Below are positions 1 through 64,000 of a DNA stretch of 64,000 nucleotides, in pieces. Each line of letters opens with the position of its first letter. Within the stretch, counting starts at the first letter, position 1. Both the position numbers and the translations under genes were made by a program. The notes under the pieces were generated by a model. That model worked only from the letters and a program-made list of their open reading frames with translations, was not told where the DNA came from and did not search any database. Source of the DNA: Candidatus Parcubacteria bacterium (lineage in GTDB: Bacteria > Patescibacteriota > Minisyncoccia > Phycocordibacterales > UBA918); contig JAKFXN010000002.1 of NCBI GenBank assembly GCA_021731405.1, positions 3,151 through 67,150 of the forward strand, read 5' to 3'.

Positions 1-236
1 TACTCAACAATCAAAATAGGGGCGTTTGGATTTCCTTTAATGTAGTCATTTTCGTCAACTGGTTTTATATTTGCTTGTACAACAGGGGCATTTTCTCCAC
101 CGGTAGTAGGTGGAAGAGTTGCGGTAGTGCTGCCGCCAATACCGCTAAAATAAATTGCTGCGGCAATAAGCCCAAACCCAAAAACAATAGCTAATGGGAC
201 AGCAAGGGGTGATGATTGTGTAGGTGTAGGTTCCAT
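1..236 (-). CDS. DsbA-like thiol:disulfide oxidoreductase with N-terminal membrane anchor (N-terminal part only; ORF is open at the window start)
   Basis: Minus-strand ATG at 234-236. Hand translation gives MEPTPTQSSPLAVPLAIVFGFGLIAAAIYF (TM anchor) ... IKPVDENDYIKGNPNAPILIVEY, the typical lead-in to the DsbA-family CxxC site. No stop before coordinate 1. Absent from the ORF track because it is edge-truncated. Confidence 0.5.
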   Translation of the reverse strand, partial: MEPTPTQSSPLAVPLAIVFGFGLIAAAIYFSGIGGSTTATLPPTTGGENAPVVQANIKPVDENDYIKGNPNAPILIVE

Positions 237-306
237 AAAATTACATTGATTACTATACAGAGCAGTATATCACGACGTATCTTTGGGGTGATATACTATT
301 CACTAT

Positions 307-1116
307 ATGGATATACTGACAGCCGTTATCTTGGGTGTACTACAAGGAATAACAGAATTTGTACCAATTTCTTCCAGCGCACACCTCCTACTTACTCGAG
401 ATTTACTTGCGGTTGACACCACTAATTCTTTGGCCTTCTATGCCATTTTACACGTCGCCACCACAGCGGCCATCATTATCTATTTCTGGAGCGATATCTG
501 GGTGCTCATACAAACTGCTATACGGAAGCTAGGTAGGTTGCCAGTCAATCAAAAAGATTTAGTGCTCCTCTACGCACTTATGGGCGGTACGATACCGGCA
601 GTGATCATAGGTCTTTTGTTTCAAGACATCATTACTGGCTATTTCCACGCCCCACTCTCGATAGCTTTTATGCTTTTTATCAGCTCATTCTTCTTTATGT
701 ATGCTGAGTGGCGCTATTATAAAAATCCCCCGCACGGCGTACTTTCTGTCAGACAGGGTTTTTGGGTAGGTTGTTTCCAAGCTCTTGCCCTATTGCCCGG
801 TTTTTCTCGTTCTGGGTCAGCACTCGCCGGCGGTATGCTTTTAGGACTATCACGAGTAGAGGCTGCCCGCTTTTCTTTTTTACTGGCGATACCAATTACG
901 CTAGGGGTAGGGATGAAGATGCTTCTGGAGCTCATCATTACTGGTGGCAGTGTTTCTTGGGTAGGAATAGGAATAGGCTCTCTTGTGAGTTTTGTCACAG
1001 CACTCTTTGTGATTCGTTTCTTTCTTGGCTTTATTCGTAAATATACCCTGTGGCCGTTTATTTGGTACAAGCTGGTTTTGGCGCTTTTGGTGGCGTATGT
1101 CGCCCTCTATGTGTAG
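307..1116 (+). CDS. uppP: undecaprenyl-diphosphatase
   Basis: GITEFVPISSSAHL motif, PGFSRSGS motif, polytopic membrane protein of about 270 aa. Confidence 0.9.
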   Translation: MDILTAVILGVLQGITEFVPISSSAHLLLTRDLLAVDTTNSLAFYAILHVATTAAIIIYFWSDIWVLIQTAIRKLGRLPVNQKDLVLLYALMGGTIPAVIIGLLFQDIITGYFHAPLSIAFMLFISSFFFMYAEWRYYKNPPHGVLSVRQGFWVGCFQALALLPGFSRSGSALAGGMLLGLSRVEAARFSFLLAIPITLGVGMKMLLELIITGGSVSWVGIGIGSLVSFVTALFVIRFFLGFIRKYTLWPFIWYKLVLALLVAYVALYV

Positions 1117-1692
1117 CTAGAACAGCAGAGAATGTGTCATGGCACTCTCTTCTTTGATACCCCAGGTACTGATATCAAGCGGAATCTCACGCTTACGTGA
1201 GCCATCCTTAAATTTTACATGTCCGTGTTCTAGAGCATAGTCAAAAACCTTTTTAGTTATTTTGACGTCTTGTTCACAGTATTTTTTAATTTCATCAATT
1301 TTTCCTTCACGCCACCACCTCACTGCTTGCAAGCCGTGGCCAGATTTTTTTGCGCCGACCGTCGCTTCAGCCACACTATCAAGGCGGAGCCGTCTTCCTA
1401 ACGACTTTCTAATTTCTTCCAAGATATCAATACTTTTTATATGAGTTAAATCACCTGGGTAATATTTGTTTAAAAGTGGTATATCAAAGTGATTGCTGTT
1501 ATATCCCACCAGCGCATCTGCTTTTTCTAAAATTGGCCAAACGGTTGAAAGCTCATCAACAGTAACTGTGGTGTATACCTTTGTTTCGCTATCGTAAAAA
1601 GTACCAACAGAAATATCTAAAGCAGCTGGGTCAGAGCTCCCAACATCTTGAAATATGTTTTGTGTTTCTAAATCAAATATTACGTATCGCAT
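1117..1692 (-). CDS. 3'-5' exonuclease, DEDD(y) / RNase H-like superfamily
   Basis: Exo motifs FDLET (I), YNSNHFDIPLL (II), YCEQDV (III). Its start overlaps the hisS stop by 1 nt (TAATG), suggesting translational coupling. Confidence 0.7.
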   Translation of the reverse strand: MRYVIFDLETQNIFQDVGSSDPAALDISVGTFYDSETKVYTTVTVDELSTVWPILEKADALVGYNSNHFDIPLLNKYYPGDLTHIKSIDILEEIRKSLGRRLRLDSVAEATVGAKKSGHGLQAVRWWREGKIDEIKKYCEQDVKITKKVFDYALEHGHVKFKDGSRKREIPLDISTWGIKEESAMTHSLLF

Positions 1693-2969
1693 TATAGGGT
1701 GTTCTTTATGAGGAGAGTGAGTAGATTTTCCAGAGTATCTGATTCTTCGCTCATGTGTATGAGGTTTTTGAGTATAAAAGTTCCGCTTTGTAGTTCGTCG
1801 GTACCAACCACAATCGTATATACAACACCTCGTTCAGCTGCATCAGCGATTTTTTTACCAATTTTCTTTGTGCTTATATCAACACAAGCTGAGATGTCGC
1901 GCGTGCGTATATAGTGGGCGATTTTCTGTGCTTCTAAATTTAGTTTGGTATCAGTAGGGACGATAACTATTTTTGGAGCAGTTGTGGAGATGGTGGTCGG
2001 AAGGAGTTTGTGGGTTTCAAGAAAGTCGCGCATGGTGACGTCTCCCATGCCAAACCCAATACCAGTCACGGGCTCGTCACTAAACATTGAAGTTAGATTG
2101 TCATATCTTCCTCCGCCCAGCATAGAGCGATTGTTTTCACCTGATATATCAAAAATCTCAAAGATGGTACCGGTGTAATAATCAAAGCCACGTGCCAGTG
2201 TTCGGTCAATATGCGCGTTAGTAATACCAAGCTCAGATAGTCCTTTTATAATCTCATTTTCAGACACATTTTCTTTACTTGTTACTAGAGTGAATACTTT
2301 TTGGACGAGCTCAGCATCTGCCAAAATTGCCGTGAGCAAAGTCTGATATTCCTCAACTGGTATCTTATGAAAACGGTCGTTTAGACGGGTAATCTTATTT
2401 TGTATCTCTGCCTCTTTGATACCAATAGATTCGTAGAGGGCTTGCATGTCACGACGGTGATTGATACGTATCTCAAACATATCTGGAGTGGCACCAAAAT
2501 CCAAAAGCACTTGGTGAGCAAGAGCAATAATTTCAACGTCGGCGGTATAATCGTCGGCCCCAAAAATGTCGCAGTTGAGTTGCCAGTGTTCACGTAGACG
2601 TCCCCGCTGCGGTCGTTCGTATCGGAACAAGTTTGGGATTGAGTACCAGCGAAGCGGGAAGCGTAGTTCGCGACGTTTACCTGCTACCATCCGGGCAACA
2701 GTAGGAGTCATTTCTGGCCTCAAGGTCACCTCACGTTCGCCGCGGTCGATAAAGGTGTAAGTCTGTTCATTCACCATCTCTTCATTTACCGCTCCCTTAC
2801 TCTTATATAAATCAGATGGTTCAAGTATAGAGGCGTCGTAGCGCTCATAGCCAAAAGATTCAGCGGTCTTAGCCCACATATCAAAAATATAGCGTTGTAC
2901 AGCCATGTCTTCTGGATAGAAATCACGCACTCCTTTATAGGCGTCAGTTGAGAGGTTTCCTTTACTCAT
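1692..2969 (-). CDS. hisS: histidyl-tRNA synthetase
   Basis: Class II aaRS motifs. Typical HisS N-terminus GVRDFYPED and MTPTVARM...FRYERPQRGRLREHWQLN. Confidence 0.95.
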   Translation of the reverse strand: MSKGNLSTDAYKGVRDFYPEDMAVQRYIFDMWAKTAESFGYERYDASILEPSDLYKSKGAVNEEMVNEQTYTFIDRGEREVTLRPEMTPTVARMVAGKRRELRFPLRWYSIPNLFRYERPQRGRLREHWQLNCDIFGADDYTADVEIIALAHQVLLDFGATPDMFEIRINHRRDMQALYESIGIKEAEIQNKITRLNDRFHKIPVEEYQTLLTAILADAELVQKVFTLVTSKENVSENEIIKGLSELGITNAHIDRTLARGFDYYTGTIFEIFDISGENNRSMLGGGRYDNLTSMFSDEPVTGIGFGMGDVTMRDFLETHKLLPTTISTTAPKIVIVPTDTKLNLEAQKIAHYIRTRDISACVDISTKKIGKKIADAAERGVVYTIVVGTDELQSGTFILKNLIHMSEESDTLENLLTLLIKNTL

Positions 2970-3006
2970 AAAATGATTGTAGTGTAGCGCCTAGCTTCGT
3001 GCAAGC

Positions 3007-3576
3007 CTAATCAAGAACAACGTTATTTACAGTCCCTGAAAGAGTTTGTAGTCGAGCATCGGTGGCTTTCTGGATAGTTGATTGTAGACCACGTGGGTCT
3101 GGTAGGCCATTACTCATGAAGTTACTCTCAGCATCACTGGCAGTTTGAGCGAGGATAGTACCAAAATTAAGAAACGTCGGAATAATTCCGTTGACAGATA
3201 CTTTTATGTCTTGCAGCCGTTCTAGTCTAAAGCTACTTACTTTGCGGTTAAAAAAATGAATTTGATCAACCACAATAATTCTTCGGTCAGTAATAATCCA
3301 AAGGTCCAAATAATAGTGAGTCCACGTCATAAAGGCCGTTAAGATGCAAAAAAGTACCCACGCAGCAGCGGCAAAGGTAGCAAGCGAAGAGTAGTCAGTT
3401 AATTTAAAGCTTATTGGAATAAGTGTTGAAAGTATGGTGAACGATGACAACAGAATAATCGGTAACAGTATCAGCATAAGTATCCCCAAGAGCTCCGCTG
3501 TAATGATAAACCAATGTTTACGCACTACTGTTAGGACAGCCTCACTTGCTTCAAGTTCTATCTTTTCAAATAACAT
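3007..3576 (-). CDS. membrane protein with bacterial PH (YdbT/bPH_2-like) domain
   Basis: Two TM helices followed by YLDLWIITDRRIIVVDQ...FRLERLQDIKV, typical of bPH-domain membrane proteins. Confidence 0.55.
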   Translation of the reverse strand: MLFEKIELEASEAVLTVVRKHWFIITAELLGILMLILLPIILLSSFTILSTLIPISFKLTDYSSLATFAAAAWVLFCILTAFMTWTHYYLDLWIITDRRIIVVDQIHFFNRKVSSFRLERLQDIKVSVNGIIPTFLNFGTILAQTASDAESNFMSNGLPDPRGLQSTIQKATDARLQTLSGTVNNVVLD

Positions 3577-3579
3577 AGG

Positions 3580-3807
3580 CTAGATATTAAATGCGGTATA
3601 GAATAAAACGCTCATAAGAGGTAGGGTGATGGCCAGATATAGGGTGTACGTCAGGGCGCTTACTTTTGTGTTTGAACTATAGGCACTCCAGTGATAATAC
3701 AAAATTGCTGTGAAAATAATGTAGACCGTCGCAATTAAGTAAAAACTAAGTGGCACTAGTGTACCGAAGGGTATTGAGAGACTACTAAGCGCAAGACTGG
3801 GTTCCAT
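3580..3807 (-). CDS. small hydrophobic membrane protein, hypothetical
   Basis: 75-aa ORF with two predicted TM helices, packed between the bPH gene and prmC. Confidence 0.35.
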   Translation of the reverse strand: MEPSLALSSLSIPFGTLVPLSFYLIATVYIIFTAILYYHWSAYSSNTKVSALTYTLYLAITLPLMSVLFYTAFNI

Positions 3808-3815
3808 AGGTGCTA

Positions 3816-4571
3816 TTATTGTAGCACTAGTTTTGAAAAGCGCTCTTGGCCATACTGGTCTTTTAGGGTGGTAACTATAAAGTGCTTGCTACCCAACTTT
3901 TGTATTTCTGCTGATTGCTCTGGTTCGTGTTCTATATATAAGAGACCTTCGGGCGCAAGATGCTCGGGTGCTTCTTTGATAATTTTATTGATTATCTCCA
4001 TTCCAGCAATTCCACCATAGAGAGCAATTTCGGGCTCGTGTGCTTTAACCCCATCTTCCGTTCTATCAAGTGCAGGGTCGATGTAGGGAGGGTTTGTGAC
4101 AATTACATCAAAGTGGGGAAGTATGGCAGTCGTTTTAAACAAATCTCCAGATAATATCGTGACACGTTCGCGAACAATGCCGTTTTCTACGCAGTTACGA
4201 GCAATAGTGGGTAGGTGTGAGCTTTCAAGTTCAATAAAGTGAACCGTACTCAAGGGGAGCGATTTGGCTATAGCTACACCAATAGCACCGCTGCCGGCAC
4301 ATAGATCTAGTATGTTGGGTTCAGTATTAGTTTGAAGTTCTTTCAACTCATTTATTACTTGATTAGTCCAAAACTCTGTTTCGGTGCGGGGAATCAATGG
4401 ACGGGAATCAAGGTAGATTGTTGTATCTAAGAAGGGGGTATGGCCAATTAGGTAGGCAAGTGGTACACCAGCTTCTAGCTTCGCGAGATCGGTCAAAAAA
4501 GCTTCGCTTTTTTGACCGTGATACTTTTCTGCCAGTAGCCAGGCTGCTTCTTGACTATTCATGTTTGTCAT
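3816..4571 (-). CDS. prmC: release factor glutamine N5-methyltransferase
   Basis: LDLCAGSGAIG SAM-binding motif and NPPY catalytic motif. Confidence 0.85.
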   Translation of the reverse strand: MTNMNSQEAAWLLAEKYHGQKSEAFLTDLAKLEAGVPLAYLIGHTPFLDTTIYLDSRPLIPRTETEFWTNQVINELKELQTNTEPNILDLCAGSGAIGVAIAKSLPLSTVHFIELESSHLPTIARNCVENGIVRERVTILSGDLFKTTAILPHFDVIVTNPPYIDPALDRTEDGVKAHEPEIALYGGIAGMEIINKIIKEAPEHLAPEGLLYIEHEPEQSAEIQKLGSKHFIVTTLKDQYGQERFSKLVLQ

Positions 4572-4623
4572 TGTACTATATTAGTCGGCATTTGTACAAT
4601 GTATAACCAAACAGGAGTTAGTT

Positions 4624-4968
4624 GTGGCGCAGCAAAAACTTTTTTCATCTGAAATTAAAGCAAAGTTGGCAGGACATACTGCCAACTACAAATTCAACCG
4701 CGAACGAGCCAAGGGCTTGACTGTCTTCAGTCTCCAAGCAGCTGAGGCTGAGTGGAATATGCTCGACCTTTTTCTTGGGGCGGCAGAGAAAGTTGAAACC
4801 TCCGAGCATTTGGCTGAAATTTGCGATCGTCTCCAAAAGAATCTGGAAGAGCCGATTCCGCTTTCGGGCGGACAGCTCGACGAAAAGAAAGCTGGGCTCG
4901 TGCAGTGGCTCAAAAAACGAAGAGCCAAAGCGAGCGCAACCACAAAACGCCTTCGCAAACTCGACTGA
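4624..4968 (+). CDS. hypothetical protein (GTG start)
   Basis: 114-aa ORF of natural composition, followed immediately by a strong rho-independent terminator. The overlapping minus-strand ORF 4645..5031 reads as junk and contains that terminator. Confidence 0.5.
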   Translation: MAQQKLFSSEIKAKLAGHTANYKFNRERAKGLTVFSLQAAEAEWNMLDLFLGAAEKVETSEHLAEICDRLQKNLEEPIPLSGGQLDEKKAGLVQWLKKRRAKASATTKRLRKLD

Positions 4969-4984
4969 CCTGTGCAGTTTGCAA

Positions 4985-5010
4985 AAGCCCTCCACTCGAG
5001 GGCTTTTTTT
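4985..5010 (+). terminator. rho-independent terminator
   Basis: GCCCTC-cactc-GAGGGC hairpin followed by TTTTTTT. Confidence 0.7.
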
Positions 5011-5328
5011 AAGTAGAAATAAGAAGCGCAAAGCGCGACTATATTTTACTTATACAGACACAACATCAGTTTCGACCCCACAGGGAGAAAATGATGTATG
5101 TGGGCTGCAAAGCAGAAACAATGAGCCGCAGGCGACTATATTTGCTTGACCTAATTTTTAAATAGTGGAGCGACTATAAAAATGTAAGGTGAATTGCGGA
5201 GCAAGAGAAGATACTCTGGGGTAGAAATAATCTTGTGGTAGGCTCCGCAGGGAGAATCTGGCTGCAGCGATCTGTTGCTCACACCTGAGACACTATTTGT
5301 TCAGTAAGTTTGTTACACTTACTACAGT

Positions 5329-6357
5329 ATGAAAAAGAACACCAAGTTATATGAAATAGTTGCAGCCTTAATGGCACCAGGTAAAGGAATTTTAGCAGCT
5401 GATGAAAGTGACGCTACTGCTGGTAAACGTTTGTCGATGGTACATCTTCCAAACGAACCAGAAAATCGACAGGATTTTCGAGAGTTACTTTTTGCTGCTC
5501 CAGGAACTGAAGAGTATCTCTCAGGTGTTATCATGTATGACTCCTCAATCAAGAATTTTACAGACGACGGCACTCCGTTCCCAGACGTTTTAACCGCTAA
5601 AGGAATTGTACCGGGTATTAAAGTTGACCTCGGTACCGTTGATTTGCATGGATTTAAGGGTGAAGTGGTTAGTCAGGGCCTTGATAACCTTGAGGAGCGA
5701 TTTAAAGAATATTATGACCTTGGTGCTCGTTTTGCTAAATGGCGCGCGGTTATTACTATTGATGACGAGGAGCTTCCGACAGATGCTGCTATTACGATGA
5801 ATTGTATTATCCTTGCTCGCTATGCACAGCTTGCGCAGGCAGCTGGTATTGTTCCAATGGTAGAGCCTGAAGTTATTTATGCTGGTGACCACACCCTGCA
5901 AAAAGCAGAGATGGTAACTACGCGAACACTACAAATTTTGTTTCAGACACTCATGACCTACAAAGTGGATCTTGAAGGACTTATCTTGAAGTCTTCAATG
6001 GTTCTCGCAGGGGATATGTGCAGTGAACAATCAACTCCAGAGCAAATTGCCAACGCCACCATGCGAACCTTCCACATGTCGGTTCCACACGAGGTTGGTG
6101 GAATTGTATTTCTTTCAGGTGGACAAACGCCAAAGCGCTCAACTGAAAACCTCAATGCAATGGCTAAGCTCGGTGCTCAACCGTGGCCAATTACTTTTTC
6201 TTTCTCGCGCGCAATTGAAGAACCTGTCCTTATGGCATGGCAAGGTAAGCCAGAAAATATTCCTGAAGCACAAAAAGTATTGCTTCATGTTTGCAAGATG
6301 AACAGTCTCGCTACGCAAGGAAAGTATGACTCAGCTGCGGACGCTATCTTAAAATAA
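5329..6357 (+). CDS. fba: fructose-bisphosphate aldolase, class I (eukaryotic-type)
   Basis: APGKGILAADESDATAGKRL signature of class I FBA. About 340 aa. Confidence 0.9.
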   Translation: MKKNTKLYEIVAALMAPGKGILAADESDATAGKRLSMVHLPNEPENRQDFRELLFAAPGTEEYLSGVIMYDSSIKNFTDDGTPFPDVLTAKGIVPGIKVDLGTVDLHGFKGEVVSQGLDNLEERFKEYYDLGARFAKWRAVITIDDEELPTDAAITMNCIILARYAQLAQAAGIVPMVEPEVIYAGDHTLQKAEMVTTRTLQILFQTLMTYKVDLEGLILKSSMVLAGDMCSEQSTPEQIANATMRTFHMSVPHEVGGIVFLSGGQTPKRSTENLNAMAKLGAQPWPITFSFSRAIEEPVLMAWQGKPENIPEAQKVLLHVCKMNSLATQGKYDSAADAILK

Positions 6358-6361
6358 AAAT

Positions 6362-6393
6362 AAACCCCTTCCATACGGAAGGGGTTTATTTTT
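6362..6393 (+). terminator. rho-independent terminator after fba
   Basis: AACCCCTTCC-atacg-GAAGGGGTT hairpin followed by a T-run. Confidence 0.7.
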
Positions 6394-6414
6394 GCTAGGA
6401 ACTCGCAAAAGAAA

Positions 6415-6446
6415 TAATAAAATCCCTCCAACTGGAGGGATTTTTA
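6415..6446. terminator. bidirectional terminator between convergent fba and rpmG
   Basis: AATCCCTCC-aact-GGAGGGATT hairpin flanked by an A-run (left) and a T-run (right). Confidence 0.65.
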
Positions 6447-6573
6447 TAATGTGGAATGCTGGGTTCGCTAGCGTTATGACCCCTACTAAGCTGCGAGACT
6501 GTGAGCTCCAGCGATTTGCCTTTGGAGGACAAATCGGGAGCGAAGTAAACAAAAAGCCCTGGCGGGCTAATGT

Positions 6574-6753
6574 TTACTTCTTCTGCTTGTAGACTGTGTG
6601 AGTCTTAGAAACTGGGTTAAATTTCTTGGTCTCGTACTTCTTACTTGGGTCTTTTTTAACCTTGTTATTGAAGCGAGTATAGTAGGTGTGGCCTTTGCCC
6701 ACGCCCTTTTTGTCGCCTACGCTAACGAGTTTTATGAGTAAATCTTGTGACAT
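6574..6753 (-). CDS. rpmG: 50S ribosomal protein L33 (cysteine-less variant)
   Basis: Hand-translated 59-aa minus-strand ORF MSQDLLIKLVSVGDKKGVGKGHTYYTRFNNKVKKDPSKKYETKKFNPVSKTHTVYKQKK. The C-terminal ...KKFNPVSKTHTVYKQ resembles the L33 ...KKFCPxCxKHTLHKE region with Cys replaced. It is below the ORF-track length cutoff. A hairpin with a T-run follows on the minus strand around 6540-6562. Confidence 0.55.
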   Translation of the reverse strand: MSQDLLIKLVSVGDKKGVGKGHTYYTRFNNKVKKDPSKKYETKKFNPVSKTHTVYKQKK

Positions 6754-6909
6754 AGTGGTGCGATTCTAGCAAAAAAACAGATTTTAGTCAATTTTAGGAT
6801 TTGCCAAAGGTCGATAAGCACAGTTTTCAGATAGTCTTTTGGCGGCAGACTTTAGGTCTGTGTTATCATGAGTTTATCTACAAAAATGTGAGTAGTATTT
6901 GTTTTTGTA

Positions 6910-8145
6910 GTGATTTTATACATGAAAGTACTCACTTTTAGCTGGGACTTTCCACCAACACGAAACGGTGGCCTTGGAGTAGCGTGTTTTGGCTTAACAC
7001 GAGAATTATCCCACAATGGTGTGGAAGTTATTTTTGTACTACCTAAGCGACAGGAGGTTGTAGGTAACGCTCGTTTTGTTTTTGCTGACTCTGCGCGCAG
7101 TGTAAAAGTGCGAGAAATAAGCTCATCTTTAAAGGCGTACCAGGCAACAGACAGCTTGGTCCATTACATTGAATCTTTTGATGCTGAAGGACGACCAGTC
7201 ATTAAATCAAGAACAATTGTTGAAGAAGTGCATCGATTTGCGCACCAGGCTTCTCTCATCGCCCAGGAAGAAACGTTTGATATTATCCACGCTCATGACT
7301 GGACCTCGTACCTCGCTGGTGTAGCTGCAAAAGTTGCCAGTGGTAAACCACTCATTCTCCATGTTCATGCTACTTCATTTGATCAGGCAGCAAGCCAAAA
7401 TGTTGATCCTGGAATTTTTCATATCGAAAGTGAGGGGTTTGCTGCTGCAGACAAGATTGTTACGGTTAGTCAGTTTACAAAAAATATTTTAGTAGAAAAG
7501 CATGGCGTTAACCCTGCAAAGATTGAAGTTGTGCACAATGGCTGCGATACGTTTGAGCCACAGAGGCATGATCCTACTTTAGCTGGACTTAAGGCTCAAG
7601 GTAAAAAAGTAGTTTTATACCATGGCCGGATCACCATCCAAAAAGGAGTTGACTATTTTGTGCGTGCAGCTAGGCGCGTAGTTGATATAGATAGTAACGT
7701 AGTGTTTGTCATTTCTGGATGGGGAGATATGACCAATCAAATAATTCAACAGGTCGGCGCAATGGGCCTCTCCAGCCACGTCATCTTTGCTGGGGCTCTC
7801 TGGGAAGAAGAGCGTGACCGTATGTATCAAAGTGCAGATTTGGTGGTGATGCCATCAGTGTCTGAGCCGTTTGGTCTGGTGCCACTTGAGGCATTGCAGC
7901 ATGGTACTGCTTCTATCATTACCCATCAGTCTGGTGTTGGTGAAGTGTTGACTCATGTCCTCAAAGTAGATTTCTGGGATGTGGATGAGATGGCAAATAA
8001 GATTCTTTCAGCGTTACGCTATCCAGTGTTACGCCAGCAAATTGTTTTGGAAGGGAAGCGCGAGCTCCATAAAATGTCGTGGAAAGAGGCGGCGGTAAAA
8101 ATGGTTCGTCTATATCGTAATCTGCTACAATACATCACATCATAG
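6910..8145 (+). CDS. GT-B glycosyltransferase, glycogen/alpha-glucan synthase-like (GT4/GT5)
   Basis: N-terminal MKVLTFSWDFPPTRNGGLG, as in glycogen-synthase-type GT-B enzymes. C-terminal EPFGLVPLEALQHG. The real start is probably the ATG at 6922. Confidence 0.8.
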   Translation: MILYMKVLTFSWDFPPTRNGGLGVACFGLTRELSHNGVEVIFVLPKRQEVVGNARFVFADSARSVKVREISSSLKAYQATDSLVHYIESFDAEGRPVIKSRTIVEEVHRFAHQASLIAQEETFDIIHAHDWTSYLAGVAAKVASGKPLILHVHATSFDQAASQNVDPGIFHIESEGFAAADKIVTVSQFTKNILVEKHGVNPAKIEVVHNGCDTFEPQRHDPTLAGLKAQGKKVVLYHGRITIQKGVDYFVRAARRVVDIDSNVVFVISGWGDMTNQIIQQVGAMGLSSHVIFAGALWEEERDRMYQSADLVVMPSVSEPFGLVPLEALQHGTASIITHQSGVGEVLTHVLKVDFWDVDEMANKILSALRYPVLRQQIVLEGKRELHKMSWKEAAVKMVRLYRNLLQYITS

Positions 8146-8147
8146 GT

Positions 8148-9536
8148 ATGCTTAGTGTCTGTCCGTATTTTCATGTCCATCAGCCGTATCGCATTAAGCA
8201 GTATCGTGTTTTTGATATTGGTAATGATAACGAATATTTTAATGACGGCAGTGAGACTGATCTCAACAATCGGCGCATAGTAGAAAAGGTAGCCAACAAG
8301 TCATACCGACCCACCAATGCTATTCTGCAGGAGCTTCTTGACACCCACCCTGATTTTAAATTTGCGCTCTCATTTTCTGGCACGGTTCTTGATCAGTTTG
8401 AAGCGTATGCGCCAGATGTACTAGAGTCTTTCCAAAAATTAGTTTCAAGCGGACGAGTGGAAATTTTGGCTGACACCTATCACCATTCACTCGCTTTTTT
8501 CTACTCTGTACCAGAGTTTGAACGCCAAGTGCTTCAGCATAAAAAGCGCGTCAAACAGCTGTTTGGTGTTACTCCGAAGGTGTTTCGAAATACTGAGCTT
8601 TCGTATCGGAACGATCTTGCAAAGTGGTGCGAGGATAATGGATACATCGGCATTATGGCAGAAGGTTGGGAAAAATATCTTGGTTGGCGAAGTCCAAACT
8701 TTTTGTATCAACCGCCAGGCTGTAGCAAAATTAAGGTTCTGTTAAAAAACTACAAATTGTCAGACGACGTCGCGTTTCGGTTTAGTAATCAAGGCTGGGC
8801 AAGTTGGCCACTTTCAGCTGAAACATACACAGACTGGATTCATTCTCATCACGGTGGTGCGGAGACCATAAATCTTTTTATGGACTACGAAACCTTTGGT
8901 GAACACCAATGGGAAGATACTGGTATTTTTAACTTTTTGCGTGCACTGCCACACATGCTTACGAGTCGAAGTGATACTACGTTTAAAACTCCGTCTGAGA
9001 CAGTAGCAAGCTACAACTCAGTCGGAGAAATAGACGTCCCAGATATTTTGACATGGGCTGACACCGACCGAGACCTGACTGCTTGGACCGGAAACGACAT
9101 TCAGCGTGATGCCATAAAAGCTATCTATGGTATGGAAGAAAAAGTGTTAGCGACAAAAGATAAGTCTTTGATTGAGACTTGGCGCAAGTTACAGACGTCT
9201 GATCATTTTTATTATATGTGTACGAAGTGGTCAGAGGACGGAGATGTGCATGCCTACTTCAGTCCGTACAAATCCCCATATGATGCATATATCGCTTTTA
9301 TGAATGCCTTAAGTGATTTACAATTAAGAGTAAGTCACGCTCTCGTAAAAGAAGAGGAGCGCGCGAAAAAACAAGCAGAAAAAATTAAACAAAAGCTTGT
9401 AGTGCTCGAGGAGACGGAGCTGCCAAGGGCAGAAAAAATTGAACCCCAAGGCACGCTAGGAGAAAGAGTCAAAGAATGGGGCAGAGGGTTGTGGAAGCGT
9501 TTTAGTTCCTTAATAGTTCTTGTAAAAGAGAAATAG
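8148..9536 (+). CDS. glycoside hydrolase family 57 (alpha-amylase / branching-enzyme-like)
   Basis: N-terminal FHVHQPYR signature of GH57. Starts 3 nt after the GT gene. Confidence 0.85.
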   Translation: MLSVCPYFHVHQPYRIKQYRVFDIGNDNEYFNDGSETDLNNRRIVEKVANKSYRPTNAILQELLDTHPDFKFALSFSGTVLDQFEAYAPDVLESFQKLVSSGRVEILADTYHHSLAFFYSVPEFERQVLQHKKRVKQLFGVTPKVFRNTELSYRNDLAKWCEDNGYIGIMAEGWEKYLGWRSPNFLYQPPGCSKIKVLLKNYKLSDDVAFRFSNQGWASWPLSAETYTDWIHSHHGGAETINLFMDYETFGEHQWEDTGIFNFLRALPHMLTSRSDTTFKTPSETVASYNSVGEIDVPDILTWADTDRDLTAWTGNDIQRDAIKAIYGMEEKVLATKDKSLIETWRKLQTSDHFYYMCTKWSEDGDVHAYFSPYKSPYDAYIAFMNALSDLQLRVSHALVKEEERAKKQAEKIKQKLVVLEETELPRAEKIEPQGTLGERVKEWGRGLWKRFSSLIVLVKEK

Positions 9537-9553
9537 TTCATAAGTTCATTTAT

Positions 9554-9916
9554 ATGCAAAAAAAAGTAACAGCAACGCCAAAAAAAGCAGCTGCAAAAAA
9601 GGCAGTCTCTAAAAAAAATCCCACTGAGGCAAAGAAAAAGTCTGGAAAGAAGACTCTGCTTATTGCAAATAATCAGCAATCGTTTTGGGTTAATAACGGT
9701 CAGATTCTAAACAGTTTGTTGGCTCTTGAGACAGCGCTCCAGGTGATGACTAAAGATACTTTTTCATACCATGTCGCCAAAGACAGGAATGACTTTGCTC
9801 AGTGGGTGGAATATGTCCTTGTGGATGCAGCCTGCGCCGCTGATTTGCGTAAGGCTAAGACTCCAAGTGCAGCTAAGACGGTAGTTGTAAAGCACCTAAA
9901 GACCTACCAGCTCTAA
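9554..9916 (+). CDS. hypothetical protein, Lys/Ala-rich N-terminus plus conserved C-terminal domain
   Basis: Histone-H1-like KKAAAKKAVSKK tail followed by a globular region FWVNNGQILNSLLALETALQVMTKDTFSYHV. Sits inside the glucan cluster. Confidence 0.45.
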   Translation: MQKKVTATPKKAAAKKAVSKKNPTEAKKKSGKKTLLIANNQQSFWVNNGQILNSLLALETALQVMTKDTFSYHVAKDRNDFAQWVEYVLVDAACAADLRKAKTPSAAKTVVVKHLKTYQL

Positions 9917-9919
9917 TAC

Positions 9920-11896
9920 ATGTCTCGCGCGGTCACTATTGGTAACGGGAGTTTACTTGTCGGTTTAGATTACCGCGGACAGGTTCGTGACTTGTATTTT
10001 CCACACGTTGGGGAAGCAAATCACGTGAGTGGTGCGAGTGGAAACTTTGTGCACCGTATTGGTGTGTTTGTGGAAGGGGCACTCTCTTGGCTCGATAATG
10101 AAGATTGGGTGGTGACTATTGGTGCGAGTGAGCACACCTCTACTGGTACGCTTACTGCTACCAATGAAAGGCTTCAAGTAATACTTGAAAGTCATGATGC
10201 AGTACATAACGAACAGAATGTTTTTTTGCGTAATTTTAGAGTAACAAATACAGGAAGTGTCTCGCGCGAAGTTAAACTTTTTCTCTCACAACAATTTCGC
10301 ATTTCAGAATCAAGACGCGGTGACACTGCCTTTTTTGATCCGCGGGTAAAAGCGATTGTGCACTATAAAGGGAATACTACTTTTTTGGTAAATGCTTTTA
10401 TGGGTGGCAAACAATTTACTGAATACAACATTGGGTTGTTTGGTATTGAAGGAAAAGAAGGTACCTATATGGATGCTGTGGATGGGAAACTTGAAAAGAA
10501 CCCAATTGAGCATGGCTCAGTAGATTCAGTCATTGGACTCTCAGCCGTTCTTGAACCTGGTCAAAATGCTGAGGCGTACTACTGGGTGGTCTGCGGCAAG
10601 ACGATACCCGACGTGCACACCCTTGATGAGTATGTGCTTGAAGAAACGCCAGAGCGGCTTTTGAATTCAACCGAATCGTACTGGCGTGCTTGGCTCGAAA
10701 AAGAACCGCGTAACTTATCTATTTTGCCAGCGCCACTGCGCACCCTCTACAACCGTTCCCTTATTACTATGCGTGTACATAGCGACAATGGTGGTGGAAT
10801 TATTGCTTCCAGTGACACAGACATGCTTCACCATGGGCGAGACACGTACAGCTATGTATGGCCACGAGATGCAGCCGTAATTGCAACTGCGCTTGATATT
10901 TCTGGCTACCACGATGTTGCTACTCGTTTCTTCACCTTTGTCTCAAATTGTATCGAGCCTGGTGGATACCTTATGCACAAATACCGCTCAGATGGTGTAC
11001 TTGGTAGTTCATGGCATCCGTGGATGCAGCATGGTGTGCCGCATCTACCTATTCAAGAAGATGAGACAGCTGCTACTATATTTGCGCTTTGGAAGCACTA
11101 CGAACGATGTCGTGATATTGAGTTTATTGAGTCACTATACAATCCGTTTATAGAACCGGCAGCAAAATTTATGTGTGAGTACATTGAGCCAACTACTGGT
11201 CTGCCCCAAGCATCGTATGACTTATGGGAAGAAAAGTATGGTACGTCTACTTACACCGCAGCAGCAGTATATGCAGCGCTTATGGCAGCTTCACGCTTTG
11301 CGATGATGCTTGGGAAAGATGATGATTCGCGAACCTATCAAGCGGTAGCGGAGCGAATGCAAACGGCTATCGGTACTGTGCTCTATGATGAATCACTAAA
11401 GATGTTTGTAAAACATGTTCTCCATAGTGAAGATGGTGACTTGACCTTTGATAAGACGCTCGACACCAGTAGTTTCTACGGCCTCATTGCTTTTGATGTT
11501 TTTGATATCGATGATCCAAAAATCACCGCCTCAGCAAAGACGGTACAGGACAGACTCCAAGTGCACTCAAATAGTAAAGGGTATATACGGTACGAAAATG
11601 ACGGTTATTACCGCATGAGTGATGCTGATACACCAAACCCATGGGTCATTACCACATTGTGGATGGCACAGTATTTGATTAAAAAAGCGACTAAGCTAAC
11701 ACACCTCAAAGAGCCGCTAGATTTACTTAACTGGACTTGTTCTCATGCAACTACGGGTGGGGTATTGGCCGAGCAGATGCATCCAAACACCAGAGCTCAT
11801 CTTTCAACTGCACCACTTACGTGGAGTCATGCCGAGTATGTCCTCACTGTTGATGCCTATCTAAAAAAAGTAGCCGAGCTTTCAGAGGGCGACTAA
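9920..11896 (+). CDS. glycoside hydrolase family 15 (glucoamylase / glucodextranase-like)
   Basis: About 660 aa. N-terminal IGNGSLLVGLDYRGQVRDLYFPHVG and a central (alpha/alpha)6-type region, typical of prokaryotic GH15. Confidence 0.75.
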   Translation: MSRAVTIGNGSLLVGLDYRGQVRDLYFPHVGEANHVSGASGNFVHRIGVFVEGALSWLDNEDWVVTIGASEHTSTGTLTATNERLQVILESHDAVHNEQNVFLRNFRVTNTGSVSREVKLFLSQQFRISESRRGDTAFFDPRVKAIVHYKGNTTFLVNAFMGGKQFTEYNIGLFGIEGKEGTYMDAVDGKLEKNPIEHGSVDSVIGLSAVLEPGQNAEAYYWVVCGKTIPDVHTLDEYVLEETPERLLNSTESYWRAWLEKEPRNLSILPAPLRTLYNRSLITMRVHSDNGGGIIASSDTDMLHHGRDTYSYVWPRDAAVIATALDISGYHDVATRFFTFVSNCIEPGGYLMHKYRSDGVLGSSWHPWMQHGVPHLPIQEDETAATIFALWKHYERCRDIEFIESLYNPFIEPAAKFMCEYIEPTTGLPQASYDLWEEKYGTSTYTAAAVYAALMAASRFAMMLGKDDDSRTYQAVAERMQTAIGTVLYDESLKMFVKHVLHSEDGDLTFDKTLDTSSFYGLIAFDVFDIDDPKITASAKTVQDRLQVHSNSKGYIRYENDGYYRMSDADTPNPWVITTLWMAQYLIKKATKLTHLKEPLDLLNWTCSHATTGGVLAEQMHPNTRAHLSTAPLTWSHAEYVLTVDAYLKKVAELSEGD

Positions 11897-12702
11897 AACT
11901 TATGTGTCCAAGTGTTGGTATCTTTATCAAACGTACCAATAGTTGTGCGATGAATACTAAAAGCTAAACCTTCAGTGTTTAGCTTTTTCGCAATGAGTTC
12001 CGAAAGTGTGCGCATGTAGGTACCGCTTGAACAAATACAAGTTATTTTTGCGATATAAAAATTGTCGCTTGGGTCACCAGTGCTTTGTATGTTTGCCCAG
12101 GCCTTGCGTACCTCTGGTCGCCTAAAATCATTACCAAGGGCTTTTCGTGGATCTGTTACTAGGGGGATACGCTCAATGTTTTTAAGTGACTCGTTTACCA
12201 CCTCACTTCGCGGGAGTGTTCTAAATTCTGTGAGTGAAAGCTGATAGATTTCTGAAGTTCGAGTCGGAATAGTAATTTCATCAAGTCTATTTTCAACCGC
12301 CCACATATGAAGGGGTTTACCTTGTACGGTCTTGGCAGAGAAAACAGGGTAGGGAAATTCGATTGAGCCAACAAAACTTTTAAGAGCTTCATTTACCGCA
12401 GTCTTATCAAGACGAGGTGCTGAACTTTCTTTTACTAAGCCCAGCACATCTCCAGAATCAGAGTGAATACTAAATAAAATTTCTACCTCATATTCTTTAT
12501 CTAGATTGTGATACTCGGTTTGTTTTTTACACTCCTCACCGATGAGTACCAAAAGTTTTCCCGAGGCCATTGGATCGAGTCTTCCCGCGTACGCCAAAGG
12601 TACACCTATTAAATCAGGTTGTGTTTGTCTCCAAGTTTCTAGTGTCTCAAGTGGAGTGTCACCAATTTTCTTTTCAAGTAGGATGTATGGCAGGGTCGAC
12701 AT
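11893..12702 (-). CDS. tRNA pseudouridine synthase, TruB-like
   Basis: YAGRLDPMASGKLLVLIGEE catalytic-Asp motif (GxLDPxAxG) of the TruB/Cbf5 family. 269 aa. Confidence 0.6.
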   Translation of the reverse strand: MSTLPYILLEKKIGDTPLETLETWRQTQPDLIGVPLAYAGRLDPMASGKLLVLIGEECKKQTEYHNLDKEYEVEILFSIHSDSGDVLGLVKESSAPRLDKTAVNEALKSFVGSIEFPYPVFSAKTVQGKPLHMWAVENRLDEITIPTRTSEIYQLSLTEFRTLPRSEVVNESLKNIERIPLVTDPRKALGNDFRRPEVRKAWANIQSTGDPSDNFYIAKITCICSSGTYMRTLSELIAKKLNTEGLAFSIHRTTIGTFDKDTNTWTHKF

Positions 12703-12707
12703 ACTGT

Positions 12708-13676
12708 CTATTCATTATCCGCGTCATCTCCTTCATCTTCAATTTCAAACTGAATGATTTCTTCAATAATATCTTCAAGGGTGACAACGCCTAAAAATTG
12801 TTTGTTTCGAGTAAGAACTACACCCATATGTTTTTTCTGTTTGAGCATGCGACCAAGAACGGCATCAAGCATTTCGTCGGGTCGTACGCTTAAGAATTTG
12901 TCGTCATAGGCATCTTCTGCTTCAAAAAGAGCAATGTCTTGCTCCTCATAAATAAGATCTTTCGAGTAGAGAATTCCAACAATATTATCTTCATTTCCGC
13001 TGTAGATTGGATATCGTGAAAAATCACTCTGTGCGATTTTGTCGATAAAGCTTTGGTTGATGCGTTGATTTTTGTCGAAGGTCTCAACTGCTTCTTTTGA
13101 AGTCATAATTTCGCGAACACTGGTATGTGAAAATTGTAGCGCTCCATGAACAATACGCTCTTCATCTGCATCAAGGTCACTATGCTCAGACTCTTCTAAA
13201 TCAGACACAATTTGCATTAAGTCGTTTTTTGAATAGAGTGTCGACATTTCTTCTCCGAGGAGTTTGTCGAGCATATATGCGATAGGGAATGTAATAGGGA
13301 ACATTACAAACATAAGAATACGAGTGATGGGTGCAAAAGTACTACCAACCCACAGTGCGTGACGAGAAAATGCAGCTTGAGGAATTATTTCACCAAATAG
13401 GAAGATAAGAGACGTAGCAATAACTCCAGCTACCACACCACTCAAGAGTGAGCCCATATACACCGAAAGCGCGGTGTTTACCATGACGTTTCCTAAAAGG
13501 AGAGTGGTCAGTAGTAAATTACCGCGCTTTCGAATTGGGTAGATGGCGAGTGCCTCTTTGTTCCCGTGTTTAGCACGACGCTCTAAAGTATTGAGGTTTA
13601 GGGAAAAATATCCAAGGGTTAGACCCGAGAACATCGCCGAACAAGCAAGTAAGAATAGGGATAAAAGATATTCCAC
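12708..13676 (-). CDS. CNNM/CorC-family transporter (DUF21 membrane domain plus CBS pair), hemolysin-like
   Basis: N-terminal 4-TM DUF21 region, then two CBS motifs and an acidic C-terminus. Architecture of CorC/TlyC. Confidence 0.8.
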   Translation of the reverse strand: MEYLLSLFLLACSAMFSGLTLGYFSLNLNTLERRAKHGNKEALAIYPIRKRGNLLLTTLLLGNVMVNTALSVYMGSLLSGVVAGVIATSLIFLFGEIIPQAAFSRHALWVGSTFAPITRILMFVMFPITFPIAYMLDKLLGEEMSTLYSKNDLMQIVSDLEESEHSDLDADEERIVHGALQFSHTSVREIMTSKEAVETFDKNQRINQSFIDKIAQSDFSRYPIYSGNEDNIVGILYSKDLIYEEQDIALFEAEDAYDDKFLSVRPDEMLDAVLGRMLKQKKHMGVVLTRNKQFLGVVTLEDIIEEIIQFEIEDEGDDADNE

Positions 13677-13788
13677 GGTAGTTGTTTAAAGCGGATTTCC
13701 ACCTAGAAATGTATTCACAATTGCTAGAAGGATGAAGAGGCCGATAGCTACAATAATGTATTGCATAGGCTATCAGTATACCAAATCC

Positions 13789-15162
13789 TTAAGCAGGTAC
13801 GAAGGTAAGAGCCTTACCAGACTTGTCACTTCGGCCAGTTCGACCAATACGGTGCACATAGTCTTCGTAGGTTCCTGGAAGGTCGTAGTTGATTACGTGT
13901 GAGACATCGTCAACGTGAATACCACGAGCAGCTACGTCAGTAGCAACGAGTACTTGTACTCGACCGTCTTTGAAGTTCTTAAGCGCACGTTGTCGTTGAA
14001 CATGTGACTTGTTGCCGTGGATAGCATCAGCTTTGATGCCAGCATGTACGAGTTCAAGACTAAGCTTTTCTACACTGTGCTTCATAGCACCAAAGATAAT
14101 CACGCGAGTAAAAGCTTCGGTCTTAAGAAGGTCGACGAGGGTCGTGAACTTATTGTGGTGTTCGTATCGAACAACGTCTTGAGTAACACTGCTGGTAATG
14201 TCTGTCTTTCGTACTGAAACCGTTATTGGGTTACGTAGAAATTCATGTACCAACCCTTCAACGCTCTTAGACATAGTTGCTGAGAAGAAGAGAGTCTCTC
14301 GTTCATCAGGAATATCTTTAAGGATTTCACGCATATCATGGATGAATCCCATATCAAGCATTCGGTCAGCTTCATCGAAGATAACAGTTGTAATACCACC
14401 TGGTTTTATGTGTCCACGGTCAATAAGGTCTTGAACACGTCCTGGGGTACCGATAATAAAATGATTCTTGCGTCGTAGACCACTAATTTGTGGGCGAATA
14501 TTCATTCCACCAACACAAACGGTTGAGTAGAGGTTCATTCGTGGAGTAAGTTTACGAAGTTCTTGTTCAATTTGTATTGCAAGTTCGCGAGTCGGGGTAA
14601 GGATAAGTGCGCAGCGTCCTCGGTCTTTAAGAGTCTTTTGAATAACAGGAATCAAGAAGGCAGCTGTTTTACCGGTACCAGTTTGTGCTAGTCCAACAAC
14701 ATCGTGTCCGTCAAGAATGTAGGGAATAACCTGATCTTGAATTGCACTTGGTACTACAAGCCCCGCCTCAGCAATCGTTTCAGCGAGCGCCTTATCAAGA
14801 CCAAAGTCGTTGAAAGTATGCTTAGCTTCGTATGGAGCCTCAGCTACTGGTTTAGCAGGGTTAAGGTTAATGAACTTTGATACGTCAAAGGTGCTCATAA
14901 CACGGCCTCGGCCTCGGCCGCCACTTCGGCCTCCGCCAAATGATGAACGTCCGCCTGAAGAGCGTCCGCCAGAATATCCGCCTCGTGACGAAGAAGATGA
15001 ACCACCGCGTGAATAGCCCCCGGTACGAGGACCAGAGCTAGGACGAGCAGAATATGAACGCTCACCGCCCCCAGTGCGAGCACTAGAAGATGAACTACTA
15101 TTAAAAGGTCGACGGGTACGTCCCGCCATTGGTCGACTAGGTCGACCAGATGAATTTGGCAT
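13789..15162 (-). CDS. DEAD-box ATP-dependent RNA helicase with RGG/Ser-rich N-terminal extension
   Basis: Q-motif region FNDFGLDKAL, motif I GLAQTGTGKTAAF, DEAD box VIFDEADRMLDMGF, motif VI HRIGRTGRSDKSG. The first 88 codons are RGG/SR-rich low complexity. An alternative start (MSTFDVSKF) lies at 14898. Confidence 0.9.
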   Translation of the reverse strand: MPNSSGRPSRPMAGRTRRPFNSSSSSSARTGGGERSYSARPSSGPRTGGYSRGGSSSSSRGGYSGGRSSGGRSSFGGGRSGGRGRGRVMSTFDVSKFINLNPAKPVAEAPYEAKHTFNDFGLDKALAETIAEAGLVVPSAIQDQVIPYILDGHDVVGLAQTGTGKTAAFLIPVIQKTLKDRGRCALILTPTRELAIQIEQELRKLTPRMNLYSTVCVGGMNIRPQISGLRRKNHFIIGTPGRVQDLIDRGHIKPGGITTVIFDEADRMLDMGFIHDMREILKDIPDERETLFFSATMSKSVEGLVHEFLRNPITVSVRKTDITSSVTQDVVRYEHHNKFTTLVDLLKTEAFTRVIIFGAMKHSVEKLSLELVHAGIKADAIHGNKSHVQRQRALKNFKDGRVQVLVATDVAARGIHVDDVSHVINYDLPGTYEDYVHRIGRTGRSDKSGKALTFVPA

Positions 15163-15178
15163 TATTTTGTTTACTTAG

Positions 15179-15195
15179 GGAATTCAGTGAATTCC
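15179..15195. promoter_or_regulatory. palindrome GGAATTCA-G-TGAATTCC in the helicase leader
   Basis: Perfect 8-nt inverted arms around a single central G, 17-33 nt upstream of the annotated helicase start codon (minus strand). Could act as an operator or an RNA hairpin. Confidence 0.3.
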
Positions 15196-15383
15196 GGGCT
15201 GTGCAGTAGATAAATTCAATCGTGGCTATCTAACAGATATATAGATTGTGGCTTAAGAGCCCTACACGAGAATCTCAAGGTGTTTATACAATAACATCAT
15301 TATATTTATAAGTCAATACGTATGAGGAGAAAAAGAAAACACACCACTCGCGAAGAGAGGTGTGAATGTGGGGAACAAAGGGT

Positions 15384-15698
15384 TTATTGAACACGGAAGA
15401 GCAAAAGCACTTGCCAGAGTGCCCAACCCCAGGGAGTGAGGGTGACTGCACCGACAATGCACCCTAGGATGGTCAGAAAGCAAAACCTTTGGTTTTGCTT
15501 TGGCGTATTCTTTTTACCCAAGCCAACAACGATGAAACTGAGAGAGATTCCAAGCAAGATGCCAAACCAGGCGAAGCTGGGAATGTTGTCCACCATCGCT
15601 GACTTGCTCATGGTGTGTATGTCAAACTCCTTGACCAGTACAACGCTTAGCGCTGAAACTAGCAGTGCTATGAAAAAGTAGGCATGACTTTTGGACAT
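15384..15698 (-). CDS. small membrane protein, hypothetical
   Basis: 104 aa with three predicted TM helices. Reasonable composition. No recognisable motif. Confidence 0.4.
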   Translation of the reverse strand: MSKSHAYFFIALLVSALSVVLVKEFDIHTMSKSAMVDNIPSFAWFGILLGISLSFIVVGLGKKNTPKQNQRFCFLTILGCIVGAVTLTPWGWALWQVLLLFRVQ

Positions 15699-15789
15699 AT
15701 GGAAACCCCTTAAAAGATGATTTTTGAAGAACCGTCAAAGCAAACAATACAACTTTATTTCAAAAAATCAATAGAGTTGGTTATTTGCT

Positions 15790-15830
15790 AAAAAAGAAAA
15801 GACCTACAAGCTGGGGAGCCTGTAGGTCTA
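15790..15830 (-). terminator. rho-independent terminator (minus strand)
   Basis: GACCTACA...TGTAGGTC hairpin with the T-run on the minus strand, directly downstream of the 15834..16352 gene. Confidence 0.6.
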
Positions 15831-15833
15831 GGA

Positions 15834-16352
15834 TTACCCGCGTTTTATCAGGCGATAGTGCTTTTTCCAGCAGTGAGAGGAAGCTGCCCAAGGGGACAAG
15901 CCGCGCTCATCATAGAGGTGGCGCACATAAGCCAGATACTGGTCAGTCCGATTTGGATTAAGACCCATCTTCTTCATTTCAGGTTCATGTACCCGCATGA
16001 GTACTTGAAATACTCCTTTTGCGGATGAACCATCACGATTTTGGATGAGTTGACCATTTTCGCGGTGAACAAGTCCGGATGATTCACAGTTTGCGACGTG
16101 CACCATATAGGGCGCGTCAGGGAACCACTCACGGATCTTTTCTGCTATCTGCTTGCCTTCACTGGTGGTGGGGCGGACAGGTGGCAGCTCGGATACTTTG
16201 TCTGCTTTTGCAGCGTTTGGCAGGGAAGCTCCTGACGCCAAACAGAAGAACAGGAAAAGTACTCGAGATTTTTTAAAGAACATCAACAAAACGTAAGGCC
16301 TTTCAAACAATTGTAGGTTGACTGGTGAACAAGTATTGCCTCCAAACCCCAT
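15834..16352 (-). CDS. secreted transglycosylase-like domain protein (Rpf/lytic-transglycosylase-like)
   Basis: Signal-peptide-like MFFKKSRVLFLFFCLASGASLP (probable start at 16283). Then VANCESSG...NRDGSSAKGVFQV, resembling the CESgG...GlfQ core of transglycosylase-like domains. Confidence 0.5.
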   Translation of the reverse strand: MGFGGNTCSPVNLQLFERPYVLLMFFKKSRVLFLFFCLASGASLPNAAKADKVSELPPVRPTTSEGKQIAEKIREWFPDAPYMVHVANCESSGLVHRENGQLIQNRDGSSAKGVFQVLMRVHEPEMKKMGLNPNRTDQYLAYVRHLYDERGLSPWAASSHCWKKHYRLIKRG

Positions 16353-16433
16353 GACGAATCAAGTGGGCTTTTCTTACAAAAGAAAACACCACTCTTTTGA
16401 AGGAAGCGGTGTTTTTTGGCCGACCTACCGAGG

Positions 16434-16733
16434 TCAGGAGCCAAAGAGCGCGATGCGTGCTTGCCAGAACGACCAACCCAAGAGGAAGGTTGTCGGCATG
16501 GCCCACATCAGCTGTACGCTGAGGCTCTTCACGGCAGCAAGCGCTTGCTCAGCGTTCTTGGTGCCGATGAGTGCTGCCACCCCTCCGACGCAGAGGCCTG
16601 AAACAGAGAGTATGGCGACTGGGATGAGGACCATCTCCGGCGAGAGGGTGTGGAGATTGAGCATCCCAATCACACCCATGGTGACAATGCCGAGCAGGAA
16701 GACGAGAAAGACACGGAGCAGTGATTTGGACAT
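16434..16733 (-). CDS. small membrane protein, hypothetical
   Basis: 99 aa with three hydrophobic helices. More plausible than the overlapping plus ORF 16318..16944, which reads as junk. Confidence 0.4.
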   Translation of the reverse strand: MSKSLLRVFLVFLLGIVTMGVIGMLNLHTLSPEMVLIPVAILSVSGLCVGGVAALIGTKNAEQALAAVKSLSVQLMWAMPTTFLLGWSFWQARIALFGS

Positions 16734-16909
16734 GAGAGTTCTCCAGATGTTGAAAAGGGCGGTACCAAACTATATAATAGCACAAATTACTCTAAAAGTC
16801 AATAAAGACCTCAAAATAGGCTTGAGTACACAGTTTGATTTTTGTTTTGGGTGTTTTTGTGATAGCATACGGGCGCAAAAACAACTAAGGTGTTTTTGGG
16901 TACACACTC

Positions 16910-17680
16910 ATGTTTTCACTCATTCCAATAGCTCACGCGGCTGAAGAAGCCGGCATTCATGTCGCTTTGAAGCCATATATTGTAGGCCACTTCTTTGGTG
17001 TACCCATTACTGCTACCCTCATCACTACTTGGCTCACCATGGCCTTTCTCATCACACTTTTCTTCTTTATAAGTCGAAAGCCATCTCTTATTCCTAAAAA
17101 AGCGCAAAGTATTGCTGAGATGGTTGTTGGTGGAGTATATGACTATATGAGTGATGTGCTCGAGAGTCGCAAGATGGCCCTCACATATTTCCCAATTGTG
17201 ATGACCATCTTCATTTTTGTGCTCGCTCTCAACTGGATAGGACTTCTACCAGGAGTTACCGCTATCGGTCTCAATCATGACGGACACTTCACACCACTCT
17301 TATATCCAGCTGCTACTGATCTCAATATTACTATCGCATTTGCGATTATTGCGTTTCTCACCATTGAGATAGCTGGGGTAGTGGCACTTGGTACCTTCAA
17401 GTATATTGGAAAGTTTATCAACTTCCATTCACCACTTGCGTTTATCATTGGCCTCATTGAACTTATTTCGGAAATGGCACGACTCATCTCGTTTTCATTC
17501 CGACTTTTCGGAAATATCTTTGCAGGGAAGACGCTCTTGGTGGTGATTATGTTCTTTGTCCCATACATCGTCCCTGTGCCGCTGTATGCCTTTGAACTCT
17601 TTGTTGGATTTATTCAGGCATTTATTTTTGCCATCCTGACATTGTTCTTCATCAAGATTGCCGTGGCGGAACCGCATTAG
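16910..17680 (+). CDS. atpB: F0F1 ATP synthase subunit a
   Basis: Polytopic membrane protein with the conserved C-terminal LISFSFRLFGNIFAG Arg-containing helix. Confidence 0.9.
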   Translation: MFSLIPIAHAAEEAGIHVALKPYIVGHFFGVPITATLITTWLTMAFLITLFFFISRKPSLIPKKAQSIAEMVVGGVYDYMSDVLESRKMALTYFPIVMTIFIFVLALNWIGLLPGVTAIGLNHDGHFTPLLYPAATDLNITIAFAIIAFLTIEIAGVVALGTFKYIGKFINFHSPLAFIIGLIELISEMARLISFSFRLFGNIFAGKTLLVVIMFFVPYIVPVPLYAFELFVGFIQAFIFAILTLFFIKIAVAEPH

Positions 17681-17751
17681 TGGGTAATCACGAGTCCCGT
17701 AAATAATTGGGCGTGACTCGTACTTGTCCATTAATCATTATTAAAAATTAA

Positions 17752-18024
<273 letters not shown>

Positions 18025-18209
18025 ATTCTTTTCTGGCTTACGCCATCTGCTTTGTCGCAGTACAGAAAATTTTTATCACCGTACGCTTGTACGGCTCCCA
18101 AAATTTTCTTTCTGCTCCGCGCATCTGGTGCAATCCAAAAAAGAATTACCTAGAAGTGAACAAAATCAGAAGTAACTCTCTTTATTAACCACAAACTCTA
18201 GCAAAACAT

Positions 18210-18656
18210 ATGGATGAAATCATAAATGCCTTTGGTATCGACGGACGTCTCATCATCATTCAGGTGGTGAACTTCGGTATCTTGATGGTGGCTTTGGGAT
18301 ATTTTCTCTACAAGCCTATTCTTCGTATTCTTAAAGAGCGCGAAGATAAAATCACTCAAGGACTTAAGGATGCTGAAGATGCTGCCAAGGCAAAAGAAGA
18401 GGCTGGTGTTGAAAAACAAACCATTCTCACAGGTGCACATATGGAAGCTGGGGAAGTGGCTAAGCGCGCCAAAGTTGCCGCTGATAGTCAGGCTTCAGAG
18501 ATAGTAGCTGGAGCGCAAGAAAAAGCAGCAGCGGTCTTGTCTGATGCTGAAGTAAAACGTGAACAAATCAAAGCACAAGCACTTAAAGAGAGTGAAAAAG
18601 AAATTGCTTCTCTCGCTGTTTTGGCCGCAGAGAAAGTACTTCGCGAGCAAGCATAG
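18210..18656 (+). CDS. atpF: F0F1 ATP synthase subunit b
   Basis: One N-terminal TM helix followed by a long charged coiled coil. Position in the operon. Confidence 0.8.
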   Translation: MDEIINAFGIDGRLIIIQVVNFGILMVALGYFLYKPILRILKEREDKITQGLKDAEDAAKAKEEAGVEKQTILTGAHMEAGEVAKRAKVAADSQASEIVAGAQEKAAAVLSDAEVKREQIKAQALKESEKEIASLAVLAAEKVLREQA

Positions 18657-18670
18657 CTTTTTGTCTTCTT

Positions 18671-19051
18671 ATGAAACAAGCGTATATCACAGCCTTAACC
18701 GAAGCTCTCCTCAATACAAAAGATATTGACGGAGCGCTTTCAAGTACACATGCTCTTCTCATTAAGAAAGGACACGTGCGACTTTGGCCATCAGTGCTCA
18801 AAGGAGTGGTTGCCGCGCTTGAGAAAAAGGAAGTAGATGACACCCCGCGCGTGATTGTAGCTAAAGAATCAGCTAAGAGTAGTGAAGCCCTTCAAAAGGC
18901 TTTAGCGGCACTTGCTGTTACAAGCAAAACAGAAAAAGTTGAGATTGATAGTTCGCTCATCGGCGGATTTGTTGTTCAGTACAAGGATAAGATGGTTGAT
19001 GGTAGCTACAAGCGAGCCCTCATCGATCTGTACCGAAAAGTCACCAAATAA
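18671..19051 (+). CDS. atpH: F0F1 ATP synthase subunit delta (short form, 126 aa)
   Basis: C-terminal [29 protein letters not shown] matches the OSCP/delta C-terminal domain. Operon position between b and alpha. Confidence 0.7.
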
Positions 19052-19089
19052 TTATTCATTCACCACAGTTTACTAATTCATTATTTATT

Positions 19090-20661
19090 ATGAGTACACC
19101 AATCATTGCAAGAATTAAAAAGGAAATCGAGAATCTAAACACAGCTGCACTTCCAGAAGAAATCGGAGTGGTGGTTAGTGTTGGAGACGGTATTGCTGAA
19201 ATCGAAGGACTCACTGACGCCCAGATGATGGAGATGGTGGCCTTTGAGTCAGGCGAAGGAGAGAAGCTTGCTGACTCTATCAAGAGTGAGAAGGCTCTCT
19301 TTGGTCTTATCTTGAACCTTGAAGAAGATACGGTAAAAGTAGTGGTGCTTGGTGAAAGTAATATGGTGAAAGAAGGTATGCGTGTGCGCCGCACTGGCAA
19401 GCTACTTTCTGTTCCAGTTGGAGCAGGAATTGTGGGTCGAGTGGTAAACACACTTGGTGAACCAATTGATGGAAAGGGAGCGATTGCGACCGACAAAGAT
19501 ATGCCAATCGAACGAGTGGCGTACGGTGTAATGGATCGTTCAAGTGTGAACGAACCAATCCACACTGGCATCAAGGCGATCGATTCTATGATCCCAATCG
19601 GTCGTGGTCAGCGCGAGCTTATCATTGGTGACCGAGGTACTGGAAAGACAACTATCGCTATCGACACTATCATCAACCAAAAGTACGAGCCAAAAGAAAA
19701 ACGCCCAATTTGTATTTATGTAGCCATTGGTCAAAAGCGGTCAAAGACTGCGAGTATCATGGCAAAACTAGAAGCTGCCGGAGCACTTGAATACACTACT
19801 ATTGTAGCTACTTCAGCTGCTGAAGCTTCACCACTCCTTTTCCTTGCACCATTTGCAGGAGTAGCGATTGGTGAATACTTCATGGAGCAAGGGAAAGACG
19901 TGGTGATTGTATTTGATGACCTCTCTAAGCACGCGGTGGCGTACCGACAAATGTCACTTCTACTTCGTCGCCCACCAGGACGAGAAGCGTACCCAGGAGA
20001 TATTTTCTACCTTCACTCACGACTCTTGGAGCGTTCAGCGAAGTTATCTGCTGAGCTTGGTGGAGGTTCTATTACCGCGCTACCTATTATTGAGACACAA
20101 GAAGGAGACGTTTCTGCGTACATCCCAACCAACGTAATTTCTATTACTGACGGACAGATTTTCCTTGAAACAGACTTGTTCAACAAGGGTATTCGCCCAG
20201 CCCTCAACGTAGGTATTTCGGTATCTCGTGTAGGTTCTTCAGCACAGACCAAGGCGATGAAGAAAGTGGCCGGAAAGATTCGACTTGAGCTCGCGCAGTT
20301 CCGTGAACTTGAAGCTTTCATGCAGTTCGCTTCAGACCTCGATGAAGATACTAAGAAGCGTATCGACAGTGGACGAAAGTACGTAGAACTCCTTAAGCAG
20401 CGCCAAAACGAACCAATGCCATTTTACAAGCAAGTGGTTTCTATCTACGCTGCCAACAATGGACTCTTTGATAATGCTTCTCCAACAGTAGTGTCACAGA
20501 TGGAAGTTGAATTCTTGAGTTTTATCGCTCGTGACCGAAAAGAAATCTTCGACACCATTGAAACAGGACGTGAACTTACTGACGACGTTGTGGCAAAAAT
20601 TAACACTGCCATGACAGACTTCAAAGAGGCGAACGCAAAGTTCTATACGGTAGCAAAATAA
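19090..20661 (+). CDS. atpA: F0F1 ATP synthase subunit alpha
   Basis: P-loop GDRGTGKT. 523 aa. Alpha-specific C-terminal domain. Confidence 0.95.
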
Positions 20662-20675
20662 AGGTCTAAACCTCT

Positions 20676-21584
20676 ATGGCACTTAAACAAATTAAAAACA
20701 AAATAATCTCGACCAAAAAAACCGGCAAGGTGACAAAGGCGATGGAAGCTGTTTCGGCAGTGAAAATGCGCAAGAGTCAAGAACGAGCGTTTTTGTGTCG
20801 GCCGTATGTACACGCTGCTCTTCGGATTCTTTCTCGTGTAGCACAATCTGAAGCGGTTACTACTCATCCGCTGGTGGTAAAGCGAGAGACAGGGAAGACA
20901 CTCTTGGTAGTGGTAACCAGTGACAAGGGTCTGGCTGGAAGTGTAAACAGTGCTGTATTGAAGAAGGTTGAGAAGTTCAAAGCTAGTGGTGAAGATTTTG
21001 CCATGATTGCGGTTGGTCGCAAGGCTGTTGAGTTTGCTCTACGCGAGAAGATTGAACTTCTTGGTGAATACACTAACGTGCACGATGAGGTAACTATTGA
21101 AGATGTAAAAGAAATTGTTACTAAAATACAAACTGCTTTTGCAGAAGTGGGAGTATACAAGAAAGTAGAAATCATCTACCAAAACTTCCTCTCCACCTTT
21201 GAGCAAGAGGCAACAATGCGAAAAGTGCTCCCGCTCGATACAGCAGAGGTGCATTTCATGATGCGTGGTATTCGTCCACGACACGGAAAGTTTAGTGAAG
21301 ATACGGTGCCCGCAGACAAAATGATTGATCATACTATCGAGCCAAGCGCAGAGGTAGTTTTCAATACCCTCATCCCACAGCTGATTGAGATTATTGTTTT
21401 CCATGCGTTCCTTGAGAGTAAGGCGTCAGAGCACTCAGCGCGTATGGTGGCGATGAAGAACGCAACTGACAAGAGTAAAGAAGTAGCGAAGTTCCTTACC
21501 CTCAAGTTTAACAAGGCTCGTCAAGCGGCGATTACAGCGGAAGTAGCCGAAATTACTGGTGGTATGGAAGCCATGAAAAAGTAA
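20676..21584 (+). CDS. atpG: F0F1 ATP synthase subunit gamma
   Basis: N-terminal MALKQIKNKIISTKKTGKVTKAMEAVSAVKMRK, C-terminal coiled coil. 302 aa. Confidence 0.9.
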   Translation: MALKQIKNKIISTKKTGKVTKAMEAVSAVKMRKSQERAFLCRPYVHAALRILSRVAQSEAVTTHPLVVKRETGKTLLVVVTSDKGLAGSVNSAVLKKVEKFKASGEDFAMIAVGRKAVEFALREKIELLGEYTNVHDEVTIEDVKEIVTKIQTAFAEVGVYKKVEIIYQNFLSTFEQEATMRKVLPLDTAEVHFMMRGIRPRHGKFSEDTVPADKMIDHTIEPSAEVVFNTLIPQLIEIIVFHAFLESKASEHSARMVAMKNATDKSKEVAKFLTLKFNKARQAAITAEVAEITGGMEAMKK

Positions 21585-21589
21585 ACAAT

Positions 21590-21955
21590 ATGAGAGTTTC
21601 AACCATATCAAAAATAATTCTACTCGCTTGCCAACTATTTGTAATCTGGACGCTGGTTTTTAGTGCTGTAGATTGGGCTCAACTCGTTTTAATTAGTCCT
21701 TTCGGTCTATTCGCCTTCTTTGGATCGTTTGTATACCTCATTGCCAAGATAAAAAAGTCAGGAATGAGTATGCCGACACTGTCGCCGACTCAGTTTATAA
21801 AAAATATGGAAGCGCCTGACCAGGTTGAACCTGTTAAAGAGTCTGTAAAAAATGACAGAAGCAAACTAGGTACTCTTTTTGATACTACGGTTTATGTGCT
21901 GTCGCTTTGTTTTGCGTTTAGTCCATTAATACTATTCTTTGTACTTGTTTTGTAG
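21590..21955 (+). CDS. hypothetical 3-TM membrane protein inserted between atpG and atpD
   Basis: 121 aa with hydrophobic helices. Starts 6 nt after atpG. No similarity to known ATP synthase subunits recognised. Confidence 0.5.
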   Translation: MRVSTISKIILLACQLFVIWTLVFSAVDWAQLVLISPFGLFAFFGSFVYLIAKIKKSGMSMPTLSPTQFIKNMEAPDQVEPVKESVKNDRSKLGTLFDTTVYVLSLCFAFSPLILFFVLVL

Positions 21956-21960
21956 TACTT

Positions 21961-21993
21961 AGTGATAAGTGAGTCATTGATTCATTTATCACT
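21961..21993 (+). promoter_or_regulatory. 12-bp stem hairpin inside the atp operon
   Basis: AGTGATAAGTGA-gtcattgat-TCATTTATCACT, with one G.U pair. Lies between the inserted ORF and atpD. Confidence 0.4.
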
Positions 21994-22025
21994 CGGTAGT
22001 ACCGAGTTTCAAACACAATTATTAA

Positions 22026-23408
<1,383 letters not shown>

Positions 23409-23424
23409 CAGCATCTACTTTGTT

Positions 23425-23486
23425 GCGGGGTGAAAAATATCACTCACTGTACGCTAGAGTACACCTCGCAATATTTTTCACCCCGC
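23425..23486 (+). promoter_or_regulatory. perfect 16-bp inverted repeat between atpD and atpC
   Basis: GCGGGGTGAAAAATAT ... (30-nt loop) ... ATATTTTTCACCCCGC, in the 160-nt atpD-atpC gap. Confidence 0.45.
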
Positions 23487-23568
23487 GCCGCGTATCTGAT
23501 GTCAATTTATCTCATCAAACTCGACGATTGCAAGATAGAGTAAAAACCTTAGTTCTAAGATATAAAAC

Positions 23569-23820
23569 ATGGCCGAATTAAAAACACTACAACTAAATAT
23601 CGCTCGAGTAGATGGCCCAGTCTTTGCTGGGGAAGTTATCTCTGTGACCGTGCCTGGAAGTGAAGGGGAAATGACGCTCTTAGCCGACCATACACCACTG
23701 GTGTCTGCACTTCGTGCAGGTACTATCACAGCAAGGTTGACTGATGGTACTTCACAAGAATTTGCGGTCACAGCCGGTACTCTTGAAGTAAGTCACAACA
23801 CGGTTACGATTTTACTGTAG
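23569..23820 (+). CDS. atpC: F0F1 ATP synthase subunit epsilon, N-terminal beta-sandwich domain only (83 aa)
   Basis: VPGSEGEMTLLADHTPLVSALRAGTI matches the epsilon beta-sandwich. The C-terminal helical hairpin is absent. Confidence 0.65.
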   Translation: MAELKTLQLNIARVDGPVFAGEVISVTVPGSEGEMTLLADHTPLVSALRAGTITARLTDGTSQEFAVTAGTLEVSHNTVTILL

Positions 23821-23842
23821 GCTTCTCATTGTAAAAGTTTTC

Positions 23843-24724
23843 TTAAAACGTTCCGTATTTTCGGAGCGTTTTTTGTTGTTCGTCATAGAGCGCAGCTCGT
23901 ATGTTTCCAGCTATGAGTGCCTCTTGGTGGTTTTCGGGTGCAGAAATAACCAGTGTGGTAGCCCAAGCGTCGGCTGCTCTGGCAGTTGGTGCTTTCACAA
24001 AAATCCCTAAGCCGTTTAAGCTACTGTCGCCCTGTTTTGTATCAATAATGTGAGTGTAGGTCTTCCCACCATTTTCCCAGCGCCGTTTGTGGGTGCTTGA
24101 AGCAGCAAACCCTTCATAAAAGAGGGTTGTCTCCTCGATGTAAGTACCTGGGGTTGTTGGATGCTCTAAGTAGATGGTGATTGGTTTTCCGTTCTCGGCT
24201 GTAGCGTACATATCGCCGCCACCATTTATCAAAAACTCTTTAAGACCGTGCTTGTCAGTCAGTCTAGCCGCGACGAGGTCGATGAGATAGCCTTTACCAT
24301 ATCCGCCAAGGTCTACTTGACCAAGAGTGAGGAGTATTTTATCTGGGTTGAAGGTCAGTACATGTGTAGGGTCTGGAACGTCGACAGTCATTTCTTTTGG
24401 GGTAAAAGAATAGAGAGCATCGTAGCCTGTTTGCACCATTCGTTCTCCAACCAGAAAGTTGAATACACCGTGTGTTTCATAAAAGAGTCGAAGCCCATAC
24501 TGAAGGAGGTCGATAGTGTCTTGGTCAGGATTAAGGAGATGCCTCGTGTCATTAAGGATACTGATGAGTGACTCAGAACGAAAACGTGAGTACTTCACAT
24601 CAAAAGCATGAATAAAACGACGCAAATCGTCAAAGACAATTTGCGTCGTTTCTTTTGAGGTCTCATCAAAAATCTCTATCCACCAATCTGTGCCAAGACC
24701 GTTAATGGTGGGTAGAGTAGACAT
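23843..24724 (-). CDS. apbE: FAD:protein FMN transferase (flavin transferase)
   Basis: DLGGYGKGYLIDL and C-terminal conserved regions of the ApbE family. 293 aa. Confidence 0.85.
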   Translation of the reverse strand: MSTLPTINGLGTDWWIEIFDETSKETTQIVFDDLRRFIHAFDVKYSRFRSESLISILNDTRHLLNPDQDTIDLLQYGLRLFYETHGVFNFLVGERMVQTGYDALYSFTPKEMTVDVPDPTHVLTFNPDKILLTLGQVDLGGYGKGYLIDLVAARLTDKHGLKEFLINGGGDMYATAENGKPITIYLEHPTTPGTYIEETTLFYEGFAASSTHKRRWENGGKTYTHIIDTKQGDSSLNGLGIFVKAPTARAADAWATTLVISAPENHQEALIAGNIRAALYDEQQKTLRKYGTF

Positions 24725-25203
24725 TATGTTTGTTGTGCTCTGATGGCAGCAACAGCTTGATTGAATGCCTCAGAAGTTAATGATGCTCCACCTACTCGAG
24801 ATAGTGAAATGCTATCGAGTGACTTTCCGACCACTTGCGCCTCATACGCTCCGTCAAAACGTTCTTGATTTGGATTTGAGAATCCCTCACCTCCGTCGTA
24901 GATAACGTCAGCTGCAGTAACGATGCCATTTTCTACTGTGAGACTCACTTCAATTTCGTGTGAGGTTCGAGCTGGAGTGAGGTAGGTACCTGATCCTGTG
25001 TACGTGTTTGCCATGAGCGATGTTTCAACATCAACTAGGGGTTCGGTCTCTACTACGGCTTCCTCTTCGGCTTCCATGGTCTCAGTACGATTCATCTCTT
25101 CCGTTTGAACCACCGGTGTAGTTTCTTCAGCTGGTGATAGGGTAAAAAGAAGCACTCCTAAAACAACCATAATAACTCCTAAAATTGCAACAACAATTGG
25201 CAT
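24724..25203 (-). CDS. membrane-anchored FMN-binding domain protein (probable ApbE substrate)
   Basis: N-terminal TM anchor, acidic linker, and an FMN_bind-type motif SRVGGASLTS (compare the V-S-G-A-T-x-T-S flavinylation motif). Its stop overlaps the apbE start by 1 nt. Confidence 0.65.
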   Translation of the reverse strand: MPIVVAILGVIMVVLGVLLFTLSPAEETTPVVQTEEMNRTETMEAEEEAVVETEPLVDVETSLMANTYTGSGTYLTPARTSHEIEVSLTVENGIVTAADVIYDGGEGFSNPNQERFDGAYEAQVVGKSLDSISLSRVGGASLTSEAFNQAVAAIRAQQT

Positions 25204-25302
25204 ACGACAAAACTTAATTTAGATAAAAACAGCACTTATATTATACTAATTTTAAAGTAACCTTGAAAGTTTACGTTAACCCTAATTAAATGCTTAATAT
25301 TT

Positions 25303-26859
25303 ATGTACGCAGCCTTGATTAAAGTATTTCAAAAAGTAGAACAAAAGCTGGATGCAATTGCCATGTATCGTATTGTTTCTATGGCTCTGCTAGAGATAGC
25401 TTTTTTTGCTATTTTGTTTGGTTTTCTTGGACTGATTCCGTATGGGGGAGTAGAGATACTCGTCTCACTTTCCGCTGCGCTTCTAGCGGCATTTAGCACC
25501 AACTGGCTTTGTAGTAAAATCTGGCACACTGAGGTGAACAATGAGTCCGCTTTTATTACTGCGCTCATTCTATTTTTTCTTATTATTCCCGCACAGATCT
25601 CGGACTTAGAAAGCACGTGGGTGGTTATGCTCGTGACGTTTGTGGCGATTTTGTCTAAGTTTGTTTTTGCGATACGAAAGCAGCACATTGCTAATCCTGC
25701 AGCTTTGGGTGTGGTGTTAGTGGCTCTTGCTTATACGCTCTTTCCAATCCCAGGGTACTTCGAATCGACATGGTGGGTGGGGCGTGTCGAACTCTTTTTG
25801 CCGCTTCTTATTGCAGGACTAGCAGTAGTTACAAAAATTAGAAAATGGACTCCGGTGCTAGCATTTCTTTCCGTTGCGTTTGCTGTGTATCTTTTTGAGG
25901 AGTGGCGCTTTGGAGCAGATGTTGCCTCTAGAGCGTCTACCTTTTGGCTTAGTGGACCAAGTCTCTTTTTGGCGTTTTTCATGTTGACCGAGCCGTTTAC
26001 GCTACCGCCAACAAAAAAACTACAAGCTGGGTACGGAGCCCTTATTGGTTTTATTTCTCAAACCACCATCTTTCTGCCGTTTCTAAAGATGACCCCAGAA
26101 CTCGCTTTGGTACTTGGAAATATTTTATTTTATCCAGCTACACTGAAGCGAAAATTAATTTTGCCGCTAGTTAAGACTACCGAGGTCGCCAAAAATACTT
26201 TTGAGTTTGCTTTTAAAAAGCCTGAAGGACTTCGTTTTGTACCCGGACAGTACTTGGAATGGATGTTGCCACACCATAAGTCAGACAATCGAGGCATTCG
26301 TCGCTACTTTACGATTGCGTCGTCGCCAACTGATTCGCTTATACGTATTGCGGTACGCTTTGCCGATACTGTAAGTTCGTACAAAAACACTCTACGTGCT
26401 ATGCAGGGAGGAGAAATAATAATAGCTAGTCAGTTGGCTGGAGACTTCGTTTTGCCAAAAGATGAAGAGAAGGCGGTAGCTCTTGTGGCTGGAGGTATTG
26501 GCGTCACTCCTTTTTTGAGTCAGATAGGGTATATGAAAGACACAAAGTCGACTCGTAAGACAACACTCTTCTACTGCAACAATACAGTGTCTGAAATTGC
26601 TTATAAAGATTTTCTTGAGGCAGCAGCAAAAGACATCTCTCTTACTACTGTTCACGTGCTCGCCAAAGAACAAGTTGCGGGTTACGAGTCAGGTTTTTTG
26701 ACTCGGGAGATTATTGAAAAATATCTGACGGACTATAAAACAGTAGCGTGGTATCTTTCTGGGCCACCGGGAATGGTCAATGCGTATAAAAAACTTCTAG
26801 TTGAAATGGGTGTGTCAAGAAAAAATATCAAACAAGATTTTTTTCCAGGTCTCGCATAG
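25303..26859 (+). CDS. membrane oxidoreductase: polytopic N-terminal domain (RnfD/NqrB-like, FFMLTEP motif) fused to an FNR-type FAD/NAD(P)-binding reductase domain
   Basis: About 300 aa of TM helices, then RYFTIASSP (RxYS FAD motif), GGIGVTPFLS (NAD motif) and C-terminal LSGPPGMVNA. 518 aa. Confidence 0.8.
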   Translation: MYAALIKVFQKVEQKLDAIAMYRIVSMALLEIAFFAILFGFLGLIPYGGVEILVSLSAALLAAFSTNWLCSKIWHTEVNNESAFITALILFFLIIPAQISDLESTWVVMLVTFVAILSKFVFAIRKQHIANPAALGVVLVALAYTLFPIPGYFESTWWVGRVELFLPLLIAGLAVVTKIRKWTPVLAFLSVAFAVYLFEEWRFGADVASRASTFWLSGPSLFLAFFMLTEPFTLPPTKKLQAGYGALIGFISQTTIFLPFLKMTPELALVLGNILFYPATLKRKLILPLVKTTEVAKNTFEFAFKKPEGLRFVPGQYLEWMLPHHKSDNRGIRRYFTIASSPTDSLIRIAVRFADTVSSYKNTLRAMQGGEIIIASQLAGDFVLPKDEEKAVALVAGGIGVTPFLSQIGYMKDTKSTRKTTLFYCNNTVSEIAYKDFLEAAAKDISLTTVHVLAKEQVAGYESGFLTREIIEKYLTDYKTVAWYLSGPPGMVNAYKKLLVEMGVSRKNIKQDFFPGLA

Positions 26860-26861
26860 TA

Positions 26862-27524
26862 TTACCAAATGATTGGAGAGTGTCTGTGCTTTTCTAGATA
26901 CGCATTTGTCTGACTAAAATGTTTGCAGCCAAAAAAGCCACTATGAGCTGAAAAGGGAGAGGGGTGGGGTGCGGTAAGTACAAGATGCTTTTTGCTATCA
27001 ATAAGATTTGCTTTGGCTTGTGCATACTTTCCCCATAAAAGGAAAACAACGTTTTCTTTTTCATTGGATATCTTTTTGATTATGACGTCAGTAAAAGTTT
27101 CCCAACCTTGTCCTTGGTGCGAAGCCGGAAGTCCACTCTCTACAGTGAGAGTAGCATTGAGCAGGAGTACTCCTTGCTCGGCCCAACGCTCTAAATTTCC
27201 AGAAGCTGGAGAAGGTGTACCAACATCAGAGGCAATTTCCTTGAAAATATTTTTAAGTGATGGAGGAACAGTGATTCCTTCATGCACAGAAAAGGAAAGC
27301 CCATGTGCTTGCCCTGCGCCATGATATGGATCTTGCCCGAGGACCACTACTCGTACTTTATCAAATGGACACAATCTGAAAGCACTAAATAAATCTGTTG
27401 GTTTTGGAAATACCGTTTTGGTTAGATACGCGCTTCGAACAAATGAGGTCAAGGAAACAAAGTATTCTTTCTCAAACTCGTCTTTGAGTTGCAGAGCCCA
27501 GTTCGGTTCAATGTCTACTTTCAT
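26862..27524 (-). CDS. ung: uracil-DNA glycosylase, family 1
   Basis: VVLGQDPYHGAGQAHGLSFSV active-site motif. Confidence 0.9.
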   Translation of the reverse strand: MKVDIEPNWALQLKDEFEKEYFVSLTSFVRSAYLTKTVFPKPTDLFSAFRLCPFDKVRVVVLGQDPYHGAGQAHGLSFSVHEGITVPPSLKNIFKEIASDVGTPSPASGNLERWAEQGVLLLNATLTVESGLPASHQGQGWETFTDVIIKKISNEKENVVFLLWGKYAQAKANLIDSKKHLVLTAPHPSPFSAHSGFFGCKHFSQTNAYLEKHRHSPIIW

Positions 27525-27595
27525 ACAATAATATATGTAGCTTACCTTGTTTGCAGTACTTGTGCGAACGGTGTTTTGAGGCTTAAAAGAGCGGT

Positions 27596-27838
27596 ATGGT
27601 ACACTATTTCTCTATGCACGAAACACACAAAAGAAGTATTCTTAAAGGTATTACTTGGCGAATTATCGCATCAGGAACTACCATGACGGTGGTCTATGTT
27701 GTGACCGGAGATTTGGCTTTAGTTGCGAGTGTGGGAGTGGTTGATGTGATAGCTAAGGTTTTTTTCTACTACATTCACGAACGGAGTTGGGGGAGAGTTA
27801 CTTGGGGACTTCTTGGTACTGAACCCCAGATCAAATAA
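27596..27838 (+). CDS. small membrane protein (DUF2061-like)
   Basis: 80 aa, two TM helices, ERSWGRV motif. Confidence 0.4.
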   Translation: MVHYFSMHETHKRSILKGITWRIIASGTTMTVVYVVTGDLALVASVGVVDVIAKVFFYYIHERSWGRVTWGLLGTEPQIK

Positions 27839-27841
27839 AAT

Positions 27842-28702
27842 TTATTTTTGGCAGGTAGGGCAATAGTGTGTACCGCGTCCTGCCACTCTAATCTTCTCTA
27901 TCTCAGTACCACAAACTCCGCAAGGAGTTTTTTGTTTACCAAATACTTGTAGGTAGTCTGTGTAGTTACCATTTTCTCCACCGGTATCTTTAAAATGCTG
28001 GAAGGTGGTGCCGCCAACAGCAATAGATTTTTTAAGAATAGCAGAGCTGGCGATGGCAATTGCACGTGCTTCATTTTTAGTGAGTGTATTTGCATTTCTT
28101 GTCGGTCGAACTTTAGCCATGAACAGAGCTTCATCGACATAGATATTCCCCAGACCAGCCACAAATTTTTGATCTAAGAGGGCAGCTTTTACCGTGGTGT
28201 TTCGTTTTCGTATAAGAGAAACAAAACTATCAATATCAAAATCTTCACTAATGGGTTCTTGTCCATACTTTGCTCTTGCTACAGCAACTTCCTTCGCGGT
28301 GGCGGTTTTGATATACCCAAACAAACGCATGTCATTAAAATATAGTACCGATGAATCAGAGAAGTGAAAAACCGCTCTCGTATGTTTGTGTGGTAGCTTT
28401 AGGTCTGTCTCACTCATGGAGTGTCCGCCTCCAACAATGCCAGAAGCATCTGCATAAAAAAATTGACCAGTCATCTTCAAGTGAACAAGAAGAAACAAAT
28501 CTTTTTCGTGGGTGAAGGAGAAAATTAAAAGCTTACCAATCCTGTCTATGTGACTAATTGATTTTTCGGTCATTTTTTTCGCAAACAGCTTTTCGTGTAC
28601 TACTGTCTTGGGGTGGAGGACAGTAACTTTTTTGATTGATTTACCTCGTACTTTATGGAGTAGCTGGAGGCGAACCGTCTCTACTTCGGGGAGTTCTGGC
28701 AT
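27842..28702 (-). CDS. mutM: formamidopyrimidine-DNA glycosylase
   Basis: N-terminal MPELPEVE catalytic Pro/Glu. H2TH region. C-terminal zinc finger CGVCGTEI...HYCPTCQ. Confidence 0.9.
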   Translation of the reverse strand: MPELPEVETVRLQLLHKVRGKSIKKVTVLHPKTVVHEKLFAKKMTEKSISHIDRIGKLLIFSFTHEKDLFLLVHLKMTGQFFYADASGIVGGGHSMSETDLKLPHKHTRAVFHFSDSSVLYFNDMRLFGYIKTATAKEVAVARAKYGQEPISEDFDIDSFVSLIRKRNTTVKAALLDQKFVAGLGNIYVDEALFMAKVRPTRNANTLTKNEARAIAIASSAILKKSIAVGGTTFQHFKDTGGENGNYTDYLQVFGKQKTPCGVCGTEIEKIRVAGRGTHYCPTCQK

Positions 28703-28890
28703 GGGGCTTATTGTATGTGGTGTCTTGTAAAATGCAACTCCTGTCCACTTTTGTCAAAGTACATAAAACCTTTAAAAATAAGAGTCTAGGGAATAATTCA
28801 CTCTAGTGAACACACTAAATACCAATTTAGTGAAGATTCTTAGGTATACTAATTGCAGATTTAAACCATTTATTATTTTAGTCATATTGT

Positions 28891-31800
28891 ATGCTCAAAG
28901 TGTTTTCTAAGCTCAGCCTAGCTTTATTTTTACTCGTACCAAGCCTTGGGTTAGCTCAGGTCACCAACCTACCTTCTGTGCCACAACCAAGTAGTGGCCA
29001 GATAGTGGGACTCAATCTGCAAAACCCAACAGGGAGTAGTCTCGTCTCACAACCTGTGCGTTTTGGACAAGCTTTTTTAGCTGGAGCACTTTCTGGTACT
29101 TCAGGCATTAATGCAACGGTAAACGGAGTCGCTGCTCCCGCGCAAATTGACGTAAAGACAAAACACGCTGATGGCTCAGTGAAGTTTGGTGTTGTCACCG
29201 TGATGGCACCTGCTGTCTCTGCTAACACCGTAAACCCAACTCTTCTCTCAGCTACAACAAAAAGTAGTTCAGTCATTTCACTTTCGACTATGCCCAACTA
29301 CTCGCTTGTGGTAGACATGACTATGTCAGATGGAAAGAAATACAGCTTCAATGCCGCCACACTTTTGGCTGAAGCGATCTCTGCTGGGAAGGTTTCATAC
29401 TGGAGACAAGGGTCAGTAGTAACAGAGGGAAGAATTGAAGTACCAGTAGTATCTTCAATGCGTCTCGTGTTTGATATTTCTAAGTATCAAGATGGTACAT
29501 ACTCTACCGACGTTCATTTCAACAATGATGCGGCGATGACTTCTTCAGGTAATACGCTTACGTACTCAGCGACGATTACTCAAAATGGGAAAGTGGCCTA
29601 CCAAGTAAGCAACCTTAAACATCATCAATATCAAACCTGGCACACAGTAATCTACAGTGGAGCAACCCCAGCTATCAATCCACAACTCGATATTCCGTAT
29701 CTAGTAAAAACAAAGACAATTATTAATTTTGACACTACCCATGGGGTACTCACTGATGAGATTTCAAGTCTCACGTACAAACCCCTAGATGCAACTGGCA
29801 TTACTGAGTATATGCCTATGGCTGGAGCAAGAGGTGATATTGGGCCGATTACCAATGTAAATGCTGATTGGCTCCTCACGCAAGATGCTAAGGCTGCAAA
29901 ATCTGCTCTAGCACAAGCTGATGGTGCGGGTAGTGTGCCATGGCACTATTATGACCCGTCGAGTAAAGACTATATTTCACTCGATAAGTACCCTGACCTC
30001 TGGACGGATGAACGAGGAGATCCAACCCTAACTCAGTTTTCGAAAAGTACCGATTGGCAAGTAGACTCAGCTCATCAACCAAACCTTTCTTTCATCCCAT
30101 ATCTATTAACTGGTAGTAGATACCACCTTGATCAGATAAACGCACAGGCAACTCACGCTATCTTTATTGTGTGGCCAGCCCCGAGAGATGGTGGTACTGG
30201 ACTCGTTATTAATGATAACGACCAAATTCGTAGTCAGGCTTGGAATTTTAGACAAGTAGCTGAAGCGGCTTGGGCAAATCCAGACGGAACAGCAACCAAA
30301 GCCTACTGGGAAAGACTTGTAGACAACAACCTACAGAGTTTACTCAACAGAATACCGCAAATGACAAAAGCTCAAGGTGAACCTCATGGCTATATAGCTG
30401 GATACGCACCATGGCAAGATGACTATTTTCTTTCTTCTATGGCAGCTGTGGCTGGGCGGGGAAACGCCAAAGCGAAAAAAATTATTGAATGGATGTCTAA
30501 CTTTATGGTGGGAAGATTTGTGCACCTACCAAATCCCGAAGTCGGTATCACTGCTGAATTAACAAACTGGAAATCTGACGACTCTGGTTACATCACAACC
30601 TGGAAAGGTATTTCCGATGCTAACCCATCTTCTAATTCTGACGGCGGTACGTATGGACTACTTGGCTTGGGTTCAATTGCCAACACGTACAATATCACCG
30701 GTTCTTCAACAGTGTTACAAGTCTATAACAGGATAAAAGCTTTAAATTTCCCGACTACCAGTATTGATGATAGACGAACAGAAACACAGTTCAGTATTGT
30801 CCCAGTGGGTACTGGCGCAGGTGTTATTACACCCTCTCCAACTCCAACACCTACTCCGACTCCGATTCCAGTAGTAGCTCCAACCGCTACTCTGACCGCT
30901 ATCCCAACTTCAATCACCAGTGGTGGCAGCACTGTGGTCTCTTGGTCTTCAACTAATGCCACTACCTGTACTGGCACCAATTTCACCACTGGTGGAGCAA
31001 CGAGCGGTGCAGTCTCAGTTGCACTGGTGAACAACGCAACTTTCACGCTGTCATGTACTGGTGCTGGTGGTACGGTTACTAAGTCAGTAACTGTTAGTGT
31101 GGCCGCTACACCTTCAACTAAGTTCACACTTACAGACAGGGTAGCTGCCTCCGACACTGTTAATGTCCGTGCAACCGCTAACACTGCAGGAACTCTTAGA
31201 GGCACACAAGTGGTAGGTGCGCTAGGTAGTGTTGCTGGAGGACCAACTTCAGCCAATGGATATAGTTGGTGGAATATTAATTTCGACAACGGTGCTGACG
31301 GTTGGGCAGTGGAGGACTACCTTGTGAAATCGACAGTACCTGTTCCGACTCCAGCCCCTACACCAACTCCAACTCCAACACCCGTACCTGTTCCAACTCC
31401 AACGCCAGTAGTAGCCCCAACCCTCACCCTCACTGCCAGCAAAGCAGCAGTTGTGTCTCGAGAACGGGTAACACTCAATTGGTCAGCTCAAAATGCTACC
31501 AGCTGTGCTTCAGGCAATTTCCTTGTTTCAAGTACCACAGGTTCAAAGGTGGTCCGTCCAACAAAAAGTACTACATACACCATGACCTGTACTGGAAAGA
31601 GTGGTTCTGTGACACAGAGCGTGGGGGTAACAGTTGGTACTACCCCAACACCAACTCCGACACCTACTCCAACTCCAGTACCAACCCCTACCCCAACACC
31701 AACGCCGGTGCCTGCCCCTGTTCCAACTCCAACCCCGTCAGCTGGTAGCATGCCAACCGACTACTTCCTCTACCTACCATTTGATGGTTCGATTGAAGAG

Positions 31801-32661
31801 AAGGGTAGTGCAAAGAAAACAACCGCCGGAGGAAACGTTACTTACCAAACAGGCAAGTACGGACAAGCCGCCTACTTTGACGGTAGTTCACATGTGAGTG
31901 TGGAGATGGGAACTCTCAAGCCTACGTATACTGCTTCGTTCTGGATGAAGCCCAATCGACCAGCTTCCAATCGAGAATTTTTCCCAGCGATCTATGGTGG
32001 TAATGAAACTGGCTGCGGTTCTGCTCCAAGTGTTTCATATGATGGCTTGAAGCAGATTGTGGTACATACAACAGGTTGTGACGGTAGCGCAGAGTCACTC
32101 ATTGGAGGTTTTGGTCCAACCACATGGCATCATGTGACAGTGGTCGTTACTGACTCTTCTCGCCGTGTGTATATAAATGGCAGTCTTGAAGATGAAAGAG
32201 AAAACCTAGCAAACTCAGAAACTTCAGCCTCAGCTTGTTTCTTTATTGGCGGGTACCAGACTGAACCATGTAAACCAACGGACGGAATTTACTTCAAAGG
32301 CCTCATCGACGACGTTCGTGTATACAAACGCGCCCTCTCTGCTAGTGAAATCCAAACCCTCGTAGCTAGTACTCCAACCAAGTCGACGGTTGCTACAATT
32401 CCTGCGACATCAAATGGTTTTGTCCGAGCAGTGAAGGTTAGTACCATTCCATTTGTGCAAAACCTCGCCGTTGCCAGTACTGGAGAAGCGGTCACACAGC
32501 TCCAAAAAGTGTTGACTGCACTTGGCTATTTCAAAGAAGAAGCCACGGGCTATTTTGGACCACTCACCGCAAGCGCTGTCTCAGCCTTCCAGCGTGACAA
32601 TGGTCTTGAGCCAGTTGGAATTGTTGGTTCTAAGACTAGAGCGGTGCTTAATTTACGGTAA
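28891..32661 (+). CDS. giant secreted multidomain surface protein, paralog 1 (1256 aa)
   Basis: Signal peptide MLKVFSKLSLALFLLVPSLGLAQV. A roughly 650-aa N-terminal domain of unknown function. PT-repeat linkers. An Ig-like module (TLTAIPTSITSGGSTVVSWSSTNATTCTG). An SH3b-like module (VNVRATANTAGTL...GYSWWNI...GWAVEDYL). A LamG/concanavalin-like lectin domain (YFLYLPFDGSIEEKGS...). A C-terminal PG_binding_1-like domain (GEAVTQLQKVLTALGYF...FQRDNGLEPVGIVG). A terminator follows. Confidence 0.85.
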   Translation: MLKVFSKLSLALFLLVPSLGLAQVTNLPSVPQPSSGQIVGLNLQNPTGSSLVSQPVRFGQAFLAGALSGTSGINATVNGVAAPAQIDVKTKHADGSVKFGVVTVMAPAVSANTVNPTLLSATTKSSSVISLSTMPNYSLVVDMTMSDGKKYSFNAATLLAEAISAGKVSYWRQGSVVTEGRIEVPVVSSMRLVFDISKYQDGTYSTDVHFNNDAAMTSSGNTLTYSATITQNGKVAYQVSNLKHHQYQTWHTVIYSGATPAINPQLDIPYLVKTKTIINFDTTHGVLTDEISSLTYKPLDATGITEYMPMAGARGDIGPITNVNADWLLTQDAKAAKSALAQADGAGSVPWHYYDPSSKDYISLDKYPDLWTDERGDPTLTQFSKSTDWQVDSAHQPNLSFIPYLLTGSRYHLDQINAQATHAIFIVWPAPRDGGTGLVINDNDQIRSQAWNFRQVAEAAWANPDGTATKAYWERLVDNNLQSLLNRIPQMTKAQGEPHGYIAGYAPWQDDYFLSSMAAVAGRGNAKAKKIIEWMSNFMVGRFVHLPNPEVGITAELTNWKSDDSGYITTWKGISDANPSSNSDGGTYGLLGLGSIANTYNITGSSTVLQVYNRIKALNFPTTSIDDRRTETQFSIVPVGTGAGVITPSPTPTPTPTPIPVVAPTATLTAIPTSITSGGSTVVSWSSTNATTCTGTNFTTGGATSGAVSVALVNNATFTLSCTGAGGTVTKSVTVSVAATPSTKFTLTDRVAASDTVNVRATANTAGTLRGTQVVGALGSVAGGPTSANGYSWWNINFDNGADGWAVEDYLVKSTVPVPTPAPTPTPTPTPVPVPTPTPVVAPTLTLTASKAAVVSRERVTLNWSAQNATSCASGNFLVSSTTGSKVVRPTKSTTYTMTCTGKSGSVTQSVGVTVGTTPTPTPTPTPTPVPTPTPTPTPVPAPVPTPTPSAGSMPTDYFLYLPFDGSIEEKGSAKKTTAGGNVTYQTGKYGQAAYFDGSSHVSVEMGTLKPTYTASFWMKPNRPASNREFFPAIYGGNETGCGSAPSVSYDGLKQIVVHTTGCDGSAESLIGGFGPTTWHHVTVVVTDSSRRVYINGSLEDERENLANSETSASACFFIGGYQTEPCKPTDGIYFKGLIDDVRVYKRALSASEIQTLVASTPTKSTVATIPATSNGFVRAVKVSTIPFVQNLAVASTGEAVTQLQKVLTALGYFKEEATGYFGPLTASAVSAFQRDNGLEPVGIVGSKTRAVLNLR

Positions 32662-32681
32662 CTTGAAGGGATAAAATATAG

Positions 32682-32714
32682 AAAAGCCTGCGTTTGCAGG
32701 CTTTTCTATTTTAA
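32682..32714 (+). terminator. rho-independent terminator
   Basis: AGCCTGC-gttt-GCAGGCT hairpin followed by a T-rich run. Confidence 0.65.
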
Positions 32715-32815
32715 GTATTAAACCACAGGATGAGGTTTACAAAAGGGGATACTGGGGTTTGTCTCTAGTATAATTACATACAGATTAAAGCAAATTTATT
32801 ATTTAACTACCCGTC

Positions 32816-35800
32816 ATGTTCAAATTATTTTCTAAGCTCAGTCTAGCCCTCTTTTTACTCGTACCAAGTCTTGGGCTAGCTCAGGTCACGTATCTACCAA
32901 CCATTCCTCAGGCGACCGGCAGTCAAATTGTTGGACTTAATCTGCAAAACCCGACGGGGAGCAGTCTCGTCTCGCAACCTGTGCGTTTTGGACAAACCTT
33001 TTTATCAGGCGCACTTTCTGGTACTTCTGGTATCAGTGCAACAGTGAATGGTGCAGGTGCCCCAGCGCAAATAGATGTTAAGACAAAACACAGTGATGGT
33101 TCAGTGAAGTTTGGTGTCGTGACAGTTATGGCACCAGCACTTTCTGCTAACAGTGCCAACCCAACTCTTCTCTCACCTGCAACAAAAAGTAGTTCTGTCA
33201 TTTCGCTCTCGACAATGCCTAACTACTCCCTCGTTGTTGACATGACTATGTCTGATGGAAAGAAGTATAGCTTCAACGCTGGCACACTTTTAGCTGAGGC
33301 ACTCTCCGCTGGCAAAGTTTCATACTGGAGACAGGGACCGGTTGTGACCGAAGGAAGAATTGAAGTACCAGTAGCATCTTCAATGCGACTGGTGTTTGAT
33401 ATTTCTAAGTATCAAGACGGTTCATACTCAACTGATGTGCACTTCAACAACGATGCAGCGATGACAGCTTCAGGAGATACTCTCACGTATTCAGCTACTA
33501 TTACTCAAAACGGAAAGGTAGCGTATCAGGTGAGCAACCTAGCACATCATCAGTATCAAACCTGGCACACGGTTGTCTATAGCGCAGTAACTCCAGCCAT
33601 CAATCCGCAACTTGATATTCCGTATTTATTGAAAACGAAAGCTGTGCTTAACTTTAATACCACTCACGGGGTCGCCACAAATGCAATATCAGCCGTTACC
33701 TATACTCCGCTCGGTGAAGCGGGAATTGAAACCTACATGCCAATGACAGGTGGTCGAGGTGATATTGGTCCAATCACAAACGTAAATGCTGATTGGCTCC
33801 TCACGCAAGATGTTAAGGCTGCAAAATCAGCTCTCGCACAAGCAGATGCTGCCGGCAGTATCCCTTGGCATTACTACGACCCAACAACAAGTGATTATAT
33901 TTCTCTAGATAAACACCCAAAGCTTTGGGCTGATAGTCGAGGGAATCCAAAACTTACTCAGTTTACAAAAGATTCTGTTTGGAGTATTGATACATCTCAC
34001 CAACCAAACCTTTCGTTCATCCCATACATCTTAACTGGAAACCGTTACCATCTAGATCAAATTAATGCTCAAGCAACCTTCTCAATATTTAATTCTTGGC
34101 CGTATTACCGAAAGGATGGACTCGGATTGATGCTTAATGGGGGCGACCAGACTAGAGGGCAGGCCTGGAGTTTCCGTCAAGTTATTGATGCTGTTTGGGC
34201 AAACCCTGATGACACCACAACAAAGTCTTACTGGAGAAAAGTTGAAGATAACAATCTCCAGTATCTTTTGGATGCACGTTCTGCACGTGAGACTGAGCAG
34301 GGTGAGGCGTATGGATATGCTGCAGGAGCAAACTACGAAACATACATAGCTCCATGGCAGCAAGAGTTTTACTTTAGTGCAGTTGCACTTTCGGCACAGC
34401 GAGGAAATGCCAAGGCAAAAGAAGTAGCAGCGTGGATGTCTAACTTTATTGTCGATCGCTTCAATAAATTGCGTGAACCTCTCTCATCAGTTAACTACCG
34501 ATTCAACCATCGTAATGCAGCCGGTGCGATTGTAAAAACATGGTCTGGACTTTCTGATCAAAATCCTGCTACTCCGGGTAAGGGTTATTATTCACCACTC
34601 GGCCTTGCTTCACTTGCCAATGCATACAATGTCTCAGGATTGCAAAAAGATCTCGACACCTATAATAAGATTAAAGCACTGAACCCTCCTTCAACCAGTA
34701 TTGACGATATGCGTGTGGAGACACAATTCAGTATCGTCCCAGTGGGTTCTGGTGCCGGGGTTATCACACCTGCTCCAACTCCAACACCAACACCAACACC
34801 AACACCAACACCAACACCAACACCTACTCCGACTCCAGTAGTAGCTCCAACCGCTACTCTGACCGCTATTCCAACTTCAATCACCAGTGGTGGCAGTACC
34901 GTAGTGACGTGGTCTTCAACGAACGCTACTACTTGTACTGGGACAAACTTCAGTACTGGTGGAGCTGCTAGTGGAGCAGTGTCTGTAGCGCTTGTAAATA
35001 ATGCCACCTTCACGCTGTCATGTACTGGTGCTGGTGGTTCTGTGACTAAGACTGCAGCAACTACTGTTTCAACGGTTACCTCAACAAAGTTTAAGTCTGG
35101 TGATCGAGTTTCAACAACTGAAAATCTTAACGTACGAACAACTGCTAACACAACAGGAACTTTACTCGGCACACAGTCATTAAGTGCGCTTGGGTTTGTT
35201 GCTGGCGGACCAACAAATGCGAGCGGTTTTAACTGGTGGAACATTAACTTCGATAGTGGTGTTGATGGCTGGGCAGTGGAAGACTATCTTATGAAGTCAA
35301 CGATAGCTGTTCCAACACCTACGCCAACTCCAACACCTACGCCAACTCCAACCCCAGGAACAAAAAGTGTCTGTGTTGATACAATTTGTACATACACAAC
35401 TATCGCCAGTGCATTTGCAGCCGCAAAGAATGGTTCGACTATCACTATTTCAGGTGAATGGACTGCTGGCGGGGCTTTGACAGCAAGTAACGTAACCATC
35501 AAAGGTGATGGTACTGCACACCTCAAGGGTGGTGCTGTACAAGGAAAAGCGATTATTGTGACAAGTGGACAGAGCACCACAATTGAAAATATCGAGTGTT
35601 CAAACGCAACAGTACCAGACGAAAACGGCGCTTGTGTGCGACATCAAGGAAGTGGTCTGACTCTCCGTAATGTAAACTTCCACGATAATCAAAACGGTCT
35701 TCTCGCTAGCCCAGACAGCGGCTCAATCCTAATTGAAGGAAGTACCTTTGAGCGAAATGGATTTAATGGTGGTGGAGGATATGCACACGGAATTTATGTT

Positions 35801-37618
35801 AATGGTGGAAATACTGAACTCACTATTCGAAATTCGAAGTTCTTACGTAGTAAGCTTGGCGGGCACGAGATCAAGAGCCGAGCAGCTAAGACCACAATCG
35901 AAAATACGGTCATTGCTACCATTGACGGAGTTGATAGTCGTAATATCGACATTCCAAATGGGGGACAGGTGATCATTAAAAACAGCGTCATTGAACAAGG
36001 ACCAAGCAGTGAAAATTCAAACTCAATTGGTATTGGGCATGAAGGACTTACACATGCGGTTAATTCAGTTTTACTTGAAAATAACTATATTATTCTCGAA
36101 CGAAGTGGCACAAATGTGATGCTTCAGACACCAGGTATGCCTACTCCAGTAGTGAAGGGTAACACCATTATTGGCGGTACAAATCCTGGCGGTACCAATA
36201 CGTGGTATCAAAGTCGTTCAGCTGCTGGTATTGCTGCCTACCCATACTTGCCAAGTGCAGGTAGTGTACCTATGCCGACTTCCACCCCGACTCCCGTACC
36301 CGAGCCTACCCCAACCCCAACACCTACTCCAACACCTACTCCAACTCCAGTAGTGGCCCCAACTCTCACCCTCACTGCCAGCAAAGCCGCCGTAGCAGCT
36401 CGAGAACGGGTAACTCTTAATTGGTCAGCGCAAAACGCTACCAGCTGTACTTCAGGCAATTTCCTTGTTTCAAGTACCACAGGTTCAAAGGTGGTTCGTC
36501 CAACAAAAAGTACAACGTACACCATGACCTGTACTGGAAAGGGTGGTTCAGTGACACAGAGTGTTGCGGTCACTGTTGGCTCTACGCCAGCACCTACCCC
36601 TGTGCCCGAACCTACCCCAACTCCAGTACCAGAACCAACTCCAACCCCGACACCTACACCTACACCTACACCTACACCTACACCTACCCCAACCCCAGTT
36701 CCTTCAGCTGGTACTATGCCAACCGACTACTTCCTCTACTTGCCATTTGACGGTTCAATTGAAGATAAGGGCTCTGCAAAGAAAACAACTGCCGGTGGAA
36801 GTATTAGTTACCAAACAGGCAAGTACGGACAAGCGGCGTACTTTGATGGCAGTTCACACGTGAGTGTGGAGATGGGAACACTGAAGCCTTCGTACACTGC
36901 TTCGTTTTGGATGAGGCCAGACCAGATTGGTAGTGGAGCATATGGCTCAGCTGTGCATGGCGGTAGATCTGGAGCTTGTGTTGCAACTCCAAACGTAACG
37001 TACACTGGAGCGAACCAGATAGCGGTACATACAACAGGTTGTGATGAATCGACCACTCTCCTTGATGGCTATGCACCAAATACATGGGTGCATGTGGCGG
37101 TGGTTGTTGGTTCTTCAGACCGCAAAATATACATCAATGGAAATCTCGTTGATGACAGACAAAATCTAAGTAACCGCGGCACAGTTAGTTGGGCATGCTT
37201 CTTCATTGGAGCTCTTCAGGTGGGTGAGTGTAAGGCACCTGACAGTCACTTCAAAGGCCTCATCGACGACGTCCGTGTATACAAACGAGTTCTCTCTGCT
37301 AGTGAAATACAAACCCTAGTAGCCAGTGCTCCAACCAAGTCAACGGTCGCTACTATCCCTGCGACAGCAAACAGTTTTGTCCGCGCCGTGAAGATAAACA
37401 CCATCCCGTTTGTCCAAGACCTGGCCGTTATGAGTACCGGAGAAGCGGTCATACAGCTCCAAAAGGTGCTGACCGCACTTGGCTACTTCAAAGAAGAAGC
37501 CACCGGCTACTTTGGACCACTCACTGCCAGTGCTGTCTCAGCCTTCCAGCGTGACAACGGTCTTGAACCAGTTGGAAATGTTGGCCCGAAGACGAGAAGT
37601 GTCCTTAATCTACGGTAA
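32816..37618 (+). CDS. giant secreted multidomain surface protein, paralog 2 (1600 aa), with additional right-handed beta-helix module
   Basis: Nucleotide sequence is near-identical to paralog 1 over the signal peptide and N-terminal domain. Same PT linkers, Ig-like, SH3b, LamG and PG-binding modules. Adds a segment of about 300 aa (TISGEWTAGG...NVNFHDNQNGL...GGGGYAHGIYVNGGNTELTIRNSKF) with pectate-lyase-like beta-helix repeats. Confidence 0.85.
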   Translation: MFKLFSKLSLALFLLVPSLGLAQVTYLPTIPQATGSQIVGLNLQNPTGSSLVSQPVRFGQTFLSGALSGTSGISATVNGAGAPAQIDVKTKHSDGSVKFGVVTVMAPALSANSANPTLLSPATKSSSVISLSTMPNYSLVVDMTMSDGKKYSFNAGTLLAEALSAGKVSYWRQGPVVTEGRIEVPVASSMRLVFDISKYQDGSYSTDVHFNNDAAMTASGDTLTYSATITQNGKVAYQVSNLAHHQYQTWHTVVYSAVTPAINPQLDIPYLLKTKAVLNFNTTHGVATNAISAVTYTPLGEAGIETYMPMTGGRGDIGPITNVNADWLLTQDVKAAKSALAQADAAGSIPWHYYDPTTSDYISLDKHPKLWADSRGNPKLTQFTKDSVWSIDTSHQPNLSFIPYILTGNRYHLDQINAQATFSIFNSWPYYRKDGLGLMLNGGDQTRGQAWSFRQVIDAVWANPDDTTTKSYWRKVEDNNLQYLLDARSARETEQGEAYGYAAGANYETYIAPWQQEFYFSAVALSAQRGNAKAKEVAAWMSNFIVDRFNKLREPLSSVNYRFNHRNAAGAIVKTWSGLSDQNPATPGKGYYSPLGLASLANAYNVSGLQKDLDTYNKIKALNPPSTSIDDMRVETQFSIVPVGSGAGVITPAPTPTPTPTPTPTPTPTPTPTPVVAPTATLTAIPTSITSGGSTVVTWSSTNATTCTGTNFSTGGAASGAVSVALVNNATFTLSCTGAGGSVTKTAATTVSTVTSTKFKSGDRVSTTENLNVRTTANTTGTLLGTQSLSALGFVAGGPTNASGFNWWNINFDSGVDGWAVEDYLMKSTIAVPTPTPTPTPTPTPTPGTKSVCVDTICTYTTIASAFAAAKNGSTITISGEWTAGGALTASNVTIKGDGTAHLKGGAVQGKAIIVTSGQSTTIENIECSNATVPDENGACVRHQGSGLTLRNVNFHDNQNGLLASPDSGSILIEGSTFERNGFNGGGGYAHGIYVNGGNTELTIRNSKFLRSKLGGHEIKSRAAKTTIENTVIATIDGVDSRNIDIPNGGQVIIKNSVIEQGPSSENSNSIGIGHEGLTHAVNSVLLENNYIILERSGTNVMLQTPGMPTPVVKGNTIIGGTNPGGTNTWYQSRSAAGIAAYPYLPSAGSVPMPTSTPTPVPEPTPTPTPTPTPTPTPVVAPTLTLTASKAAVAARERVTLNWSAQNATSCTSGNFLVSSTTGSKVVRPTKSTTYTMTCTGKGGSVTQSVAVTVGSTPAPTPVPEPTPTPVPEPTPTPTPTPTPTPTPTPTPTPVPSAGTMPTDYFLYLPFDGSIEDKGSAKKTTAGGSISYQTGKYGQAAYFDGSSHVSVEMGTLKPSYTASFWMRPDQIGSGAYGSAVHGGRSGACVATPNVTYTGANQIAVHTTGCDESTTLLDGYAPNTWVHVAVVVGSSDRKIYINGNLVDDRQNLSNRGTVSWACFFIGALQVGECKAPDSHFKGLIDDVRVYKRVLSASEIQTLVASAPTKSTVATIPATANSFVRAVKINTIPFVQDLAVMSTGEAVIQLQKVLTALGYFKEEATGYFGPLTASAVSAFQRDNGLEPVGNVGPKTRSVLNLR
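34781..34825 (+). repeat. perfect hexanucleotide tandem repeat (CCAACA)x7 encoding a PT linker
   Basis: Read directly from the sequence. Lies in frame within paralog 2. Confidence 0.9.
36649..36688 (+). repeat. perfect hexanucleotide tandem repeat (CACCTA)x6 encoding a PT linker
   Basis: Read directly from the sequence. Lies in frame within paralog 2. Confidence 0.9.
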
Positions 37619-37627
37619 CCTAACCCA

Positions 37628-37660
37628 AAAAACAGCCTGCGTACGCAGGCTGTTTTTTAT
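37628..37660 (+). terminator. rho-independent terminator
   Basis: CAGCCTGCG-ta-CGCAGGCTG palindrome followed by TTTTTT. Confidence 0.7.
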
Positions 37661-37687
37661 TGTTTTTCGTGTATAGTACGGGACTAT

Positions 37688-37924
37688 ATGGCACACCCGT
37701 TTGAAAAGATGTTAGACGTGGCAATTAAAAAAAGTACCCCATTTGAAAATGAGGTGCTTAAGGTAGCTGAGAATCTTAAGGAAAAAGGGTATAGTCCCGA
37801 AGAGATTTTTACCGTCCTTACCAAGCTCCATAAATCACTTATAGACAAAGACGAAGCAGAGATAGTAGGAGAGGCAGTAGAGGAGTTTAGTCGGTATGTT
37901 GAAGATAAGGATGAGGACGATTAA
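37688..37924 (+). CDS. small acidic hypothetical protein
   Basis: 78-aa ORF ending in an acidic tail, followed by a bidirectional terminator. Confidence 0.4.
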   Translation: MAHPFEKMLDVAIKKSTPFENEVLKVAENLKEKGYSPEEIFTVLTKLHKSLIDKDEAEIVGEAVEEFSRYVEDKDEDD

Positions 37925-37927
37925 AAG

Positions 37928-37968
37928 AAAAGAGCCCCTCACTGAAAGTGAGGGGCTCTTGTTTTTTG
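37928..37968. terminator. bidirectional terminator
   Basis: AGAGCCCCTCACT-gaa-AGTGAGGGGCTCT hairpin with T-runs on both strands. Sits between convergent genes. Confidence 0.7.
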
Positions 37969-37975
37969 GTTGGCG

Positions 37976-38749
37976 CTAGTTGTAGCCGCCGTCCGCTTTG
38001 AGATTCACGCCGTGGATGGCAGAGCTAGCTCGGCTGGTCAGCCAGACGATTACTCTTGCCACTTCACGAACATCGAGGTCTCGCTTGCGCCAGATGCGTT
38101 GTACCTCAGCTTCGTAGCCTGGCACGTCATCGTTCATTGGTGAGTTCACCCAACCTGGGGCTACTCCATTGATGCGGAGGCCTCGCTCAGCGTATTCCTT
38201 GTCCAGACATTCGATAGTTGGTATGAGTGCCGCCTTGCTTTGGTCGTACGGCACCGAGAATGGGGCCCAGGAACCGAGGCTGAGACCGTTGGTCGAAGTA
38301 ATGAGGACGCTTGCCAGCTCAACACCTTTCTTGGCTGCGCGAGCCATAACGTCCCGTGTATTGAGAGTAACAGCTACAACGTTTACTTTGTATACATTGT
38401 AGAAGTCCTCTGGAGTCAGGCTTTCAAGCGGTGGATTTGGGGAAATACCCGAGGCATTCACATACGCATTTATTTCATAGCCTGTGGCCACTACCGCTGC
38501 TTCGAGGAAGTCACAAAAAGCAACTGAGTCCAAGAGGTCGACTTTGGCCGCATAGAACTTGATTCCTTTCGCTTCGACCAACTTCTGCAGTTCCAAAGCC
38601 TTGGCTTCGTTACTCCAGTAGGTGATGCTGATGGCTTTGATGCCATCTTGTCCGGCATACTCTAGCACGGTCGCTGCACCAATTGCACCGGTACCCCCGA
38701 CGACCAAAGCGTGGCCATCAATGAAGTTTTGAAATTTTGCTGTATCCAT
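37976..38749 (-). CDS. short-chain dehydrogenase/reductase (SDR) family oxidoreductase
   Basis: N-terminal VVGGTGAIGAA Rossmann motif and catalytic YDQSKAAL (YxxxK). Confidence 0.85.
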   Translation of the reverse strand: MDTAKFQNFIDGHALVVGGTGAIGAATVLEYAGQDGIKAISITYWSNEAKALELQKLVEAKGIKFYAAKVDLLDSVAFCDFLEAAVVATGYEINAYVNASGISPNPPLESLTPEDFYNVYKVNVVAVTLNTRDVMARAAKKGVELASVLITSTNGLSLGSWAPFSVPYDQSKAALIPTIECLDKEYAERGLRINGVAPGWVNSPMNDDVPGYEAEVQRIWRKRDLDVREVARVIVWLTSRASSAIHGVNLKADGGYN

Positions 38750-38809
38750 GTTGTGTCTCCAGTTTTAAGGATTAATCTCTAAGTATACAACAAATGAGCA
38801 TTTGTGAAC

Positions 38810-39007
38810 TTAGTCGATTTTGTTGAAGGCAATCAGGTTTACGCTACGAAAGCGCGATTTCATTATGTACTTGTCTCTCAGTTTTCGTTTGAGCTCCAAG
38901 TAAGCTTCGCGGCCTGACTTTTCGGTTTCGTGCACGCCATCTTCACTTTCTTGCCACCGTCCCTCGTTGGAGAAATTGAAAACAGCTGAGTAGAAATATT
39001 CGTTCAT
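38810..39007 (-). CDS. small hypothetical protein
   Basis: 65-aa ORF with no motif. Retained only because the gap is otherwise empty. Confidence 0.2.
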   Translation of the reverse strand: MNEYFYSAVFNFSNEGRWQESEDGVHETEKSGREAYLELKRKLRDKYIMKSRFRSVNLIAFNKID

Positions 39008-39172
39008 GGTCTGCTCCTTTTGATGTTAAAGAACGGCTAAGCCGAAGCTTAGATACTTTGAAATAAAACACTAGAAAGGGAACGTAGTCAATGGCGTATC
39101 AAGCGGGGCAGTAGACAGGGTATTATTTTGTGGCATAATCAATCCAGTTTTGTTTTTCTACAGGAGATTATT

Positions 39173-39625
39173 ATGACCAATGATCAAGCTCTCGGCCTTA
39201 TCGTTCTCGGCTTAATTCTGTTGATACTGTTCAACTGGAAAAAGTTTGTGCAGCTGGTGGTTAGCCTTGCCGTCCTTTTCATCCGTGTTATGACGGTCGT
39301 TGGTGGAATTGTCATGTTTTTCGGTATAAAGAGTGTGGGAGAAGGTATTGGAATATTGATTCTGATGGTTGTCGTTTTCTGGTTCGCAGATTGGTTAGAC
39401 AACTCATTCGGACTTGAAGACAAAGCATCTACCTATACTCCTCCGGCCAAAGGAAGTAGTTTTCCGGGATCGTACGATGAACCCAAAAAACTGTGTCCAT
39501 ATTGCAGCGGCAGTAAACGAATTGGGTGTGATCTGAGCCATGTTCAAAGAACTCCAGATAATCCATTCCCAAACTGTTGGAAGTGCAACAACACAGGGTT
39601 GATGAGATGTCCGTACTGCCCGTAA
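39173..39625 (+). CDS. membrane protein with C-terminal DnaJ-CR-like CxxC zinc-ribbon repeats
   Basis: AGGAG Shine-Dalgarno 8 nt upstream of the ATG at 39173. Three TM helices. C-terminal CPYCSGSKRIGC...CWKCNNTGLMRCPYCP. Confidence 0.5.
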   Translation: MTNDQALGLIVLGLILLILFNWKKFVQLVVSLAVLFIRVMTVVGGIVMFFGIKSVGEGIGILILMVVVFWFADWLDNSFGLEDKASTYTPPAKGSSFPGSYDEPKKLCPYCSGSKRIGCDLSHVQRTPDNPFPNCWKCNNTGLMRCPYCP

Positions 39626-39639
39626 AGTTATTACAAAGA

Positions 39640-39670
39640 AACCCCCACTGCACAACAGCGGGGGTTTTAG
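39640..39670 (+). terminator. rho-independent terminator
   Basis: CCCCCACTG...CAGCGGGGG hairpin followed by TTTT. Confidence 0.5.
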
Positions 39671-39712
39671 TAATTTGAAATTTTATTCGGAGACAATTTT
39701 TGAAATTTCAGA

Positions 39713-40315
39713 TTATCTGTTTTCTCCTTCAAAGTCTTGGGCTACTTCACCAAATTGCATTGAGTCAGGGTCGAGCTTTAGCCAGATAGTTGTATCAGTG
39801 GTCGGCTCAGCTGTAAATGGTTCGTCTGATGCATGAGTGGCAAAATCCACAACCGCTACATTCTGACGATGGGTTCCGTTATTCGTCATCCCTTCGTCTA
39901 TGGAAATTGATTTGGGTTCTATACGGTCACCTAGCAAAAAGGCTTGAGAGCCTACATAGCCCGTTGGGGTCTGTAGAGCGGCAACAAGGTAGAAGAAAGT
40001 GCCGCTCCCGCCAGTTTCTTGGGTGAGAAGGAACAGAACATCTTCTTGTTCGTCATCATTTAGATCATGCTTTAGCTCATTGCCGTAATAGCGGGTGACA
40101 ATTTCAACTGATGAACTAGGGGCGGACGTAGTTTCAGACAAACCGTCGGTCAATGTAACTGTCTGACCTTCAATTATGTATGAGCTATTTTTATGGTCTG
40201 CCACTGTACCTTTGTTATTGCTTTGAGTTTCTCTCTCAATATCAAGGTTCAGGGAGATGAGGAAGGCTGCAATTACCAACACTATGGTACTAGCGACAAG
40301 ATATTTTTTATTCAT
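39713..40315 (-). CDS. secreted or membrane-anchored hypothetical protein
   Basis: N-terminal signal/anchor MNKKYLVASTIVLVIAAFLISL. 200 aa, acidic. Confidence 0.5.
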   Translation of the reverse strand: MNKKYLVASTIVLVIAAFLISLNLDIERETQSNNKGTVADHKNSSYIIEGQTVTLTDGLSETTSAPSSSVEIVTRYYGNELKHDLNDDEQEDVLFLLTQETGGSGTFFYLVAALQTPTGYVGSQAFLLGDRIEPKSISIDEGMTNNGTHRQNVAVVDFATHASDEPFTAEPTTDTTIWLKLDPDSMQFGEVAQDFEGENR

Positions 40316-40478
40316 ACGTATACAGTATCAGAATTGGCTAAAGTTTTGAATTAGTTTTTACTAGTCTTTTGTTATTTGAGTGCGCAAATACTGAAGTAGG
40401 AATTGGGACAAAAAAAAGAACCGCCGTACCGTTGGGAAGGAAGGTACAGTTGTCCTTTCTTCCGCTTGGTGTGGCGGT

Positions 40479-40769
40479 TTAGTGCGGGTCAGTCTTGATT
40501 TTGCGAATGTAGCAGACTCTGCGTCGTAACCAGCGATTTAGGTTGCCTTTAGCCAGTCCAACCGCAGCCGCGACACACATAAGTCGTGGAGTTGGTCCTG
40601 TTTCCAGTACCTTCTCTGGGAATGGTTCATTCGGATGCTGTCCAAAAAATCTTCTGTAACCCCAGAAATTTTCATGAAGCGGGTATTTTTCTGGATCGCT
40701 GTCGTGTTGCTTCACTGCGTCGTAAACAATCTTCCACATTTCTCGCCAGTCCATGAATTCCAACATCAT
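40479..40769 (-). CDS. hypothetical protein
   Basis: 96-aa ORF, Trp-rich (WREMW, FWGYRRFFGQHPNEPFPEK). No recognised family. Confidence 0.4.
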   Translation of the reverse strand: MMLEFMDWREMWKIVYDAVKQHDSDPEKYPLHENFWGYRRFFGQHPNEPFPEKVLETGPTPRLMCVAAAVGLAKGNLNRWLRRRVCYIRKIKTDPH

Positions 40770-40860
40770 ATTCTCCTGATTGTGGGTGGTGCTCCTGTTT
40801 AATAAACTAGCAGAGATTTAAGTATAGGGGAAGACCTTCCAAGGATTTCTTTCTGGTCGC

Positions 40861-40888
40861 AAACAAAAAACGTCCATTTCTGGACGCC
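40861..40888 (-). terminator. rho-independent terminator (minus strand)
   Basis: CGTCCA-tttc-TGGACG hairpin with a T6 run on the minus strand. Terminates something transcribed leftward from the 40.9-41.2 kb non-coding stretch. Confidence 0.55.
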
Positions 40889-41233
40889 TTGTATATTAAT
40901 AAGTTTTTAGATCTATTTCTTTCCTGCCTTTTTTGCAAGCATTTCTTGCTTTGCCTCTAAACGCTTCTTTGTTTTGTGCGGACGTGGCTTCGAGTTCTTC
41001 TTTGGACTCAACGCAATTATTCGTGTCATATGCCCACCAGTATATAGTAATTTTGATTTTAGTTAAGGGGTTGGGGTTGGGTTGGTTTGTGTCGTGGGGC
41101 AGGAGTTTCGGTCTCTACGAGACCAGTATCCCAATTGGCTACACTGATGCGCTTCGCTTTCAATGTAGCTCAATCGGGCTTCGAATCCTGACGTAAGGCG
41201 CGTTTAGTGCCTTACTCCCGGGGAGCTCGCATA

Positions 41234-41266
41234 GAAAAAGCCAGAAACATAGTTTCTGGCTTTTTC
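41234..41266. terminator. bidirectional terminator immediately 3' of tRNA-Asn
   Basis: GCCAGAAAC-atag-TTTCTGGC hairpin flanked by A5 and T5 runs. Confidence 0.7.
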
Positions 41267-41270
41267 TGCG

Positions 41271-41342
41271 CGCTCCCCGGGCAGGATTCGAACCTGCGAC
41301 CAATTGATTAACAGTCAACTGCTCTACCGCTGAGCTACCGAG
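41271..41342 (-). tRNA. tRNA-Asn: tRNA-Asn (anticodon GTT)
   Basis: Hand-folded 72-nt cloverleaf: acceptor stem UCCUCGG/CCGGGGA, D-arm GCUC-AGCGGUA-GAGC, anticodon stem GUUGA/UCAAU with loop CUGUUAA, T-arm GCAGG-UUCGAAU-CCUGC. CCA is not encoded. Confidence 0.8.
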
Positions 41343-41496
41343 GAAGGTATTTTTATCATTATTTAAGGCTGTTTTGGCCTTTATTTCTTGATAGTGGTCA
41401 TATTGTACAGAAATATGGTTAATATTCAACTAGGGGAGTAATACACAGGTGAGCTTTGGTAGGAGACGTAGTATACTTAATGAGTTAAAAGGTTAA

Positions 41497-41808
41497 ATGT
41501 TTCGCATGCTTACACTTTATTATCGAACAACGTGTGCATTTAGTCGCCGTGTAATGGCGGTTGTTGATCGAATGCAACTAGAGGTAGAGTTAAAAAATAT
41601 TGAAGATAGTGACGTGCTCGCAGAGCTCGAAGCTATTGGTGGAATTGCTAAGGTGCCGTACCTCATCGATACCGCACACGCTGTTTCACTTTATGAATCT
41701 GACGCCATTGTTGCTCACCTCCAAACTAAGTACGGCAAAGGCGCAGTTACTGCACCACGACCTCGTGTGCACATTGCGGATAATGTTTGTATTTCTTGCG
41801 AAGGATAG
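41497..41808 (+). CDS. glutaredoxin-like thioredoxin-fold protein (monothiol CxxS)
   Basis: LTLYYRTTCAFSRRV active-site region in Grx/NrdH position. 103 aa. Confidence 0.55.
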   Translation: MFRMLTLYYRTTCAFSRRVMAVVDRMQLEVELKNIEDSDVLAELEAIGGIAKVPYLIDTAHAVSLYESDAIVAHLQTKYGKGAVTAPRPRVHIADNVCISCEG

Positions 41809-41811
41809 TCT

Positions 41812-42045
41812 ATGTATATCAGGGTAGTGGTATACCCAGGTGTGAAGAAAGAAGTAGTCATAAAGAAAGGAGAAGATCGTTTTGAAGTAAGAGTAAAAGA
41901 ACCAGCTGAAAGAAATAGCGCGAACCGCCGAGTCCTTACGTTAATTGCCGAAATATATTCTCGTCCAGTGAGGTCGCTTAAAATAGTTTCGGGGCATCAC
42001 AATCAGCAAAAAATTATCTCAATCGCCGATATAGAAGTTCTATAA
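41812..42045 (+). CDS. DUF167/YggU-family protein
   Basis: 77 aa. The pattern VKEPAERNSANRRVLTLIAEIYSRPVRSLKIVSGHHNQQKII matches UPF0235. Confidence 0.55.
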   Translation: MYIRVVVYPGVKKEVVIKKGEDRFEVRVKEPAERNSANRRVLTLIAEIYSRPVRSLKIVSGHHNQQKIISIADIEVL

Positions 42046-42059
42046 CATTCAAATAATTT

Positions 42060-42425
42060 ATGGCATTTCAAAATATTACTTTCAAGCACACCAACAGTAA
42101 TACCGACAGTCGTATGCACGACTTTGTTACGCAAAAGTTGTCTCCGCTTGTGAAGTATGTAGGGTCAAACGATGAGGTGCGCTGTGAAGTTGAATTTGAA
42201 AGGGAAGCACAACACAAGTCTGGTCTTATCTGCCGAGTTGAAGTAAATGTCTGGGTAGGCGGCACACTGTATCGAGCAGAAAGTGTACAGCAAACATTTG
42301 AGGCTGCCGTGGATGTTGTACGAGACGACCTAGACGAAGAAATGCGAAAGGCGCACAAAAAACGACACAGTTTACTCCGCCGCGGAAGTAGGAAAATTAA
42401 AGACCTGATGCGTTTTGGAAAATAA
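42060..42425 (+). CDS. hpf: ribosome hibernation promoting factor (short HPF/RaiA)
   Basis: MAFQNITFKHTNSNTDSRMHDFVTQKLSPLVKY start, typical of the S30AE family. 121 aa. Terminator follows. Confidence 0.75.
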   Translation: MAFQNITFKHTNSNTDSRMHDFVTQKLSPLVKYVGSNDEVRCEVEFEREAQHKSGLICRVEVNVWVGGTLYRAESVQQTFEAAVDVVRDDLDEEMRKAHKKRHSLLRRGSRKIKDLMRFGK

Positions 42426-42456
42426 AAAATGCCCTTAGGGGCATTTTTTATTTTTT
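42424..42456. terminator. bidirectional terminator between hpf and fmt
   Basis: AATGCCC-tta-GGGCATT hairpin flanked by A and T runs. Confidence 0.65.
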
Positions 42457-43302
42457 GAAATAGGTTTTAAAGTCAGTTTCATTTTTCCCCTCGGGCACTA
42501 TTCGCTTTAGTACGAGTACTCCTTCGGGTGAGAGCTCAGCTTCTTTAATTTTAATACGCTTTCCATTGTAAATAAAGAAAGCTTCTGGCCATCCGTCAAA
42601 GGCACAAATTTTGCGATAGATAGCGCGCGCTTCATCTCCGGAAGGGAGAGAAAATGGATCAAGCGCAAGCTCGGCCATCTCTTTAGTTATTTTGGTACAG
42701 AAGGTGGCTTCCTCGTGGTTTTGGGGCACTGCGGTGAGTGTGCCCTTTGGAAGTTCTTGAATAACATGTGTCAGTAAGTCTCCACAAATAAGACTCATAA
42801 TACGGTCTAGTGTTGTGCCCGAAATTGGCTCATCATAAAGGGGTACGGGCTGCTGAAATAAAATTGGTCCATGGTCCATTTCAGCGTCCATTTGGATAAT
42901 AGTTACTCCAGAAGCAGAAGGGTCGGTAAGGAGCGTGCTTCGAATTGGACTGGCGCCACGCAGCTTCGGAAGTAGAGAAGGATGCGCGTTTATCGTACCG
43001 TACTTCGGTAGATTGATGAGCCACTCTGGCATAATCTTGCCGTACGCAAACACCACAAAAATATCCCATTCCTGACTAGTGAGAGGAATTAGTTCCTCAG
43101 CGTTTTTTAGGCTGGTAGGTTGGAAGACGGGTATGTCACGCTCTGTCGCCCAGAGTTTGGTAGGAGGGGGTGTAATGGTCTGTTTGCGGCCTACAGGGGC
43201 ATCAGGGGTAGTCACTACTAGACTTGGCAGCACACCAAAAGTTTCCATTTCAGAAAGAGCGGTAACGGCTAAATCTGGAGTACCAAAAAAAGCTATTTTC
43301 AT
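42448..43302 (-). CDS. fmt: methionyl-tRNA formyltransferase
   Basis: MKIAFFGTPDLAV N-terminus, formyltransferase core. 4-nt overlap with def. Confidence 0.9.
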   Translation of the reverse strand: MKIAFFGTPDLAVTALSEMETFGVLPSLVVTTPDAPVGRKQTITPPPTKLWATERDIPVFQPTSLKNAEELIPLTSQEWDIFVVFAYGKIMPEWLINLPKYGTINAHPSLLPKLRGASPIRSTLLTDPSASGVTIIQMDAEMDHGPILFQQPVPLYDEPISGTTLDRIMSLICGDLLTHVIQELPKGTLTAVPQNHEEATFCTKITKEMAELALDPFSLPSGDEARAIYRKICAFDGWPEAFFIYNGKRIKIKEAELSPEGVLVLKRIVPEGKNETDFKTYFKK

Positions 43303-43832
43303 GTAAGAGGAGCTTCTCTTTTTTCGTCACCCTTCATCTCATCTTTTGTCCAGACTTTTTCAGCACGGTCAGTAAACAAAATTCCATCAAGGTGATCATT
43401 TTCATGTTGGATGATTTGCGCCAAGAGTCCACCAGCCCCGCGAGTATACGCTACGCCATTTTCATCAGTAGCTGTCAGGGTCACATTGGTTGAGCGGCGG
43501 ACGAGTCCGTACTGGTCGGGAATTGAGAGACAGCCTTCACCAACAACATGCGTCTTCTTTGAAAACTTGGTGATTTTTGGATTGACCGCAATCACGGTTG
43601 GGATTCGATCGCTATCAGAGCTCTGGTCTTCGATAATAAACATTCGTTTACTCATCCCGATTTGTGGTGCGGCAATAGCGACAGCAGTAAAACCATCTAC
43701 TTTGTAAGTTTTGATAGCTTGTCTCAGGTCTTTGAGTACCTTAGTGACGGTACCATCAGCAAATTCCTCCGCGGTAAATTCTTCCGCGATGGTGTGGAGG
43801 GCTGGGTGGTTTTCTGGTACGAGTTTTGCCAT
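43299..43832 (-). CDS. def: peptide deformylase
   Basis: Motifs AIAAPQIG, EGCLSIP and HENDHLDG. Confidence 0.9.
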   Translation of the reverse strand: MAKLVPENHPALHTIAEEFTAEEFADGTVTKVLKDLRQAIKTYKVDGFTAVAIAAPQIGMSKRMFIIEDQSSDSDRIPTVIAVNPKITKFSKKTHVVGEGCLSIPDQYGLVRRSTNVTLTATDENGVAYTRGAGGLLAQIIQHENDHLDGILFTDRAEKVWTKDEMKGDEKREAPLT

Positions 43833-43868
43833 ATCTTTAATTATAGCAAATTAGCATACCTCCTTACA

Positions 43869-45764
43869 TTACACAATTCGGTTTGGGTCAATTTCAATGC
43901 GTATAAAAGGAGGGAGGTTCTTTAACGTTCGAACAAACTCAACCCTATTTTTAGCTTTACTATCGACCTTAAACAGGGCATGTCGCAGTATCTTAGCATC
44001 AGTTGAGCTGGGGTTGCTGTAATAGCTCCCTACAAATGGCTCAGTCATTTTTTTGATTTGTCCCTCTACTTCAAGGACGGTTGTTTTTTCTCCAACCCAG
44101 CTCAGGAGTACAAAACAGCAGAAAGGCGGATATGAAAGTGTTTCGCGAAGCTCAATTTCTTCGTTATAAAATACTTCCAAACTACCATGGATGGCATTTT
44201 GGAGTACCGAGTCAGGAGTGGTCCTTGTTTGGACTAAGACTTGCTGCGAACTCAGTTCGCGCAGTTGTAAAAGTAACCGAAACACATTTTCGTCAGCTCG
44301 CCAGGTAGGATTTGAGCGAGTAGCATCAAGTGAAATAATGGCACTCAGGTCTACTCCTTGCAGAGTCAGGTATGGAATAGCCATCTGGGTACCTACGAGG
44401 ATAGCTCCACGGGTAGTGTAAAAATCATCAATAATCTTTTTGGCTTTTTTCCGTGTTGACCCAGTGACGTGGTCTAACAGAAAAACGCGATGATCTTTAA
44501 AGTGTAAGACGGCTTCGTCGTAGACCTGTTGTATACCAATACCGCGTGGGCGAAGGCGCCACGAACCGCAGTCGGGACAAGTGTCTGCTGCTCGTATCTT
44601 TTTCCCCGAAGTACTTGAAACAAACCACCGTTCCTCGTTGCCTGTCTTTGAGACTGTTTTAACTAAAGAGTACGGGGTCTCGGAGTCAGGGCAGCGAAAA
44701 ATGTACCCACAATCAATGCACGTAACAACAGGTGCAATACCTCTACGAGCACCATACATATAGACTCTGCCTTTGGCATCAAGTACATTTTGCGCCCGAG
44801 CTTTAAGTTCTTTTGAAAAGAGAGAAAAAGGAGCTTCGGGGGTAGATTTATCATGCTGTTCAATGATGGTGAGTGGGGAAGCAAAAGAGATGCGCTTAGT
44901 TTCTTCGTTGTAGGTGCTAAATTGCTCGGCTCGACGTTTATACTCATCTTCAGTTTTTGGTAAGATGTCACCGAGCAAAATACTCCGCCCTGTTACTTTG
45001 GCGTAGGTTTCAAGTACAACACGGTGGTCGAGATATGGTCTGTTTGGGCTGCGATAAAAATCCGAGGCAGAGTTTTCAATGATTATCGAAAGTAAATCAA
45101 CTCTATCAAGATAGGCGTGTGAGGGGGTGGTGATGATAAGTTTGGCGAGACTGGTGTCTTCATATGAAGCGTACGCTTTTTGTCGCTGTGATTTTACCTG
45201 TGCTGGGGAAAATACCACCACCCTATCTTCAATCCCTTGTGACAGGTGTTTCTGTGCATACTCAACGTCAGCACTTGTGGGTACCACAAATACTACAGAG
45301 CCGCGGCGTGCAAGCACTCCTCGGATATGGCTCCGATAGGCAACGTACCTATCTTTCATCGCTGCAGTCAGTAGTTGTGGAATAGTGTCTTCATTGTGAA
45401 CGAGTGAGGAGACCAGTGGATACAGGTATTGTCCTGTTCGAACATCAGTCGGAAGGAGTTGATACAAAATGGCTCCGATAGACGCTGGATACACTTCTGT
45501 TAATTTTGTGGCCGTGTCGCTGATGTTTTTTGGGACGGCGGTATTTGGTGTTTGCTCTGGTAGTTTACGTAAGGTAAAAGAAGCGTTTTTAAGTGAAGTT
45601 TTGTTGTGGGCAACCGGTGTCACTTCTGTCACCACCGCTTTGTGTTCTTTGCCGCGAATTGGGATTGAAAGGAAGGAGCCGATTCCGTACTCCACACTAC
45701 TAAAGTAAGATAACGTGTCGATTTTAGTGCCACGAATAAGTGGAATAACCTGAATGACAAACAT
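43869..45764 (-). CDS. priA: primosomal protein N' (replication restart helicase)
   Basis: N-terminal 3' DNA-binding domain, a superfamily-2 helicase core, and the PriA Cys-rich zinc region CIDCGYIF...CPDCGS. Confidence 0.85.
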   Translation of the reverse strand: MFVIQVIPLIRGTKIDTLSYFSSVEYGIGSFLSIPIRGKEHKAVVTEVTPVAHNKTSLKNASFTLRKLPEQTPNTAVPKNISDTATKLTEVYPASIGAILYQLLPTDVRTGQYLYPLVSSLVHNEDTIPQLLTAAMKDRYVAYRSHIRGVLARRGSVVFVVPTSADVEYAQKHLSQGIEDRVVVFSPAQVKSQRQKAYASYEDTSLAKLIITTPSHAYLDRVDLLSIIIENSASDFYRSPNRPYLDHRVVLETYAKVTGRSILLGDILPKTEDEYKRRAEQFSTYNEETKRISFASPLTIIEQHDKSTPEAPFSLFSKELKARAQNVLDAKGRVYMYGARRGIAPVVTCIDCGYIFRCPDSETPYSLVKTVSKTGNEERWFVSSTSGKKIRAADTCPDCGSWRLRPRGIGIQQVYDEAVLHFKDHRVFLLDHVTGSTRKKAKKIIDDFYTTRGAILVGTQMAIPYLTLQGVDLSAIISLDATRSNPTWRADENVFRLLLQLRELSSQQVLVQTRTTPDSVLQNAIHGSLEVFYNEEIELRETLSYPPFCCFVLLSWVGEKTTVLEVEGQIKKMTEPFVGSYYSNPSSTDAKILRHALFKVDSKAKNRVEFVRTLKNLPPFIRIEIDPNRIV

Positions 45765-45838
45765 GTGGGGCTATTGTAACAGAAGCCGTGCTCTTAAGTC
45801 AGAGTGCAGCTGGCTTCAGCAATAAAAGTTAGGAAAGT

Positions 45839-47338
45839 CTAGAATTCGTCGAGATAAGACACTTTGGCACCAATAGACGAGAGGCGTTCTATGAGTTTTT
45901 CGTAGCCTCGGTTAATACTGTAGATATTGCGAAGAACGCTCTGTCCAGAAGCCGCTAACATGGCGATGAGAAGGATAGTAGCTGGCCGTAAAGCTGGTGG
46001 GCAGATAAGCTCAGTCGCTTTTAGGGCAGTAGGACCGGTGATGTAGATGCGGTGCGGGTCTGCCAAAACTGTCTCAGCACCAAGCTTGTCTAGTTCAGTA
46101 AAATAAATTGCTCGCTTTTCGTATACCCAGTCGTGGATAAGCGTTTGTCCCTCAGCTTGAGTGGCTATGACCGCAAAGAAAGGGAGGTTGTCGATATTGA
46201 GCCCTGGGTACACTGAAGGATGAATTTTTTCATGGAGGGCCTTAAGTTCAGATGGTTTGGTGGTAATATCGACAAGCTTAGTGACTCCATTGTGACTGAA
46301 ATACGGTTTAGATTTTTTGTATTGGAAACCCATCTTTTCTAACTTCAAAAGCTCAAGCTCCAAAAATTCAATCGGACAACGAGTAATGGTGATAGAAGAT
46401 TTGGTCACAATCGCAGCGGCCAAGAAAAACATACTGTCGGTAGGATCTTCTGACAGAGTGTAGGCAACATCTTGGTTAATTTCTGGGAGACCAGTCACGG
46501 TAAGAGTTGTGGTACCAACTCCTTCTATTTGTACCCCAAGTAGTTGAAGGAAAGTACAAACTTCTTGCACCATGTAGTTGGCGGAGGCGTATTTAATAAC
46601 AGTTGTCTTCGGATTTTTGGCTGCCGCAAAAAGAGTGTTTTCTGTCACCGTGTCACCAGACTCGTAGAGAATAATTTCTTCGGGAGAAGTAAAGGTTGTC
46701 TTTACTTCATACGCTTTGTCGGTCGTTTTAATATCAACACCAAAGTTTTGTAATGCATAGAAGTGTGGCATGACGGTTCGACTACCGAGTTTGCATCCAC
46801 CTGACTGTGGGAGACTAAAAGAATTAATCAGATGTATGAGTGGTCCGATAAACATCACAATACTACGAGTTTTTTTGGCAGCCTCAACATCAATTTTATT
46901 AAGGGTAAACTTTTTTGGCGGGGTGATAACCACGCTGTTTGCTTTCCACTCTACTCGCACGCCGATACTTTCGAGTACTTCAATAATTCGATGCACTTCT
47001 TCAATCCGTGGCATGCGATGGAGTGTTGTAGTGCCACGGTTGAGCAAGCTGGCACAGAGAAGCCCAACTGCACCGTTTTTAGAGGTATTTGTCTCGATAG
47101 TTCCCGATAGTTTTTTGCCTCCCTCTATCTGGATATTTACCGTACCAGGGGAGAGGGTAATGAGGTTTTTACCGAGTGCTTGTCCGATGCGTTTTAGCAT
47201 GTCGGCACTCACGTTTTGTTTACCAGACTCAATCCGGGCAATAGCGCTTTGTGTTGTCTTTAATTTTTTTGCTAGGTCAGCCTGAGTAATCCCTTTGGTC
47301 TCGCGCATGTCTGCGATACGGTGTCCGATATTTTGCAT
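45839..47338 (-). CDS. murA: UDP-N-acetylglucosamine 1-carboxyvinyltransferase with N-terminal XRE-family HTH domain
   Basis: Residues 1-60 are an XRE-type HTH (GITQADLAKKLKTTQSAIARIESGKQNVS). These are followed by MurA (GGKKLSGTIETNTSKNGAVGLLCASLL; catalytic-Cys region GGCKLGSR). 499 aa against about 420 for canonical MurA. Confidence 0.85.
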   Translation of the reverse strand: MQNIGHRIADMRETKGITQADLAKKLKTTQSAIARIESGKQNVSADMLKRIGQALGKNLITLSPGTVNIQIEGGKKLSGTIETNTSKNGAVGLLCASLLNRGTTTLHRMPRIEEVHRIIEVLESIGVRVEWKANSVVITPPKKFTLNKIDVEAAKKTRSIVMFIGPLIHLINSFSLPQSGGCKLGSRTVMPHFYALQNFGVDIKTTDKAYEVKTTFTSPEEIILYESGDTVTENTLFAAAKNPKTTVIKYASANYMVQEVCTFLQLLGVQIEGVGTTTLTVTGLPEINQDVAYTLSEDPTDSMFFLAAAIVTKSSITITRCPIEFLELELLKLEKMGFQYKKSKPYFSHNGVTKLVDITTKPSELKALHEKIHPSVYPGLNIDNLPFFAVIATQAEGQTLIHDWVYEKRAIYFTELDKLGAETVLADPHRIYITGPTALKATELICPPALRPATILLIAMLAASGQSVLRNIYSINRGYEKLIERLSSIGAKVSYLDEF

Positions 47339-47417
47339 AATAAACCCAGTATAGCATAGATGCTATACACTAGCCCTTTATTGATTTGTGGAAAAAGAGT
47401 AGTATGTAGGGACATAT

Positions 47418-48434
47418 ATGTTTTGGGATAACCTCACACCAAAGATTGGTATCGACTTAGGTACTACAAGCATCTTGGTGTTTGTGCCAGGGCAAGGCAT
47501 TGTTCTCAATGAGCCTTCCGTTGTTGCAGTATCAGATGACAATCAAGTCTTGGCTGTTGGTGCGGAAGCAAAGCGAATGATTGGACGCACACCAGATAGT
47601 ATTCGCGCTTATCGTCCCATGAAAGACGGAGTTATCGCTGATTACCGCGTGACTGAGGTAATGCTTAGATACTTTTTGCGAAAGGCTCTCAGCCGTTACA
47701 ATATTTTTAAACCAGATGTGATGGTCTCGGTGCCTGCCGGAGTGACATCGACCGAACGACGTGCGGTAGTTGAGGCGACTATTAAAGCGGGCGCGCGAAA
47801 CGCCTATGTGGTGAAAGAACCAATTTTGGCAGCTATTGGCGCCGGGGTACCTATTTATGAACCGCAGGGACACATGATTGTTGATATTGGCGGCGGCACC
47901 ATTGACGTAGCGGTTATTTCTCTTGGCGGTATTGTGGCGGCAAACTCAGTAAAATGTGCAGGTAACCGCATAGACGCGTCGATTATTGATTATGTAAAAA
48001 AGACTCGGAACCTTTCAATTGGCGAGAAGACCGCTGAAGAAATTAAAATAACCGTTGGTTCAGCCTTGCCACTTGAGGAAGAACTTATGATGGAGATTAA
48101 AGGGCGTGATGTGCTTTCTGGATTACCTCGTACTACCGAAATCAGAACCAATGAAGTAGTGCGAGCAATTGGGCGAGAACTCCGAGAAATGGTCAAAGCT
48201 ATTAAAGACGTTTTCCAAGAAACACCACCTGAGCTCGCGGCTGATATTATTGATGGCGGCATTATTATGACAGGCGGAACTTCACAGCTCCGAAATTTTC
48301 CAGAGCTCGTGCGGCGTCGCTCGGGGGTAAAAGCTCATCTGGCAGACCAGGCACTTTTTTGTGTAGCGACCGGTACCGGTATTGCACTTGAGCATCTGGA
48401 TGTCTACAAACGCACTGTTTTGGCCAAGCGCTAA
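47418..48434 (+). CDS. mreB: rod shape-determining protein MreB (paralog 1)
   Basis: Actin-fold phosphate-1 IGIDLGTT, DIGGGTID and adenosine motifs. 338 aa. Confidence 0.9.
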   Translation: MFWDNLTPKIGIDLGTTSILVFVPGQGIVLNEPSVVAVSDDNQVLAVGAEAKRMIGRTPDSIRAYRPMKDGVIADYRVTEVMLRYFLRKALSRYNIFKPDVMVSVPAGVTSTERRAVVEATIKAGARNAYVVKEPILAAIGAGVPIYEPQGHMIVDIGGGTIDVAVISLGGIVAANSVKCAGNRIDASIIDYVKKTRNLSIGEKTAEEIKITVGSALPLEEELMMEIKGRDVLSGLPRTTEIRTNEVVRAIGRELREMVKAIKDVFQETPPELAADIIDGGIIMTGGTSQLRNFPELVRRRSGVKAHLADQALFCVATGTGIALEHLDVYKRTVLAKR

Positions 48435-48522
48435 AAATAAATACCTGGAAGCAAAGCTTTCAGGTATTTTTTAGGGGATTTCAAACCCGTTCTTTCGACA
48501 CGAGTAAGATACAATAAGGGTA

Positions 48523-51285
48523 ATGACAGAAGGTGTACCAAAACAATTCTCTTCCCCCGAGGAAGAGCTTGTGTATTTACGGCAACAAATCGCAGACCGC
48601 GAACGCGAATTATTGATGCGAAATCCTGAGACAGATGGAGCGGACACTGAGACTATCGGTCGCCAAGAAATCAAAGAGTACGCGACTTTTACGCCGCAAG
48701 TCATCTTGGCACGGGAACACGCCCTTGATCCCCATACTCTGGCTGCATCTGTCGAGCAGGTAGCTATTTCGCATGACCCAGTGGCCGATATTATGAAAGT
48801 GGCTACGGAAAAAGGTATTCGTAATGCTCTTTCAGTGCTTGAAAAAGTAAATAACGCTTACGTGATAGATGAGGTGCATCGTCAGCTGGTTGAATACATT
48901 AGTGCAGGAGCATCCTTTCAAGATTTAAAAGAAGGTATGGCTCCGTGGCATGTGCTCCATATGACCTTGTATGAAGTTACTCTGCCGGAAGTCACAGCTG
49001 TAGCTAGTAAAGAATATCAGCTGGCTGAGCTTGTTGGGATGATGGAGCAGTTGTTTGCTGGGTTACGCACTATCGGCTCACAGCAGGCAAATAATCACTT
49101 TGTAATTGAGATTGCTGTGGCAGACAACAGTGATGATATTGTATTTTACGTTGCTGTACCAAATCAGTTTGTGACGCTGTTTGAGAAGCAGACACTTTCC
49201 CTGTTCCCATTTGCTGAACTGACCGTAAAGTCACATGACTACAATATCTTTGTGGATGGGGGCACCACCCTTGTTTCTGAAGTCGCTCTAACCAAGCATC
49301 CTATTTATCCGCTGCGTACACATGAAGCGTTTACCTCAGATCCGCTTGCTGTCTTACTAAACGCTTTTTCTAAAATTGAACGTGAGGGTGGGGGAGCAGC
49401 AATACAGTTTGTGATGCGTCACCCTGTTCGCCAGTACCGTAAAGACTACGAGGGTATTATCAAAAATATCCAAAAAGGGATGAAGGCTTCGGAGGCTATC
49501 TCTCGTAGTACAGTAAGCGGCAGCCTCATTGCCGGTGTGAGTGATCTGTTTTCATCAAAAAAGAAAGACGCTATGGAGGAGCCAAAAACAATTGATTCAG
49601 AGAAAATTGAAATCTTTTCACGCAAAATTAAGACAGACATTATTGAGACCAATATTAGGATTGCTGTTTCAGCTAAAGAGCCACGCCGAGCGGAGCAAAT
49701 CCTGACCGAAATTGAATCCACCCTCAATCAATTTGGTGCCGTTGATGGAAATGCTTTTACTTTCAAACACAGTAAAGGAAGCGGCCTTCCAGCGATGCAA
49801 AAATCTTTTGCGTTTCGGGACTTTTCTGCAAAGGCAGCTCTTCCGCTTTCTCTCTCAGAACTCTCAGTCCTCATTCATTTCCCAAGTAACGGTATCTTAA
49901 GCTCACCACAGTTTAAACAGTCACAATCTGTAACTGCTCCAGCCCCACTCGATATGCCGACAGCAGGAACAATCTTGGGTGTAAATAAACATCGCAACGT
50001 CGAGACTCCTATCTATATGACAGAACTCGACCGAATGCGGCACCTCTACATCATCGGACAGACCGGTACGGGTAAGTCTAAGTTTATGACTAACACCATC
50101 ATCCAAGACATTCAGCAGGGAAATGGTGTTTGTATGATTGACCCGCACGGAACCGACATAGAAGAGGTGCTGGGTGCAATCCCTCCTGAGCGTGCCAAAG
50201 ATGTTATTTATTTTGACCCTTCACAAATGGATAATGTGGTAGGACTCAATATGCTTGAGTACGACGAAACAAAACCTGAACAAAAGACCTTTGTGGTCAA
50301 TGAGCTTTTTTCTATTTTCCAAAAACTCTATGGTGCCAATCCAGAGAGTATGGGGCCGATGTTTGAGCAATATTTTAGAAATGCCACTATGCTCGTGATG
50401 GAAGATCCAGAGAGTGGCAATACGCTCATGGATATCTCACGTGTGATGGTGGACGCACAATATCGTCGTTATAAACTTTCAAAAGCCAAGAATCCCGTTG
50501 TTGTCCAATTTTGGACAGAGATAGCTACCAAAGCAGGTGGGGAAGCAGCGCTTGAAAATATCGTACCGTATATTGTATCTAAGTTTGATGTTTTTACCGC
50601 CAATGACTACATGCGTCCGATTATCGGGCAGCAAAAATCTGCCTTCAATTTTAGACAAGTGATGGATGAAAGAAAGATTCTGTTGGTGAATCTTTCAAAG
50701 GGGCGGCTAGGTGAAATTAATGCCAACCTCATCGGTATGATTGTAGTTGGAAAGATTTTAATGGCAGCGCTCTCTCGGGTGGATGATCCGACGCGAAGCT
50801 TTCCTCCATTTTATTTACATATAGACGAATTCCAAAACGTTTCAACTCCAGCTATTGCATCAATTCTCTCTGAGGCACGGAAGTACAAACTCAGTCTGAC
50901 TGTCGTACACCAGTTTATTGCGCAGCTGGATCAAAATATAAAAGAGGCGGTATTTGGAAACGTTGGCTCCATAGTGTCGTTCCGAGTTGGTACTGAAGAT
51001 GCACAATTTTTGGAGCAGCAATTTGCCCCAGTCTTTTCAGCTAAAGACATTATGAATGTGCCAAACTATAATGCCTTTTTGCGCATTTTGGTAAATGGTG
51101 TGCCAACTAAGCCGTTTAGTATGGCAACAATGCCGCCTATTGTTTCTGACCCAGCTCGTGTGGCAGCTATTATTCAGGAAAGCGCGCTGCGTCATGGTCG
51201 TCCGCGAGCGGAAGTGGAAGCAGAGATAGCAGCGCGTTATGTTAAGAAGCCAGCGGCTGCTGGAGCAGCAGGCAGTATACTGTAA
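48523..51285 (+). CDS. large P-loop NTPase of the FtsK/HerA/VirB4-VirD4 (AAA_10-like) superfamily, soluble N-terminal 470-aa region
   Basis: Walker A IIGQTGTGKSKF and Walker B FYLHIDEFQNV. The following ARKYKLSLTVVHQFIAQLDQNIKEAVFGNVGSIVSFRVG block resembles the conserved C-terminal core of conjugative coupling/VirB4-type ATPases. No N-terminal TM helices. Confidence 0.6.
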   Translation: MTEGVPKQFSSPEEELVYLRQQIADRERELLMRNPETDGADTETIGRQEIKEYATFTPQVILAREHALDPHTLAASVEQVAISHDPVADIMKVATEKGIRNALSVLEKVNNAYVIDEVHRQLVEYISAGASFQDLKEGMAPWHVLHMTLYEVTLPEVTAVASKEYQLAELVGMMEQLFAGLRTIGSQQANNHFVIEIAVADNSDDIVFYVAVPNQFVTLFEKQTLSLFPFAELTVKSHDYNIFVDGGTTLVSEVALTKHPIYPLRTHEAFTSDPLAVLLNAFSKIEREGGGAAIQFVMRHPVRQYRKDYEGIIKNIQKGMKASEAISRSTVSGSLIAGVSDLFSSKKKDAMEEPKTIDSEKIEIFSRKIKTDIIETNIRIAVSAKEPRRAEQILTEIESTLNQFGAVDGNAFTFKHSKGSGLPAMQKSFAFRDFSAKAALPLSLSELSVLIHFPSNGILSSPQFKQSQSVTAPAPLDMPTAGTILGVNKHRNVETPIYMTELDRMRHLYIIGQTGTGKSKFMTNTIIQDIQQGNGVCMIDPHGTDIEEVLGAIPPERAKDVIYFDPSQMDNVVGLNMLEYDETKPEQKTFVVNELFSIFQKLYGANPESMGPMFEQYFRNATMLVMEDPESGNTLMDISRVMVDAQYRRYKLSKAKNPVVVQFWTEIATKAGGEAALENIVPYIVSKFDVFTANDYMRPIIGQQKSAFNFRQVMDERKILLVNLSKGRLGEINANLIGMIVVGKILMAALSRVDDPTRSFPPFYLHIDEFQNVSTPAIASILSEARKYKLSLTVVHQFIAQLDQNIKEAVFGNVGSIVSFRVGTEDAQFLEQQFAPVFSAKDIMNVPNYNAFLRILVNGVPTKPFSMATMPPIVSDPARVAAIIQESALRHGRPRAEVEAEIAARYVKKPAAAGAAGSIL

Positions 51286-51293
51286 TTACTACT

Positions 51294-54200
51294 ATGAGTT
51301 CTGAACGACCTACTACAACTAATACCCTTGAGACTGGTCAAATAATCAGGATATTCGAACAGACACAAAGTCTAAAGCTTACTCATGAGGCGGAGCACTC
51401 AGTCATGCAGAGTGCAGCCGACAAACTCAAAGAGGAGGGAGTGTTTAACACACACAAAGAGCTTTTTGTTGCGGCTTGGGGCTTACATGAACAGATTACT
51501 AGAGGTCTGAATGAGCTCATCGTCGCTGAAAAAAATAAAACACTGAGCCCCTATCACGTCAGACTTCTTCGTGATGTCGAAAATACAGATATAGAATTTG
51601 CTGCCATAAAAAACGAGGTTATAAAAATATTGACTACTCTGGGGTATGAAGAACAAGAGGTTCCTGAAAACCAAACAGCTCTAGAATCCGAGGCTCCTGC
51701 CGCGACTAATGAGGTGGCAATTGAAGTGGGTGCTAGTTCAGAACCAGAAATGTCCGAGGTAGCACTTGCTACGGAGGTGCAAGAAAATAATCCGTCGGAA
51801 ATAGCCAAACTAACAGAACTATATCGACTTGCCGATATTAGTGCGTTTAGAATAAATCCGAGCGAAAATAGAATTCAATATAAAACGTTTGATGTTATTG
51901 AAAGTGATATACAGGGCGTGCTTACTAATGCTGGTTTCAATAGTGGAATGGTCTTAGTCTTTATGAATGAGGCGGTGAATCGCCTTAAACATGAAATCAA
52001 TGAATTGCTACAGCGGCAAGCAGCAGAAAGTAACTCAGACGAGAAACAAAGATTGCGAGCAATAGTCACAGAGAAGTACCAGGAGATATTAACAGCTGTC
52101 GCTGGCTTCATGTTAACGGAAAAGGTAGACGAGGCAGAAGGGTTGGTTGATAGCGAGCTTCCAACCGAAGGTCTCGATAATCTTGATGACGCAATAGAGT
52201 CCACGCTTCAAGAGTTCGCTACTTTGGAACAAAGTGGTCTTTACACTGATAACGATACTGCTTTTAAGAAAGCGGCTGTTGCTGCTGGGAGACTGCAATC
52301 ATATACAGAAACGGATGAGGTCAGGGCGTCACACGACAAAGAGCGTTACTTACGCAAACTACAGGCTGCCTTGGCAGAAATCAAAGGTCAGACAGAAGAC
52401 AATGTCCCTGAAGTAATCCTTACCGACACGACAGCCCCTGAAATTGCAATGGAAGTAGCAGAGCGAGCCATTCTTGATGAAGCTGTTGCTGAGCCGGTCG
52501 TCGTGACTCCTGAATTCGCTAATCTTGAACCAGTAGAAGAAGTTTCACTCAAAAATCCAGGAGTGCTCTCTGTTGAGGAAGTGGCAGGAAAAAAGAAACA
52601 CGAAGCGCTGTTTGAAGTAAAGAGTGAATATAAAGAAAAACAGCAAGCCTACAAAGAGGCCTTAGCTGATTTTTACGAAGAGCAAAAAAGTAACGCCACA
52701 ATACAGTCACAAATCGGAGCGGGATTTAGAAAAATAACTGGCCTGGGCCTGAGTCCAGAACTCCCTCCAGCGATTTTAGCGTTGCAAAATGAATACAAGC
52801 AGTTACGGGCCGTCTACGCTGAGTCATTAAACCAAGCTCTTATCGAGCGTTCACAAAGAGAGGGAAACAGAGAACATAGTCTTGCTTCTGATGGAGCTAA
52901 GATTGCTTTTGGTAAGAAGTTTATTTTAAAACCAAATCAAGAGATAGTGGCGCTGCAAGAAACCGCCATACTGTCACCAGAAGTGAAAGAAAGGCTTGGT
53001 CGAGTGATGGAGTTGATGGCTAAACATAAGTGGGCCGCGAGAATTGGTATTGTGGCCGCAGCCGGTATTGTTGGTGGGCTAAGTGGTGGAGCAGGATTCG
53101 TGTTGGCTGGTGCTGGGGCCGCTAGTTTCCAGGCCTCTAAGATGGCTCTTTCTGCTGTCGCTGGTGCGGGTGCTGGGTACGGAGCAAATAGGCTGACCCA
53201 AGGTGGGGTAGATAAAGCCTCAGCTAATTTTGATACTACAAGCAAGGGGTTCACACTAGCTGATCTAGATGCGTTTGAGACAGAGCTCATTAGTGCCGAG
53301 TCGAACCTTCGGTCAGCCAAAACGAGACAAAAAGTCGCTACGATTGGCGCAGCTGTGTTGGCGGGAGGCACAACTGGGTACAGTCTCGCATCTGTTGATG
53401 TAGATAGTTTTTTGCCGGGGAATAGGGAAGGGTTAAGCAAGGAAGCGGTCGACAGAATAGTGGCTGATGAAATCGCTGCTTCTGGAGTCGTGGATTCAAA
53501 TAATCCTACAGCTGATTCTTCTCCCGTATCAACTGAACAGAAAGTCGAAGCAATACCAGAAATACCTGGTTTTAAGATTGAGACATTTACTATTCCGTAC
53601 TACGGATTTTCTAGTGGTGGAGAAACTTTTGAGACAGTAATAGCTAACACAAAAATTGAGGGAGCGTTTAGTACTGGTCCATTACCTGAAGCGAACAGGC
53701 TTGAACTCATAAAAGAAATAAAACTCAGTATGGATGGTTCGCTCTATGCTCATCCAAGCATACCAGAAGGTAAACTTGAAGCGGAGGTATTAAGCAAGGT
53801 GCAGGCGAAGTTCGCGGATGCTCCTTGGTACAGAGAAGCTGGAATAACCAAAATCAATATCGGGCATATGTACAACCAGGAATATACAATGCCTGGGTTA
53901 GAGCCTGTGGAGGTGTCTGAAAAAATAATAACCGGCGCGTCTCAAGAAAAAATTGGTTCAACCTATGTTGTACAAAAGGGAGACACTCTTTCTGAAATAA
54001 CTGAAAAAAGATTCGCAGAGCAATTGAAAGACATTCCAGCCAATAAGCGGGGAGTTCTTTTGGACGAATTATTTAGAAACATTCAAGCAGATGCTGACTT
54101 GCGTGGTTCTCTCGGTATTCGAAGTGGGGATGTCGATTTAATTTACCCAAATGAAAAACTAAATCTCGACGGTGTTGAAGCTGAACTAACGAGGCTCGTA

Positions 54201-54815
54201 GAGCGAGAACAGATACTGGAAAATTTCCGTACCTCCGGTCCGCTTTCAGTGGAGGCTGATGCTGACGTAAAAAATGTTCCTATTACAGTGGTTGAAAAAC
54301 CAGTACCAGCGACAGTAGATGTAACTGCTGATAGCGGAAGGGTGTACAAAGAAGCGGTACCAACACCTGTTCCAAAACCGGTTGAGCTAGTGGCTCCACG
54401 ACCGTACTCTCTAAATGGACAGTTCGCTGATACGCCTGCTTACAAAGAGTACCTGCAAAAAGTTTTTGGTACAGCGAAACTTATGGAGCGCGCTGTTGAA
54501 ACCGCAGCTACCAACTTTGATAAGACTACCTACGACATTTTTGAAAGCTTTGGTACTTACTACGAAAGCCCGTATCGTTTTCTTGGGGACATGACACTCC
54601 AGCAGGTAACGGAGTTTGAGACTCAGCCAAATGATCAAATCAGAGCTTTTTTGAATGATAATAAAATCAAGTACGAAACGTATTTGGCTTGGTTAGATAA
54701 AATAGATGAGATGGCTAAGGCTTTACCAAATCAAAGTGAGACCAGAGTGTCAGATCTCTTTACTCGGTATGTTGCGGAAACACAGTCATTGCGTCCTAAT
54801 TCATTGTTAAAATAA
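51294..54815 (+). CDS. large (1173 aa) envelope protein: acidic coiled-coil N-terminus, Gly/Ala-zipper membrane segment, LysM-like domain
   Basis: Starts 9 nt after the ATPase gene. The hydrophobic stretch IGIVAAAGIVGGLSGGAGFVLAGAGAAS is present. The LysM-like stretch is YVVQKGDTLSEITEKRF...IYPNEKLNL. Confidence 0.55.
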   Translation: MSSERPTTTNTLETGQIIRIFEQTQSLKLTHEAEHSVMQSAADKLKEEGVFNTHKELFVAAWGLHEQITRGLNELIVAEKNKTLSPYHVRLLRDVENTDIEFAAIKNEVIKILTTLGYEEQEVPENQTALESEAPAATNEVAIEVGASSEPEMSEVALATEVQENNPSEIAKLTELYRLADISAFRINPSENRIQYKTFDVIESDIQGVLTNAGFNSGMVLVFMNEAVNRLKHEINELLQRQAAESNSDEKQRLRAIVTEKYQEILTAVAGFMLTEKVDEAEGLVDSELPTEGLDNLDDAIESTLQEFATLEQSGLYTDNDTAFKKAAVAAGRLQSYTETDEVRASHDKERYLRKLQAALAEIKGQTEDNVPEVILTDTTAPEIAMEVAERAILDEAVAEPVVVTPEFANLEPVEEVSLKNPGVLSVEEVAGKKKHEALFEVKSEYKEKQQAYKEALADFYEEQKSNATIQSQIGAGFRKITGLGLSPELPPAILALQNEYKQLRAVYAESLNQALIERSQREGNREHSLASDGAKIAFGKKFILKPNQEIVALQETAILSPEVKERLGRVMELMAKHKWAARIGIVAAAGIVGGLSGGAGFVLAGAGAASFQASKMALSAVAGAGAGYGANRLTQGGVDKASANFDTTSKGFTLADLDAFETELISAESNLRSAKTRQKVATIGAAVLAGGTTGYSLASVDVDSFLPGNREGLSKEAVDRIVADEIAASGVVDSNNPTADSSPVSTEQKVEAIPEIPGFKIETFTIPYYGFSSGGETFETVIANTKIEGAFSTGPLPEANRLELIKEIKLSMDGSLYAHPSIPEGKLEAEVLSKVQAKFADAPWYREAGITKINIGHMYNQEYTMPGLEPVEVSEKIITGASQEKIGSTYVVQKGDTLSEITEKRFAEQLKDIPANKRGVLLDELFRNIQADADLRGSLGIRSGDVDLIYPNEKLNLDGVEAELTRLVEREQILENFRTSGPLSVEADADVKNVPITVVEKPVPATVDVTADSGRVYKEAVPTPVPKPVELVAPRPYSLNGQFADTPAYKEYLQKVFGTAKLMERAVETAATNFDKTTYDIFESFGTYYESPYRFLGDMTLQQVTEFETQPNDQIRAFLNDNKIKYETYLAWLDKIDEMAKALPNQSETRVSDLFTRYVAETQSLRPNSLLK

Positions 54816-54816
54816 T

Positions 54817-55116
54817 ATGACAAACTTAACAGCTACAAAAAATACTTCTGATCTATCTTCTCTTTTTATCTTCGATAATTTTGAAGGAGAGGAGCAGCAG
54901 GCATTTCTAGAAGAAGTAGGTACTTTGATTTTCCAGAGCGCTTTAATGCAGCATTTGTCTGTAGTTTCTGATATCGAAGCTGAACGATTTGAAAGATTTG
55001 TCGAAAGCCACATCGACACGGAAACATTTGTTGATGTGTTATGTTTGGAATTTCCGCAGTTTGAAAAAGTCTTGACCTCCGAGATGCGTGCGTTCAATTC
55101 AGAAATGAAATTATAA
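54817..55116 (+). CDS. small acidic hypothetical protein
   Basis: 99 aa. Starts 2 nt after the preceding gene. Confidence 0.4.
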   Translation: MTNLTATKNTSDLSSLFIFDNFEGEEQQAFLEEVGTLIFQSALMQHLSVVSDIEAERFERFVESHIDTETFVDVLCLEFPQFEKVLTSEMRAFNSEMKL

Positions 55117-55183
55117 ATTAATACACAGCTGTTCTTGCAATCATGCTGTGTTCAAATGGAGAGAGTGGTATGATAAATGAGTT

Positions 55184-56566
55184 ATGGACCAAGGAAGTTC
55201 TTTAAATAATTCTTTTGATTTTAATTCGCAAGCCGGAGTCATGTCGCTCTTGGCTTCTATTCGTGCAAGCACGCTTTCTCCAGCCGAAAAAAACGAGCTG
55301 CGAGATTTAGTATTTTTATATACCAATGGTGGGGGAGATGTATCGGTGCGTATTGCACTTGAACAAAAACTTGTTGCTCACAAAATAACTCAAGGGCCAG
55401 CGAAGCAAGCTTCAGCCCCTGCTCCAGTTTTGCCTTTTGGTAGTTCTCGTCCTGCACCAGTGTTTAAGATGCCAGTAGCTAGTTCAACACCCGCTCCAGC
55501 AGCTGCACCTGTTGCTCCAGCACCGGTGGTGGCGCCAGCCCCAGCGCCTGTTGTAGAAGCTGCACCTGTAGTTGCTGTACCAACTCCAACTCCTGCACCT
55601 GAGCCAGTAGCAGTTGTTCCTGCACCCGTCGCACCAGCTCCCGTTGCAGCCCCAGCCCCAGTTGCTATGCAGGTGCCAGTAACCAGTGGCGCAAATACCA
55701 ATTATCTAGACAGAATCCGAGAAATTAAAACCGCTGTAAACAGTAAGGTTGGGAATCCCGTTAATTTGGTTGATATCAACAATGAAGTTGGTCGCGAGTA
55801 CATGAACGCGCTGCTTGAAGCGATGAAGAGACTGAGTGGTGGAGCAGGTGGACAGATAGAGCTGGCGATGCAAAGACTCGAAACAGCGTATCAAGCAGTT
55901 GAAGTGGCTGTAGCAGCACATACACAAGCAGCTCCCGTGGCAGCGCCAGAACCAACCCCTGTAGCACCAGCTCCTGCACCTGAGCCGGTAGCGATACCAA
56001 CGCCAATAGTACATACACCTGCTCCAGAAGTGGTAATAGCCACACCTGACATGCCAGTAGATTTGGTTGCTATTGCACAAGGTCCTAGTGGATTTGATGT
56101 GGCAAGTGTTCCTCCTGAAGCACCTATTGTAGTACCAGTTGCAGCGCCTTCATTTGCTTCAATTGCCACTGAGAAAAAAATACTCACTCCACAAGACTTA
56201 CCAGCAGCTGCTTCTATTTCAACCAGTGCGTCTGGTGACCCATATCGAACAAAAGAAATAGATGACGGTCTAGAACAACTGCTTTCAGACTGGGTACTCT
56301 TCAAGAAAAGTGGTCTTTTTGGTACTGGTCCAAAGGGTCGTGAGCACCCACTCTTCAAGAAGATTGCCGACTTACAGATACCACTTCTTCTAGCTGGTCG
56401 TTTTGAAGGCTCGACACAAGAAATCAAACAAAGTATTACTGATTACATGAATGGTTGGCGCTACGAGCAGGGTATTATCTACGAGCAAGGTGAGACTTTC
56501 GAGCATTATCTAAGACGTGTTATTAAGCAAATTCTCGATTTGCAAAAAAAACGCAGACCAGCATAA
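55184..56566 (+). CDS. Pro/Ala-rich low-complexity protein with globular N- and C-terminal domains
   Basis: About 250 aa of PAPVAAPAP-type repeats between an N-terminal 70-aa domain and a C-terminal domain of about 130 aa. Confidence 0.5.
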   Translation: MDQGSSLNNSFDFNSQAGVMSLLASIRASTLSPAEKNELRDLVFLYTNGGGDVSVRIALEQKLVAHKITQGPAKQASAPAPVLPFGSSRPAPVFKMPVASSTPAPAAAPVAPAPVVAPAPAPVVEAAPVVAVPTPTPAPEPVAVVPAPVAPAPVAAPAPVAMQVPVTSGANTNYLDRIREIKTAVNSKVGNPVNLVDINNEVGREYMNALLEAMKRLSGGAGGQIELAMQRLETAYQAVEVAVAAHTQAAPVAAPEPTPVAPAPAPEPVAIPTPIVHTPAPEVVIATPDMPVDLVAIAQGPSGFDVASVPPEAPIVVPVAAPSFASIATEKKILTPQDLPAAASISTSASGDPYRTKEIDDGLEQLLSDWVLFKKSGLFGTGPKGREHPLFKKIADLQIPLLLAGRFEGSTQEIKQSITDYMNGWRYEQGIIYEQGETFEHYLRRVIKQILDLQKKRRPA

Positions 56567-56573
56567 TGGAGTA

Positions 56574-57194
56574 ATGCTTACGCACCACGCGTTTATCTGT
56601 CGCACTCCTGTATTTACAGATACTCATATAAGAGACATACGCGCCTCTTTTCCCTTAAGTGCTGAGACCGAGTACGTCACCCTTGAAGCTTTCGGTATCG
56701 ATGATGTTCGTACCTTAACCGAAAAAGCTTTTGTGCGACCAAAGGAAGGGAAGCAATTGCTTTTGGTTGTAGGATTAAAGACGATTACGGTTGAGTCGCA
56801 ACAAGCTCTCTTAAAAATTCTAGAAGAACCGCCTTCTTCCACCACTTTTTTATTTATTGTTCCAAAAACACTCTTTCTGCTTCCGACGCTCCTCTCTCGC
56901 TTTCATGAGTATGAGTACCCAACAGAAGTGGTAGAGAAACCAAATCAAAGTTTTCTAAACTTCAAAAGCCTTTCGCCCGCTGATAGAATTGTGCTCATTA
57001 CCGAAAAAATGGCTGCTAAGGATACGAATTGGGTTGAGGAGATTAAAATTGGTCTACAGAGCCTGCTTCAAGAACCAAAAAGTGGAGCGAAGCTACAGAA
57101 TGTTGCCACTCTCTACTTTGTAGCAGAGCATTTACAAACCCGTGGTGCTGCCAATAAGATGCTCCTTGAAGAACTAGCTTTATCGCTCACCTAG
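56574..57194 (+). CDS. holB: DNA polymerase III delta' subunit-like (clamp-loader, degenerate P-loop)
   Basis: QQALLKILEEPP (the xNALLKTLEEPP box) and upstream HHAFIC. No GxxGxGK P-loop. The ORF-track start at 56517 overlaps the upstream gene, so the internal ATG at 56574 is preferred. Confidence 0.65.
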   Translation: MLTHHAFICRTPVFTDTHIRDIRASFPLSAETEYVTLEAFGIDDVRTLTEKAFVRPKEGKQLLLVVGLKTITVESQQALLKILEEPPSSTTFLFIVPKTLFLLPTLLSRFHEYEYPTEVVEKPNQSFLNFKSLSPADRIVLITEKMAAKDTNWVEEIKIGLQSLLQEPKSGAKLQNVATLYFVAEHLQTRGAANKMLLEELALSLT

Positions 57195-57244
57195 CTAGCC
57201 TCAAAGCCATAAAGTGGTACACTATAGAAAATTGTAAAGTTTTA

Positions 57245-57796
57245 ATGATTTGTATGAGTATTGAAATAAATAAACGTTTGGACGAAGTAATTGAGTGGTT
57301 ACAAAAAGAATATGCCGGTATCCGGACAGGGCAAGCAAACCCAAGTTTGCTTGATTCAGTAAAAGTTGAGACATATGGAACTTACTTACCAATTCAGCAA
57401 ATTGGTTCTGTGAGCGGGGAAGACGCGCGAACACTTAGAGTTTCTTTGTGGGATAGTAGTCAGGTACCAGCGCTTGAGCGGGCTATTCGTGAAGCTGATC
57501 TCGGTGTATCGGTCGTGTCTGATTCTTCTGGTCTTCGGGTTATCTTTCCAGAGCTCACCAGTGAGCGTCGCGCGCAGCTCATGAAGCTGGCCAAGAGCAA
57601 ACTTGAAGACGCTCGCATATCAGTGCGTGGCGTGCGTGACGACGAAATGAAAGAACTCGATCGAAGTTTTAAAGCCAAAGAAATGGGCGAAGATGATATG
57701 TTCGCCAAAAAAGAAAAAATTCAGAAGAGTGTAGAGGAAACAAATAACAAACTCGAATCAATGTTTATACATAAAGAACGCGAGCTTCAAAAATAA
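57245..57796 (+). CDS. frr: ribosome recycling factor
   Basis: Typical RRF length and the LPIQQIGSVSGEDARTLRVSLWD ... RISVRGVRDD regions. Confidence 0.9.
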   Translation: MICMSIEINKRLDEVIEWLQKEYAGIRTGQANPSLLDSVKVETYGTYLPIQQIGSVSGEDARTLRVSLWDSSQVPALERAIREADLGVSVVSDSSGLRVIFPELTSERRAQLMKLAKSKLEDARISVRGVRDDEMKELDRSFKAKEMGEDDMFAKKEKIQKSVEETNNKLESMFIHKERELQK

Positions 57797-57799
57797 TTC

Positions 57800-58891
57800 A
57801 TGTCAGTCATTATCTTTTTTCTTGTCCTATTTGTTCTCATATTAGTCCATGAGTGGGGGCATTTCATTGCTGCTAAGAAAACGGGAATGCGCGTTGATGA
57901 ATTTGGTATTGGATTTCCACCAAAACTCTTTGGTGTAAAAAAGGGAGAGACAGAATACACACTGAACAGCTTGCCGATTGGTGGTTTTGTGAGAATTTAT
58001 GGTGAAAATCCAGAGTCTGTTGATGGACATGATTCAGATATTGCGCGAGCATTTGGTTCTCGTCCGAAGTGGGCGCAGGCAGTTGTGCTCGTGGCTGGTG
58101 TCACTATGAACGTCATTTTTGCGTGGCTGCTTTTCTTCGGAACAGCAATACTTGGTATTCCAACAGCGGTAGAGGAATCAGGAGCTTCTTCTGAAGCAGT
58201 CTTGTATATCTCGGGAGTACTTCCAAATGGTCCATTGCAAAATCTGATTAAACCTGGTTCACAGATACTGAGTCTAGAGAGTAATGGTCAAGAATTGGTA
58301 AATCCAAAACCGACGACCTTTAGTCAGTTTATACAAAATAACGCAGATAACGACGTAGTCATTACCTATCGGTATGGATCAGAAGAGGCTTCACTTACTG
58401 TGCGCCCAGCAGTTGGTCTTATTCCAGACGATGCAAACAAAGCAGCGGTTGGCGTTTCCCTGGCTATGGTAGAGACGCAGTCAGCGGGTTTTCTTGAAGC
58501 CATCATGTCTGCTTCAAGTCAGACATACAACGGTCTTGTAGCTATCACTACTGGTCTCTTTACACTGCTTGGTCAGTCACTGACAGGCACCGCTGATTTT
58601 TCACAAGTGGCAGGACCTGTCGGTATTGTAGGGATGGTAGGTGATGCGGCTGATTTTGGTATCACCGCACTCCTTACATTTACTGCGATGATATCTCTTA
58701 ACTTAGCTGTCATAAACATGCTCCCTGTACCAGCGCTTGATGGTGGACGATTGGTGTTTGTGGCTATTGAAGCAGTCACTCGTCGCCCGATCAATCCTGT
58801 TTGGACCGGCAGGGTAAACCTCATAGGCTTTGCCCTTCTTATGCTTCTCATGGTGGTAGTTACTTGGAACGACATAGCTCGTCTTCTCTAA
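57800..58891 (+). CDS. rseP: RIP site-2 zinc metalloprotease
   Basis: HEWGH (HExxH) in the first TM helix. Downstream PDZ-like region and LDGG motif. Confidence 0.85.
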   Translation: MSVIIFFLVLFVLILVHEWGHFIAAKKTGMRVDEFGIGFPPKLFGVKKGETEYTLNSLPIGGFVRIYGENPESVDGHDSDIARAFGSRPKWAQAVVLVAGVTMNVIFAWLLFFGTAILGIPTAVEESGASSEAVLYISGVLPNGPLQNLIKPGSQILSLESNGQELVNPKPTTFSQFIQNNADNDVVITYRYGSEEASLTVRPAVGLIPDDANKAAVGVSLAMVETQSAGFLEAIMSASSQTYNGLVAITTGLFTLLGQSLTGTADFSQVAGPVGIVGMVGDAADFGITALLTFTAMISLNLAVINMLPVPALDGGRLVFVAIEAVTRRPINPVWTGRVNLIGFALLMLLMVVVTWNDIARLL

Positions 58892-58908
58892 CATTTCTTA
58901 AACTAGAC

Positions 58909-58939
58909 AAAAATCCTACTTAGCAGTAGGATTTTTTTG
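58909..58939 (+). terminator. rho-independent terminator after rseP
   Basis: ATCCTACT-tagc-AGTAGGAT hairpin followed by TTTTTTT. Confidence 0.7.
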
Positions 58940-58972
58940 TACCGCAGTGCGGGTGTTCTTTGGGAGAAAATC

Positions 58973-59296
58973 ATGAAAGTGCATAACCTGCGAAAAGCAG
59001 CGGTTTTGGTTGTGATTTATGGCAACGGACGGGCTGGTATCGTTAAGATGGTGATGAGAGATACCCCCGAAGAATTGTTTGGTCCAGCTTTCATGAAAGG
59101 TCCAGACGGCAAGGATATTTATATGACCGTGCTGGGGGAAATTTTTGTGGCAGATCTGGGTGCTTCAAATGCAGAAAACCTCATCTGTGTAGACCATGCG
59201 CCAGTTTCCAAGAATTGGATTGGAGCAGATGGAGTGAGCTATCGATTGGTGGCGTGTGACTATCGGTACCGACCACCCGAGCGCCAGTCGCGTTAA
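58973..59296 (+). CDS. hypothetical protein (108 aa)
   Basis: The ORF-track start at 58937 lies inside the rseP terminator hairpin, so the ATG at 58973 (MKVHNLRK...) is preferred. No family recognised. Confidence 0.35.
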   Translation: MKVHNLRKAAVLVVIYGNGRAGIVKMVMRDTPEELFGPAFMKGPDGKDIYMTVLGEIFVADLGASNAENLICVDHAPVSKNWIGADGVSYRLVACDYRYRPPERQSR

Positions 59297-59324
59297 ATTT
59301 GACCAATGTTACAAGAACCTCATA

Positions 59325-59352
59325 AACAGGCCTGCGGGCCTGTTTTCTTTTG
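59325..59352 (+). terminator. rho-independent terminator
   Basis: CAGGCCTGC-ggg-... GCCTGTTTTCTTTT hairpin followed by a T-run. Confidence 0.55.
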
Positions 59353-59378
59353 ACCCTTACAACTTTTGACGCTACAAT
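59350..59378 (+). promoter_or_regulatory. sigma70-like promoter for proS
   Basis: TTGACC (59350-59355), 17-nt spacer, TACAAT (59373-59378), 65 nt upstream of the proS ATG. Confidence 0.5.
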
Positions 59379-59442
59379 GAAAACATTATTTCCTTGGGGA
59401 GTTTAGTTTTAGCACTCGTTTCAATTTCAGAGATTCATCAAT

Positions 59443-60708
59443 ATGCGTCAATCAAACTTATTTACAAAGACACGAAAAGAAGCTCCGGCTGATGAGGTGG
59501 CAAAAAATGCCCAACTTCTTATCCGTGCTGGATACATTTATAAAAACATGGCCGGTGCGTATACCTTTTTGCCGCTCGGTTTGCGGGTGATTGAGAAGAT
59601 TAACGCCATCATCCGAGAAGAGATGAATGCTATTGGCGGACAAGAAATGGTTATGCCGTCACTACAGGACAGTGCGCTCTGGGAAGCATCAGACCGCTGG
59701 AGTGATGAGAATGTTGATGTCTGGTTTAAGAGTGAGCTCAAGGCAGGTGGAGTGGTCGGGTTTGGTTGGACACACGAAGAAGTCATCACCGACCTAATGC
59801 GTCAGTTTATTTCTTCATACAAAGACCTACCAAAGTTCCCATACCAAATTCAGAAGAAGTTCCGAAACGAAATGCGTGCCAAAAGCGGTATTATGCGCAC
59901 TCGGGAGTTTGATATGAAAGACCTGTATTCTTTCTCAGCTACGCAAGAGCAGCACGACGCTTTTTATAACGCGTGTAGTGAGGCCTACATGAAGATTTTT
60001 AATCGTCTTGGGATTGGCTCTCAAACCTACAAAACGTTTGCTTCAGGCGGCGCCTTTTCAAAGTTTAGCCACGAGTTCCAAACACTGGCTGAAGCCGGTG
60101 AAGATGTGGTGTATGTTAATGAAGCCAAGGGTGTGGCAGTAAATGAAGAAGTGGTAAAAGAAGCTGACCTGTCTGAACTTGGAGTAAGTGAGTCTGAGCT
60201 CACTAAAAGAAAAAGTATTGAAGTTGGAAACATCTTTTCTTTGGGGACTAAGTTTTCCGAAGCTCTCGACTTGCACTTTACCGATGAGGACGGGATTGAA
60301 AAACCAGTTATCATGGGCTCATATGGTATCGGACCAGCCCGTTCAATGGGTACTATTGTTGATTTGCTTTCAGACGAAAAGGGAATTGTGTGGCCAGAGA
60401 GTGTGGCGCCATTTAAGGTCCACTTAGTAGGACTCAACCTTGAAGATGCTGCTACTCGTGACTGGGTAGATGGTATTTACGCTAGTCTGCAGGAAAACGG
60501 TATCGATGTGTTATATGACGACCGAGAAGCACGGGCTGGAGAAAAGTTTGCCGATAGTGACTTGATTGGTATTCCGTATCGGGTAGTAGCGAGTAAAAAG
60601 GCTAAAGAAGAGGGTACTTTTGAAGTGGTGAAACGGGCAAATGGTGAAGTTCGCCGTCTCACAGAGCAAGAATTGTACGGTGATTTTGATAGTAACGAGG
60701 ATACGTAG
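59443..60708 (+). CDS. proS: prolyl-tRNA synthetase (short form lacking the INS editing domain)
   Basis: Class II motifs. The C-terminal anticodon-binding domain GIPYRVVASKKAKEEG is typical of ProS. 421 aa. Confidence 0.85.
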   Translation: MRQSNLFTKTRKEAPADEVAKNAQLLIRAGYIYKNMAGAYTFLPLGLRVIEKINAIIREEMNAIGGQEMVMPSLQDSALWEASDRWSDENVDVWFKSELKAGGVVGFGWTHEEVITDLMRQFISSYKDLPKFPYQIQKKFRNEMRAKSGIMRTREFDMKDLYSFSATQEQHDAFYNACSEAYMKIFNRLGIGSQTYKTFASGGAFSKFSHEFQTLAEAGEDVVYVNEAKGVAVNEEVVKEADLSELGVSESELTKRKSIEVGNIFSLGTKFSEALDLHFTDEDGIEKPVIMGSYGIGPARSMGTIVDLLSDEKGIVWPESVAPFKVHLVGLNLEDAATRDWVDGIYASLQENGIDVLYDDREARAGEKFADSDLIGIPYRVVASKKAKEEGTFEVVKRANGEVRRLTEQELYGDFDSNEDT

Positions 60709-60714
60709 TACAAT

Positions 60715-61797
60715 TTGCGTTCAATGAGTTTTGTTTCTGCTTACTTAAATAAAGTATTATCAGCCGTATCAACTGATATTGCTATTGATCTTGGTACTGC
60801 CAATACGCTGGTGTATGTAAAAGGAAAGGGAATTGTCCTTAATGAACCTACTATTGTAGCTATCAATAAAAAGACTGGGCAACTTGTGGCGGTAGGGCAG
60901 GAGGCAAAGACGATGCAAGGTCGTACTCCTCAGCATATCGAGGTGGTTCGTCCACTCGTAGATGGAGTCATTTCAGACTTTGAAGTGACTGAAGAGATGC
61001 TTGCGTATCTCATAAACAAAGTGCACGGTGATATGCGTACATTTGTGGCGCCACGAATACTGATTGGCGTACCGTCAGGTATTACCAATGTTGAGATGCG
61101 TGCAGCTCGCGACGCCGCCAAAAACGCCGGAGCTCGTGATGTTTTTTTAATTGAAGAACCAATGGCAGCAGCTATTGGAGCGAAGCTACCAATCGGAAAA
61201 GCGGTTGGCAACATGATTATTGATATTGGCGGCGGTACTACTGACATAGCAGTCATTTCACTCTCTGGTATTGTCGTGGCCAAAAACCTACGCGTAGCTG
61301 GGGATCATCTCAATGCCTCAATCACTTCTTATGTGCGTGACCAGTTTAAAATCTATGTCGGAGAAAAAACAGCCGAAGAAGCAAAAATAGCTTTAGCCTC
61401 GGCCAAACAAGAGAGCAGTGGTAACGAAATGGTGATTCGTGGTCGAGATGTGATGACTGGGTTACCGCGAGAAGTAATTATTACTGCTCGCGATATTCAC
61501 GACGCAATTGCTAATCAGGTAGATATCATTGTGGAAGCAACACGCGCGGTGCTTGAAAAAACTCCTCCAGAAGTCATGTCAGATATTATGCAGCGTGGCG
61601 TACATCTCTCTGGAGGGGGCGCATTAATTCCCGGCCTAGCTTCATTCCTTGAAGAGAGCCTGCAGGTACCCGTGATTGTGGTCCCAGATCCACTTCGTGC
61701 TGTAGTTCGAGGAGCGGGAATCGTAATTGAAAATCTAGATTTATATGAAGAGGTACTCATCGACAACGAAGGCGAACTATCACCACACCTCGCGTAA
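60715..61797 (+). CDS. mreB: rod shape-determining protein MreB (paralog 2)
   Basis: IAIDLGTANT and DIGGGTTD actin-fold motifs. Immediately upstream of mreC-mreD-mrdA. Confidence 0.9.
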   Translation: MRSMSFVSAYLNKVLSAVSTDIAIDLGTANTLVYVKGKGIVLNEPTIVAINKKTGQLVAVGQEAKTMQGRTPQHIEVVRPLVDGVISDFEVTEEMLAYLINKVHGDMRTFVAPRILIGVPSGITNVEMRAARDAAKNAGARDVFLIEEPMAAAIGAKLPIGKAVGNMIIDIGGGTTDIAVISLSGIVVAKNLRVAGDHLNASITSYVRDQFKIYVGEKTAEEAKIALASAKQESSGNEMVIRGRDVMTGLPREVIITARDIHDAIANQVDIIVEATRAVLEKTPPEVMSDIMQRGVHLSGGGALIPGLASFLEESLQVPVIVVPDPLRAVVRGAGIVIENLDLYEEVLIDNEGELSPHLA

Positions 61798-62728
61798 GTC
61801 GCAACGACTTTGGCTTGGTGTTGCAGCAATAATTATTGTTATTGGGCTCTTATTCCCGTGGTTTATTTCGGTGGTATCTTCTGTTGTTTTGTACCCATTT
61901 CATGCGACGTCCACTTGGATAAAAACTTCAGATGGGATGTTTCCTCTCTATCTCCGTTCTCGTTCTGAGCTGGTGCGTGAAGTAGAAACGTTACGAACGG
62001 AACTTGCGACTACTGCCGGCACTCAGCTTTCTATTCGCCGCTTGATGGAAGAAAATATTCAGTTACGAGGTATGGCAAACGCCGCTTCAAGTGATGATGA
62101 TACAAGGCTTGTGGCACGCGTTCTTGCTCGTCCAGGGCTTCTCTCATATGACTTGCTACAAATTGACCGGGGAAGTAGAGACGGGGTCAAGGTTGGGGCA
62201 CCTGTCTACACCGGAGTTGACTCAGTATTAGGTATTGTGGTGCAGGTCTATGAGACCTACGCCTTTGTCGATTTGTTTACTTCTCCTGGCTTCGAGTCCA
62301 CTGCGTTTATTTTTGGTCCTAATGTCTTTTCACCTATCGAGGGTATTGGAGGCGGTGTAGCTCGAGTACGGCTTCCACAAGGGGTGTCTATTCGTGAAGG
62401 ACAGTTAGTTATTTTGCCGGGCGTCTCAAGTGGCGTGTATGGTGAAATTGCTCGGGTTGAAAATGAGCCAACTCAGCCAGAGCAGTACGGATACATTACA
62501 CCACCACTTGCAATCAATAATTTACTGTACGTGTCTGTTGGTCAAAATCCCGTTGAGGAAAGAAGCAATACCGAGATTGATGAAGCTTTGCGTGCTATGT
62601 TGCGCGAGTCTATGCGCCTCAGTACTACGAGCGTGATGTTACTCACTGCCTCAAGTACAGAGCCCTTTGAGCCCGAGATAGAAAATGAGACAACGGCTTC
62701 TTCTTCGTCTGAAACTGAAGTTCAATAA
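61745..62728 (+). CDS. mreC: rod shape-determining protein MreC
   Basis: N-terminal TM helix, coiled coil (LRTELATTAG...NIQLRG), then a beta-rich region (GSRDGVKVGAPV). The true start may be downstream of 61745, which overlaps mreB by 53 nt. Confidence 0.7.
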   Translation: MKRYSSTTKANYHHTSRKSQRLWLGVAAIIIVIGLLFPWFISVVSSVVLYPFHATSTWIKTSDGMFPLYLRSRSELVREVETLRTELATTAGTQLSIRRLMEENIQLRGMANAASSDDDTRLVARVLARPGLLSYDLLQIDRGSRDGVKVGAPVYTGVDSVLGIVVQVYETYAFVDLFTSPGFESTAFIFGPNVFSPIEGIGGGVARVRLPQGVSIREGQLVILPGVSSGVYGEIARVENEPTQPEQYGYITPPLAINNLLYVSVGQNPVEERSNTEIDEALRAMLRESMRLSTTSVMLLTASSTEPFEPEIENETTASSSSETEVQ

Positions 62729-62729
62729 C

Positions 62730-63002
62730 ATGAAACAAGTTATTCAATTTTTTCTTATTTTTACTATCATCTGGTCGTGTACCGCGGGACTCTTTGCAGT
62801 CGCTATCCCGCTTGCGCTCGGATACATTTTCTATTTCAGAGGATTCGAGCTTATTTTTGTTGCGATTTTGATTGATGGCTACTACCAAGCGTTTTATTCT
62901 TTTCCAATCTTAAGTATTGGTACTATCATTGCGGTCTTTTTGATCGATTTTATCAAGCCTCAGTTATTGATGTATACTGGTCATAATGAGATGGTTTCGT
63001 AA
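62730..63002 (+). CDS. mreD: MreD-like small membrane protein
   Basis: 90-aa hydrophobic protein, contiguous with the mreC stop and directly upstream of mrdA. The ORF-track start at 62685 is in frame but upstream. Confidence 0.45.
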   Translation: MKQVIQFFLIFTIIWSCTAGLFAVAIPLALGYIFYFRGFELIFVAILIDGYYQAFYSFPILSIGTIIAVFLIDFIKPQLLMYTGHNEMVS

Positions 63003-64000
63003 AAAATACCGACCCACTGTTGAGCTTGATGAAGTACTTTTGGATTCTTCAAATATTCCCGCGTTCAACCAAGCCCGGTTGGAAGGAAAGCGCGAACTAC
63101 CAATCCCAGCTCGGACAGTGGTTTTAGTAGGAAGTTTTTCTATACTACTAGCAGTAGTATTTTTTGGTAAGATTTTTTCCCTTCAGGTTAGTGAAGGGGC
63201 ACATTACCGTGAGATATCAGAAAGCAATAGCGTAGATAAGGCAGTCATTATTGCTGAACGGGGAGTTATCTATGACCGAAATGGTGAGCTCATAGTCTGG
63301 AATGAAGTTGATGAACGGAAGATCCATGATTTTCCTATTCGTGCTTATACCGACCGCTTAGGGCTTGGGCAAGTACTGGGCTATGTGAGTTATCCAAAAA
63401 AAGATAGTCGAGGATTTTATTTTAGAACAGAGTATTTAGGAAGAAACGGAGTTGAGGCCGCGTATGATGAAACACTTCGCGGTACAAACGGAAGTAAGAT
63501 TGTGGTGGTTGATGCACATCAAGACACGGTGGGTGAGCATGCCATCTCCAGTGCAGTGGAGGGCGGTGCTATCACACTCTCAATCGATGCTGGTTTGTCT
63601 GAAGCTATGTACCAGATTATCTCCACCTCGACGGTTGAGGCCGGTTTCCGTAGTGGAGCAGGAGCAATTATGGACATCTACACGGGCGAACTCATCGCTA
63701 TGACCAGTTTCCCATCTTATGATCCTGAAGTGATGGCTGATGGACATGAAGTAGATACTATTGAGTCGTACAACGTTGATGACCGGTTGCCATTTTTAAA
63801 TAAAGTAATAAGTGGTGCCTATACCCCAGGATCTATCGTAAAACCATTTGTGGCGTATGGAGCGTTGGCAGAAGACATCATTGATCCCATGAAGCAGATT
63901 GTCAGTACTGGAGAGATAGTGATTCCAAACCCATACAATCCAAGTAACCCTTCACGCTTTACCGACTGGCGCGCACACGGCGTCATGACCATGCGCGAAG
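62986..64000 (+). CDS. mrdA: penicillin-binding protein 2 (peptidoglycan D,D-transpeptidase), N-terminal 338 codons; continues past the window end
   Basis: Hand-translated open frame from the ATG at 62986 to the window end, with no stop. MRWFRKKYRPTVELD..., FPIRAYTDRLGLGQVLGYV, GAGAIMDIYTGELIAMTSFPSYDP, and PGSIVKP (the SxxK region). Absent from the ORF track because it is unterminated. Confidence 0.8.
   Translation, partial: MRWFRKKYRPTVELDEVLLDSSNIPAFNQARLEGKRELPIPARTVVLVGSFSILLAVVFFGKIFSLQVSEGAHYREISESNSVDKAVIIAERGVIYDRNGELIVWNEVDERKIHDFPIRAYTDRLGLGQVLGYVSYPKKDSRGFYFRTEYLGRNGVEAAYDETLRGTNGSKIVVVDAHQDTVGEHAISSAVEGGAITLSIDAGLSEAMYQIISTSTVEAGFRSGAGAIMDIYTGELIAMTSFPSYDPEVMADGHEVDTIESYNVDDRLPFLNKVISGAYTPGSIVKPFVAYGALAEDIIDPMKQIVSTGEIVIPNPYNPSNPSRFTDWRAHGVMTMRE

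Follow-up and report, generated by a model that had tools for sequence, protein, structure and literature searches.

The three genes at positions 23843-26859 of the 64-kb stretch of DNA analysed here (the window) very probably form a complete three-gene NQR/RNF-like system of the kind already published, and the locus adds an instance of a catalogued system, not a discovery. Meheust et al. (2021, eLife, PMC8238504) defined this system, mainly from Actinobacteria and CPR, by an N-terminal PF03116 and a C-terminal PF00175 domain in one protein with an ApbE or FMN-binding gene no more than five genes away; here, a 518-aa protein carries the domain pair, and apbE and an FMN-binding gene are its immediate divergent neighbours. 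Huang et al. (2024, PMC10979944) modelled the complex with the partner's flavin extending into a vacated site and described an RnfD-like subunit that does not conserve the flavinylated Thr of NqrB/RnfD; the loss of the covalent-FMN Thr region from our fusion protein agrees with this vacated-site model. An earlier note on this DNA had recognized an ApbE, a TM-anchored FMN-binding protein and an RnfD-like/FNR fusion, an identification borne out by the domain calls, and its NAD(P)H-to-outside electron route coincides with the hypothesis of both studies. The note also called the module uncharacterised for the lineage, which stands for biochemistry, as neither Meheust et al. (2021, PMC8238504) nor Huang et al. 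(2024, PMC10979944) reported an experimental test, but not for its description and modelling. The architecture is identical (PF03116-PF00175 fusion, NqrC/RnfG-like FMN protein, ApbE, proposed one-way electron flow that starts at NAD(P)H and ends outside) and there is no essential difference from the published system, the window clade's own details being a motif that reads GGAS instead of SGA(S/T), an FMN_bind domain that has diverged beyond the reach of the Pfam cut-off, a tether that is long and acidic, and a divergent rather than co-linear gene order. What we add are the deletion of an RnfD loop, the lack of other Rnf/Nqr, quinone, or cytochrome genes in the window, an ApbE without export signal, and an ATP synthase neighbour in a Paceibacteria clade.

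All three open reading frames were verified on the window sequence. Two lie on the minus strand: apbE, encoding an FAD:protein FMN transferase of 293 aa (23843..24724), and the gene for a 159-aa membrane-anchored NqrC/RnfG-type FMN-binding protein (24724..25203 including the stop codon). They overlap by one nucleotide as previously claimed, in a TAATG at 24722..24726 (...ACA TAA TG TCT) where the single A at 24724 belongs to both the stop codon of the FMN-binding gene and the ATG of apbE. A programmed frameshift producing an FMN_bind-ApbE fusion, and thus an ApbE tethered outside, was considered and rejected: the TAATG has no slippery sequence, and elsewhere the two genes are 2-12 nt apart or located after the fusion gene. 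The 99-bp divergent intergenic region (25204..25302) presumably holds the promoters of both transcription units; it contains a promoter-like site on the plus strand (25218-25247) and a TATAAT on the minus strand, but this is weak evidence, as the number of sites did not exceed that in shuffled controls. On the plus strand follows the gene for the 518-aa fusion, with an RnfD/NqrB-like membrane domain (residues 1-283, 25303..26151) and an FNR-type FAD/NAD(P)H reductase domain (residues 284-518, 26152..26859 including the stop codon). The motifs reported earlier are in place, i.e. VGGASLTS at residues 137-144 of the 159-aa protein and FFMLTEP (225-231), RYFTIASSP (334-342), and GGIGVTPFLS (397-406) in the 518-aa protein.

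The cluster itself is conserved. ApbE was encoded within 3 kb of the fusion gene in 20 of 26 fusion loci and the FMN_bind protein in 21 of them, with several of the gaps lying at contig ends; the taxa comprised Ktedonospora, CPR, Actinobacteria, and MAGs labelled Proteobacteria. Named homologs, which came from Paceibacterota, Pacebacteria, and Parcubacteria, point to a CPR bacterium of the Paceibacteria type as the source of the window. The fusion architecture is represented by 462 clusters at E <= 1e-30. Among the best 150 representatives of this RnfD-like type, 122 measured 470-570 aa and 118 contained GGxGxxP, hence the RnfD-like domain of this type is almost always joined to an FNR domain.

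The N-terminal half of the fusion clearly matches NQR2_RnfD_RnfE (PF03116, 55.6 bits at a cut-off of 27.7), and the protein also matches the NCBIfam models for RnfD/RsxD/NqrB. A single-sequence phmmer search of this domain against the PDB gave no match and a profile search only weak RnfD matches; in Foldseek, FNR structures dominated the top 50 matches of the whole fusion model, with no NqrB/RnfD structure among them. Aligned to E. coli RsxD, the family profile produced two blocks (E 6e-8 and 5e-10), equating fusion residues 27-145 with RsxD 18-136 and 175-252 with 235-311. The likeness of FFMLTEP (25975..25995, plus strand) to the FMxTDP element of RnfD/NqrB, suggested in the earlier note, is confirmed by its pairing with FFILTDP of RsxD, and no variation occurs at M227, T229, E230, or P231 across 111 homologs. 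Between the two blocks, the 98-residue RsxD segment 137-234, which includes the flavinylated T187, is reduced to 29 residues (146-174, 25738..25824) forming a shortened outside loop and the start of a helix, with no [ST]GA[ST] motif. The spacing from NPA to FMxT(E/D)P is short, 91 residues here and 84 in three measurable related loci compared with 159 in RsxD, and judged by the alignment the RnfD loop bearing the covalent-FMN threonine is deleted in the fusion. The only look-alike, DVASRAS (206-212, similar to D-x-x-S-x-A-S), was considered as a second flavinylation site and dismissed, being part of a variable loop without conservation. The membrane domain was modelled by AlphaFold with a pLDDT of 93 and is predicted to have about ten TM helices with both termini inside. 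Its K+R content per loop alternates along the chain (3.6/0.2/1.6/0.3/1.7/0.3/2.9), and this positive-inside pattern places the FNR domain on the inner and the shortened FMN loop on the outer side of the membrane.

That the C-terminal half is an FNR-type reductase, as the note had stated, is evident from PF00175 (NAD_binding_1, 52.6 bits at a cut-off of 22; FAD_binding_6 was weak) and from the R-x-Y-[ST] and GGxGxxP patterns, RRYFTIAS and AGGIG(I/V)TPF being invariant in the 111 homologs. Profile searches of the PDB retrieved NqrF, flavohemoglobin, and others at E 1e-14 to 1e-17 (best 5e-17), and Foldseek gave E 1e-15 to 1e-18 with TM scores of 0.7-0.86 to FNR-type structures.

The 159-aa partner is more divergent. 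The window sequence itself stays below the Pfam threshold for FMN_bind (PF04205, 18.5 bits vs. 22), but the assignment is confirmed at the family level: 24 of 45 family members match PF04205 at E <= 0.01 (best 4.7e-6), hhalign relates the family to nine Pfam-positive partners (probability 94%, E 1.3e-7), and the fold comparison revealed an NqrC/RnfG-like fold. The family profile found no meaningful match among PDB sequences and none of significance to E. coli RsxG. G139-A140-S141 is invariant across 45 homologs, and GGAS aligns by hhalign with SGA(S/T) of canonical partners, making it a variant of the flavinylation motif [S/T]GA[S/T] with G rather than S/T at the first position. Ser141 (codon 24781..24783, minus strand, within LSRVGGASLTS) is thus the predicted site of a covalent FMN phosphoester. 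The FMN-binding domain proper (residues 62-159, 24727..25020) is preceded by an uncleaved-looking N-terminal TM anchor (residues 2-21, 25141..25200, an AlphaFold helix), which a signal-peptide predictor might or might not call, and by an acidic, Thr/Pro-containing disordered tether (residues 22-61, 25021..25140). Twelve Glu occur among residues 22-62 and pLDDT falls below 50 for residues 26-61; in homologs, the tether is of variable length and low-complexity sequence. A hydrophobic N-terminal segment is present in 117 of 120 FMN_bind homologs (median KD 3.17). In subtype-B and Saccharibacteria homologs, K/R precedes the anchor helix, whereas the window-type anchor (MPIVVAILG...SPAEE) lacks flanking K/R altogether, leaving homology and the acidic flank as the grounds for its orientation.

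We consider it probable, with some reserve, that these parts work together as a transmembrane flavin route from NAD(P)H to the outside. NAD(P)H would reduce the FAD of the cytosolic FNR domain, and the RnfD-like domain would carry the electrons across the membrane, probably via at least one non-covalently bound flavin; the covalent-FMN loop of true RnfD/NqrB is deleted. At the outer face, electrons would pass to FMN covalently bound at Ser141 and installed by ApbE; one TM helix and the acidic tether of about 40 residues would hold the flavin domain, allowing it to dock on the RnfD-like domain before reaching an external acceptor. Solved Nqr and Rnf structures are the basis for the analogy with RnfD/NqrB flavins, on which a membrane crossing without the iron centre of NqrD/E or RnfA/E is proposed. 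With Rnf (RnfABCDGE) and Na+-NQR (NqrABCDEF), the module shares the RnfD/NqrB-like domain with NPA and FFMxT(D/E)P signature helices, the RnfG/NqrC-type FMN domain with a covalent-flavin motif, an NqrF-like FAD/NAD(H) domain, and ApbE-dependent maturation. However, it lacks RnfA/E or NqrD/E (the membrane iron centre), RnfB, RnfC, and NqrA, its FNR part has no 2Fe-2S domain and is fused to the RnfD-like domain, its loop for the flavinylated Thr is deleted, and electron flow is presumably one-way instead of semicircular. A functional parallel is the Listeria extracellular electron transfer route (Ndh2, EetA/B, PplA, FmnB), where in another monoderm an ApbE-type enzyme flavinylates a tethered or surface FMN-binding protein as final outward carrier. 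While that route uses the quinone pool, a lipoprotein ApbE (FmnB), and FAD export, the module has no quinone step, its donor domain is fused to the membrane conduit, and its ApbE has no export signal.

The same machinery might serve as an assimilatory ferric/metal reductase or a surface scavenger of O2/ROS instead of a general fermentative electron sink, a role that we regard as unlikely. It would fit the finding of Meheust et al. (2021, PMC8238504) that 6 of 127 NQR/RNF-like clusters include VIT1 iron transporters, as well as the arrangement of a polytopic membrane domain with a cytosolic FNR dehydrogenase sending electrons outward, as in NOX/ferric reductases such as SpNOX (PDB 8qt6); both SpNOX and DUOX were among the Foldseek matches of the fusion model, via the FNR half. 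Yet neither in the window nor in any of the ten window-type loci is the module accompanied by an iron transporter, siderophore, or ROS gene, and the membrane domain is RnfD-like, not of the heme-binding ferric-reductase type (no match to PF01794 in a Pfam scan of the 518-aa protein). In place of six helices with two hemes, it offers a presumably flavin-based conduit that needs a separate flavinylated partner. The fusion is not a member of the NOX/ferric reductase superfamily, and the resemblance is architectural only.

A conflict arises from ApbE. The enzyme matches PF02424 (E 2.6e-34, profile positions 1-255 of 266) and is 25% identical to E. coli Ftp across 261 residues (E 1e-21). As an ApbE, it would transfer FMN from FAD to a Ser/Thr of its target in an Mg2+-dependent reaction, here presumably to Ser141. 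It lacks a signal peptide, a lipobox, and a TM segment, and no in-frame upstream extension is possible: only nine residues precede the start of the conserved LGT domain, and residue 10 aligns with residue 42 of E. coli Ftp/ApbE, the first 41 residues of which contain the lipoprotein signal. Likewise, 114 of 116 ApbE homologs have at most 11 residues ahead of the domain start, none of 120 has an N-terminal hydrophobic segment, and no export signal was seen in any of about 140 members examined. Characterised extracytosolic systems use an exported ApbE, and E. coli ApbE expressed in the cytosol failed to complement (PMC12052999). The earlier notion of extracytosolic flavinylation therefore needs qualifying, the FMN domain being predicted outside and ApbE predicted to be cytosolic wherever it was checked. 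A signal-less ApbE paired with an outside substrate challenges the simple picture of extracytosolic flavinylation.

The conflict would vanish if the FMN_bind domain were flavinylated and kept in the cytosol by an N-out, C-in anchor, shuttling electrons from the FNR domain to the cytosolic face of the RnfD-like domain and on to a membrane-soluble or host-derived acceptor, without being the extracellular outlet itself. The cytosolic ApbE is the reason for considering such an arrangement, in line with the family-wide absence of export signals and with known signal-less ApbEs serving cytosolic targets, as in Klebsiella pneumoniae, where the substrate is a soluble fumarate reductase (PMC12052999), although the module's substrate domain is predicted extracytosolic. 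The MPIVVA... anchor start, without positive charge before the helix, would permit N-tail translocation in principle. Partners of other subtypes, however, have classic N-termini with K/R followed by a hydrophobic stretch that predict N-in, C-out, and the flank after the anchor is strongly acidic with about 17 residues devoid of K/R, atypical for a cytosolic flank. Moreover, solved complexes show NqrC and RnfG on the periplasmic side, and the multimer model of Huang et al. (2024, PMC10979944) puts the partner at the equivalent of the NqrB FMN pocket, which by the positive-inside pattern faces outward here. We thus judge a cytosolic flavin domain to be quite unlikely and retain the outward-facing route.

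The genomic neighbourhood could hint at energy conservation, with the module as a minimal Na+/H+-translocating NAD(P)H oxidoreductase, or one driven in reverse by the ion-motive force, coupled to the adjacent ATP synthase. In eight of ten window-type loci, an ATP synthase operon lies within about 1.2 kb, regardless of whether it is F-type (window, L081, L088, L089, L091) or V/A-type (L084, L087, L090), and NqrB has been implicated in Na+ translocation by Na+-NQR. Against this, none of 20 more distant loci has an ATPase in flanks of up to 8 kb, so adjacency was rejected as a general property, and UDG and Fpg are kept in the same block, which gives the neighbourhood the look of synteny at clade level. 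The ATPase operon also converges with apbE, and a terminator-like hairpin between atpC and apbE (23845..23872, plus strand; an 11-bp stem followed by a T-run, a consensus match only) suggests separate transcripts. In addition, NqrD/E and RnfA/E are missing and no known acceptor would provide the driving force, rendering an ion pump improbable.

That the cluster is a remnant of a full Rnf/Nqr operon with other subunits elsewhere in the genome is scarcely credible, even though the 64 kb inspected are part of a genome: E. coli RsxA/B/C/E/G found no match at E <= 10 among 307 window ORFs, the compact three-gene cluster recurs in several phyla without other Rnf/Nqr genes, and the lost covalent-FMN loop together with the gained FNR fusion indicates a distinct, stable architecture. 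Pfam scans of 43 window proteins (about 10 short ORFs left out), supplemented by the annotated ATP-synthase, UDG, DUF2061, and Fpg genes of the syntenic, 90%-identical locus L081, recovered housekeeping genes and an F-type ATP synthase only. Thus, within the window, the module is self-contained, and the note's observation that other Rnf/Nqr subunits, quinone, and cytochrome genes are lacking holds as far as these searches reach.

The CPR versions escape standard detection by an FMN_bind domain under the Pfam cut-off and a signal-less ApbE, and the reported scarcity of flavinylation in CPR may therefore partly be a detection artefact. In the portions of Meheust et al. (2021, PMC8238504) and Huang et al. 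(2024, PMC10979944) available to us, neither the missing ApbE export signal nor a likely CPR under-count through a signal-peptide filter is discussed, and both points merit specialist attention. Going further, signal-less ApbEs might attach FMN in the cytosol across the whole family before the C-terminal portion of the tethered flavin domain is exported, and a heme- and quinone-free NAD(P)H:outside oxidoreductase might be the sole membrane redox enzyme of many Paceibacteria, be far commoner in CPR than the survey of 2021 would imply, and be kept beside ATP synthase, possibly through joint function; this combination is speculative and, taken together, rather doubtful. If true, cytosolic flavinylation prior to export would offer a way of making an extracellular covalent flavoprotein without FAD export. 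The general view of CPR/Patescibacteria is that they live by fermentation and lack respiratory chains, hemes, and quinones. A self-contained conduit that uses flavins only to link NAD(P)H with the cell surface, if it exists, would allow them to discard reducing equivalents or to pass electrons to iron, oxygen, or compounds on host surfaces.

The three-gene module consists of apbE (23843-24724, minus strand; 293 aa), the gene of a 159-aa FMN_bind protein (24724-25203, minus strand) and, divergent from both, the gene of a 518-aa fusion protein (25303-26859, plus strand), with all three ORFs lying exactly where an earlier note on this DNA had placed them. The 1-nt overlap described there is likewise present, one base belonging both to the 159-aa gene's stop codon and to the apbE ATG (...ACA TAA TG TCT), and all quoted motifs occur at the expected residues. 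The ApbE protein matches Pfam ApbE (E 2.6e-34), while the fusion joins an N-terminal half with a score of 55.6 bits for NQR2_RnfD_RnfE (curated cut-off 27.7), as the earlier note had anticipated, to a C-terminal half matching NAD_binding_1 (52.6 bits) and, weakly, FAD_binding_6. Its NCBIfam matches (RnfD, RsxD, NqrB, NqrF, and flavohemoprotein-reductase) all remain far below the equivalog cut-offs, so the fusion reads as a relative of these families and not as an orthologue. Meheust et al. (2021, PMC8238504) bioinformatically defined an "NQR/RNF-like system" as a flavinylation-associated cluster with a protein combining N-terminal NqrB/RnfD (PF03116) and C-terminal PF00175, and an AlphaFold-multimer model of the Ktedonobacter complex comes from Huang et al. 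(2024, PMC10979944). The window module very probably is a member of this published system, and neither of the two papers contains an experimental test of it. Full-text literature searches yielded no further paper tying RnfD or ApbE to CPR/Patescibacteria. The reading of the earlier note thus coincides with an existing bioinformatic hypothesis, and its claim of novelty was mistaken; essentially the published interpretation, it left the topology problem of a signal-less ApbE unaddressed.

Full-length fusions were found by genome scan in several Patescibacteria (Saccharibacteria, Nomurabacteria, Adlerbacteria, Amesbacteria, Peribacteria) and beyond them in Ktedonospora, Actinobacteria, and some MAGs labelled Proteobacteria. 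Family HMMs placed ApbE within 3 kb of the fusion in 20 of 26 loci and FMN_bind in 21 of 26, several of the loci without one or the other being located at contig ends. The window subtype (window, Saccharibacteria, Actinobacteria) carries the motif (V/I)(G/S/A)G(A/S)(S/T) and an ApbE of ~290 aa; a second subtype, present in other CPR groups and other phyla, has D-x-I-SGA(S/T) and an ApbE of ~247 aa whose gene overlaps that of the fusion. An exhaustive search with a profile of the RnfD-like domain returned 462 clusters (50% identity) at E <= 1e-30. This domain type is essentially always fused to FNR in a sizeable family, since 122 of the best 150 clusters are 470-570 aa long and 118 bear GGxGxxP.

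The 159-aa protein on its own scored below the FMN_bind cut-off (18.5 vs. 22 bits), and the assignment made in the earlier note stands at family level: FMN_bind was the sole recurring Pfam family among the homologs, and 24 of 45 members match it at E <= 0.01. Almost everywhere these homologs are annotated as hypothetical proteins, and a precomputed PF04205 match exists for just 6 of 120 (P0241-P0360; P0241 and the window protein are 100% identical); an HMM built specifically for this family would retrieve it. Moreover, hhalign linked the family to Pfam-positive FMN_bind partners of related clusters (probability 94%, E 1.3e-7), with GGAS falling on their SGA(S/T), and G139-A140-S141 is invariant within the family. 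The layout of a TM helix (residues 2-21), an acidic disordered tether of ~40 residues (22-61) and then the FMN_bind domain suggests a putative flavin carrier on a leash, and the N-terminal anchor is present in 117 of 120 FMN_bind partners.

The N-terminal 283-residue profile of the fusion aligned with E. coli RsxD in two blocks, residues 27-145 with RsxD 18-136, where the conserved NPA helix lies, and residues 175-252 with RsxD 235-311. In the latter, FFMLTEP pairs with FFILTDP, which bears out the likeness to the FMxTDP element of RnfD/NqrB proposed in the earlier note. The 98 RsxD residues between the blocks bear the flavinylated Thr187 (DGISQATPLD); the fusion has 29 residues instead, and this segment lacks a [ST]GA[ST] motif. 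A look-alike site elsewhere in the fusion, DVASRAS, was rejected as a variable loop without conservation. Huang et al. (2024, PMC10979944) state that the Thr flavinylated in NqrB/RnfD shows no conservation within the NQR/RNF-like system and suggest that the non-covalent site left vacant is sampled by the NqrC/RnfG-like partner's flavin. Across 111 fusion homologs, mean K+R per loop alternates (3.6/0.2/1.6/0.3/1.7/0.3/2.9), from which an N-in topology is predicted that puts the shortened loop on the outside and FNR in the cytosol. Foldseek matches of the AlphaFold model (pLDDT 93, pTM 0.89) were dominated by the FNR half, namely the NqrF FAD domain and flavohemoglobin reductases, with SpNOX and DUOX as architectural analogues, and the FNR signature motifs are invariant among the homologs. 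NAD(P)H would reduce the FAD of the fusion, from which electrons would pass to the flavin(s) of the RnfD-like domain, on to the predicted covalent FMN on Ser141 and finally to an outside acceptor, a complete relay that we consider somewhat more plausible than otherwise.

E. coli RsxA, B, C, E, and G queries gave zero matches within the window, and Pfam scans of 43 of its proteins together with the annotated genes of L081, a syntenic, 90%-identical locus, returned housekeeping genes alone, including BacA, HisRS, aldolase, glycogen enzymes, F-type ATP synthase, UDG, Fpg, MreB/C, Def/Fmt, and large Laminin_G/PG-binding surface proteins. Genes for quinone biosynthesis, cytochromes or additional Rnf/Nqr subunits did not turn up, as the earlier note had stated for the window, nor was a second ApbE or FMN_bind gene found there, and within the window the module is not a fragment of a complete Rnf/Nqr operon. 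Other features of the stretch include a glycogen/starch-type cluster (6910-11896, plus strand; GT4/GT5-like synthase, GH57, GH15 glucoamylase-like) adjoined by a class I fructose-bisphosphate aldolase (5329-6357), and two tandem giant secreted paralogues of 1256 and 1600 aa (28891-32661 and 32816-37618, plus strand), across which GC skew goes negative. Their signal peptides are near-identical (M[LF]K[VL]FSKLSLALFLLVPSLGLAQVT), and both have PTPTPTP linkers and C-terminal Laminin_G_3 and PG_binding_1, with a beta-helix also in the second; a role at the cell surface or in host interaction is probable. An EPSP_synthase/MurA-type enolpyruvyl transferase (45839-47338, minus strand) has an unusual N-terminal HTH_3 (Cro/C1-type) DNA-binding domain. 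A 920-aa protein (48523-51285, plus strand) with weak HerA/DUF87 and T4SS coupling-protein (TraG/VirD4-like) matches precedes one of 1173 aa without Pfam match (51294-54815, plus strand), a pair that may belong to the type IV secretion or conjugation-like machinery of CPR. Two MreB paralogues (E 4e-128, 4e-132) and MreC are encoded in this small-genome organism (47418-48434, 60715-61797, 61745-62728, all plus strand).

In window-type relatives (L081, L084, L087-L091), the module sits in a conserved block (window 16910-23820 with 23843-28702) of a forward ATP synthase operon, reverse apbE and FMN_bind gene, forward fusion gene, reverse UDG, DUF2061, and reverse Fpg. The ATPase operon ends ~1.2 kb or less from apbE in 8 of 10 window-type loci, being F-type in five (window, L081, L088, L089, L091) and V/A-type in three (L084, L087, L090), and is adjacent in none of 20 distant loci; in the window, the operon and apbE run convergently, and a terminator-like hairpin separates them. 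The adjacency is most simply clade-level synteny with the ATPase type replaced in situ, and a functional link with the ATPase is no more than a possibility. A 121-aa hydrophobic ORF without Pfam match lies between atpG and atpD (21590-21955, plus strand), and small ORFs lacking annotation occupy similar places in L089. Putative ABC-transporter genes directly precede the FMN_bind gene in distant NQR/RNF-like loci of Nomurabacteria (L003, 5043-6665), Adlerbacteria (L020, 5044-6728), and Nocardioides (L025, 4077-6611), an ATPase-like ORF in the first and FtsX/MacB-like permeases in the others as judged by N-terminal sequence. In those lineages they may point to the substrate or to export of flavin, and nothing comparable occurs in the window.

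The Pfam domain of the window ApbE begins at residue 10, which pairs with residue 42 of E. coli Ftp/ApbE, our positive control with a lipoprotein signal in its first 41 residues, and the protein cannot be extended upstream, since its ORF starts within the preceding gene in another frame. An N-terminal hydrophobic segment is absent from all 120 ApbE homologs, 114 of 116 show no more than 11 residues ahead of the conserved (L/M)GT, and the shorter second-subtype ApbEs, including that of Ktedonospora, have 7-8. According to a 2025 ApbE review (PMC12052999), signal-less ApbEs for cytosolic substrates are known, E. coli ApbE expressed in the cytosol does not complement, and a seven-residue motif near a terminus is enough for cytosolic flavinylation. 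The options are that the C-terminal-proximal motif is modified in the cytosol before export, that the FMN domain is cytosolic, or that another export route is used. The pipeline of Meheust et al. (2021, PMC8238504) demanded just one signal peptide per cluster and would therefore not have flagged a signal-less ApbE; with this filter and the sub-threshold FMN_bind domain, CPR members were probably under-counted. The main interest of the locus lies in this puzzle of a predicted cytosolic ApbE and in the likelihood that the module is under-detected in CPR.

What the first reader, a model, noticed from the sequence alone, without database searches (positions are those of the whole stretch)
28891..37618. 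Tandem pair of giant secreted PG-binding multidomain proteins, probably a diverging host/cell-wall interaction arsenal
Two adjacent genes (1256 and 1600 aa) have near-identical signal peptides and N-terminal domains of about 650 aa. Their upstream leaders and downstream terminators are also similar, so this looks like a recent tandem duplication.

Each stacks, in the same order, an unknown N-terminal domain, a PT linker, an Ig-like module, an SH3b module, a further PT linker, a LamG/concanavalin-like lectin domain and a C-terminal PG_binding_1-type peptidoglycan-binding domain.

The N-terminal domain is Trp/Tyr-rich, with features such as WHYYDP, HQPNLSFIPY and GQAWNFRQV. It does not match any family I can name from sequence, and it could be a glycan-degrading catalytic domain.

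In a reduced genome whose other cell-wall genes are ordinary, these are the obvious candidates for surface adhesins or enzymes that engage the organism's own or a host's peptidoglycan or polysaccharide.
Basis: partly seen in the sequence, partly recalled or inferred. Interest (0 to 1): 0.7.

Follow-up and report, generated by a model that had tools for sequence, protein, structure and literature searches.

The report
Wall-anchored modular glycan depolymerases in CPR bacterium
Two neighbouring giant genes in an ultrasmall (Patescibacteria) bacterium most likely encode secreted, cell-wall-tethered enzymes that cut bacterial surface polysaccharides, and a sister strain has swapped the enzyme "head", as phages do with tail spikes, which makes them candidate host-specificity tools.

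Summary
The duplication is old, not recent: dS is about 1.1 and omega about 0.16.

The organism is a Paceibacteria-type CPR bacterium. The gene pair fills a strain-variable site between fpg and a small conserved gene. A sister strain keeps P2's C-terminal modules (80-97% identity) but carries a different head (15-50%), with the breakpoint at a PT linker.

Best reading: surface-displayed, head-swappable polysaccharide depolymerases. The substrate and the chemistry are unproven.

The parts
28751..28779 (+). Promoter-like site upstream of P1. This is a consensus match only.
   Evidence: The number of such sites in the region is not above chance.
28891..32661 (+). Paralog 1 (P1), 1256 aa. Module order: signal peptide, PL26-like head, PT linker, Ig-like, SH3b-like, PT linker, Ig-like, PT linker, LamG, PG_binding_1.
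28891..28956 (+). P1 Sec-type signal peptide (MLKVFSKLSLALFLLVPSLGLA|QV). There is no lipobox Cys.
   Evidence: Direct reading. It is 20/22 identical to P2's.
28957..30825 (+). P1 head domain (aa 23-645). It comprises a RIFT barrel (about aa 37-123), a beta-sandwich (about aa 139-267), a conserved linker motif MPxxGxRGDIGP (aa ~308-319), and an (alpha/alpha)6-type toroid (about aa 322-630).
30829..30873 (+). P1 PT linker 1 (aa 647-661).
30874..31110 (+). P1 Ig-like module 1.
   Evidence: Internal repeat with module 2, 36-45% identity. Weak fn3_3 hit, E 0.022.
31111..31332 (+). P1 SH3b-like module.
   Evidence: SH3_3, E 0.0038, 17.8 bits, below the Pfam cutoff.
31333..31410 (+). P1 PT linker 2. 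This is the position where P2 carries its beta-helix insert.
31411..31638 (+).
   Evidence: Big_12, E 0.12.
31639..31740 (+). P1 PT linker 3, a (CCAACA)n-type repeat.
31756..32370 (+). P1 LamG / concanavalin-like domain.
   Evidence: Pfam Laminin_G_3, 6e-22. The core, aa 1021-1140, is a divergence hot spot.
32479..32649 (+). P1 PG_binding_1 domain (aa 1197-1253).
   Evidence: Pfam, 5.4e-17, 62 bits against a cutoff of 23.
32678..32709 (.). Terminator-like hairpin after P1 (GCCTGCGTTTGCAGGC core, flanked by A and T runs).
32773..32802 (+). Promoter-like site upstream of P2. This is a consensus match only.
32816..37618 (+). Paralog 2 (P2), 1600 aa. It has the same modules as P1 plus a beta-helix module.
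32882..34762 (+). P2 head domain (aa 23-649), 71% identical to P1's.
34766..34840 (+). P2 PT linker 1, (CCAACA)8. This is the breakpoint of the head swap seen in sister strain L051.
34841..35311 (+). P2 Ig-like module 1 plus SH3b-like module.
35348..36265 (+). P2-only right-handed parallel beta-helix module (aa 845-1150), flanked by PT linkers at 35312-35365 and 36269-36352.
36353..36583 (+). P2 Ig-like module 2.
   Evidence: 93% identical to P1's module 2.
36722..37327 (+). P2 LamG domain.
   Evidence: Pfam Laminin_G_3, 1.1e-24.
37436..37606 (+). P2 PG_binding_1 domain (aa 1541-1597).
   Evidence: Pfam, 1.7e-16.
37627..37658 (+). Terminator-like hairpin after P2.
27842..28702 (-). fpg, the conserved left border of the strain-variable site.
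37688..37924 (+). 78-aa conserved small gene, the right border of the variable site. In strains L053 and L054 it directly follows fpg.

Best explanation
P1 and P2 are old paralogs. They encode Sec-secreted, modular polysaccharide depolymerases that a Paceibacteria-type (CPR/Patescibacteria) bacterium displays on its own wall.

Steps shown or predicted computationally:
1. The N-terminal head folds as a RIFT barrel, a beta-sandwich and an (alpha/alpha)6 toroid. It is a distant structural relative of the PL26 lyase PcRGLX.
2. The head is one member of a very large, unannotated family.
3. P2 carries a second module, a beta-helix of the PL31/PL6/PL9 and phage-depolymerase type.
4. Both proteins end in LamG and PG_binding_1 domains.
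5. The gene pair occupies a strain-variable site.
6. A sister strain carries a different head on P2's own C-terminal modules, with the junction at a PT-linker repeat.

Steps inferred:
1. The head cleaves a bacterial surface or exopolysaccharide, probably an acidic one, probably by beta-elimination.
2. The C-terminal PG_binding_1 domain tethers the protein non-covalently to the producer's peptidoglycan. The PT linkers and Ig-like modules act as a stalk. The SH3b-like and LamG modules add glycan binding.
3. The enzymes clear or grip the capsule or biofilm matrix of a host or neighbouring cell, giving access for attachment and/or releasing sugars.
4. Head and LamG diversification retunes target specificity, as with phage tail-spike depolymerases.
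For: Anatomy.

Head fold:
- AF2 model, pLDDT 94.2.
- Foldseek gives PcRGLX probability 1.0.
- Independently, 27 of 43 family members hit Pfam PcRGLX_1st, best 1.8e-9.

Catalytic plausibility: invariant polar residues across 43 diverse members are Q, D, D, N, Y, R, D, H, R, W, R.

Family size: 5,594 clusters at E<=1e-3.

Substrate clue 1, from Proteobacteria. Homologs sit inside Wzx/Wzy and exosortase-type EPS loci. Their neighbours are enriched for Acyl_transf_3, GT4/GT2, Wzy_C+DUF5935 and Asn_synthase. Some are fused to RTX, CBM60 or Calx-beta.

Substrate clue 2, from phages. 87 IMG/VR contigs encode relatives. Neighbours include head, portal, baseplate and tail-fiber genes. In L113 the gene follows a gpJ-like central tail fiber.

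Second module.

Organism: atpD relatives are named Paceibacterota, Parcubacteria and Kaiserbacteria.

Accessory status and head swap.

Selection: omega 0.16, with divergence hot spots in the toroid C-half and LamG.

Literature: Paceibacteria that parasitise methanogens highly express extracellular proteins with PG-binding and Ig-like domains, proposed to act in host attachment (PMC10936435).
Against: - There is no biochemical evidence for any family member.
- Similarity to PL26 is at fold level only: 10% identity, no sequence or profile hit to any PDB chain. The window protein itself does not reach PF19501.
- I could not map the invariant residues onto the model or onto PcRGLX's active site, because no coordinates were accessible.
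- Lyase versus hydrolase is undecided. GH88 and GH105 hydrolases score nearly as well on the toroid.
- The EPS-locus association is partial. P0072, for example, lies among housekeeping genes.
- Some IMG/VR 'viral' contigs may be prophage borders or misclassified.
- Context of the beta-helix relatives is uninformative.
- The host of this organism is unknown.
- Whether PG_binding_1 binds the producer's own wall or a target wall is untested.
Confidence: 0.6

Rival explanations
1. The proteins are non-catalytic adhesins. The toroid and beta-helix are degenerate, lectin-like binding modules, and the proteins only glue the cell to a partner surface.
For: - They contain several binding-type modules: LamG, Ig-like and SH3b-like.
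- The literature proposes PG-binding-domain proteins of Paceibacteria as attachment factors.
Against: - Charged and aromatic residues are strictly invariant across 43 members at 25-50% identity.
- The beta-helix family has a conserved K/R/H/D/E set, including an HEIKSR motif. That is typical of active enzymes.
- Homologs sit in EPS-processing and phage depolymerase-type contexts.
Confidence: 0.13
2. The enzymes scavenge nutrients from environmental (plant or algal) acidic polysaccharides such as rhamnogalacturonan-I, as PL26 enzymes do. They have no role in cell-cell interaction.
For: - The closest solved structure is an RG-I exo-lyase.
- The beta-helix resembles pectate and alginate lyases.
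- The genome also encodes a GH15-like glycosidase.
Against: - Identity to PL26 is only 10%.
- Relatives lie in bacterial EPS-biosynthesis loci and phage structural modules, not in pectin-utilisation loci.
- Wall anchoring and strain-level head swapping fit a contact-dependent target better.
Confidence: 0.15
3. The enzymes remodel the producer's own wall. They trim its own secondary cell-wall polymer or capsule during growth and division, as the glycanases encoded in EPS operons do.
For: - A PG_binding_1 anchor is typical of autolysins (NCBIfam partial hits to SleB and a PG hydrolase come from that domain only).
- Proteobacterial homologs inside EPS-biosynthesis loci probably process the producer's own polymer.
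Against: - The genes are absent from strain L054, and L053 has an unrelated RCC1 protein at the site, in otherwise syntenic genomes.
- The sister strain carries a head only 15-50% identical.
- No polysaccharide-biosynthesis genes flank them in the window.
Confidence: 0.08
4. The genes are a remnant of a prophage or other mobile element that carries phage depolymerase genes.
For: - The family occurs in many viral contigs.
- The site is an indel hot spot.
- GC skew is locally inverted.
Against: - No phage, integrase or transposase genes adjoin the pair. The flanks are fpg, UDG, a small conserved gene and an SDR.
- Each gene has a Sec signal peptide and a PG-binding anchor, not a virion adaptor.
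- dS of about 1.1 between the copies, with omega 0.16, indicates long cellular maintenance.
Confidence: 0.04

Closest known systems
PL26 exo-rhamnogalacturonan lyase PcRGLX (PDB 5XQ3/5XQG/5XQO) and the YetA-like superfamily
   Same: - It has the same three-part architecture in the same order: N-terminal RIFT barrel, beta-sandwich, (alpha/alpha)6 toroid.
- Many family members match Pfam PcRGLX_1st.
   Different: - Identity is only about 10%, with no sequence or profile match to PL26 chains.
- The head is much shorter: about 620 aa against about 880.
- It is embedded in a multi-module, wall-anchored protein.
- Genomic contexts are bacterial EPS loci and phages, not pectin utilisation.
- Catalytic residues were not compared.
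Phage tail-spike or tail-fiber capsule/EPS depolymerases (for example Klebsiella phage KP32gp38, the CBA120 TSPs, K5 lyase)
   Same: - Specificity modules are exchanged on a conserved scaffold.
- Relatives of the head domain lie in phage structural and tail modules.
   Different: - The proteins are cellular, Sec-secreted and PG-anchored, not virion-borne.
- There is no evidence of trimerisation or of a virion adaptor domain.
- The head is a toroid, not a beta-helix.
EPS-locus glycanases and lyases that process a bacterium's own matrix (for example V. cholerae RbmB; from my own knowledge also AlgL, PslG, and the Rhizobium RTX-secreted glycanases ExsH and PlyA/PlyB)
   Same: - Proteobacterial members of the head family sit inside EPS loci or carry RTX secretion repeats.
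   Different: - The window's genes are not in an EPS locus.
- The producer has a reduced genome.
- The folds and families of AlgL, PslG and ExsH are different.
PG-binding-domain extracellular proteins highly expressed by archaea-parasitising Ca. Paceibacteria (PMC10936435)
   Same: - The same bacterial class.
- Extracellular proteins that combine PG-binding and Ig-like domains and are proposed to mediate host interaction.
   Different: - That paper does not report a PL26-like or beta-helix catalytic module.
- Sequence relatedness to P1 and P2 was not tested here.
PL31 alginate lyase (PDB 6KFN) and PL6/PL9 beta-helix lyases
   Same: - Its profile weakly matches PL6 AlyF, E 2e-4.
   Different: - The sequence match covers only the N-terminal third.
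- Its own family consists of unannotated 'right-handed parallel beta-helix repeat' proteins.
- Catalytic residues were not compared.

Membership tests
CAZy PL26 (PcRGLX/YetA-like) | Three-domain fold: RIFT barrel, then beta-sandwich, then (alpha/alpha)6 toroid. | tested here: met
   [not shown]
CAZy PL26 (PcRGLX/YetA-like) | Significant sequence similarity to characterised PL26 members. CAZy families are defined by sequence. | tested here: not met
   phmmer and the family profile against all PDB chain sequences give no PL26 hit at E<=10. The window protein itself has no PF19501 hit at E<=1. Identity in the structural alignment is 10%. dbCAN/CAZy HMMs were not available.
CAZy PL26 (PcRGLX/YetA-like) | Conservation of PcRGLX catalytic and substrate-binding residues. 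| not testable with these tools
   The fold searches returned no residue-level alignment, and no model coordinates were accessible. The PcRGLX paper is not in the library.
CAZy PL26 (PcRGLX/YetA-like) | Beta-eliminative exo-cleavage of rhamnogalacturonan-I. | not testable with these tools
   This needs enzyme assays.
Pfam PG_binding_1 (PF01471) | Score above the gathering threshold over the full-length model. | tested here: met
   62.2 and 60.6 bits against a cutoff of 23, model positions 1-57 of 57.
Pfam Laminin_G_3 (PF13385), LamG/ConA-like | Score above the gathering threshold over the full-length model. | tested here: met
   78.9 and 87.7 bits against a cutoff of 27.6, model positions 2-151 of 151.
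Bacterial SH3 (SH3_3/SH3b) | Pfam match above threshold. | tested here: inconclusive
   E 0.0038, 17.8 bits against a cutoff of 27, although model positions 1-53 of 54 are covered. No structure was predicted for this module.
Bacterial Ig-like domains | Pfam match above threshold or a predicted fold. | tested here: inconclusive
   Only Big_12 at E 0.12 and fn3_3 at E 0.022. The modules are clear internal repeats, 36-45% identical.
Right-handed parallel beta-helix polysaccharide lyases/depolymerases (PL6/PL9/PL31-like) | Beta-helix fold with closest similarity to glycan-cleaving members. | tested here: met
   [not shown]
Right-handed parallel beta-helix polysaccharide lyases/depolymerases (PL6/PL9/PL31-like) | Sequence membership of one specific PL family, and its catalytic Lys/Arg plus Ca2+ site. 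| tested here: inconclusive
   There is only a partial profile hit to PL6 AlyF (E 2e-4, N-terminal 100 residues) and to CE8 (9e-4). Invariant K64, R95, H144, K173, R175, D193 and E229 exist but were not mapped onto known sites.
Recent tandem duplication | Low synonymous divergence between the copies. | tested here: not met
   NG86 dS = 1.11 overall, 0.37-3.1 by segment; dN = 0.18.
Core/housekeeping gene of the lineage | Present at the syntenic site in close relatives. | tested here: not met
   L054 has no gene there. L053 has an unrelated RCC1+PGB protein nearby. L051 has a head-swapped version.

The most novel reading that the evidence does not exclude
CPR/Patescibacteria episymbionts carry phage-like, wall-anchored depolymerases whose catalytic heads are exchanged by recombination at PT-linker microsatellites. 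These heads determine which host capsule or EPS the cell can breach, so they would be host-range determinants. The head would also define a new, very large polysaccharide-lyase (or hydrolase) family, shared by CPR bacteria, phages and proteobacterial EPS loci.
Probability: 0.3. Interest if true: 0.8.

Novelty: new variant of a known kind. Interest (0 to 1): 0.6.

Why it matters
How ultrasmall CPR bacteria recognise and gain access to their hosts is largely unknown. The abstract of PMC12206443 says so. Type IV pili are the main candidates studied so far.

This locus offers a concrete, testable alternative or complement: surface-tethered glycan-cutting enzymes whose specificity module differs between near-identical strains.

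Separately, the head domain represents about 5,600 sequence clusters with no Pfam, NCBIfam or PHROG model apart from a partial RIFT-barrel match. It recurs in EPS loci and phage structural modules. Characterising one member would annotate thousands of proteins, and it might add a CAZy family useful for degrading capsules and biofilms.

Tried and rejected
- Sequence searches of the head against Pfam, NCBIfam, PHROGs and PDB sequences gave nothing usable.
- Literature searches for PcRGLX/YetA and PL26 returned nothing on catalytic residues. No paper links CPR bacteria to this domain.
- Exact-sequence look-ups of P1, of atpD (P0203) and of the 78-aa gene found no indexed source contig. I therefore could not see whether sister strain L051 also has a second paralog. 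Its locus is cut at 21.4 kb.
- The window shares no synteny with the other CPR loci that carry the head (L001, L002, L008).
- I tested whether P2's beta-helix is related to the beta-helix protein in the Massilia EPS locus. It is not detectably related.
- Contexts of stand-alone relatives of the beta-helix were uninformative: a GGDEF neighbour in Vibrio and a GT41 in Telmatospirillum.
- The RCC1 protein at the same site in L053 shares only the PG_binding_1 domain type, at 33-35% identity, so there is no conserved anchor cassette.
- No further copies of any module occur elsewhere in the window.
- The first locus scan with the 43-sequence alignment failed because it had no sufficiently conserved stretch. 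I repeated it with 13 sequences.
- I considered a diversity-generating retroelement as the cause of the LamG hot spot but did not test it. No reverse transcriptase turned up among the ten flanking genes scanned with Pfam, but most of the window's genes were not annotated.
Full report
OBSERVATION

ORF listing confirms two adjacent + strand genes at exactly the stated coordinates: P1 at 28891-32661 (1256 aa) and P2 at 32816-37618 (1600 aa). BLASTP aligns them in two blocks. One is 72% identical over P1 1-818 / P2 1-832. The other is 76% identical over P1 845-1256 / P2 1184-1600.

Pfam places Laminin_G_3 and PG_binding_1 at both C-termini, well above threshold. It also finds a Beta_helix hit in P2 only. 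A global alignment shows a P2-only block at aa 839-1163. Scanned alone, that block hits Beta_helix at 5.8e-13. The SH3b and Ig-like assignments are sub-threshold in Pfam.

Every module boundary is a PT linker encoded by (CCAACA)n-type repeats.

Upstream DNA similarity is confined to about 45 nt before the ATG. Both genes end with similar GCCTGCGTnnGCAGGC hairpins.

AGE OF THE DUPLICATION

Nei-Gojobori estimates on the codon alignment give dN 0.18, dS 1.11 and omega 0.16. Synonymous sites are near saturation, so the duplication is old and both copies are held by purifying selection. "Recent duplication" is not supported.

Divergence is uneven:
- The RIFT barrel and beta-sandwich are 88% identical, with omega 0.05.
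- The C-terminal half of the toroid (aa 441-645) is 53% identical. One 60-aa window is 36% identical with omega 0.54.
- The LamG core (aa 1021-1140) is 43-58% identical.

THE N-TERMINAL DOMAIN

Residues 23-645 hit nothing in Pfam, NCBIfam or PDB sequences.

A database search found 82 homologs at 46% identity or less. Most are "hypothetical" proteins from Acetobacteraceae, Reyranella, Rhodospirillales and other Proteobacteria. Several carry Pfam PF19501, the RIFT barrel of the PL26 lyase PcRGLX/YetA. In a 43-sequence alignment (A1), 27 members hit PF19501 at E<=1, best 1.8e-9.

AlphaFold2 on that alignment gave pLDDT 94.2 and pTM 0.95. The model has beta domains over residues 15-245 and about twelve helices over residues 300-608.

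Fold searches agree:
- Foldseek also ranks PcRGLX first, with probability 1.0.

Two independent lines therefore point to distant homology with the PL26/YetA superfamily: the fold across all three subdomains, and the Pfam RIFT-barrel hits in relatives. Sequence-level membership of PL26 is not met.

The invariant residues are dominated by Asp, Arg, His, Tyr, Asn, Gln and Trp. I could not map them in 3D because no coordinates were accessible.

An exhaustive profile search finds 5,594 clusters (50% identity level) at E<=1e-3 and 2,656 at E<=1e-30. Many are proteins of 1,000-2,250 aa. This is a large family with no curated model.

WHAT THE FAMILY DOES ELSEWHERE

In Proteobacteria, members are fused to RTX repeats, CBM60, Calx-beta, DUF4214 or DUF4082.

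Neighbourhoods of individual homologs:
- P0053 lies between a GT4 and a methyltransferase/flippase. The locus also has a priming transferase, a Wzy_C+DUF5935 ligase-like protein and a sensor kinase / sigma54 regulator / TPR trio.
- The Massilia protein P0079 sits in an exosortase-type EPS locus. That locus holds a second family copy and a separate beta-helix protein.
- P0010 lies next to Wzy_C+DUF5935 and two Acyl_transf_3 genes.
- P0034 lies about 3.5 kb from a block of two GT4 genes, two Acetyltransf_6 genes and a DUF218 gene.
- P0072 is among housekeeping genes.

A bulk scan of 136 neighbour ORFs from 31 loci puts Acyl_transf_3 (9), GT4 (5), GT2 (4), Wzy_C/DUF5935 (3), Asn_synthase (3) and Beta_helix (3) among the commonest families.

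In viruses:
- One GenBank phage, EBPR siphovirus 1, encodes a member (gp39) next to a gene annotated as a glycosyl hydrolase.
- 87 IMG/VR contigs encode relatives.
- Their neighbours include major head, terminase, portal, baseplate wedge, tail fiber, DNA-ejection and endolysin proteins.
- In L113 the gene follows a gpJ-like central tail fiber and a virion structural protein. In L084 it lies between head-closure and tail genes.

Together these contexts point to bacterial surface or exopolysaccharide as the substrate class. This is an inference.

THE P2 INSERT

The insert has 218 homologs, mostly stand-alone "right-handed parallel beta-helix" proteins of 300-400 aa. The family profile weakly matches the PL6 alginate lyase AlyF (2e-4) and CE8 pectinesterases (9e-4).

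P2 therefore carries two putative glycan-cleaving modules.

ORGANISM AND LOCUS DYNAMICS

The window's ATP synthase beta subunit is 100% identical to a protein on an 86.9-kb NCBI contig. Its 89-99% identical relatives are named Candidatus Paceibacterota, Parcubacteria, Kaiserbacteria or Patescibacteria. Related contigs of 0.75-0.95 Mb fit a reduced genome.

The nearest head homologs in GTDB genomes are also CPR: L001 at 55%, Adlerbacteria L002 at 45% and Paceibacteria L008 at 42%. The first two end in PG_binding_1. They lie in unrelated genomic contexts. In a rough neighbour-joining tree these CPR sequences group with a few alphaproteobacterial ones.

Three close relatives are syntenic from the atp operon through fpg:
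- L054 (atpD 96%) goes from fpg straight to the small gene that follows P2 in the window (37688-37924), and then to pilus genes.
- L053 has the same small gene after fpg, followed by an unrelated RCC1-repeat + PG_binding_1 protein.
- L051 (atpD 98%) has a single 1719-aa gene after fpg.

The L051 protein is 80-97% identical to P2 from aa ~671 through the beta-helix, and 65-88% identical through Ig2 and LamG. It is only 15-50% identical over aa 1-670. The switch falls in the PT linker after the head, at the (CCAACA)8 repeat at 34775-34824. It also has one extra Ig-like module.

So the pair occupies a strain-variable site, and modules are exchanged at the linker repeats.

MECHANISM PROPOSED

- Shown or predicted computationally: the module anatomy, the folds, the family distribution, the selection pattern and the locus variability.
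- Inferred: Sec export and signal-peptide cleavage after GLA (direct reading of the sequence).
- Inferred: tethering of the C-terminus to the producer's peptidoglycan by PG_binding_1. That CPR cells have peptidoglycan and no outer membrane is from my own knowledge.
- Inferred: a stalk made of PT linkers and Ig-like modules, with auxiliary binding by the SH3b-like and LamG modules.
- Inferred: cleavage of a host or matrix polysaccharide by the toroid head and, in P2, by the beta-helix.

Published work on Paceibacteria that parasitise methanogens reports highly expressed extracellular proteins with PG-binding and Ig-like domains, proposed to act in attachment (PMC10936435).

The rivals cannot be excluded without experiments. 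They are pure adhesins, scavenging of environmental pectin-like glycans, remodelling of the producer's own envelope, and a prophage remnant. Evidence for and against each is given in the structured fields.

VERDICT

"Recent duplication" is refuted.

The finding is a new variant of a known kind: modular, surface-anchored glycan depolymerases. Three aspects make it interesting:
- a very large uncharacterised PL26-like family
- its sharing among CPR bacteria, phages and EPS loci
- strain-level head swapping in an episymbiont lineage whose host-recognition mechanisms are unknown

Interest is 0.6.

Noticed in passing
window 28001-38000: GC skew is negative only across the P1/P2 block and positive over the rest of the window. 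The likely cause is C-rich ACN/CCN codons in the PT linkers and the Thr/Pro/Ser-rich modules, but a foreign origin was not excluded.
   Followed up: no
window 25303-26859 (+), with 23843-24724 (-): A 518-aa protein fuses an NQR2/RnfD/RnfE-like membrane domain to an NAD_binding_1 domain. It sits beside ApbE and the F-type ATPase operon. The arrangement is conserved in three related Paceibacteria strains. This is an unusual redox module for a reduced CPR genome.
   Followed up: no
window 43869-45764 (-): A 631-aa ORF has no Pfam hit at 1e-5. It lies next to def and fmt, where priA is often found, and it has CxxC...CxxC zinc-ribbon-like motifs. It may be a highly divergent PriA-like protein.
   Followed up: no
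window 39128-39625 (+): A small membrane protein has a Cys-rich C-terminus that matches GRXCR1-2_C.
   Followed up: no
L053 18295-20277: In a related strain, a 660-aa RCC1-repeat (beta-propeller) protein ending in PG_binding_1 lies near the equivalent site. It shares only the anchor domain type with P1 and P2, at 33-35% identity. PG_binding_1 may be a general C-terminal anchor for variable surface proteins in this lineage.
   Followed up: partly
L050 (Massilia sp.) 10001-12328, 14593-16770, 20446-21876: An exosortase-type EPS locus carries two copies of the head family plus a separate Pel9A/NosD-like beta-helix protein. These are the same two module classes that are fused in P2, although that beta-helix is not detectably related to P2's.
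   Followed up: partly
P0323 (2023 aa), P0324, P0325: Some giant proteins contain two or three matched stretches of the head domain within one polypeptide.
   Followed up: no
L055 (EBPR siphovirus 1, JF412302.1) 8914-13344: Phage gp39 is a member of the head family (28% identity, E 3e-25; PcRGLX_1st at 5.6e-5). It lies directly upstream of gp40, annotated as a glycosyl hydrolase, between the terminase and head genes.
   Followed up: partly
window 9920-11896 (+): This 658-aa ORF is syntenic with a gene that carries Glyco_hydro_15 in the sister strains, so the organism has at least one other glycan-active enzyme.
   Followed up: no
L136 (Vibrio alginolyticus) 7712-10164: A stand-alone relative of P2's beta-helix lies next to a GGDEF diguanylate cyclase. 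This is a weak hint of a link to the biofilm matrix.
   Followed up: no

Follow-up and report, generated by a model that had tools for sequence, protein, structure and literature searches.

The second of two giant tandem paralogs encoded in the window (the whole stretch of 64,000 nucleotides that we analysed) carries a complete beta-helix domain that is absent from the first one. Profile comparisons relate this domain remotely to the polysaccharide lyases of CAZy family PL31, and we propose, with a probability of about 55%, that it is an intact, catalytic uronate lyase displayed on a wall-anchored protein and that it was inserted or deleted at the PT linkers bracketing it.

Two tandem paralogs that differ by one module

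Paralog 1 (P1) and paralog 2 (P2) are tandem genes on the same strand that are 72-76% identical to each other. Their main features are as follows (window coordinates, strand, description):

28891..32661, + strand: P1, 1256 aa (ORF list, translation, Pfam, BLASTP against P2)
31336..31407, + strand: sole PT linker of P1 at the module position (VPVPTPAPTPTPTPTPVPVPTPTP), where the SH3b-like segment is joined straight to the Ig-like segment
32678..32709, strand not assigned: hairpin 3' of the P1 stop codon
32816..37618, + strand: P2, 1600 aa (ORF list, translation, BLASTP, Pfam)
35081..35302, + strand: SH3b-like segment of P2, directly upstream of the left linker (Pfam SH3_3, sub-threshold E=0.038)
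35309..35356, + strand: left PT linker of P2 (VPTPTPTPTPTPTPTP), its DNA a direct repeat of the right linker (repeat family D1)
35357..36253, + strand: beta-helix module, P2 residues 848-1146 (G848-P1146, 299 aa)
36269..36349, + strand: right PT linker of P2 (PMPTSTPTPVPEPTPTPTPTPTPTPTP), about 76% DNA identity to the left linker over 46 nt
36350..36583, + strand: Ig-like segment of P2 downstream of the module, 92% identical to its P1 counterpart, dS 0.39
36845..37312, + strand: Laminin_G_3 (concanavalin-like lectin) domain of P2 (Pfam PF13385 E=1e-24, residues 1344-1499)
37436..37606, + strand: PG_binding_1 domain of P2, a putative peptidoglycan anchor (Pfam PF01471 E=1.7e-16, residues 1541-1597)
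37627..37658, + strand: terminator-like hairpin and T-run 3' of the P2 stop codon

From its N-terminus onwards, P1 is made of a signal peptide, an N-domain, a PT linker, an Ig-like and an SH3b-like domain, a PT linker, a second Ig-like domain, a PT linker, a Laminin_G_3 domain and a PG_binding_1 domain, and P2 shares this architecture, to which the beta-helix module and another PT linker are added. BLASTP aligned P1 residues 1-818 with P2 residues 1-832 (72% identity) and P1 residues 845-1256 with P2 residues 1184-1600 (76% identity), leaving P2 residues ~833-1183 (about 350) without a partner in P1, and neither Pfam nor BLASTP against P2 found a beta-helix in P1. In blastn comparisons, the DNA unique to P2 extends over about window positions 35356-36334 and comprises the folded module together with the second PT linker. 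The original prediction had placed a beta-helix module at 35350-36250, with PT linkers on both sides (found at 35309-35356 and 36269-36349), and was accurate to within a few bases; the motifs on which it was built are all in frame, with NVTIKGDG at 35489-35512, GLTLRNVNFHDNQNGL at 35654-35701, GGGGYAHGIYVNGGNTELTIRNSKF at 35768-35842 and NIDIPNGGQVIIKNSVIEQG at 35942-36001. Its claim that P1 passes directly from the SH3b to the Ig domain holds by way of a single PT linker, the SH3b call itself being a sub-threshold match to Pfam SH3_3 (E~0.03).

The N-terminus of both proteins resembles a Sec signal peptide by eye. The N-terminal domain that they share (~630-640 aa) had no match in Pfam or NCBIfam, and it was modelled as a beta-sandwich followed by an alpha/alpha toroid with a pLDDT of 91.2. 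P2 is probably a secreted, multidomain and peptidoglycan-binding protein. The presence of a hairpin after each gene suggests that P1 and P2 have separate terminators; when compared by eye, the two hairpins have a similar stem core.

The module was also found outside the window, so that its restriction to the second paralog, as originally predicted, is true only within it. The top match of our exhaustive search, P0160, which is 93% identical over the module, is encoded on contig L009 (GCA_040384045.1). This locus is in synteny with the window: ATP synthase, ApbE, UDG and Fpg flank the gene to one side, adh_short flanks it to the other, and nucleotide identity amounts to 75-89%. L009 has a single gene of the P1/P2 type, adh_short-proximal like P2, that encodes in order the N-domain, PT, Ig, SH3b, PT, beta-helix, PT, an extra Ig, PT, Ig, PT, LamG and PG_binding_1. 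Its first Ig domain is interrupted at 9851-9950 by a scaffold gap of 100 N with an exact overlap of 55 nt on its flanks. The extra Ig domain, located at a PT linker, shows that modular turnover has continued. A swap of the N-domain is also seen in L009.

Since PT-linker and Ig repeats are prone to misjoins in metagenomes, and since L009 has a scaffold gap within its own Ig1 repeat, one may consider that the extra segment of P2 is an assembly chimera. We regard this as hardly credible: the independent L009 assembly displays the same SH3b-PT-module-PT-Ig order at a syntenic locus with 80% nucleotide identity, the reading frame of P2 is unbroken over 1600 codons, and the module resembles the host in composition and codon usage (GC 0.44, GC3 0.32 and RSCU r=0.74, all within the range of host genes).

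Fold, family and relation to PL31

The predicted beta-helix fold was borne out by two approaches. The isolated module matched Pfam PF13229 (Beta_helix) in two stretches with 49.1 bits, for a cutoff of 25.9 (E=6e-13), and full-length P2 matched it with 37.8 bits. An AlphaFold2 model of the module, built with 49 homologs, reached a pLDDT of 94.9 and a pTM of 0.92 and consists of about eight stacked coils, each with three short strands. The module is a complete and intact right-handed parallel beta-helix domain. The only NCBIfam match, to NosD, was rejected as far sub-threshold (21 bits for a cutoff of 300), and phmmer with the module against PDB sequences returned only a spurious match to an alcohol dehydrogenase.

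A word-indexed search collected 224 relatives of the module. Most of them stand alone, have a length of 300-400 aa and a signal peptide, and come from Proteobacteria or metagenome contigs; all are either not annotated or carry the label 'right-handed parallel beta-helix repeat-containing protein'. With phmmer, an exhaustive search over 1.84 billion cluster representatives returned 3259 relatives at E<=1e-3, with 590 at E<=1e-30, and many of them go by that label only. Many are long multidomain proteins: in some, two or three copies of the module follow one another in tandem, and in others it is accompanied by three CBM60 modules, by LamG together with cadherin/Big_9 domains, or by TSP1 repeats. 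Six standalone homologs were looked at in their genomic context: two are located within Wzx/Wzy/glycosyltransferase exopolysaccharide clusters and one adjoins a GGDEF gene, while the neighbourhoods of three to four were uninformative.

Conservation was counted over 272 domains from 261 proteins. The almost invariant polar positions are K64, N90 (269/272), R95 (268), H144 (267), Y147 (266), K173 (268), S174, R175 (263), S194, D198 (265), N220 and E229 (264), and the P2 module departs from the consensus at none of them. According to the DSSP strings of the model, conserved polar positions fall in or beside the first strand of successive coils; from this periodicity, the conserved residues are predicted to line a single groove, as expected for an active site.

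[quoted passage not shown] The founding members of PL31 are endo-beta-1,4-glucuronan lyases (PMC6442616), and the founding activities of the family are the beta-elimination of beta-1,4-linked polyuronates, glucuronan or mannuronan (PMC6442616, PMC6796002). We compared the family alignment (A1), using hhalign, with a PL31 alignment (A4); the PL31 profile consists of PsAly and three Paenibacillus homologs rebuilt from a published alignment, the rebuilt PsAly sequence matching 6kfn_A with E=7e-194. The two alignments matched with a probability of 96.8-97% and E=1-2e-10 over 228-239 columns. The best register scored 78.6 and the next-best alternative 19.9, while reversed and column-shuffled controls scored 12-16, showing that the match is not a generic effect of beta-helix repeats. 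The similarity was detected between profiles and not by direct comparison with characterised members, 6kfn being retrieved from PDB sequences neither by phmmer with the module (E<=10) nor by hmmsearch with profile A1 (E<=1).

Mutagenesis of PsAly identified Tyr184, the acid, and Lys221, the base, as essential residues (PMC6796002). Both members of this catalytic pair have a counterpart in the module, in a unique alignment register:

35795..35797, + strand: codon of Tyr994 (module Y147), aligned with PsAly Tyr184; motif AHGIYV; Tyr in 266/272 domains
35873..35875, + strand: codon of Lys1020 (module K173), aligned with PsAly Lys221; motif GHEIKSRA; Lys in 268/272 domains

Three acidic residues of PsAly also have acidic counterparts (Asp219 in E171, Asp246 in D193 and Asp250 in D198). 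The first cation site of PsAly (Glu181, Glu216, Asp219) reads His144, Gly168 and Glu171 in the module, with one of its three ligands conservatively kept; the position of Glu181 is a His in 267/272 family domains, and that of Glu216, a Gly in P2, is E/Q/G across the family with E or Q as consensus. Among the cleft residues Lys128, His154, Arg156, Asp250 and Lys252, only Asp250 is kept (as D198): Lys252 is replaced by P200, while Arg156 falls on H109, His154 on N107 and Lys128 in a gap, in an alignment that is unreliable N-terminal of module residue ~140 and has a 9-residue gap before Y147. Tyr244, Gln276 (second cation site) and His278 have no equivalents in the module. The family differs from PL31 in having conserved residues of its own (K64, N90, R95, S174, R175, R195, N220, E229 and R287), and the P2 domain is embedded in a wall-anchored protein of 1600 aa whereas PL31 enzymes stand alone. 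Judging from aligned profiles, the module family is a remote homolog of PL31. Since direct sequence searches miss PL31 and since several PsAly features are not kept, we do not file the module under PL31 and propose instead that it may work like one of its members.

Other beta-helix enzymes were compared as well. PL6 alginate lyases and chondroitinase B (AlyGC 5gkq, Pedsa0632 7o84, AlyF 5z9t) are near systems: AlyF (5z9t/7bz0) matched with E~1e-3 over profile positions 57-158 only, and Foldseek compared PL6 enzymes with the module at E~1e-3 and TM 0.36-0.47. Searched against PDB sequences, the family profile matched CE8 and PL6 only, each at the N-terminal cap; the hmmsearch match to the CE8 protein PemA (E=1.4e-4) covered this cap and the first coil (profile 52-111, chain 8-72), and a pectin methylesterase of family CE8 was rejected on the ground that the match stops short of the catalytic coils. 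RbmB, the Vibrio polysaccharide (VPS) lyase of Vibrio cholerae (PDB 9ozd/9ozl), is 14-15% identical to the module and was absent from the family-profile search at E<=1.

Origin of the difference at the PT linkers

Domain indels at PT linkers are well known in modular secreted enzymes. Like modular secreted CAZymes, such as multidomain alginate lyases and cellulases, P2 carries catalytic-type and binding modules on low-complexity Pro/Thr linkers, and L009, with its extra Ig domain at such a linker, follows the habit of PT/PS-linker CAZymes of gaining, losing and duplicating modules at these sites. What differs here is the Patescibacteria-like genome, the PG_binding_1 anchor at the C-terminus and an N-terminal catalytic-looking domain that belongs to no described family.

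On either side of the module, at a distance of about 950-1000 nt from each other, lie the PT-linker repeats, with 76% identity over 46 nt. Since the two linkers are direct DNA repeats, an in-frame route was available: the difference between P1 and P2 would result from an insertion or a deletion by recombination in the repetitive PT-linker DNA. Gain and loss of a module had both been envisaged at the outset; the indel is real, and its direction is weighed below.

We first consider when the indel took place. In the SH3b segment, dN is 0.116 between P2 and L009, 0.183 between P1 and P2 and 0.187 between P1 and L009, and P2 and L009 share derived states relative to P1 and the outgroup L001. Because P2 and L009 are close in this segment and share these states, the duplication that produced P1 and P2 is older than the split from the genome that carries L009, and the P2 lineage already had the module by then, which dates the indel before that split. 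Between P1 and P2, dS is far lower in the 3' parts (0.39 for Ig and 0.63 for PGB) than in the 5' parts (1.5-1.7), which suggests a later, recent gene conversion that may have ended at the non-homologous module.

The evidence leans slightly towards a gain in the P2 lineage rather than a loss in P1 (odds of about 60:40), since PF13229 was found in 0/39 N-domain homologs and since the Patescibacteria homolog L001, which is 55% identical, had no tblastn match to the module. The alternative, in which the module was ancestral and an in-frame deletion between the PT-linker repeats removed it from P1, falls only somewhat short of an even chance: such a deletion would leave exactly the single hybrid linker of P1, and the only close ortholog known, L009, sits at a P2-like position, has the module and is the sole gene of its type at the locus. 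Beyond the 39 homologs and L001, this alternative has to contend with the SH3b states and dN values, according to which P1 is an older lineage and not a recent deletion derivative of P2, and with the fact that the family consists mostly of standalone genes, making a donor for an insertion plausible. A recent horizontal transfer was discarded as lacking compositional support, GC, GC3 and RSCU being native-like, and no donor copy of the module was found within the window. A scan of metagenome contigs for close relatives gave only two fragments that are 42-43% identical, a scan of genome contigs with the N-domain gave a single locus, L001, a word-indexed search with the LamG-PGB tail of P1 gave only a 227-aa fragment and did not retrieve P0160, and exact-sequence look-ups of P1 and P2 gave no match.

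Constraint, proposed chemistry and meaning

Comparing P2 with L009, Nei-Gojobori estimates were obtained for five domains:

beta-helix module: dN 0.037, dS 1.15, dN/dS 0.032
SH3b region: dN 0.116, dS 1.35, dN/dS 0.086
LamG: dN 0.210, dS 1.95, dN/dS 0.108
PG_binding tail: dN 0.229, dS 1.32, dN/dS 0.173
Ig (last): dN 0.175, dS 1.00, dN/dS 0.175

The module is under purifying selection, more strongly so than any other of these domains, whose dN/dS values lie between 0.086 and 0.175. The original prediction had offered a carbohydrate-active or an adhesin module, and the choice has narrowed towards the former, in a catalytic form, since the module combines profile homology to PL31, a conserved Tyr/Lys pair and the strongest constraint of any domain compared. 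A non-catalytic module, whether an adhesin, a platform for carbohydrate binding or a rigid spacer at the cell surface, is a rather improbable reading of these data. Over 272 divergent domains, about 20 polar residues on consecutive coils reach a conservation of at least 90-98%, which is typical of an active site; the dN/dS of the module is below that of the binding domains of the same protein; and its relatives are mostly small, standalone, secreted proteins, some of them encoded in exopolysaccharide clusters where processing enzymes are expected.

We infer that the module cleaves a polysaccharide containing uronic acids by beta-elimination, with Lys1020 as the base and Tyr994 as the acid, in a cleavage groove that would be lined by conserved Lys, Arg and His residues. 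Because an invariant His replaces one of the PL31 metal ligands, we propose that catalysis may be metal-free or may use a different metal. A carbohydrate-catalytic module that is not a lyase would be either a glycoside hydrolase (of the phage depolymerase, GH28, GH87 or GH110 type) or a uronate C5-epimerase, and its chemistry would be carried by the conserved carboxylates D110, E132, E171, D193, D198 and E229. We consider this unlikely, since the sole significant homology among those tested at the profile level is to PL31, with the Tyr/Lys dyad falling on conserved residues, and since the groove is mainly lined with conserved basic residues (K64, R95, R175, R195, H144), which fits an anionic substrate. 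Mannuronan C5-epimerases are recognised by the motifs YG(F/I)DPH(D/E) in the AlgE A-module and DPHD in AlgG. Neither motif was found in the sequence, which argues against an epimerase.

With a lyase-type module, P2 would bring together two carbohydrate-active domains (the N-terminal toroid and the lyase-like domain), LamG and SH3b-like binding modules and display on the cell wall, while P1 would be a version with one catalytic domain, the first. P2 is most likely a wall-anchored enzyme with a second, lyase-type predicted catalytic domain.

Neither the beta-helix fold nor the modular indel is unusual among secreted carbohydrate-active proteins. The finding is of moderate interest because it concerns a large family without a characterised member, remotely related to PL31 and altered in its active-site composition, which appears from its sequence to be deployed here on a Patescibacteria-like surface protein. 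Should the module prove to be an active lyase, it would give a functional handle on this large uncharacterised beta-helix family, which would then probably be a new PL family or a deep subfamily of PL31. It would also be among the few concrete predictions for the giant surface proteins of Patescibacteria, and the P1/P2 pair would offer a natural with/without comparison for the added domain. A broader and more tentative reading, which is possible but for now doubtful, is that of an undescribed family of PL31-related lyases, counting thousands of members with a His for a metal-binding Glu and a more basic groove, that was recruited in a Patescibacteria-like lineage to a peptidoglycan-anchored protein with two catalytic domains cutting an acidic envelope polymer or exopolysaccharide, within an arsenal of surface enzymes that is actively reshuffled. 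If that reading was true, the paralog pair, the N-domain swap of L009 and its extra Ig domain would all be signs of this active reshuffling and, for an episymbiont, the acidic target polymer could be that of the host cell.

Putative transcription signals and other genes around the tandem paralogs

We found promoter-like sites and 3' hairpins around each of the two tandem genes encoding giant surface proteins, P1 (1256 aa) and P2 (1600 aa), and an antisense open reading frame (ORF) inside each. These features lie in the window together with a glycoside hydrolase gene, as follows:

9920-11896, GH15-family glycoside hydrolase
28751-28779, promoter-like site 5' of P1
30723-31289, minus strand, antisense ORF of 188 aa within P1, in the segments coding for PT linker, Ig and SH3b-like region
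32678-32709, hairpin 3' of P1
32773-32802, promoter-like site 5' of P2
34660-35244, minus strand, antisense ORF of 194 aa within P2, in the corresponding PT-linker, Ig and SH3b-like segments
37627-37658, hairpin 3' of P2

Judging from these sequence signals, P1 and P2 look like separate transcription units. The stem cores of the two hairpins are very alike (AGCCTGC...GCAGGCT), and the terminator seems to have been part of the unit that was duplicated. Both antisense ORFs are most likely artefacts of biased repeat composition rather than genes.

Further downstream (48523-54815), a 920-aa ORF with VirD4/TraG-type coupling-protein domains (T4SS-DNA_transf, TraG-D_C and HerA-like) is followed by a 1173-aa ORF for which no Pfam match was found.

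Relatives of the beta-helix module

The 299-aa beta-helix module, which P2 carries and P1 lacks, has relatives in other architectures. In two Photobacterium genomes (loci L002 and L003, 9298-10644), a gene of the di-haem cytochrome c peroxidase/MauG family lies directly downstream of a standalone relative and in the same orientation, a pairing that was absent from the other four neighbourhoods examined. Within the set formed by the module-family proteins P0161, P0163, P0164 and P0167, some contain the module twice or three times in tandem; P0167 additionally carries three CBM60 modules, and P0163 thrombospondin type-1 repeats, which are commoner in eukaryotic proteins.

The syntenic locus of GCA_040384045.1

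This locus (contig L009) holds a single gene at the position of the window's tandem pair. Its N-terminal domain (L009 7563-9850) shares only 29-30% identity with those of P1 and P2 (window 28891-34790); the C-terminal cassette matches that of P2 at 69-93% identity. The scaffold join on this contig consists of 100 N, with a 55-nt overlap between its flanks, and falls inside a repeated Ig segment. The single gene could reflect either an N-domain swap with loss of one paralog or the collapse of two genes at the join.

The module-bearing product, P0160, also contains an additional Ig-like domain (L009 11440-11660, residues ~480-550), placed after the beta-helix and ahead of the last Ig. This domain, 61% identical to the first Ig of P2, is flanked by PT linkers on both sides and is a second case of module turnover at such linkers.

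Mosaic divergence of P1 and P2

Divergence between the two paralogs is mosaic (31408-32658 compared with 36350-37615, plus the 5' parts). Since dS is low in the last Ig (0.39) and the PG_binding tail (0.63) compared with the N-domain and SH3b (1.5-1.7), the sequences suggest that the tandem genes have undergone gene conversion in their 3' parts. Lying between the last Ig and the PG_binding tail, the LamG domain is far more diverged (67% identity, dN/dS of 0.26), possibly reflecting diversifying binding specificity.

Follow-up and report, generated by a model that had tools for sequence, protein, structure and literature searches.

MurA catalyses the first committed step of peptidoglycan synthesis and, as the gateway to this pathway, is the target of fosfomycin. 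Its known controls are mostly post-translational, such as proteolysis by ClpCP/ReoM in Firmicutes and feedback by UDP-MurNAc. The locus considered here lies in a 64-kb stretch of DNA (the window) from the Patescibacteria (CPR), which are uncultured and regulator-poor. It encodes a MurA preceded in frame by a helix-turn-helix (HTH) domain. Is this fusion, HTH-MurA, a genuine protein, is its larger part still an enzyme, and on which DNA could the HTH act?

Architecture, spread and start of the fusion

The HTH-MurA coding sequence occupies positions 45839..47338 on the minus strand and comprises 499 codons and a stop, with an ATG start. Besides its entry in the list of open reading frames, it is defined by two Pfam matches, HTH_3 at aa 8-59 (E 1e-13) and EPSP_synthase (PF00275) at aa 72-486 (E 1.8e-44). 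Three segments follow one another on the minus strand: an XRE/Cro-C1-type HTH domain (aa 1-60, 47159..47338), an inter-domain linker (aa 61-67, 47138..47158) and a MurA (UDP-GlcNAc enolpyruvyl transferase) domain (aa 68-499, 45842..47137). The linker is conserved in sequence, with 77% identity across orthologues, and is modelled as flexible: AlphaFold2 pLDDT falls below 50 at aa 62-64, against 93 for the rest of the model. The preliminary description of this DNA had reported an XRE-type HTH in the first ~60 residues, quoting the peptide ITQADLAKKLKTTQSAIARIESG (aa 17-39), in frame with a complete MurA that includes the active-site Cys region. The domain matches and the alignment of active-site residues described below bear out both statements.

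It had also proposed a search for the same fusion in related genomes, and this was amply rewarded. Public data contain a protein (P0001) that is 100% identical to that of the window, and the full-length fusion, with both Pfam domains, recurs in >120 protein clusters, whose lengths span 499-536 aa but almost always fall within 499-506 aa. At least 346 GTDB species genomes of Patescibacteria encode a relative, and the fusion was confirmed on 395 metagenome stretches. This full-length conservation excludes chance and confirms that the fusion is real. The comparisons that follow concern a main clade, represented by the best 80 loci of the 346 GTDB species genomes (79 of them with upstream DNA), and a second set of 80 more distant metagenome loci.

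The same description had raised the possibility of a start artefact, and had noted that no Shine-Dalgarno sequence could be seen. None indeed precedes the ATG, which is the one feature that speaks for an artefact (of annotation, assembly or frameshift) or for a true start beyond the HTH. However, an SD-like motif, even a weak one, precedes only 4 of the 38 open reading frames of the window; its lack is thus a property of the genome and not of this gene, so that the observation stands but singles out nothing. The start ATG is conserved among orthologues, and 79 of the 80 best loci start within query residues 1-3, the remaining one being cut by a contig end, and not at an internal Met past the HTH. 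Nor is the HTH a separate upstream ORF joined by a frameshift, since the same in-frame architecture recurs in independent NCBI, JGI, ENA and Logan assemblies. The ratio of substitutions at codon position 3 to those at positions 1 and 2 takes nearly the same value in the two domains (HTH 3.7, MurA 3.8), and amino-acid identity across orthologues is 77.5% and 79%, respectively; by this measure, purifying selection at the codon level is as strong in the HTH as in the enzyme. In-frame start codons within codons 2-115 are limited to 11, 43, 47, 98, 109 and 115. As there is none from 48 to 97, an intact MurA devoid of the HTH could not be made from an internal start. Orthologue starts, codon pattern and the lack of a usable internal start rule out a start artefact or split gene, and the probability left to any artefactual origin of the fusion is practically nil.

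By its sequence, this is an HTH of the kind that binds DNA. It scores 51.5 bits against HTH_3 (PF01381) within the whole protein and 54.7 bits as an isolated domain (cut-off 23), matches the phage 434 repressor (E 4.9e-5), and is modelled by AlphaFold2 as four high-confidence helices at aa 2-14, 19-26, 30-37 and 45-55. The predicted recognition helix, T28-T-Q-S-A-I-A-R-I-E37 (47228..47257, minus strand), has its counterpart in T26-T27-Q28-Q29-S-I-E-Q33 of the 434 repressor, in an alignment that places Q30 and R35 at base-contacting positions. The 47 orthologues that are exactly 499 aa long all share T28, T29, Q30, S31, A34 and R35, and none of the 79 clade genomes with upstream DNA departs from T at residue 29.

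The remainder of the protein has the two-domain inside-out alpha/beta fold of EPSP synthase and MurA, according to Pfam, the AlphaFold2 model (pLDDT 93) and Foldseek, whose top 43 matches are all MurA (target-normalised TM 0.9-0.95), with NikO and AroA ranking lower. It passes the cut-off of the NCBIfam MurA subfamily NF006873 (309 bits against 297) and falls below those of the equivalog TIGR01072 (301 against 392.7) and of NF009470 (210 against 552). When aligned with E. coli MurA, whose sequence is identical to PDB 1UAE, residues K22, N23, R91, C115, R120, D305, R371 and R397 of the latter correspond to K87, N88, R158, C182, R187, D383, R451 and R477 of the window protein. All eight of these catalytic or substrate residues are unchanged throughout the clade (80/80) and in 79/80 metagenome relatives. 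Cys182 and Arg187 (Cys115 and Arg120 in E. coli) lie in the catalytic loop GGC182KLGSR187 (46769..46813, minus strand). The canonical enzymes of E. coli and E. cloacae (PDB 1UAE, 1NAW) and C. jejuni (5UJS) have the same two-domain fold and the same Cys115 loop, but they have no N-terminal HTH and carry D369, which is replaced by Ala in HTH-MurA. HTH-MurA has only 24-28% identity to E. coli MurA and belongs to a distinct subfamily, from which the canonical MurA of related CPR genomes also differs. From its conserved residues, HTH-MurA still looks like a catalytically competent MurA.

A candidate operator overlapping the murA promoter

On the other side of the start codon, murA shares a 79-bp intergenic region with a divergent mreB gene (47418..48434, plus strand; Pfam MreB_Mbl, E 4e-128). 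This region contains an 18-bp palindrome, TATAGCAT-ct-ATGCTATA (47350..47367, not assigned to a strand), 9-14 nt upstream of the ATG and with the core ATAGCA-N4-TGCTAT at 47351-47366. The exact core occurs as a single copy in the window and once per locus in 60 of the 80 clade loci. In its degenerate form, ATAGC[A/G]N4TGCTAT with at most one mismatch, it is present in 79/79 clade loci with upstream DNA, where positions 1-5 and 12-16 (the ATAGC and GCTAT arms) are invariant and the flanks carry ~0 bits. A palindrome of this kind is also found in 76 of the 80 more distant metagenome loci. A search for further operator sites in the window produced one site with two mismatches (661-676), which is within chance (2 found, 2.8 expected).

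Partly within the right arm of the palindrome and directly adjoining it is an extended -10 element, TGCTATACT (TGCTATAcT; 47348..47356, minus strand), which ends 9 nt before the ATG. In the clade, position +1 is A in 72/79 loci and position +3 is T in 75/79, whereas the mirror position -3 is not conserved; the promoter therefore points toward murA. In 65 loci, 6-11 nt separate the end of the -10 hexamer from the ATG. In ~14 of the 79 loci, the ATG is 26-254 nt away from the palindrome, whose overlap with a proximal promoter is therefore not universal. A scan of 47200-47560 detected no classical -35/-10 promoter, in keeping with an extended -10 promoter that lacks a -35 element.

A promoter ending so close to the start codon predicts a leaderless or near-leaderless murA mRNA, with transcription presumably starting at the ATG or within a few nucleotides of it. 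Such a start would explain the missing Shine-Dalgarno sequence. Boxes similar to the extended -10 element precede 17 of the 38 genes of the window; leaderless-type gene starts thus appear common in this genome, and the window suggests that Patescibacteria may largely use leaderless mRNAs. An Rfam scan of the whole window at gathering thresholds identified no known RNA element in the intergenic region. Its only match in the window is a tRNA, at 41273-41344.

XRE regulators are reported to autoregulate, typically by binding, as dimers, to palindromes upstream of their genes (PMC12565409). HTH-MurA shares with these autoregulators, and with the 434 repressor and Cro, a palindrome that precedes its own gene and whose half-site centres are separated by 10 bp, one turn of the DNA helix. 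The recognition helices are also alike (TTQQSIEQLE in 434, TTQSAIARIE in HTH-MurA). In contrast, the sequences of the 434 operators are unlike ATAGCA-N4-TGCTAT, and the small C-terminal dimerisation or sensor domain of these repressors is replaced in HTH-MurA by an enzyme of 430 aa. Taken together with its overlap of the -10 box, we infer that the palindrome is an operator bound by the HTH.

Helix-operator covariation and the mechanism it suggests

If the HTH recognises the palindrome, changes in one might be mirrored in the other. Among the 80 distant loci, a TTQS helix accompanies an ATAGC/GCTAT site in 11 (plus one hybrid), a TSQS helix accompanies an ATATCA/TGATAT-type site in 62, and a TSQSS helix accompanies ATACCA/TGGTAT in one; no TSQS protein is associated with G at position 4 of the half-site. 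T or S at residue 29 thus covaries with G or T at operator position 4. In a rough neighbour-joining tree of the MurA domain only, helix and operator changed together in L150 (and partly in L154), separately from the main TTQS clade. Most of the evidence for covariation comes from one large clade, the rest from two or three smaller events in this tree. Operator and HTH also disappear together: no such palindrome occurs within 250 nt in the four relatives devoid of a functional HTH (P0122, P0123, P0125 and P0126), and the P0122 locus keeps just its -10 half. The preliminary description had suggested autoregulation of, or moonlighting in, the transcription of cell-wall genes. The conserved palindrome on the gene's own -10 box, its covariation with the helix and its loss with the HTH lend strong comparative support to that suggestion, as does the position of the candidate operator in intergenic regions shared with divergent mreB, murB or canonical murA.

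These observations make it probable that HTH-MurA is a bifunctional trigger enzyme, a competent MurA whose HTH binds the palindrome at its own promoter and autorepresses MurA synthesis. The XRE-type HTH would bind (T)ATAGCA-N4-TGCTAT(A), presumably as a dimer; MurA enzymes are generally monomeric. As the palindrome covers the -10 box of a promoter that starts at or near the ATG, its occupancy should block RNA polymerase, and negative autoregulation of MurA synthesis would result. DNA binding, dimerisation and repression rather than activation are each deduced from this arrangement. The shared intergenic region may in addition let HTH-MurA influence the divergent mreB. MurA undergoes an open/closed transition and binds UDP-MurNAc tightly, and one may speculate that the ligand states of the enzyme (open or closed; UDP-GlcNAc, PEP, UDP-MurNAc) modulate DNA binding.

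The genomic neighbourhood invites another explanation of the HTH. RodZ binds MreB through an XRE-like HTH, and mreB is the divergent upstream neighbour of HTH-MurA in 77/80 clade loci and lies nearby in 19/80 of the more distant ones; the HTH might then be a protein-protein module that tethers MurA to MreB filaments. Yet the domain scores only 17.3 bits against the RodZ-type profile HTH_25 (cut-off 24.6), far from its HTH_3 score, and RodZ continues beyond its HTH with transmembrane and periplasmic parts, for which HTH-MurA, being all MurA fold from residue 68 to 499, has no room. HTH and palindrome are kept where the neighbour is murB, which is divergently adjacent in one clade (17 loci), or canonical murA. 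Moreover, the distance from the palindrome to murA is fixed (bar the ~14/79 loci mentioned above), whereas that to mreB varies from 47 to >1000 nt, which also leaves fixed operator-mreB spacing unsupported as evidence of co-regulation. A tether would leave the invariant palindrome, the helix covariation and the joint loss unexplained, and is very improbable. Marginally less credit still is due to the palindrome being an RNA or DNA hairpin (terminator, attenuator or 5' stem-loop of the mRNA) that is independent of the HTH. In a simple scan, its 8 pairs and T-containing tail do make it resemble a minus-strand terminator; where A is replaced by G at position 6 of the left arm (17 loci), the murA-sense RNA would retain a G-U pair, and between clades arm changes are two-sided. 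Within the clade, however, the arms are invariant and do not covary, and arm sequence tracks a protein residue. There are only 3 G-C pairs, no Rfam match and no upstream gene on the minus strand to terminate. Because the right arm includes the -10 box, the murA mRNA is expected to lack most of the palindrome. An intrinsic terminator was rejected, the tail being neither T-rich nor conserved in other loci (~0.1 bits from +4 to +10).

A more serious question is whether HTH-MurA is mainly a transcription factor, its MurA-like domain serving as a ligand sensor while the real MurA is encoded elsewhere in the genome. The domain is far from textbook MurA, and the genome is viewed through a 64-kb window. 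In addition, a related branch, HTH-pseudoMurA (P0131, P0133, P0138, P0144, P0147, P0218, P0230 and L091), has lost Cys115 and Arg120, and four of its members (P0131, P0133, P0138 and L091) adjoin a divergent canonical murA (438-452 aa) with murB, ddl or Mur ligase genes. This same branch supplies the contrast. Outside it, the eight catalytic and substrate residues are invariant in 159/160 members; they have decayed wherever a second MurA is present. A canonical murA lies within ~3 kb at 0/159 catalytic fusion loci against 4/4 pseudoenzyme fusions with enough flanking DNA, and no other gene of the EPSP-synthase family was found in the window or within ~3 kb at the 159 loci. Searches by tblastn gave no second MurA in the window or the 80 GTDB loci (queries E. 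coli MurA and three canonical CPR MurA), nor next to the catalytic fusions of the 80 metagenome loci (two canonical sequences). The presence of murB as divergent partner in 17 loci and the resemblance of the non-fused subfamily members P0122, P0123 and P0125 to ordinary stand-alone MurA likewise argue for an enzyme, and the pure sensor is considered unlikely for HTH-MurA.

Relation to known trigger enzymes and to the pseudoenzyme branch

Bifunctional enzyme-repressors of the kind proposed for HTH-MurA have precedents. PutA combines an RHH domain with proline dehydrogenase and P5C dehydrogenase, BirA a wHTH with biotin ligase, and NadR an HTH with NMN adenylyltransferase and ribosylnicotinamide kinase. 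Trigger enzymes are defined by an enzyme and a DNA-binding domain in one polypeptide, and both are intact in HTH-MurA at the level of sequence and model. In PutA, BirA and NadR, the operator lies at the own or pathway promoter and the enzyme feeds back on its pathway, which is predicted likewise for HTH-MurA. The likeness is nevertheless one of logic: HTH-MurA differs in its enzyme (MurA), in its HTH class (XRE/Cro-C1) and in its host lineage (Patescibacteria), and, unlike those of the three known systems, its operator overlaps a leaderless-type extended -10 promoter.

No description of the HTH-MurA fusion was found in open-access papers and bioRxiv preprints. A wider proposition, somewhat less likely than not, can be put forward tentatively: HTH-MurA could represent an undescribed class of trigger enzymes, widespread in Patescibacteria, that acts on its own leaderless promoter and on divergent mreB or murB, with a grip on DNA set by the UDP-sugar/PEP state. 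If this were true, HTH-MurA would exert the principal transcriptional control over cell-wall synthesis in these regulator-poor organisms. A MurA equipped with both a repressor domain and an operator of its own would amount to a novel, highly compact control of cell-wall flux, and among the first concrete cis/trans regulatory pairs for the CPR. The predicted specificity code, Thr or Ser at residue 29 against G or T at operator position 4, is testable with purified protein alone, and the operator motif could serve for regulon mapping in CPR genomes.

The relatives of HTH-MurA suggest how such a protein may change its role. With Cys115 and Arg120 lost and a separate canonical murA alongside, the HTH-pseudoMurA proteins are probably pure regulators, as opposed to the enzyme-like protein of the window. 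If so, the family would offer a natural series for an enzyme becoming a transcription factor, from a non-fused enzyme, through a bifunctional enzyme-repressor, to a dead MurA-derived repressor of a separate murA-murB operon. HTH-pseudoMurA has the same architecture as HTH-MurA, with the helix motif TSQSA.ARIE, and in most of the loci read a 6-N4-6 palindrome likewise lies just upstream of its start.

The fused gene and its conservation

The HTH-MurA ORF (45839..47338, minus strand) has an ATG start and a product of 499 aa. Its Pfam matches are HTH_3 (aa 8-59, E 1e-13) and EPSP_synthase (aa 72-486, E 1.8e-44); the HTH peptide quoted in the preliminary description lies at aa 17-39. In NCBIfam, the C-terminal part belongs to the MurA subfamily NF006873 (309 bits, cut-off 297) and scores 301 with the equivalog TIGR01072, under its stricter cut-off of 392.7. 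In an alignment with E. coli MurA (sequence checked as identical to PDB 1UAE), residues K22, N23, R91, C115, R120, D305, R371 and R397 are all kept, as K87, N88, R158, C182, R187, D383, R451 and R477, respectively. An AlphaFold2 model, for which 60 aligned sequences served as input, has high confidence (pLDDT 93, pTM 0.85). It shows four N-terminal helices and a short low-confidence linker (aa 62-64), followed by a MurA fold that superposes on MurA crystal structures with a target-normalised TM of 0.9-0.95, NikO and AroA ranking lower. The protein belongs to the HTH_3 family and also, on the evidence of residues and fold, to the MurA family, though as a divergent member. The in-frame fusion of an HTH to a complete MurA, as initially described, is real: both Pfam domains and the catalytic residues are present.

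An identical protein and >120 clusters at 81-97% identity have both domains, and their lengths are nearly all 499-506 aa; public databases already hold these proteins, labelled simply MurA. Across GTDB, sampled at one genome per species, 346 genomes contained a relative; the best 80 loci (identity 73-91%) come from MAGs of Paceibacteria, Parcubacteria, Kaiserbacteria and Nomurabacteria. The match starts within query residues 1-3 in 79 of these 80 loci, the remaining one hitting a contig end, and ATG occupies the same position in most. In the 47 orthologues that align without gaps, third- and first/second-position differences stand in a ratio of 3.7 for the HTH and 3.8 for the MurA domain, with amino-acid identities of 77.5% and 79%. 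Codons 48-97 of the fused ORF contain no ATG, GTG or TTG, so an intact MurA is impossible from internal initiation. A start artefact, the alternative raised in the preliminary description, is ruled out by the common start in orthologues, selection on the HTH and the absence of a usable internal start, and retains practically no probability. Since the fusion is conserved across relatives, the window represents a Patescibacteria (CPR) genome in which the gene normally takes this fused form.

A candidate operator and its pairing with the HTH

The palindrome TATAGCAT-ct-ATGCTATA (47350-47367) lies directly upstream of the HTH-MurA ATG, and its core, ATAGCA-N4-TGCTAT, has a single exact occurrence in the 64-kb window. 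The exact core is found once per locus, always upstream of the fused gene, in 60/80 related loci; with at most one mismatch allowed, the core is present in all 79 loci with upstream DNA. ATAGC and GCTAT are invariant (79/79), with flanks at ~0-0.3 bits in the position matrix. Symmetry is broken in the flanks, where A at +1 (72/79) and T at +3 (75/79) are conserved but the mirror position -3 is not. Together with these flanks the right arm reads TGCTATAnT, an extended -10 box oriented toward murA and ending 6-11 nt before the ATG (mode 8-9); because the box shares the right arm, the palindrome overlaps the -10 element of the murA promoter. Judging from motif position, the 5' end of the murA transcript would coincide with the ATG or lie shortly before it. 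A distance of 10 bp separates the centres of the two half-sites, a spacing that suits a dimeric HTH. The distance to murA is fixed, with the palindrome ending 9-14 nt from the ATG in 65/79 loci and its centre 17-22 nt away in most, and the distance to the divergent mreB is variable (47 to >1000 nt). The palindrome is 26-254 nt upstream of the ATG in ~14/79 loci. It is 115-254 nt upstream in a minority of orthologous loci, L064 (2853-3001), L069 (1920-2190), L016, L041, L052 and L072; in two of them, L064 and L069, the start has a -10-like box (TACTAT) of its own beside it and the palindrome is instead ~64 nt from mreB. Such loci may have two promoters or re-targeted regulation.

The HTH is, judged by its sequence, of the DNA-binding type: it scores 54.7 bits with HTH_3 and 17 bits with the RodZ-type HTH_25, under the cut-off of 24.6. 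The 434 repressor matches it (E 4.9e-5), TTQSAIAR being aligned with TTQQSIEQ, its operator-reading helix. In a metagenome scan, with start codons picked heuristically, 80 more fused genes came up whose products share 54-67% identity with the window protein, plus another with 35%. An upstream 6-N4-6 palindrome, AT..CA-N4-TG..AT, is present in 76/80 of these loci, and three of the four others are truncated contigs. Proteins with a TTQS helix have the left arm ATAGC (12/12) and the right arm GCTAT (11/12, with one hybrid). Among the 68 TSQS proteins, 62 have the ATATCA/TGATAT type, the palindrome was not found for 4, and none (0/68) has G at half-site position 4; one TSQSS protein pairs with ATACCA/TGGTAT. 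In the window clade, Thr at the helix residue accompanies ATAGC in 79/79 loci. The same pattern is seen in representatives at 32-54% identity; the palindrome is ATATCATATATGATAT for P0131 and P0133 and ATATCAGATATGATAT for P0218, all three pseudoenzyme relatives, and a variant, ATCTCATATGTGAGAT, for P0121. In a rough neighbour-joining tree of the MurA domain only, where long-branch effects are likely for pseudoenzymes, most TTQS proteins form one clade, the metagenome locus L150 (TTQS, ATAGCACATGTGCTAT) branches from within TSQS/ATATCA sequences, and L154 is apart; the paired switch of helix and operator therefore occurred at least twice.

The HTH is absent or degenerate in P0122, P0123, P0125 and P0126, which are nested within the fused clade, and no palindrome of this kind occurs within 250 nt of any of the four. 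The P0122 locus keeps the divergent mreB and a TGCTATACT box, with a decayed left arm. A sequence that by eye resembles a tRNA gene lies immediately upstream of the non-fused murA of P0123 and P0125 (L171, ~2380-2500; L172, ~430-547), and for this reason the ancestral promoter/operator region may have been replaced there. Three comparative tests thus agree in suggesting that the HTH recognises the palindrome: its DNA-binding type, helix-operator covariation and joint loss. The last two, together with the palindrome at the gene's own promoter, favour the autoregulation first proposed. Autoregulation via palindromes upstream of their own genes is a general rule for XRE regulators (PMC12565409).

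Enzyme or regulator, or both

By their MurA domains, the proteins of this family make up a distinct subfamily. These domains share 24-28% identity with E. coli MurA and likewise with canonical MurA from related CPR genomes, 34-38% with a branch that is catalytically dead, and 59% with P0122, which is not fused. The Cys115/Arg120 loop is missing in seven divergent representatives and in the metagenome locus L091. In all four loop-less loci with enough flanking DNA (L081, 1624-4503; L085, 95-5003; L087, 2558-5530; L091, ~300-3130), a separate canonical murA is divergently adjacent, murB, ddl or Mur ligase genes are nearby and the palindrome lies inside the common intergenic region. These pseudoenzymes resemble repressors devoted to peptidoglycan genes and carrying a sensor derived from MurA, and are probably an undescribed family of such enzyme-derived repressors; a full-text search of open-access papers and bioRxiv preprints returned no paper describing the HTH-MurA fusion, its operator or the pseudoenzyme branch. 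Downstream of the regulator in L081 (4493-6082), a 529-aa protein combines D-Ala-D-Ala ligase domains with a Peptidase_C39_2 match, an unusual pairing.

Outside this branch the eight catalytic/binding residues are invariant in 159/160 members, and no second MurA was found in the flanks of non-pseudoenzyme fusions. The divergent partner in 17 loci is murB, encoding the next enzyme of the pathway after MurA. The simplest reading is that a fused protein serving as the cell's MurA has retained its chemistry, and that this chemistry was lost where another MurA is present; HTH-MurA may then be the sole MurA of the cell. P0121 (L084, 3972-5530; GCA_018603905.1, JAHFZZ010000002.1), at 54% identity, is an HTH-MurA catalytically intact by sequence from a high-GC organism, and the fusion therefore extends beyond low-GC Paceibacteria. 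Its palindrome is 13 nt before the ATG, and its neighbours are a phage-type integrase and a small HTH gene.

We propose that HTH-MurA binds, probably as a dimer, the palindrome that overlaps the extended -10 box of its gene and would so repress its own, predicted leaderless, transcript; the first committed step in making peptidoglycan would thereby be under negative autoregulation. Ligand control through the MurA open/closed transition is speculative, as is any effect on mreB. That HTH-MurA acts only as a regulator, another MurA being encoded elsewhere in the genome, seems rather unlikely. A RodZ-like tether to MreB would fit the conserved divergent mreB (77/80 loci) but leaves the operator data unexplained, and is improbable. 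It is very improbable that the palindrome, although flagged by a scan tool, is an RNA hairpin or terminator: its tail is not conserved, its arm sequence follows a protein residue and it has no Rfam match. As an autoregulator, HTH-MurA would be functionally similar to the trigger enzymes with a DNA-binding domain, PutA, BirA and NadR, and to classical XRE autoregulators. Such a fusion is unexpected for MurA and would provide CPR bacteria with a regulatory pair that lends itself to direct testing.

Gene starts and other genes of the window

The lack of a Shine-Dalgarno sequence had been correctly observed, but it is not peculiar to the HTH-MurA gene: only 4/38 window ORFs have even a weak SD-like motif in the upstream 40 nt, all of them weak. 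A TAnnnT hexamer ends 5-11 nt before the start codon of 17/38 ORFs, compared with 6/38 at control offsets, and seven of the 17 are extended -10 boxes (TGn extension). The near absence of SD motifs and the position of these boxes suggest that gene starts in this genome are largely leaderless, with leaderless mRNAs as the norm. Examples are TGCTATAAT, 7 nt before the def ATG at 43832, and TGTTACAAT, 8 nt before the ATG at 45764 of a 631-aa ORF.

This ORF (43869-45764, minus strand) lies downstream of murA, with def and fmt coming after it. Its synteny holds in 72/80 loci, and it is far less conserved (42-78% identity) than MurA (73-91%) or MreB (71-98%). It is Cys-rich with CxxC pairs, PriA-like by eye, and has no Pfam match at E <= 1e-5. 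Directly after mreB, a 920-aa ORF (48523-51285, plus strand), syntenic in 55/80 related loci, has weak HerA/DUF87 and T4SS-DNA_transf (T4SS coupling-protein) matches; it may belong to the machinery for type IV secretion or competence in Patescibacteria, and is followed by a 1173-aa ORF (51294-54815, plus strand) without a Pfam match. Two very large ORFs, of 1256 and 1600 aa, stand side by side at 28891-32661 and 32816-37618 (plus strand), and a tRNA gene (41273-41344, minus strand) is the sole Rfam match in the window at the gathering threshold.
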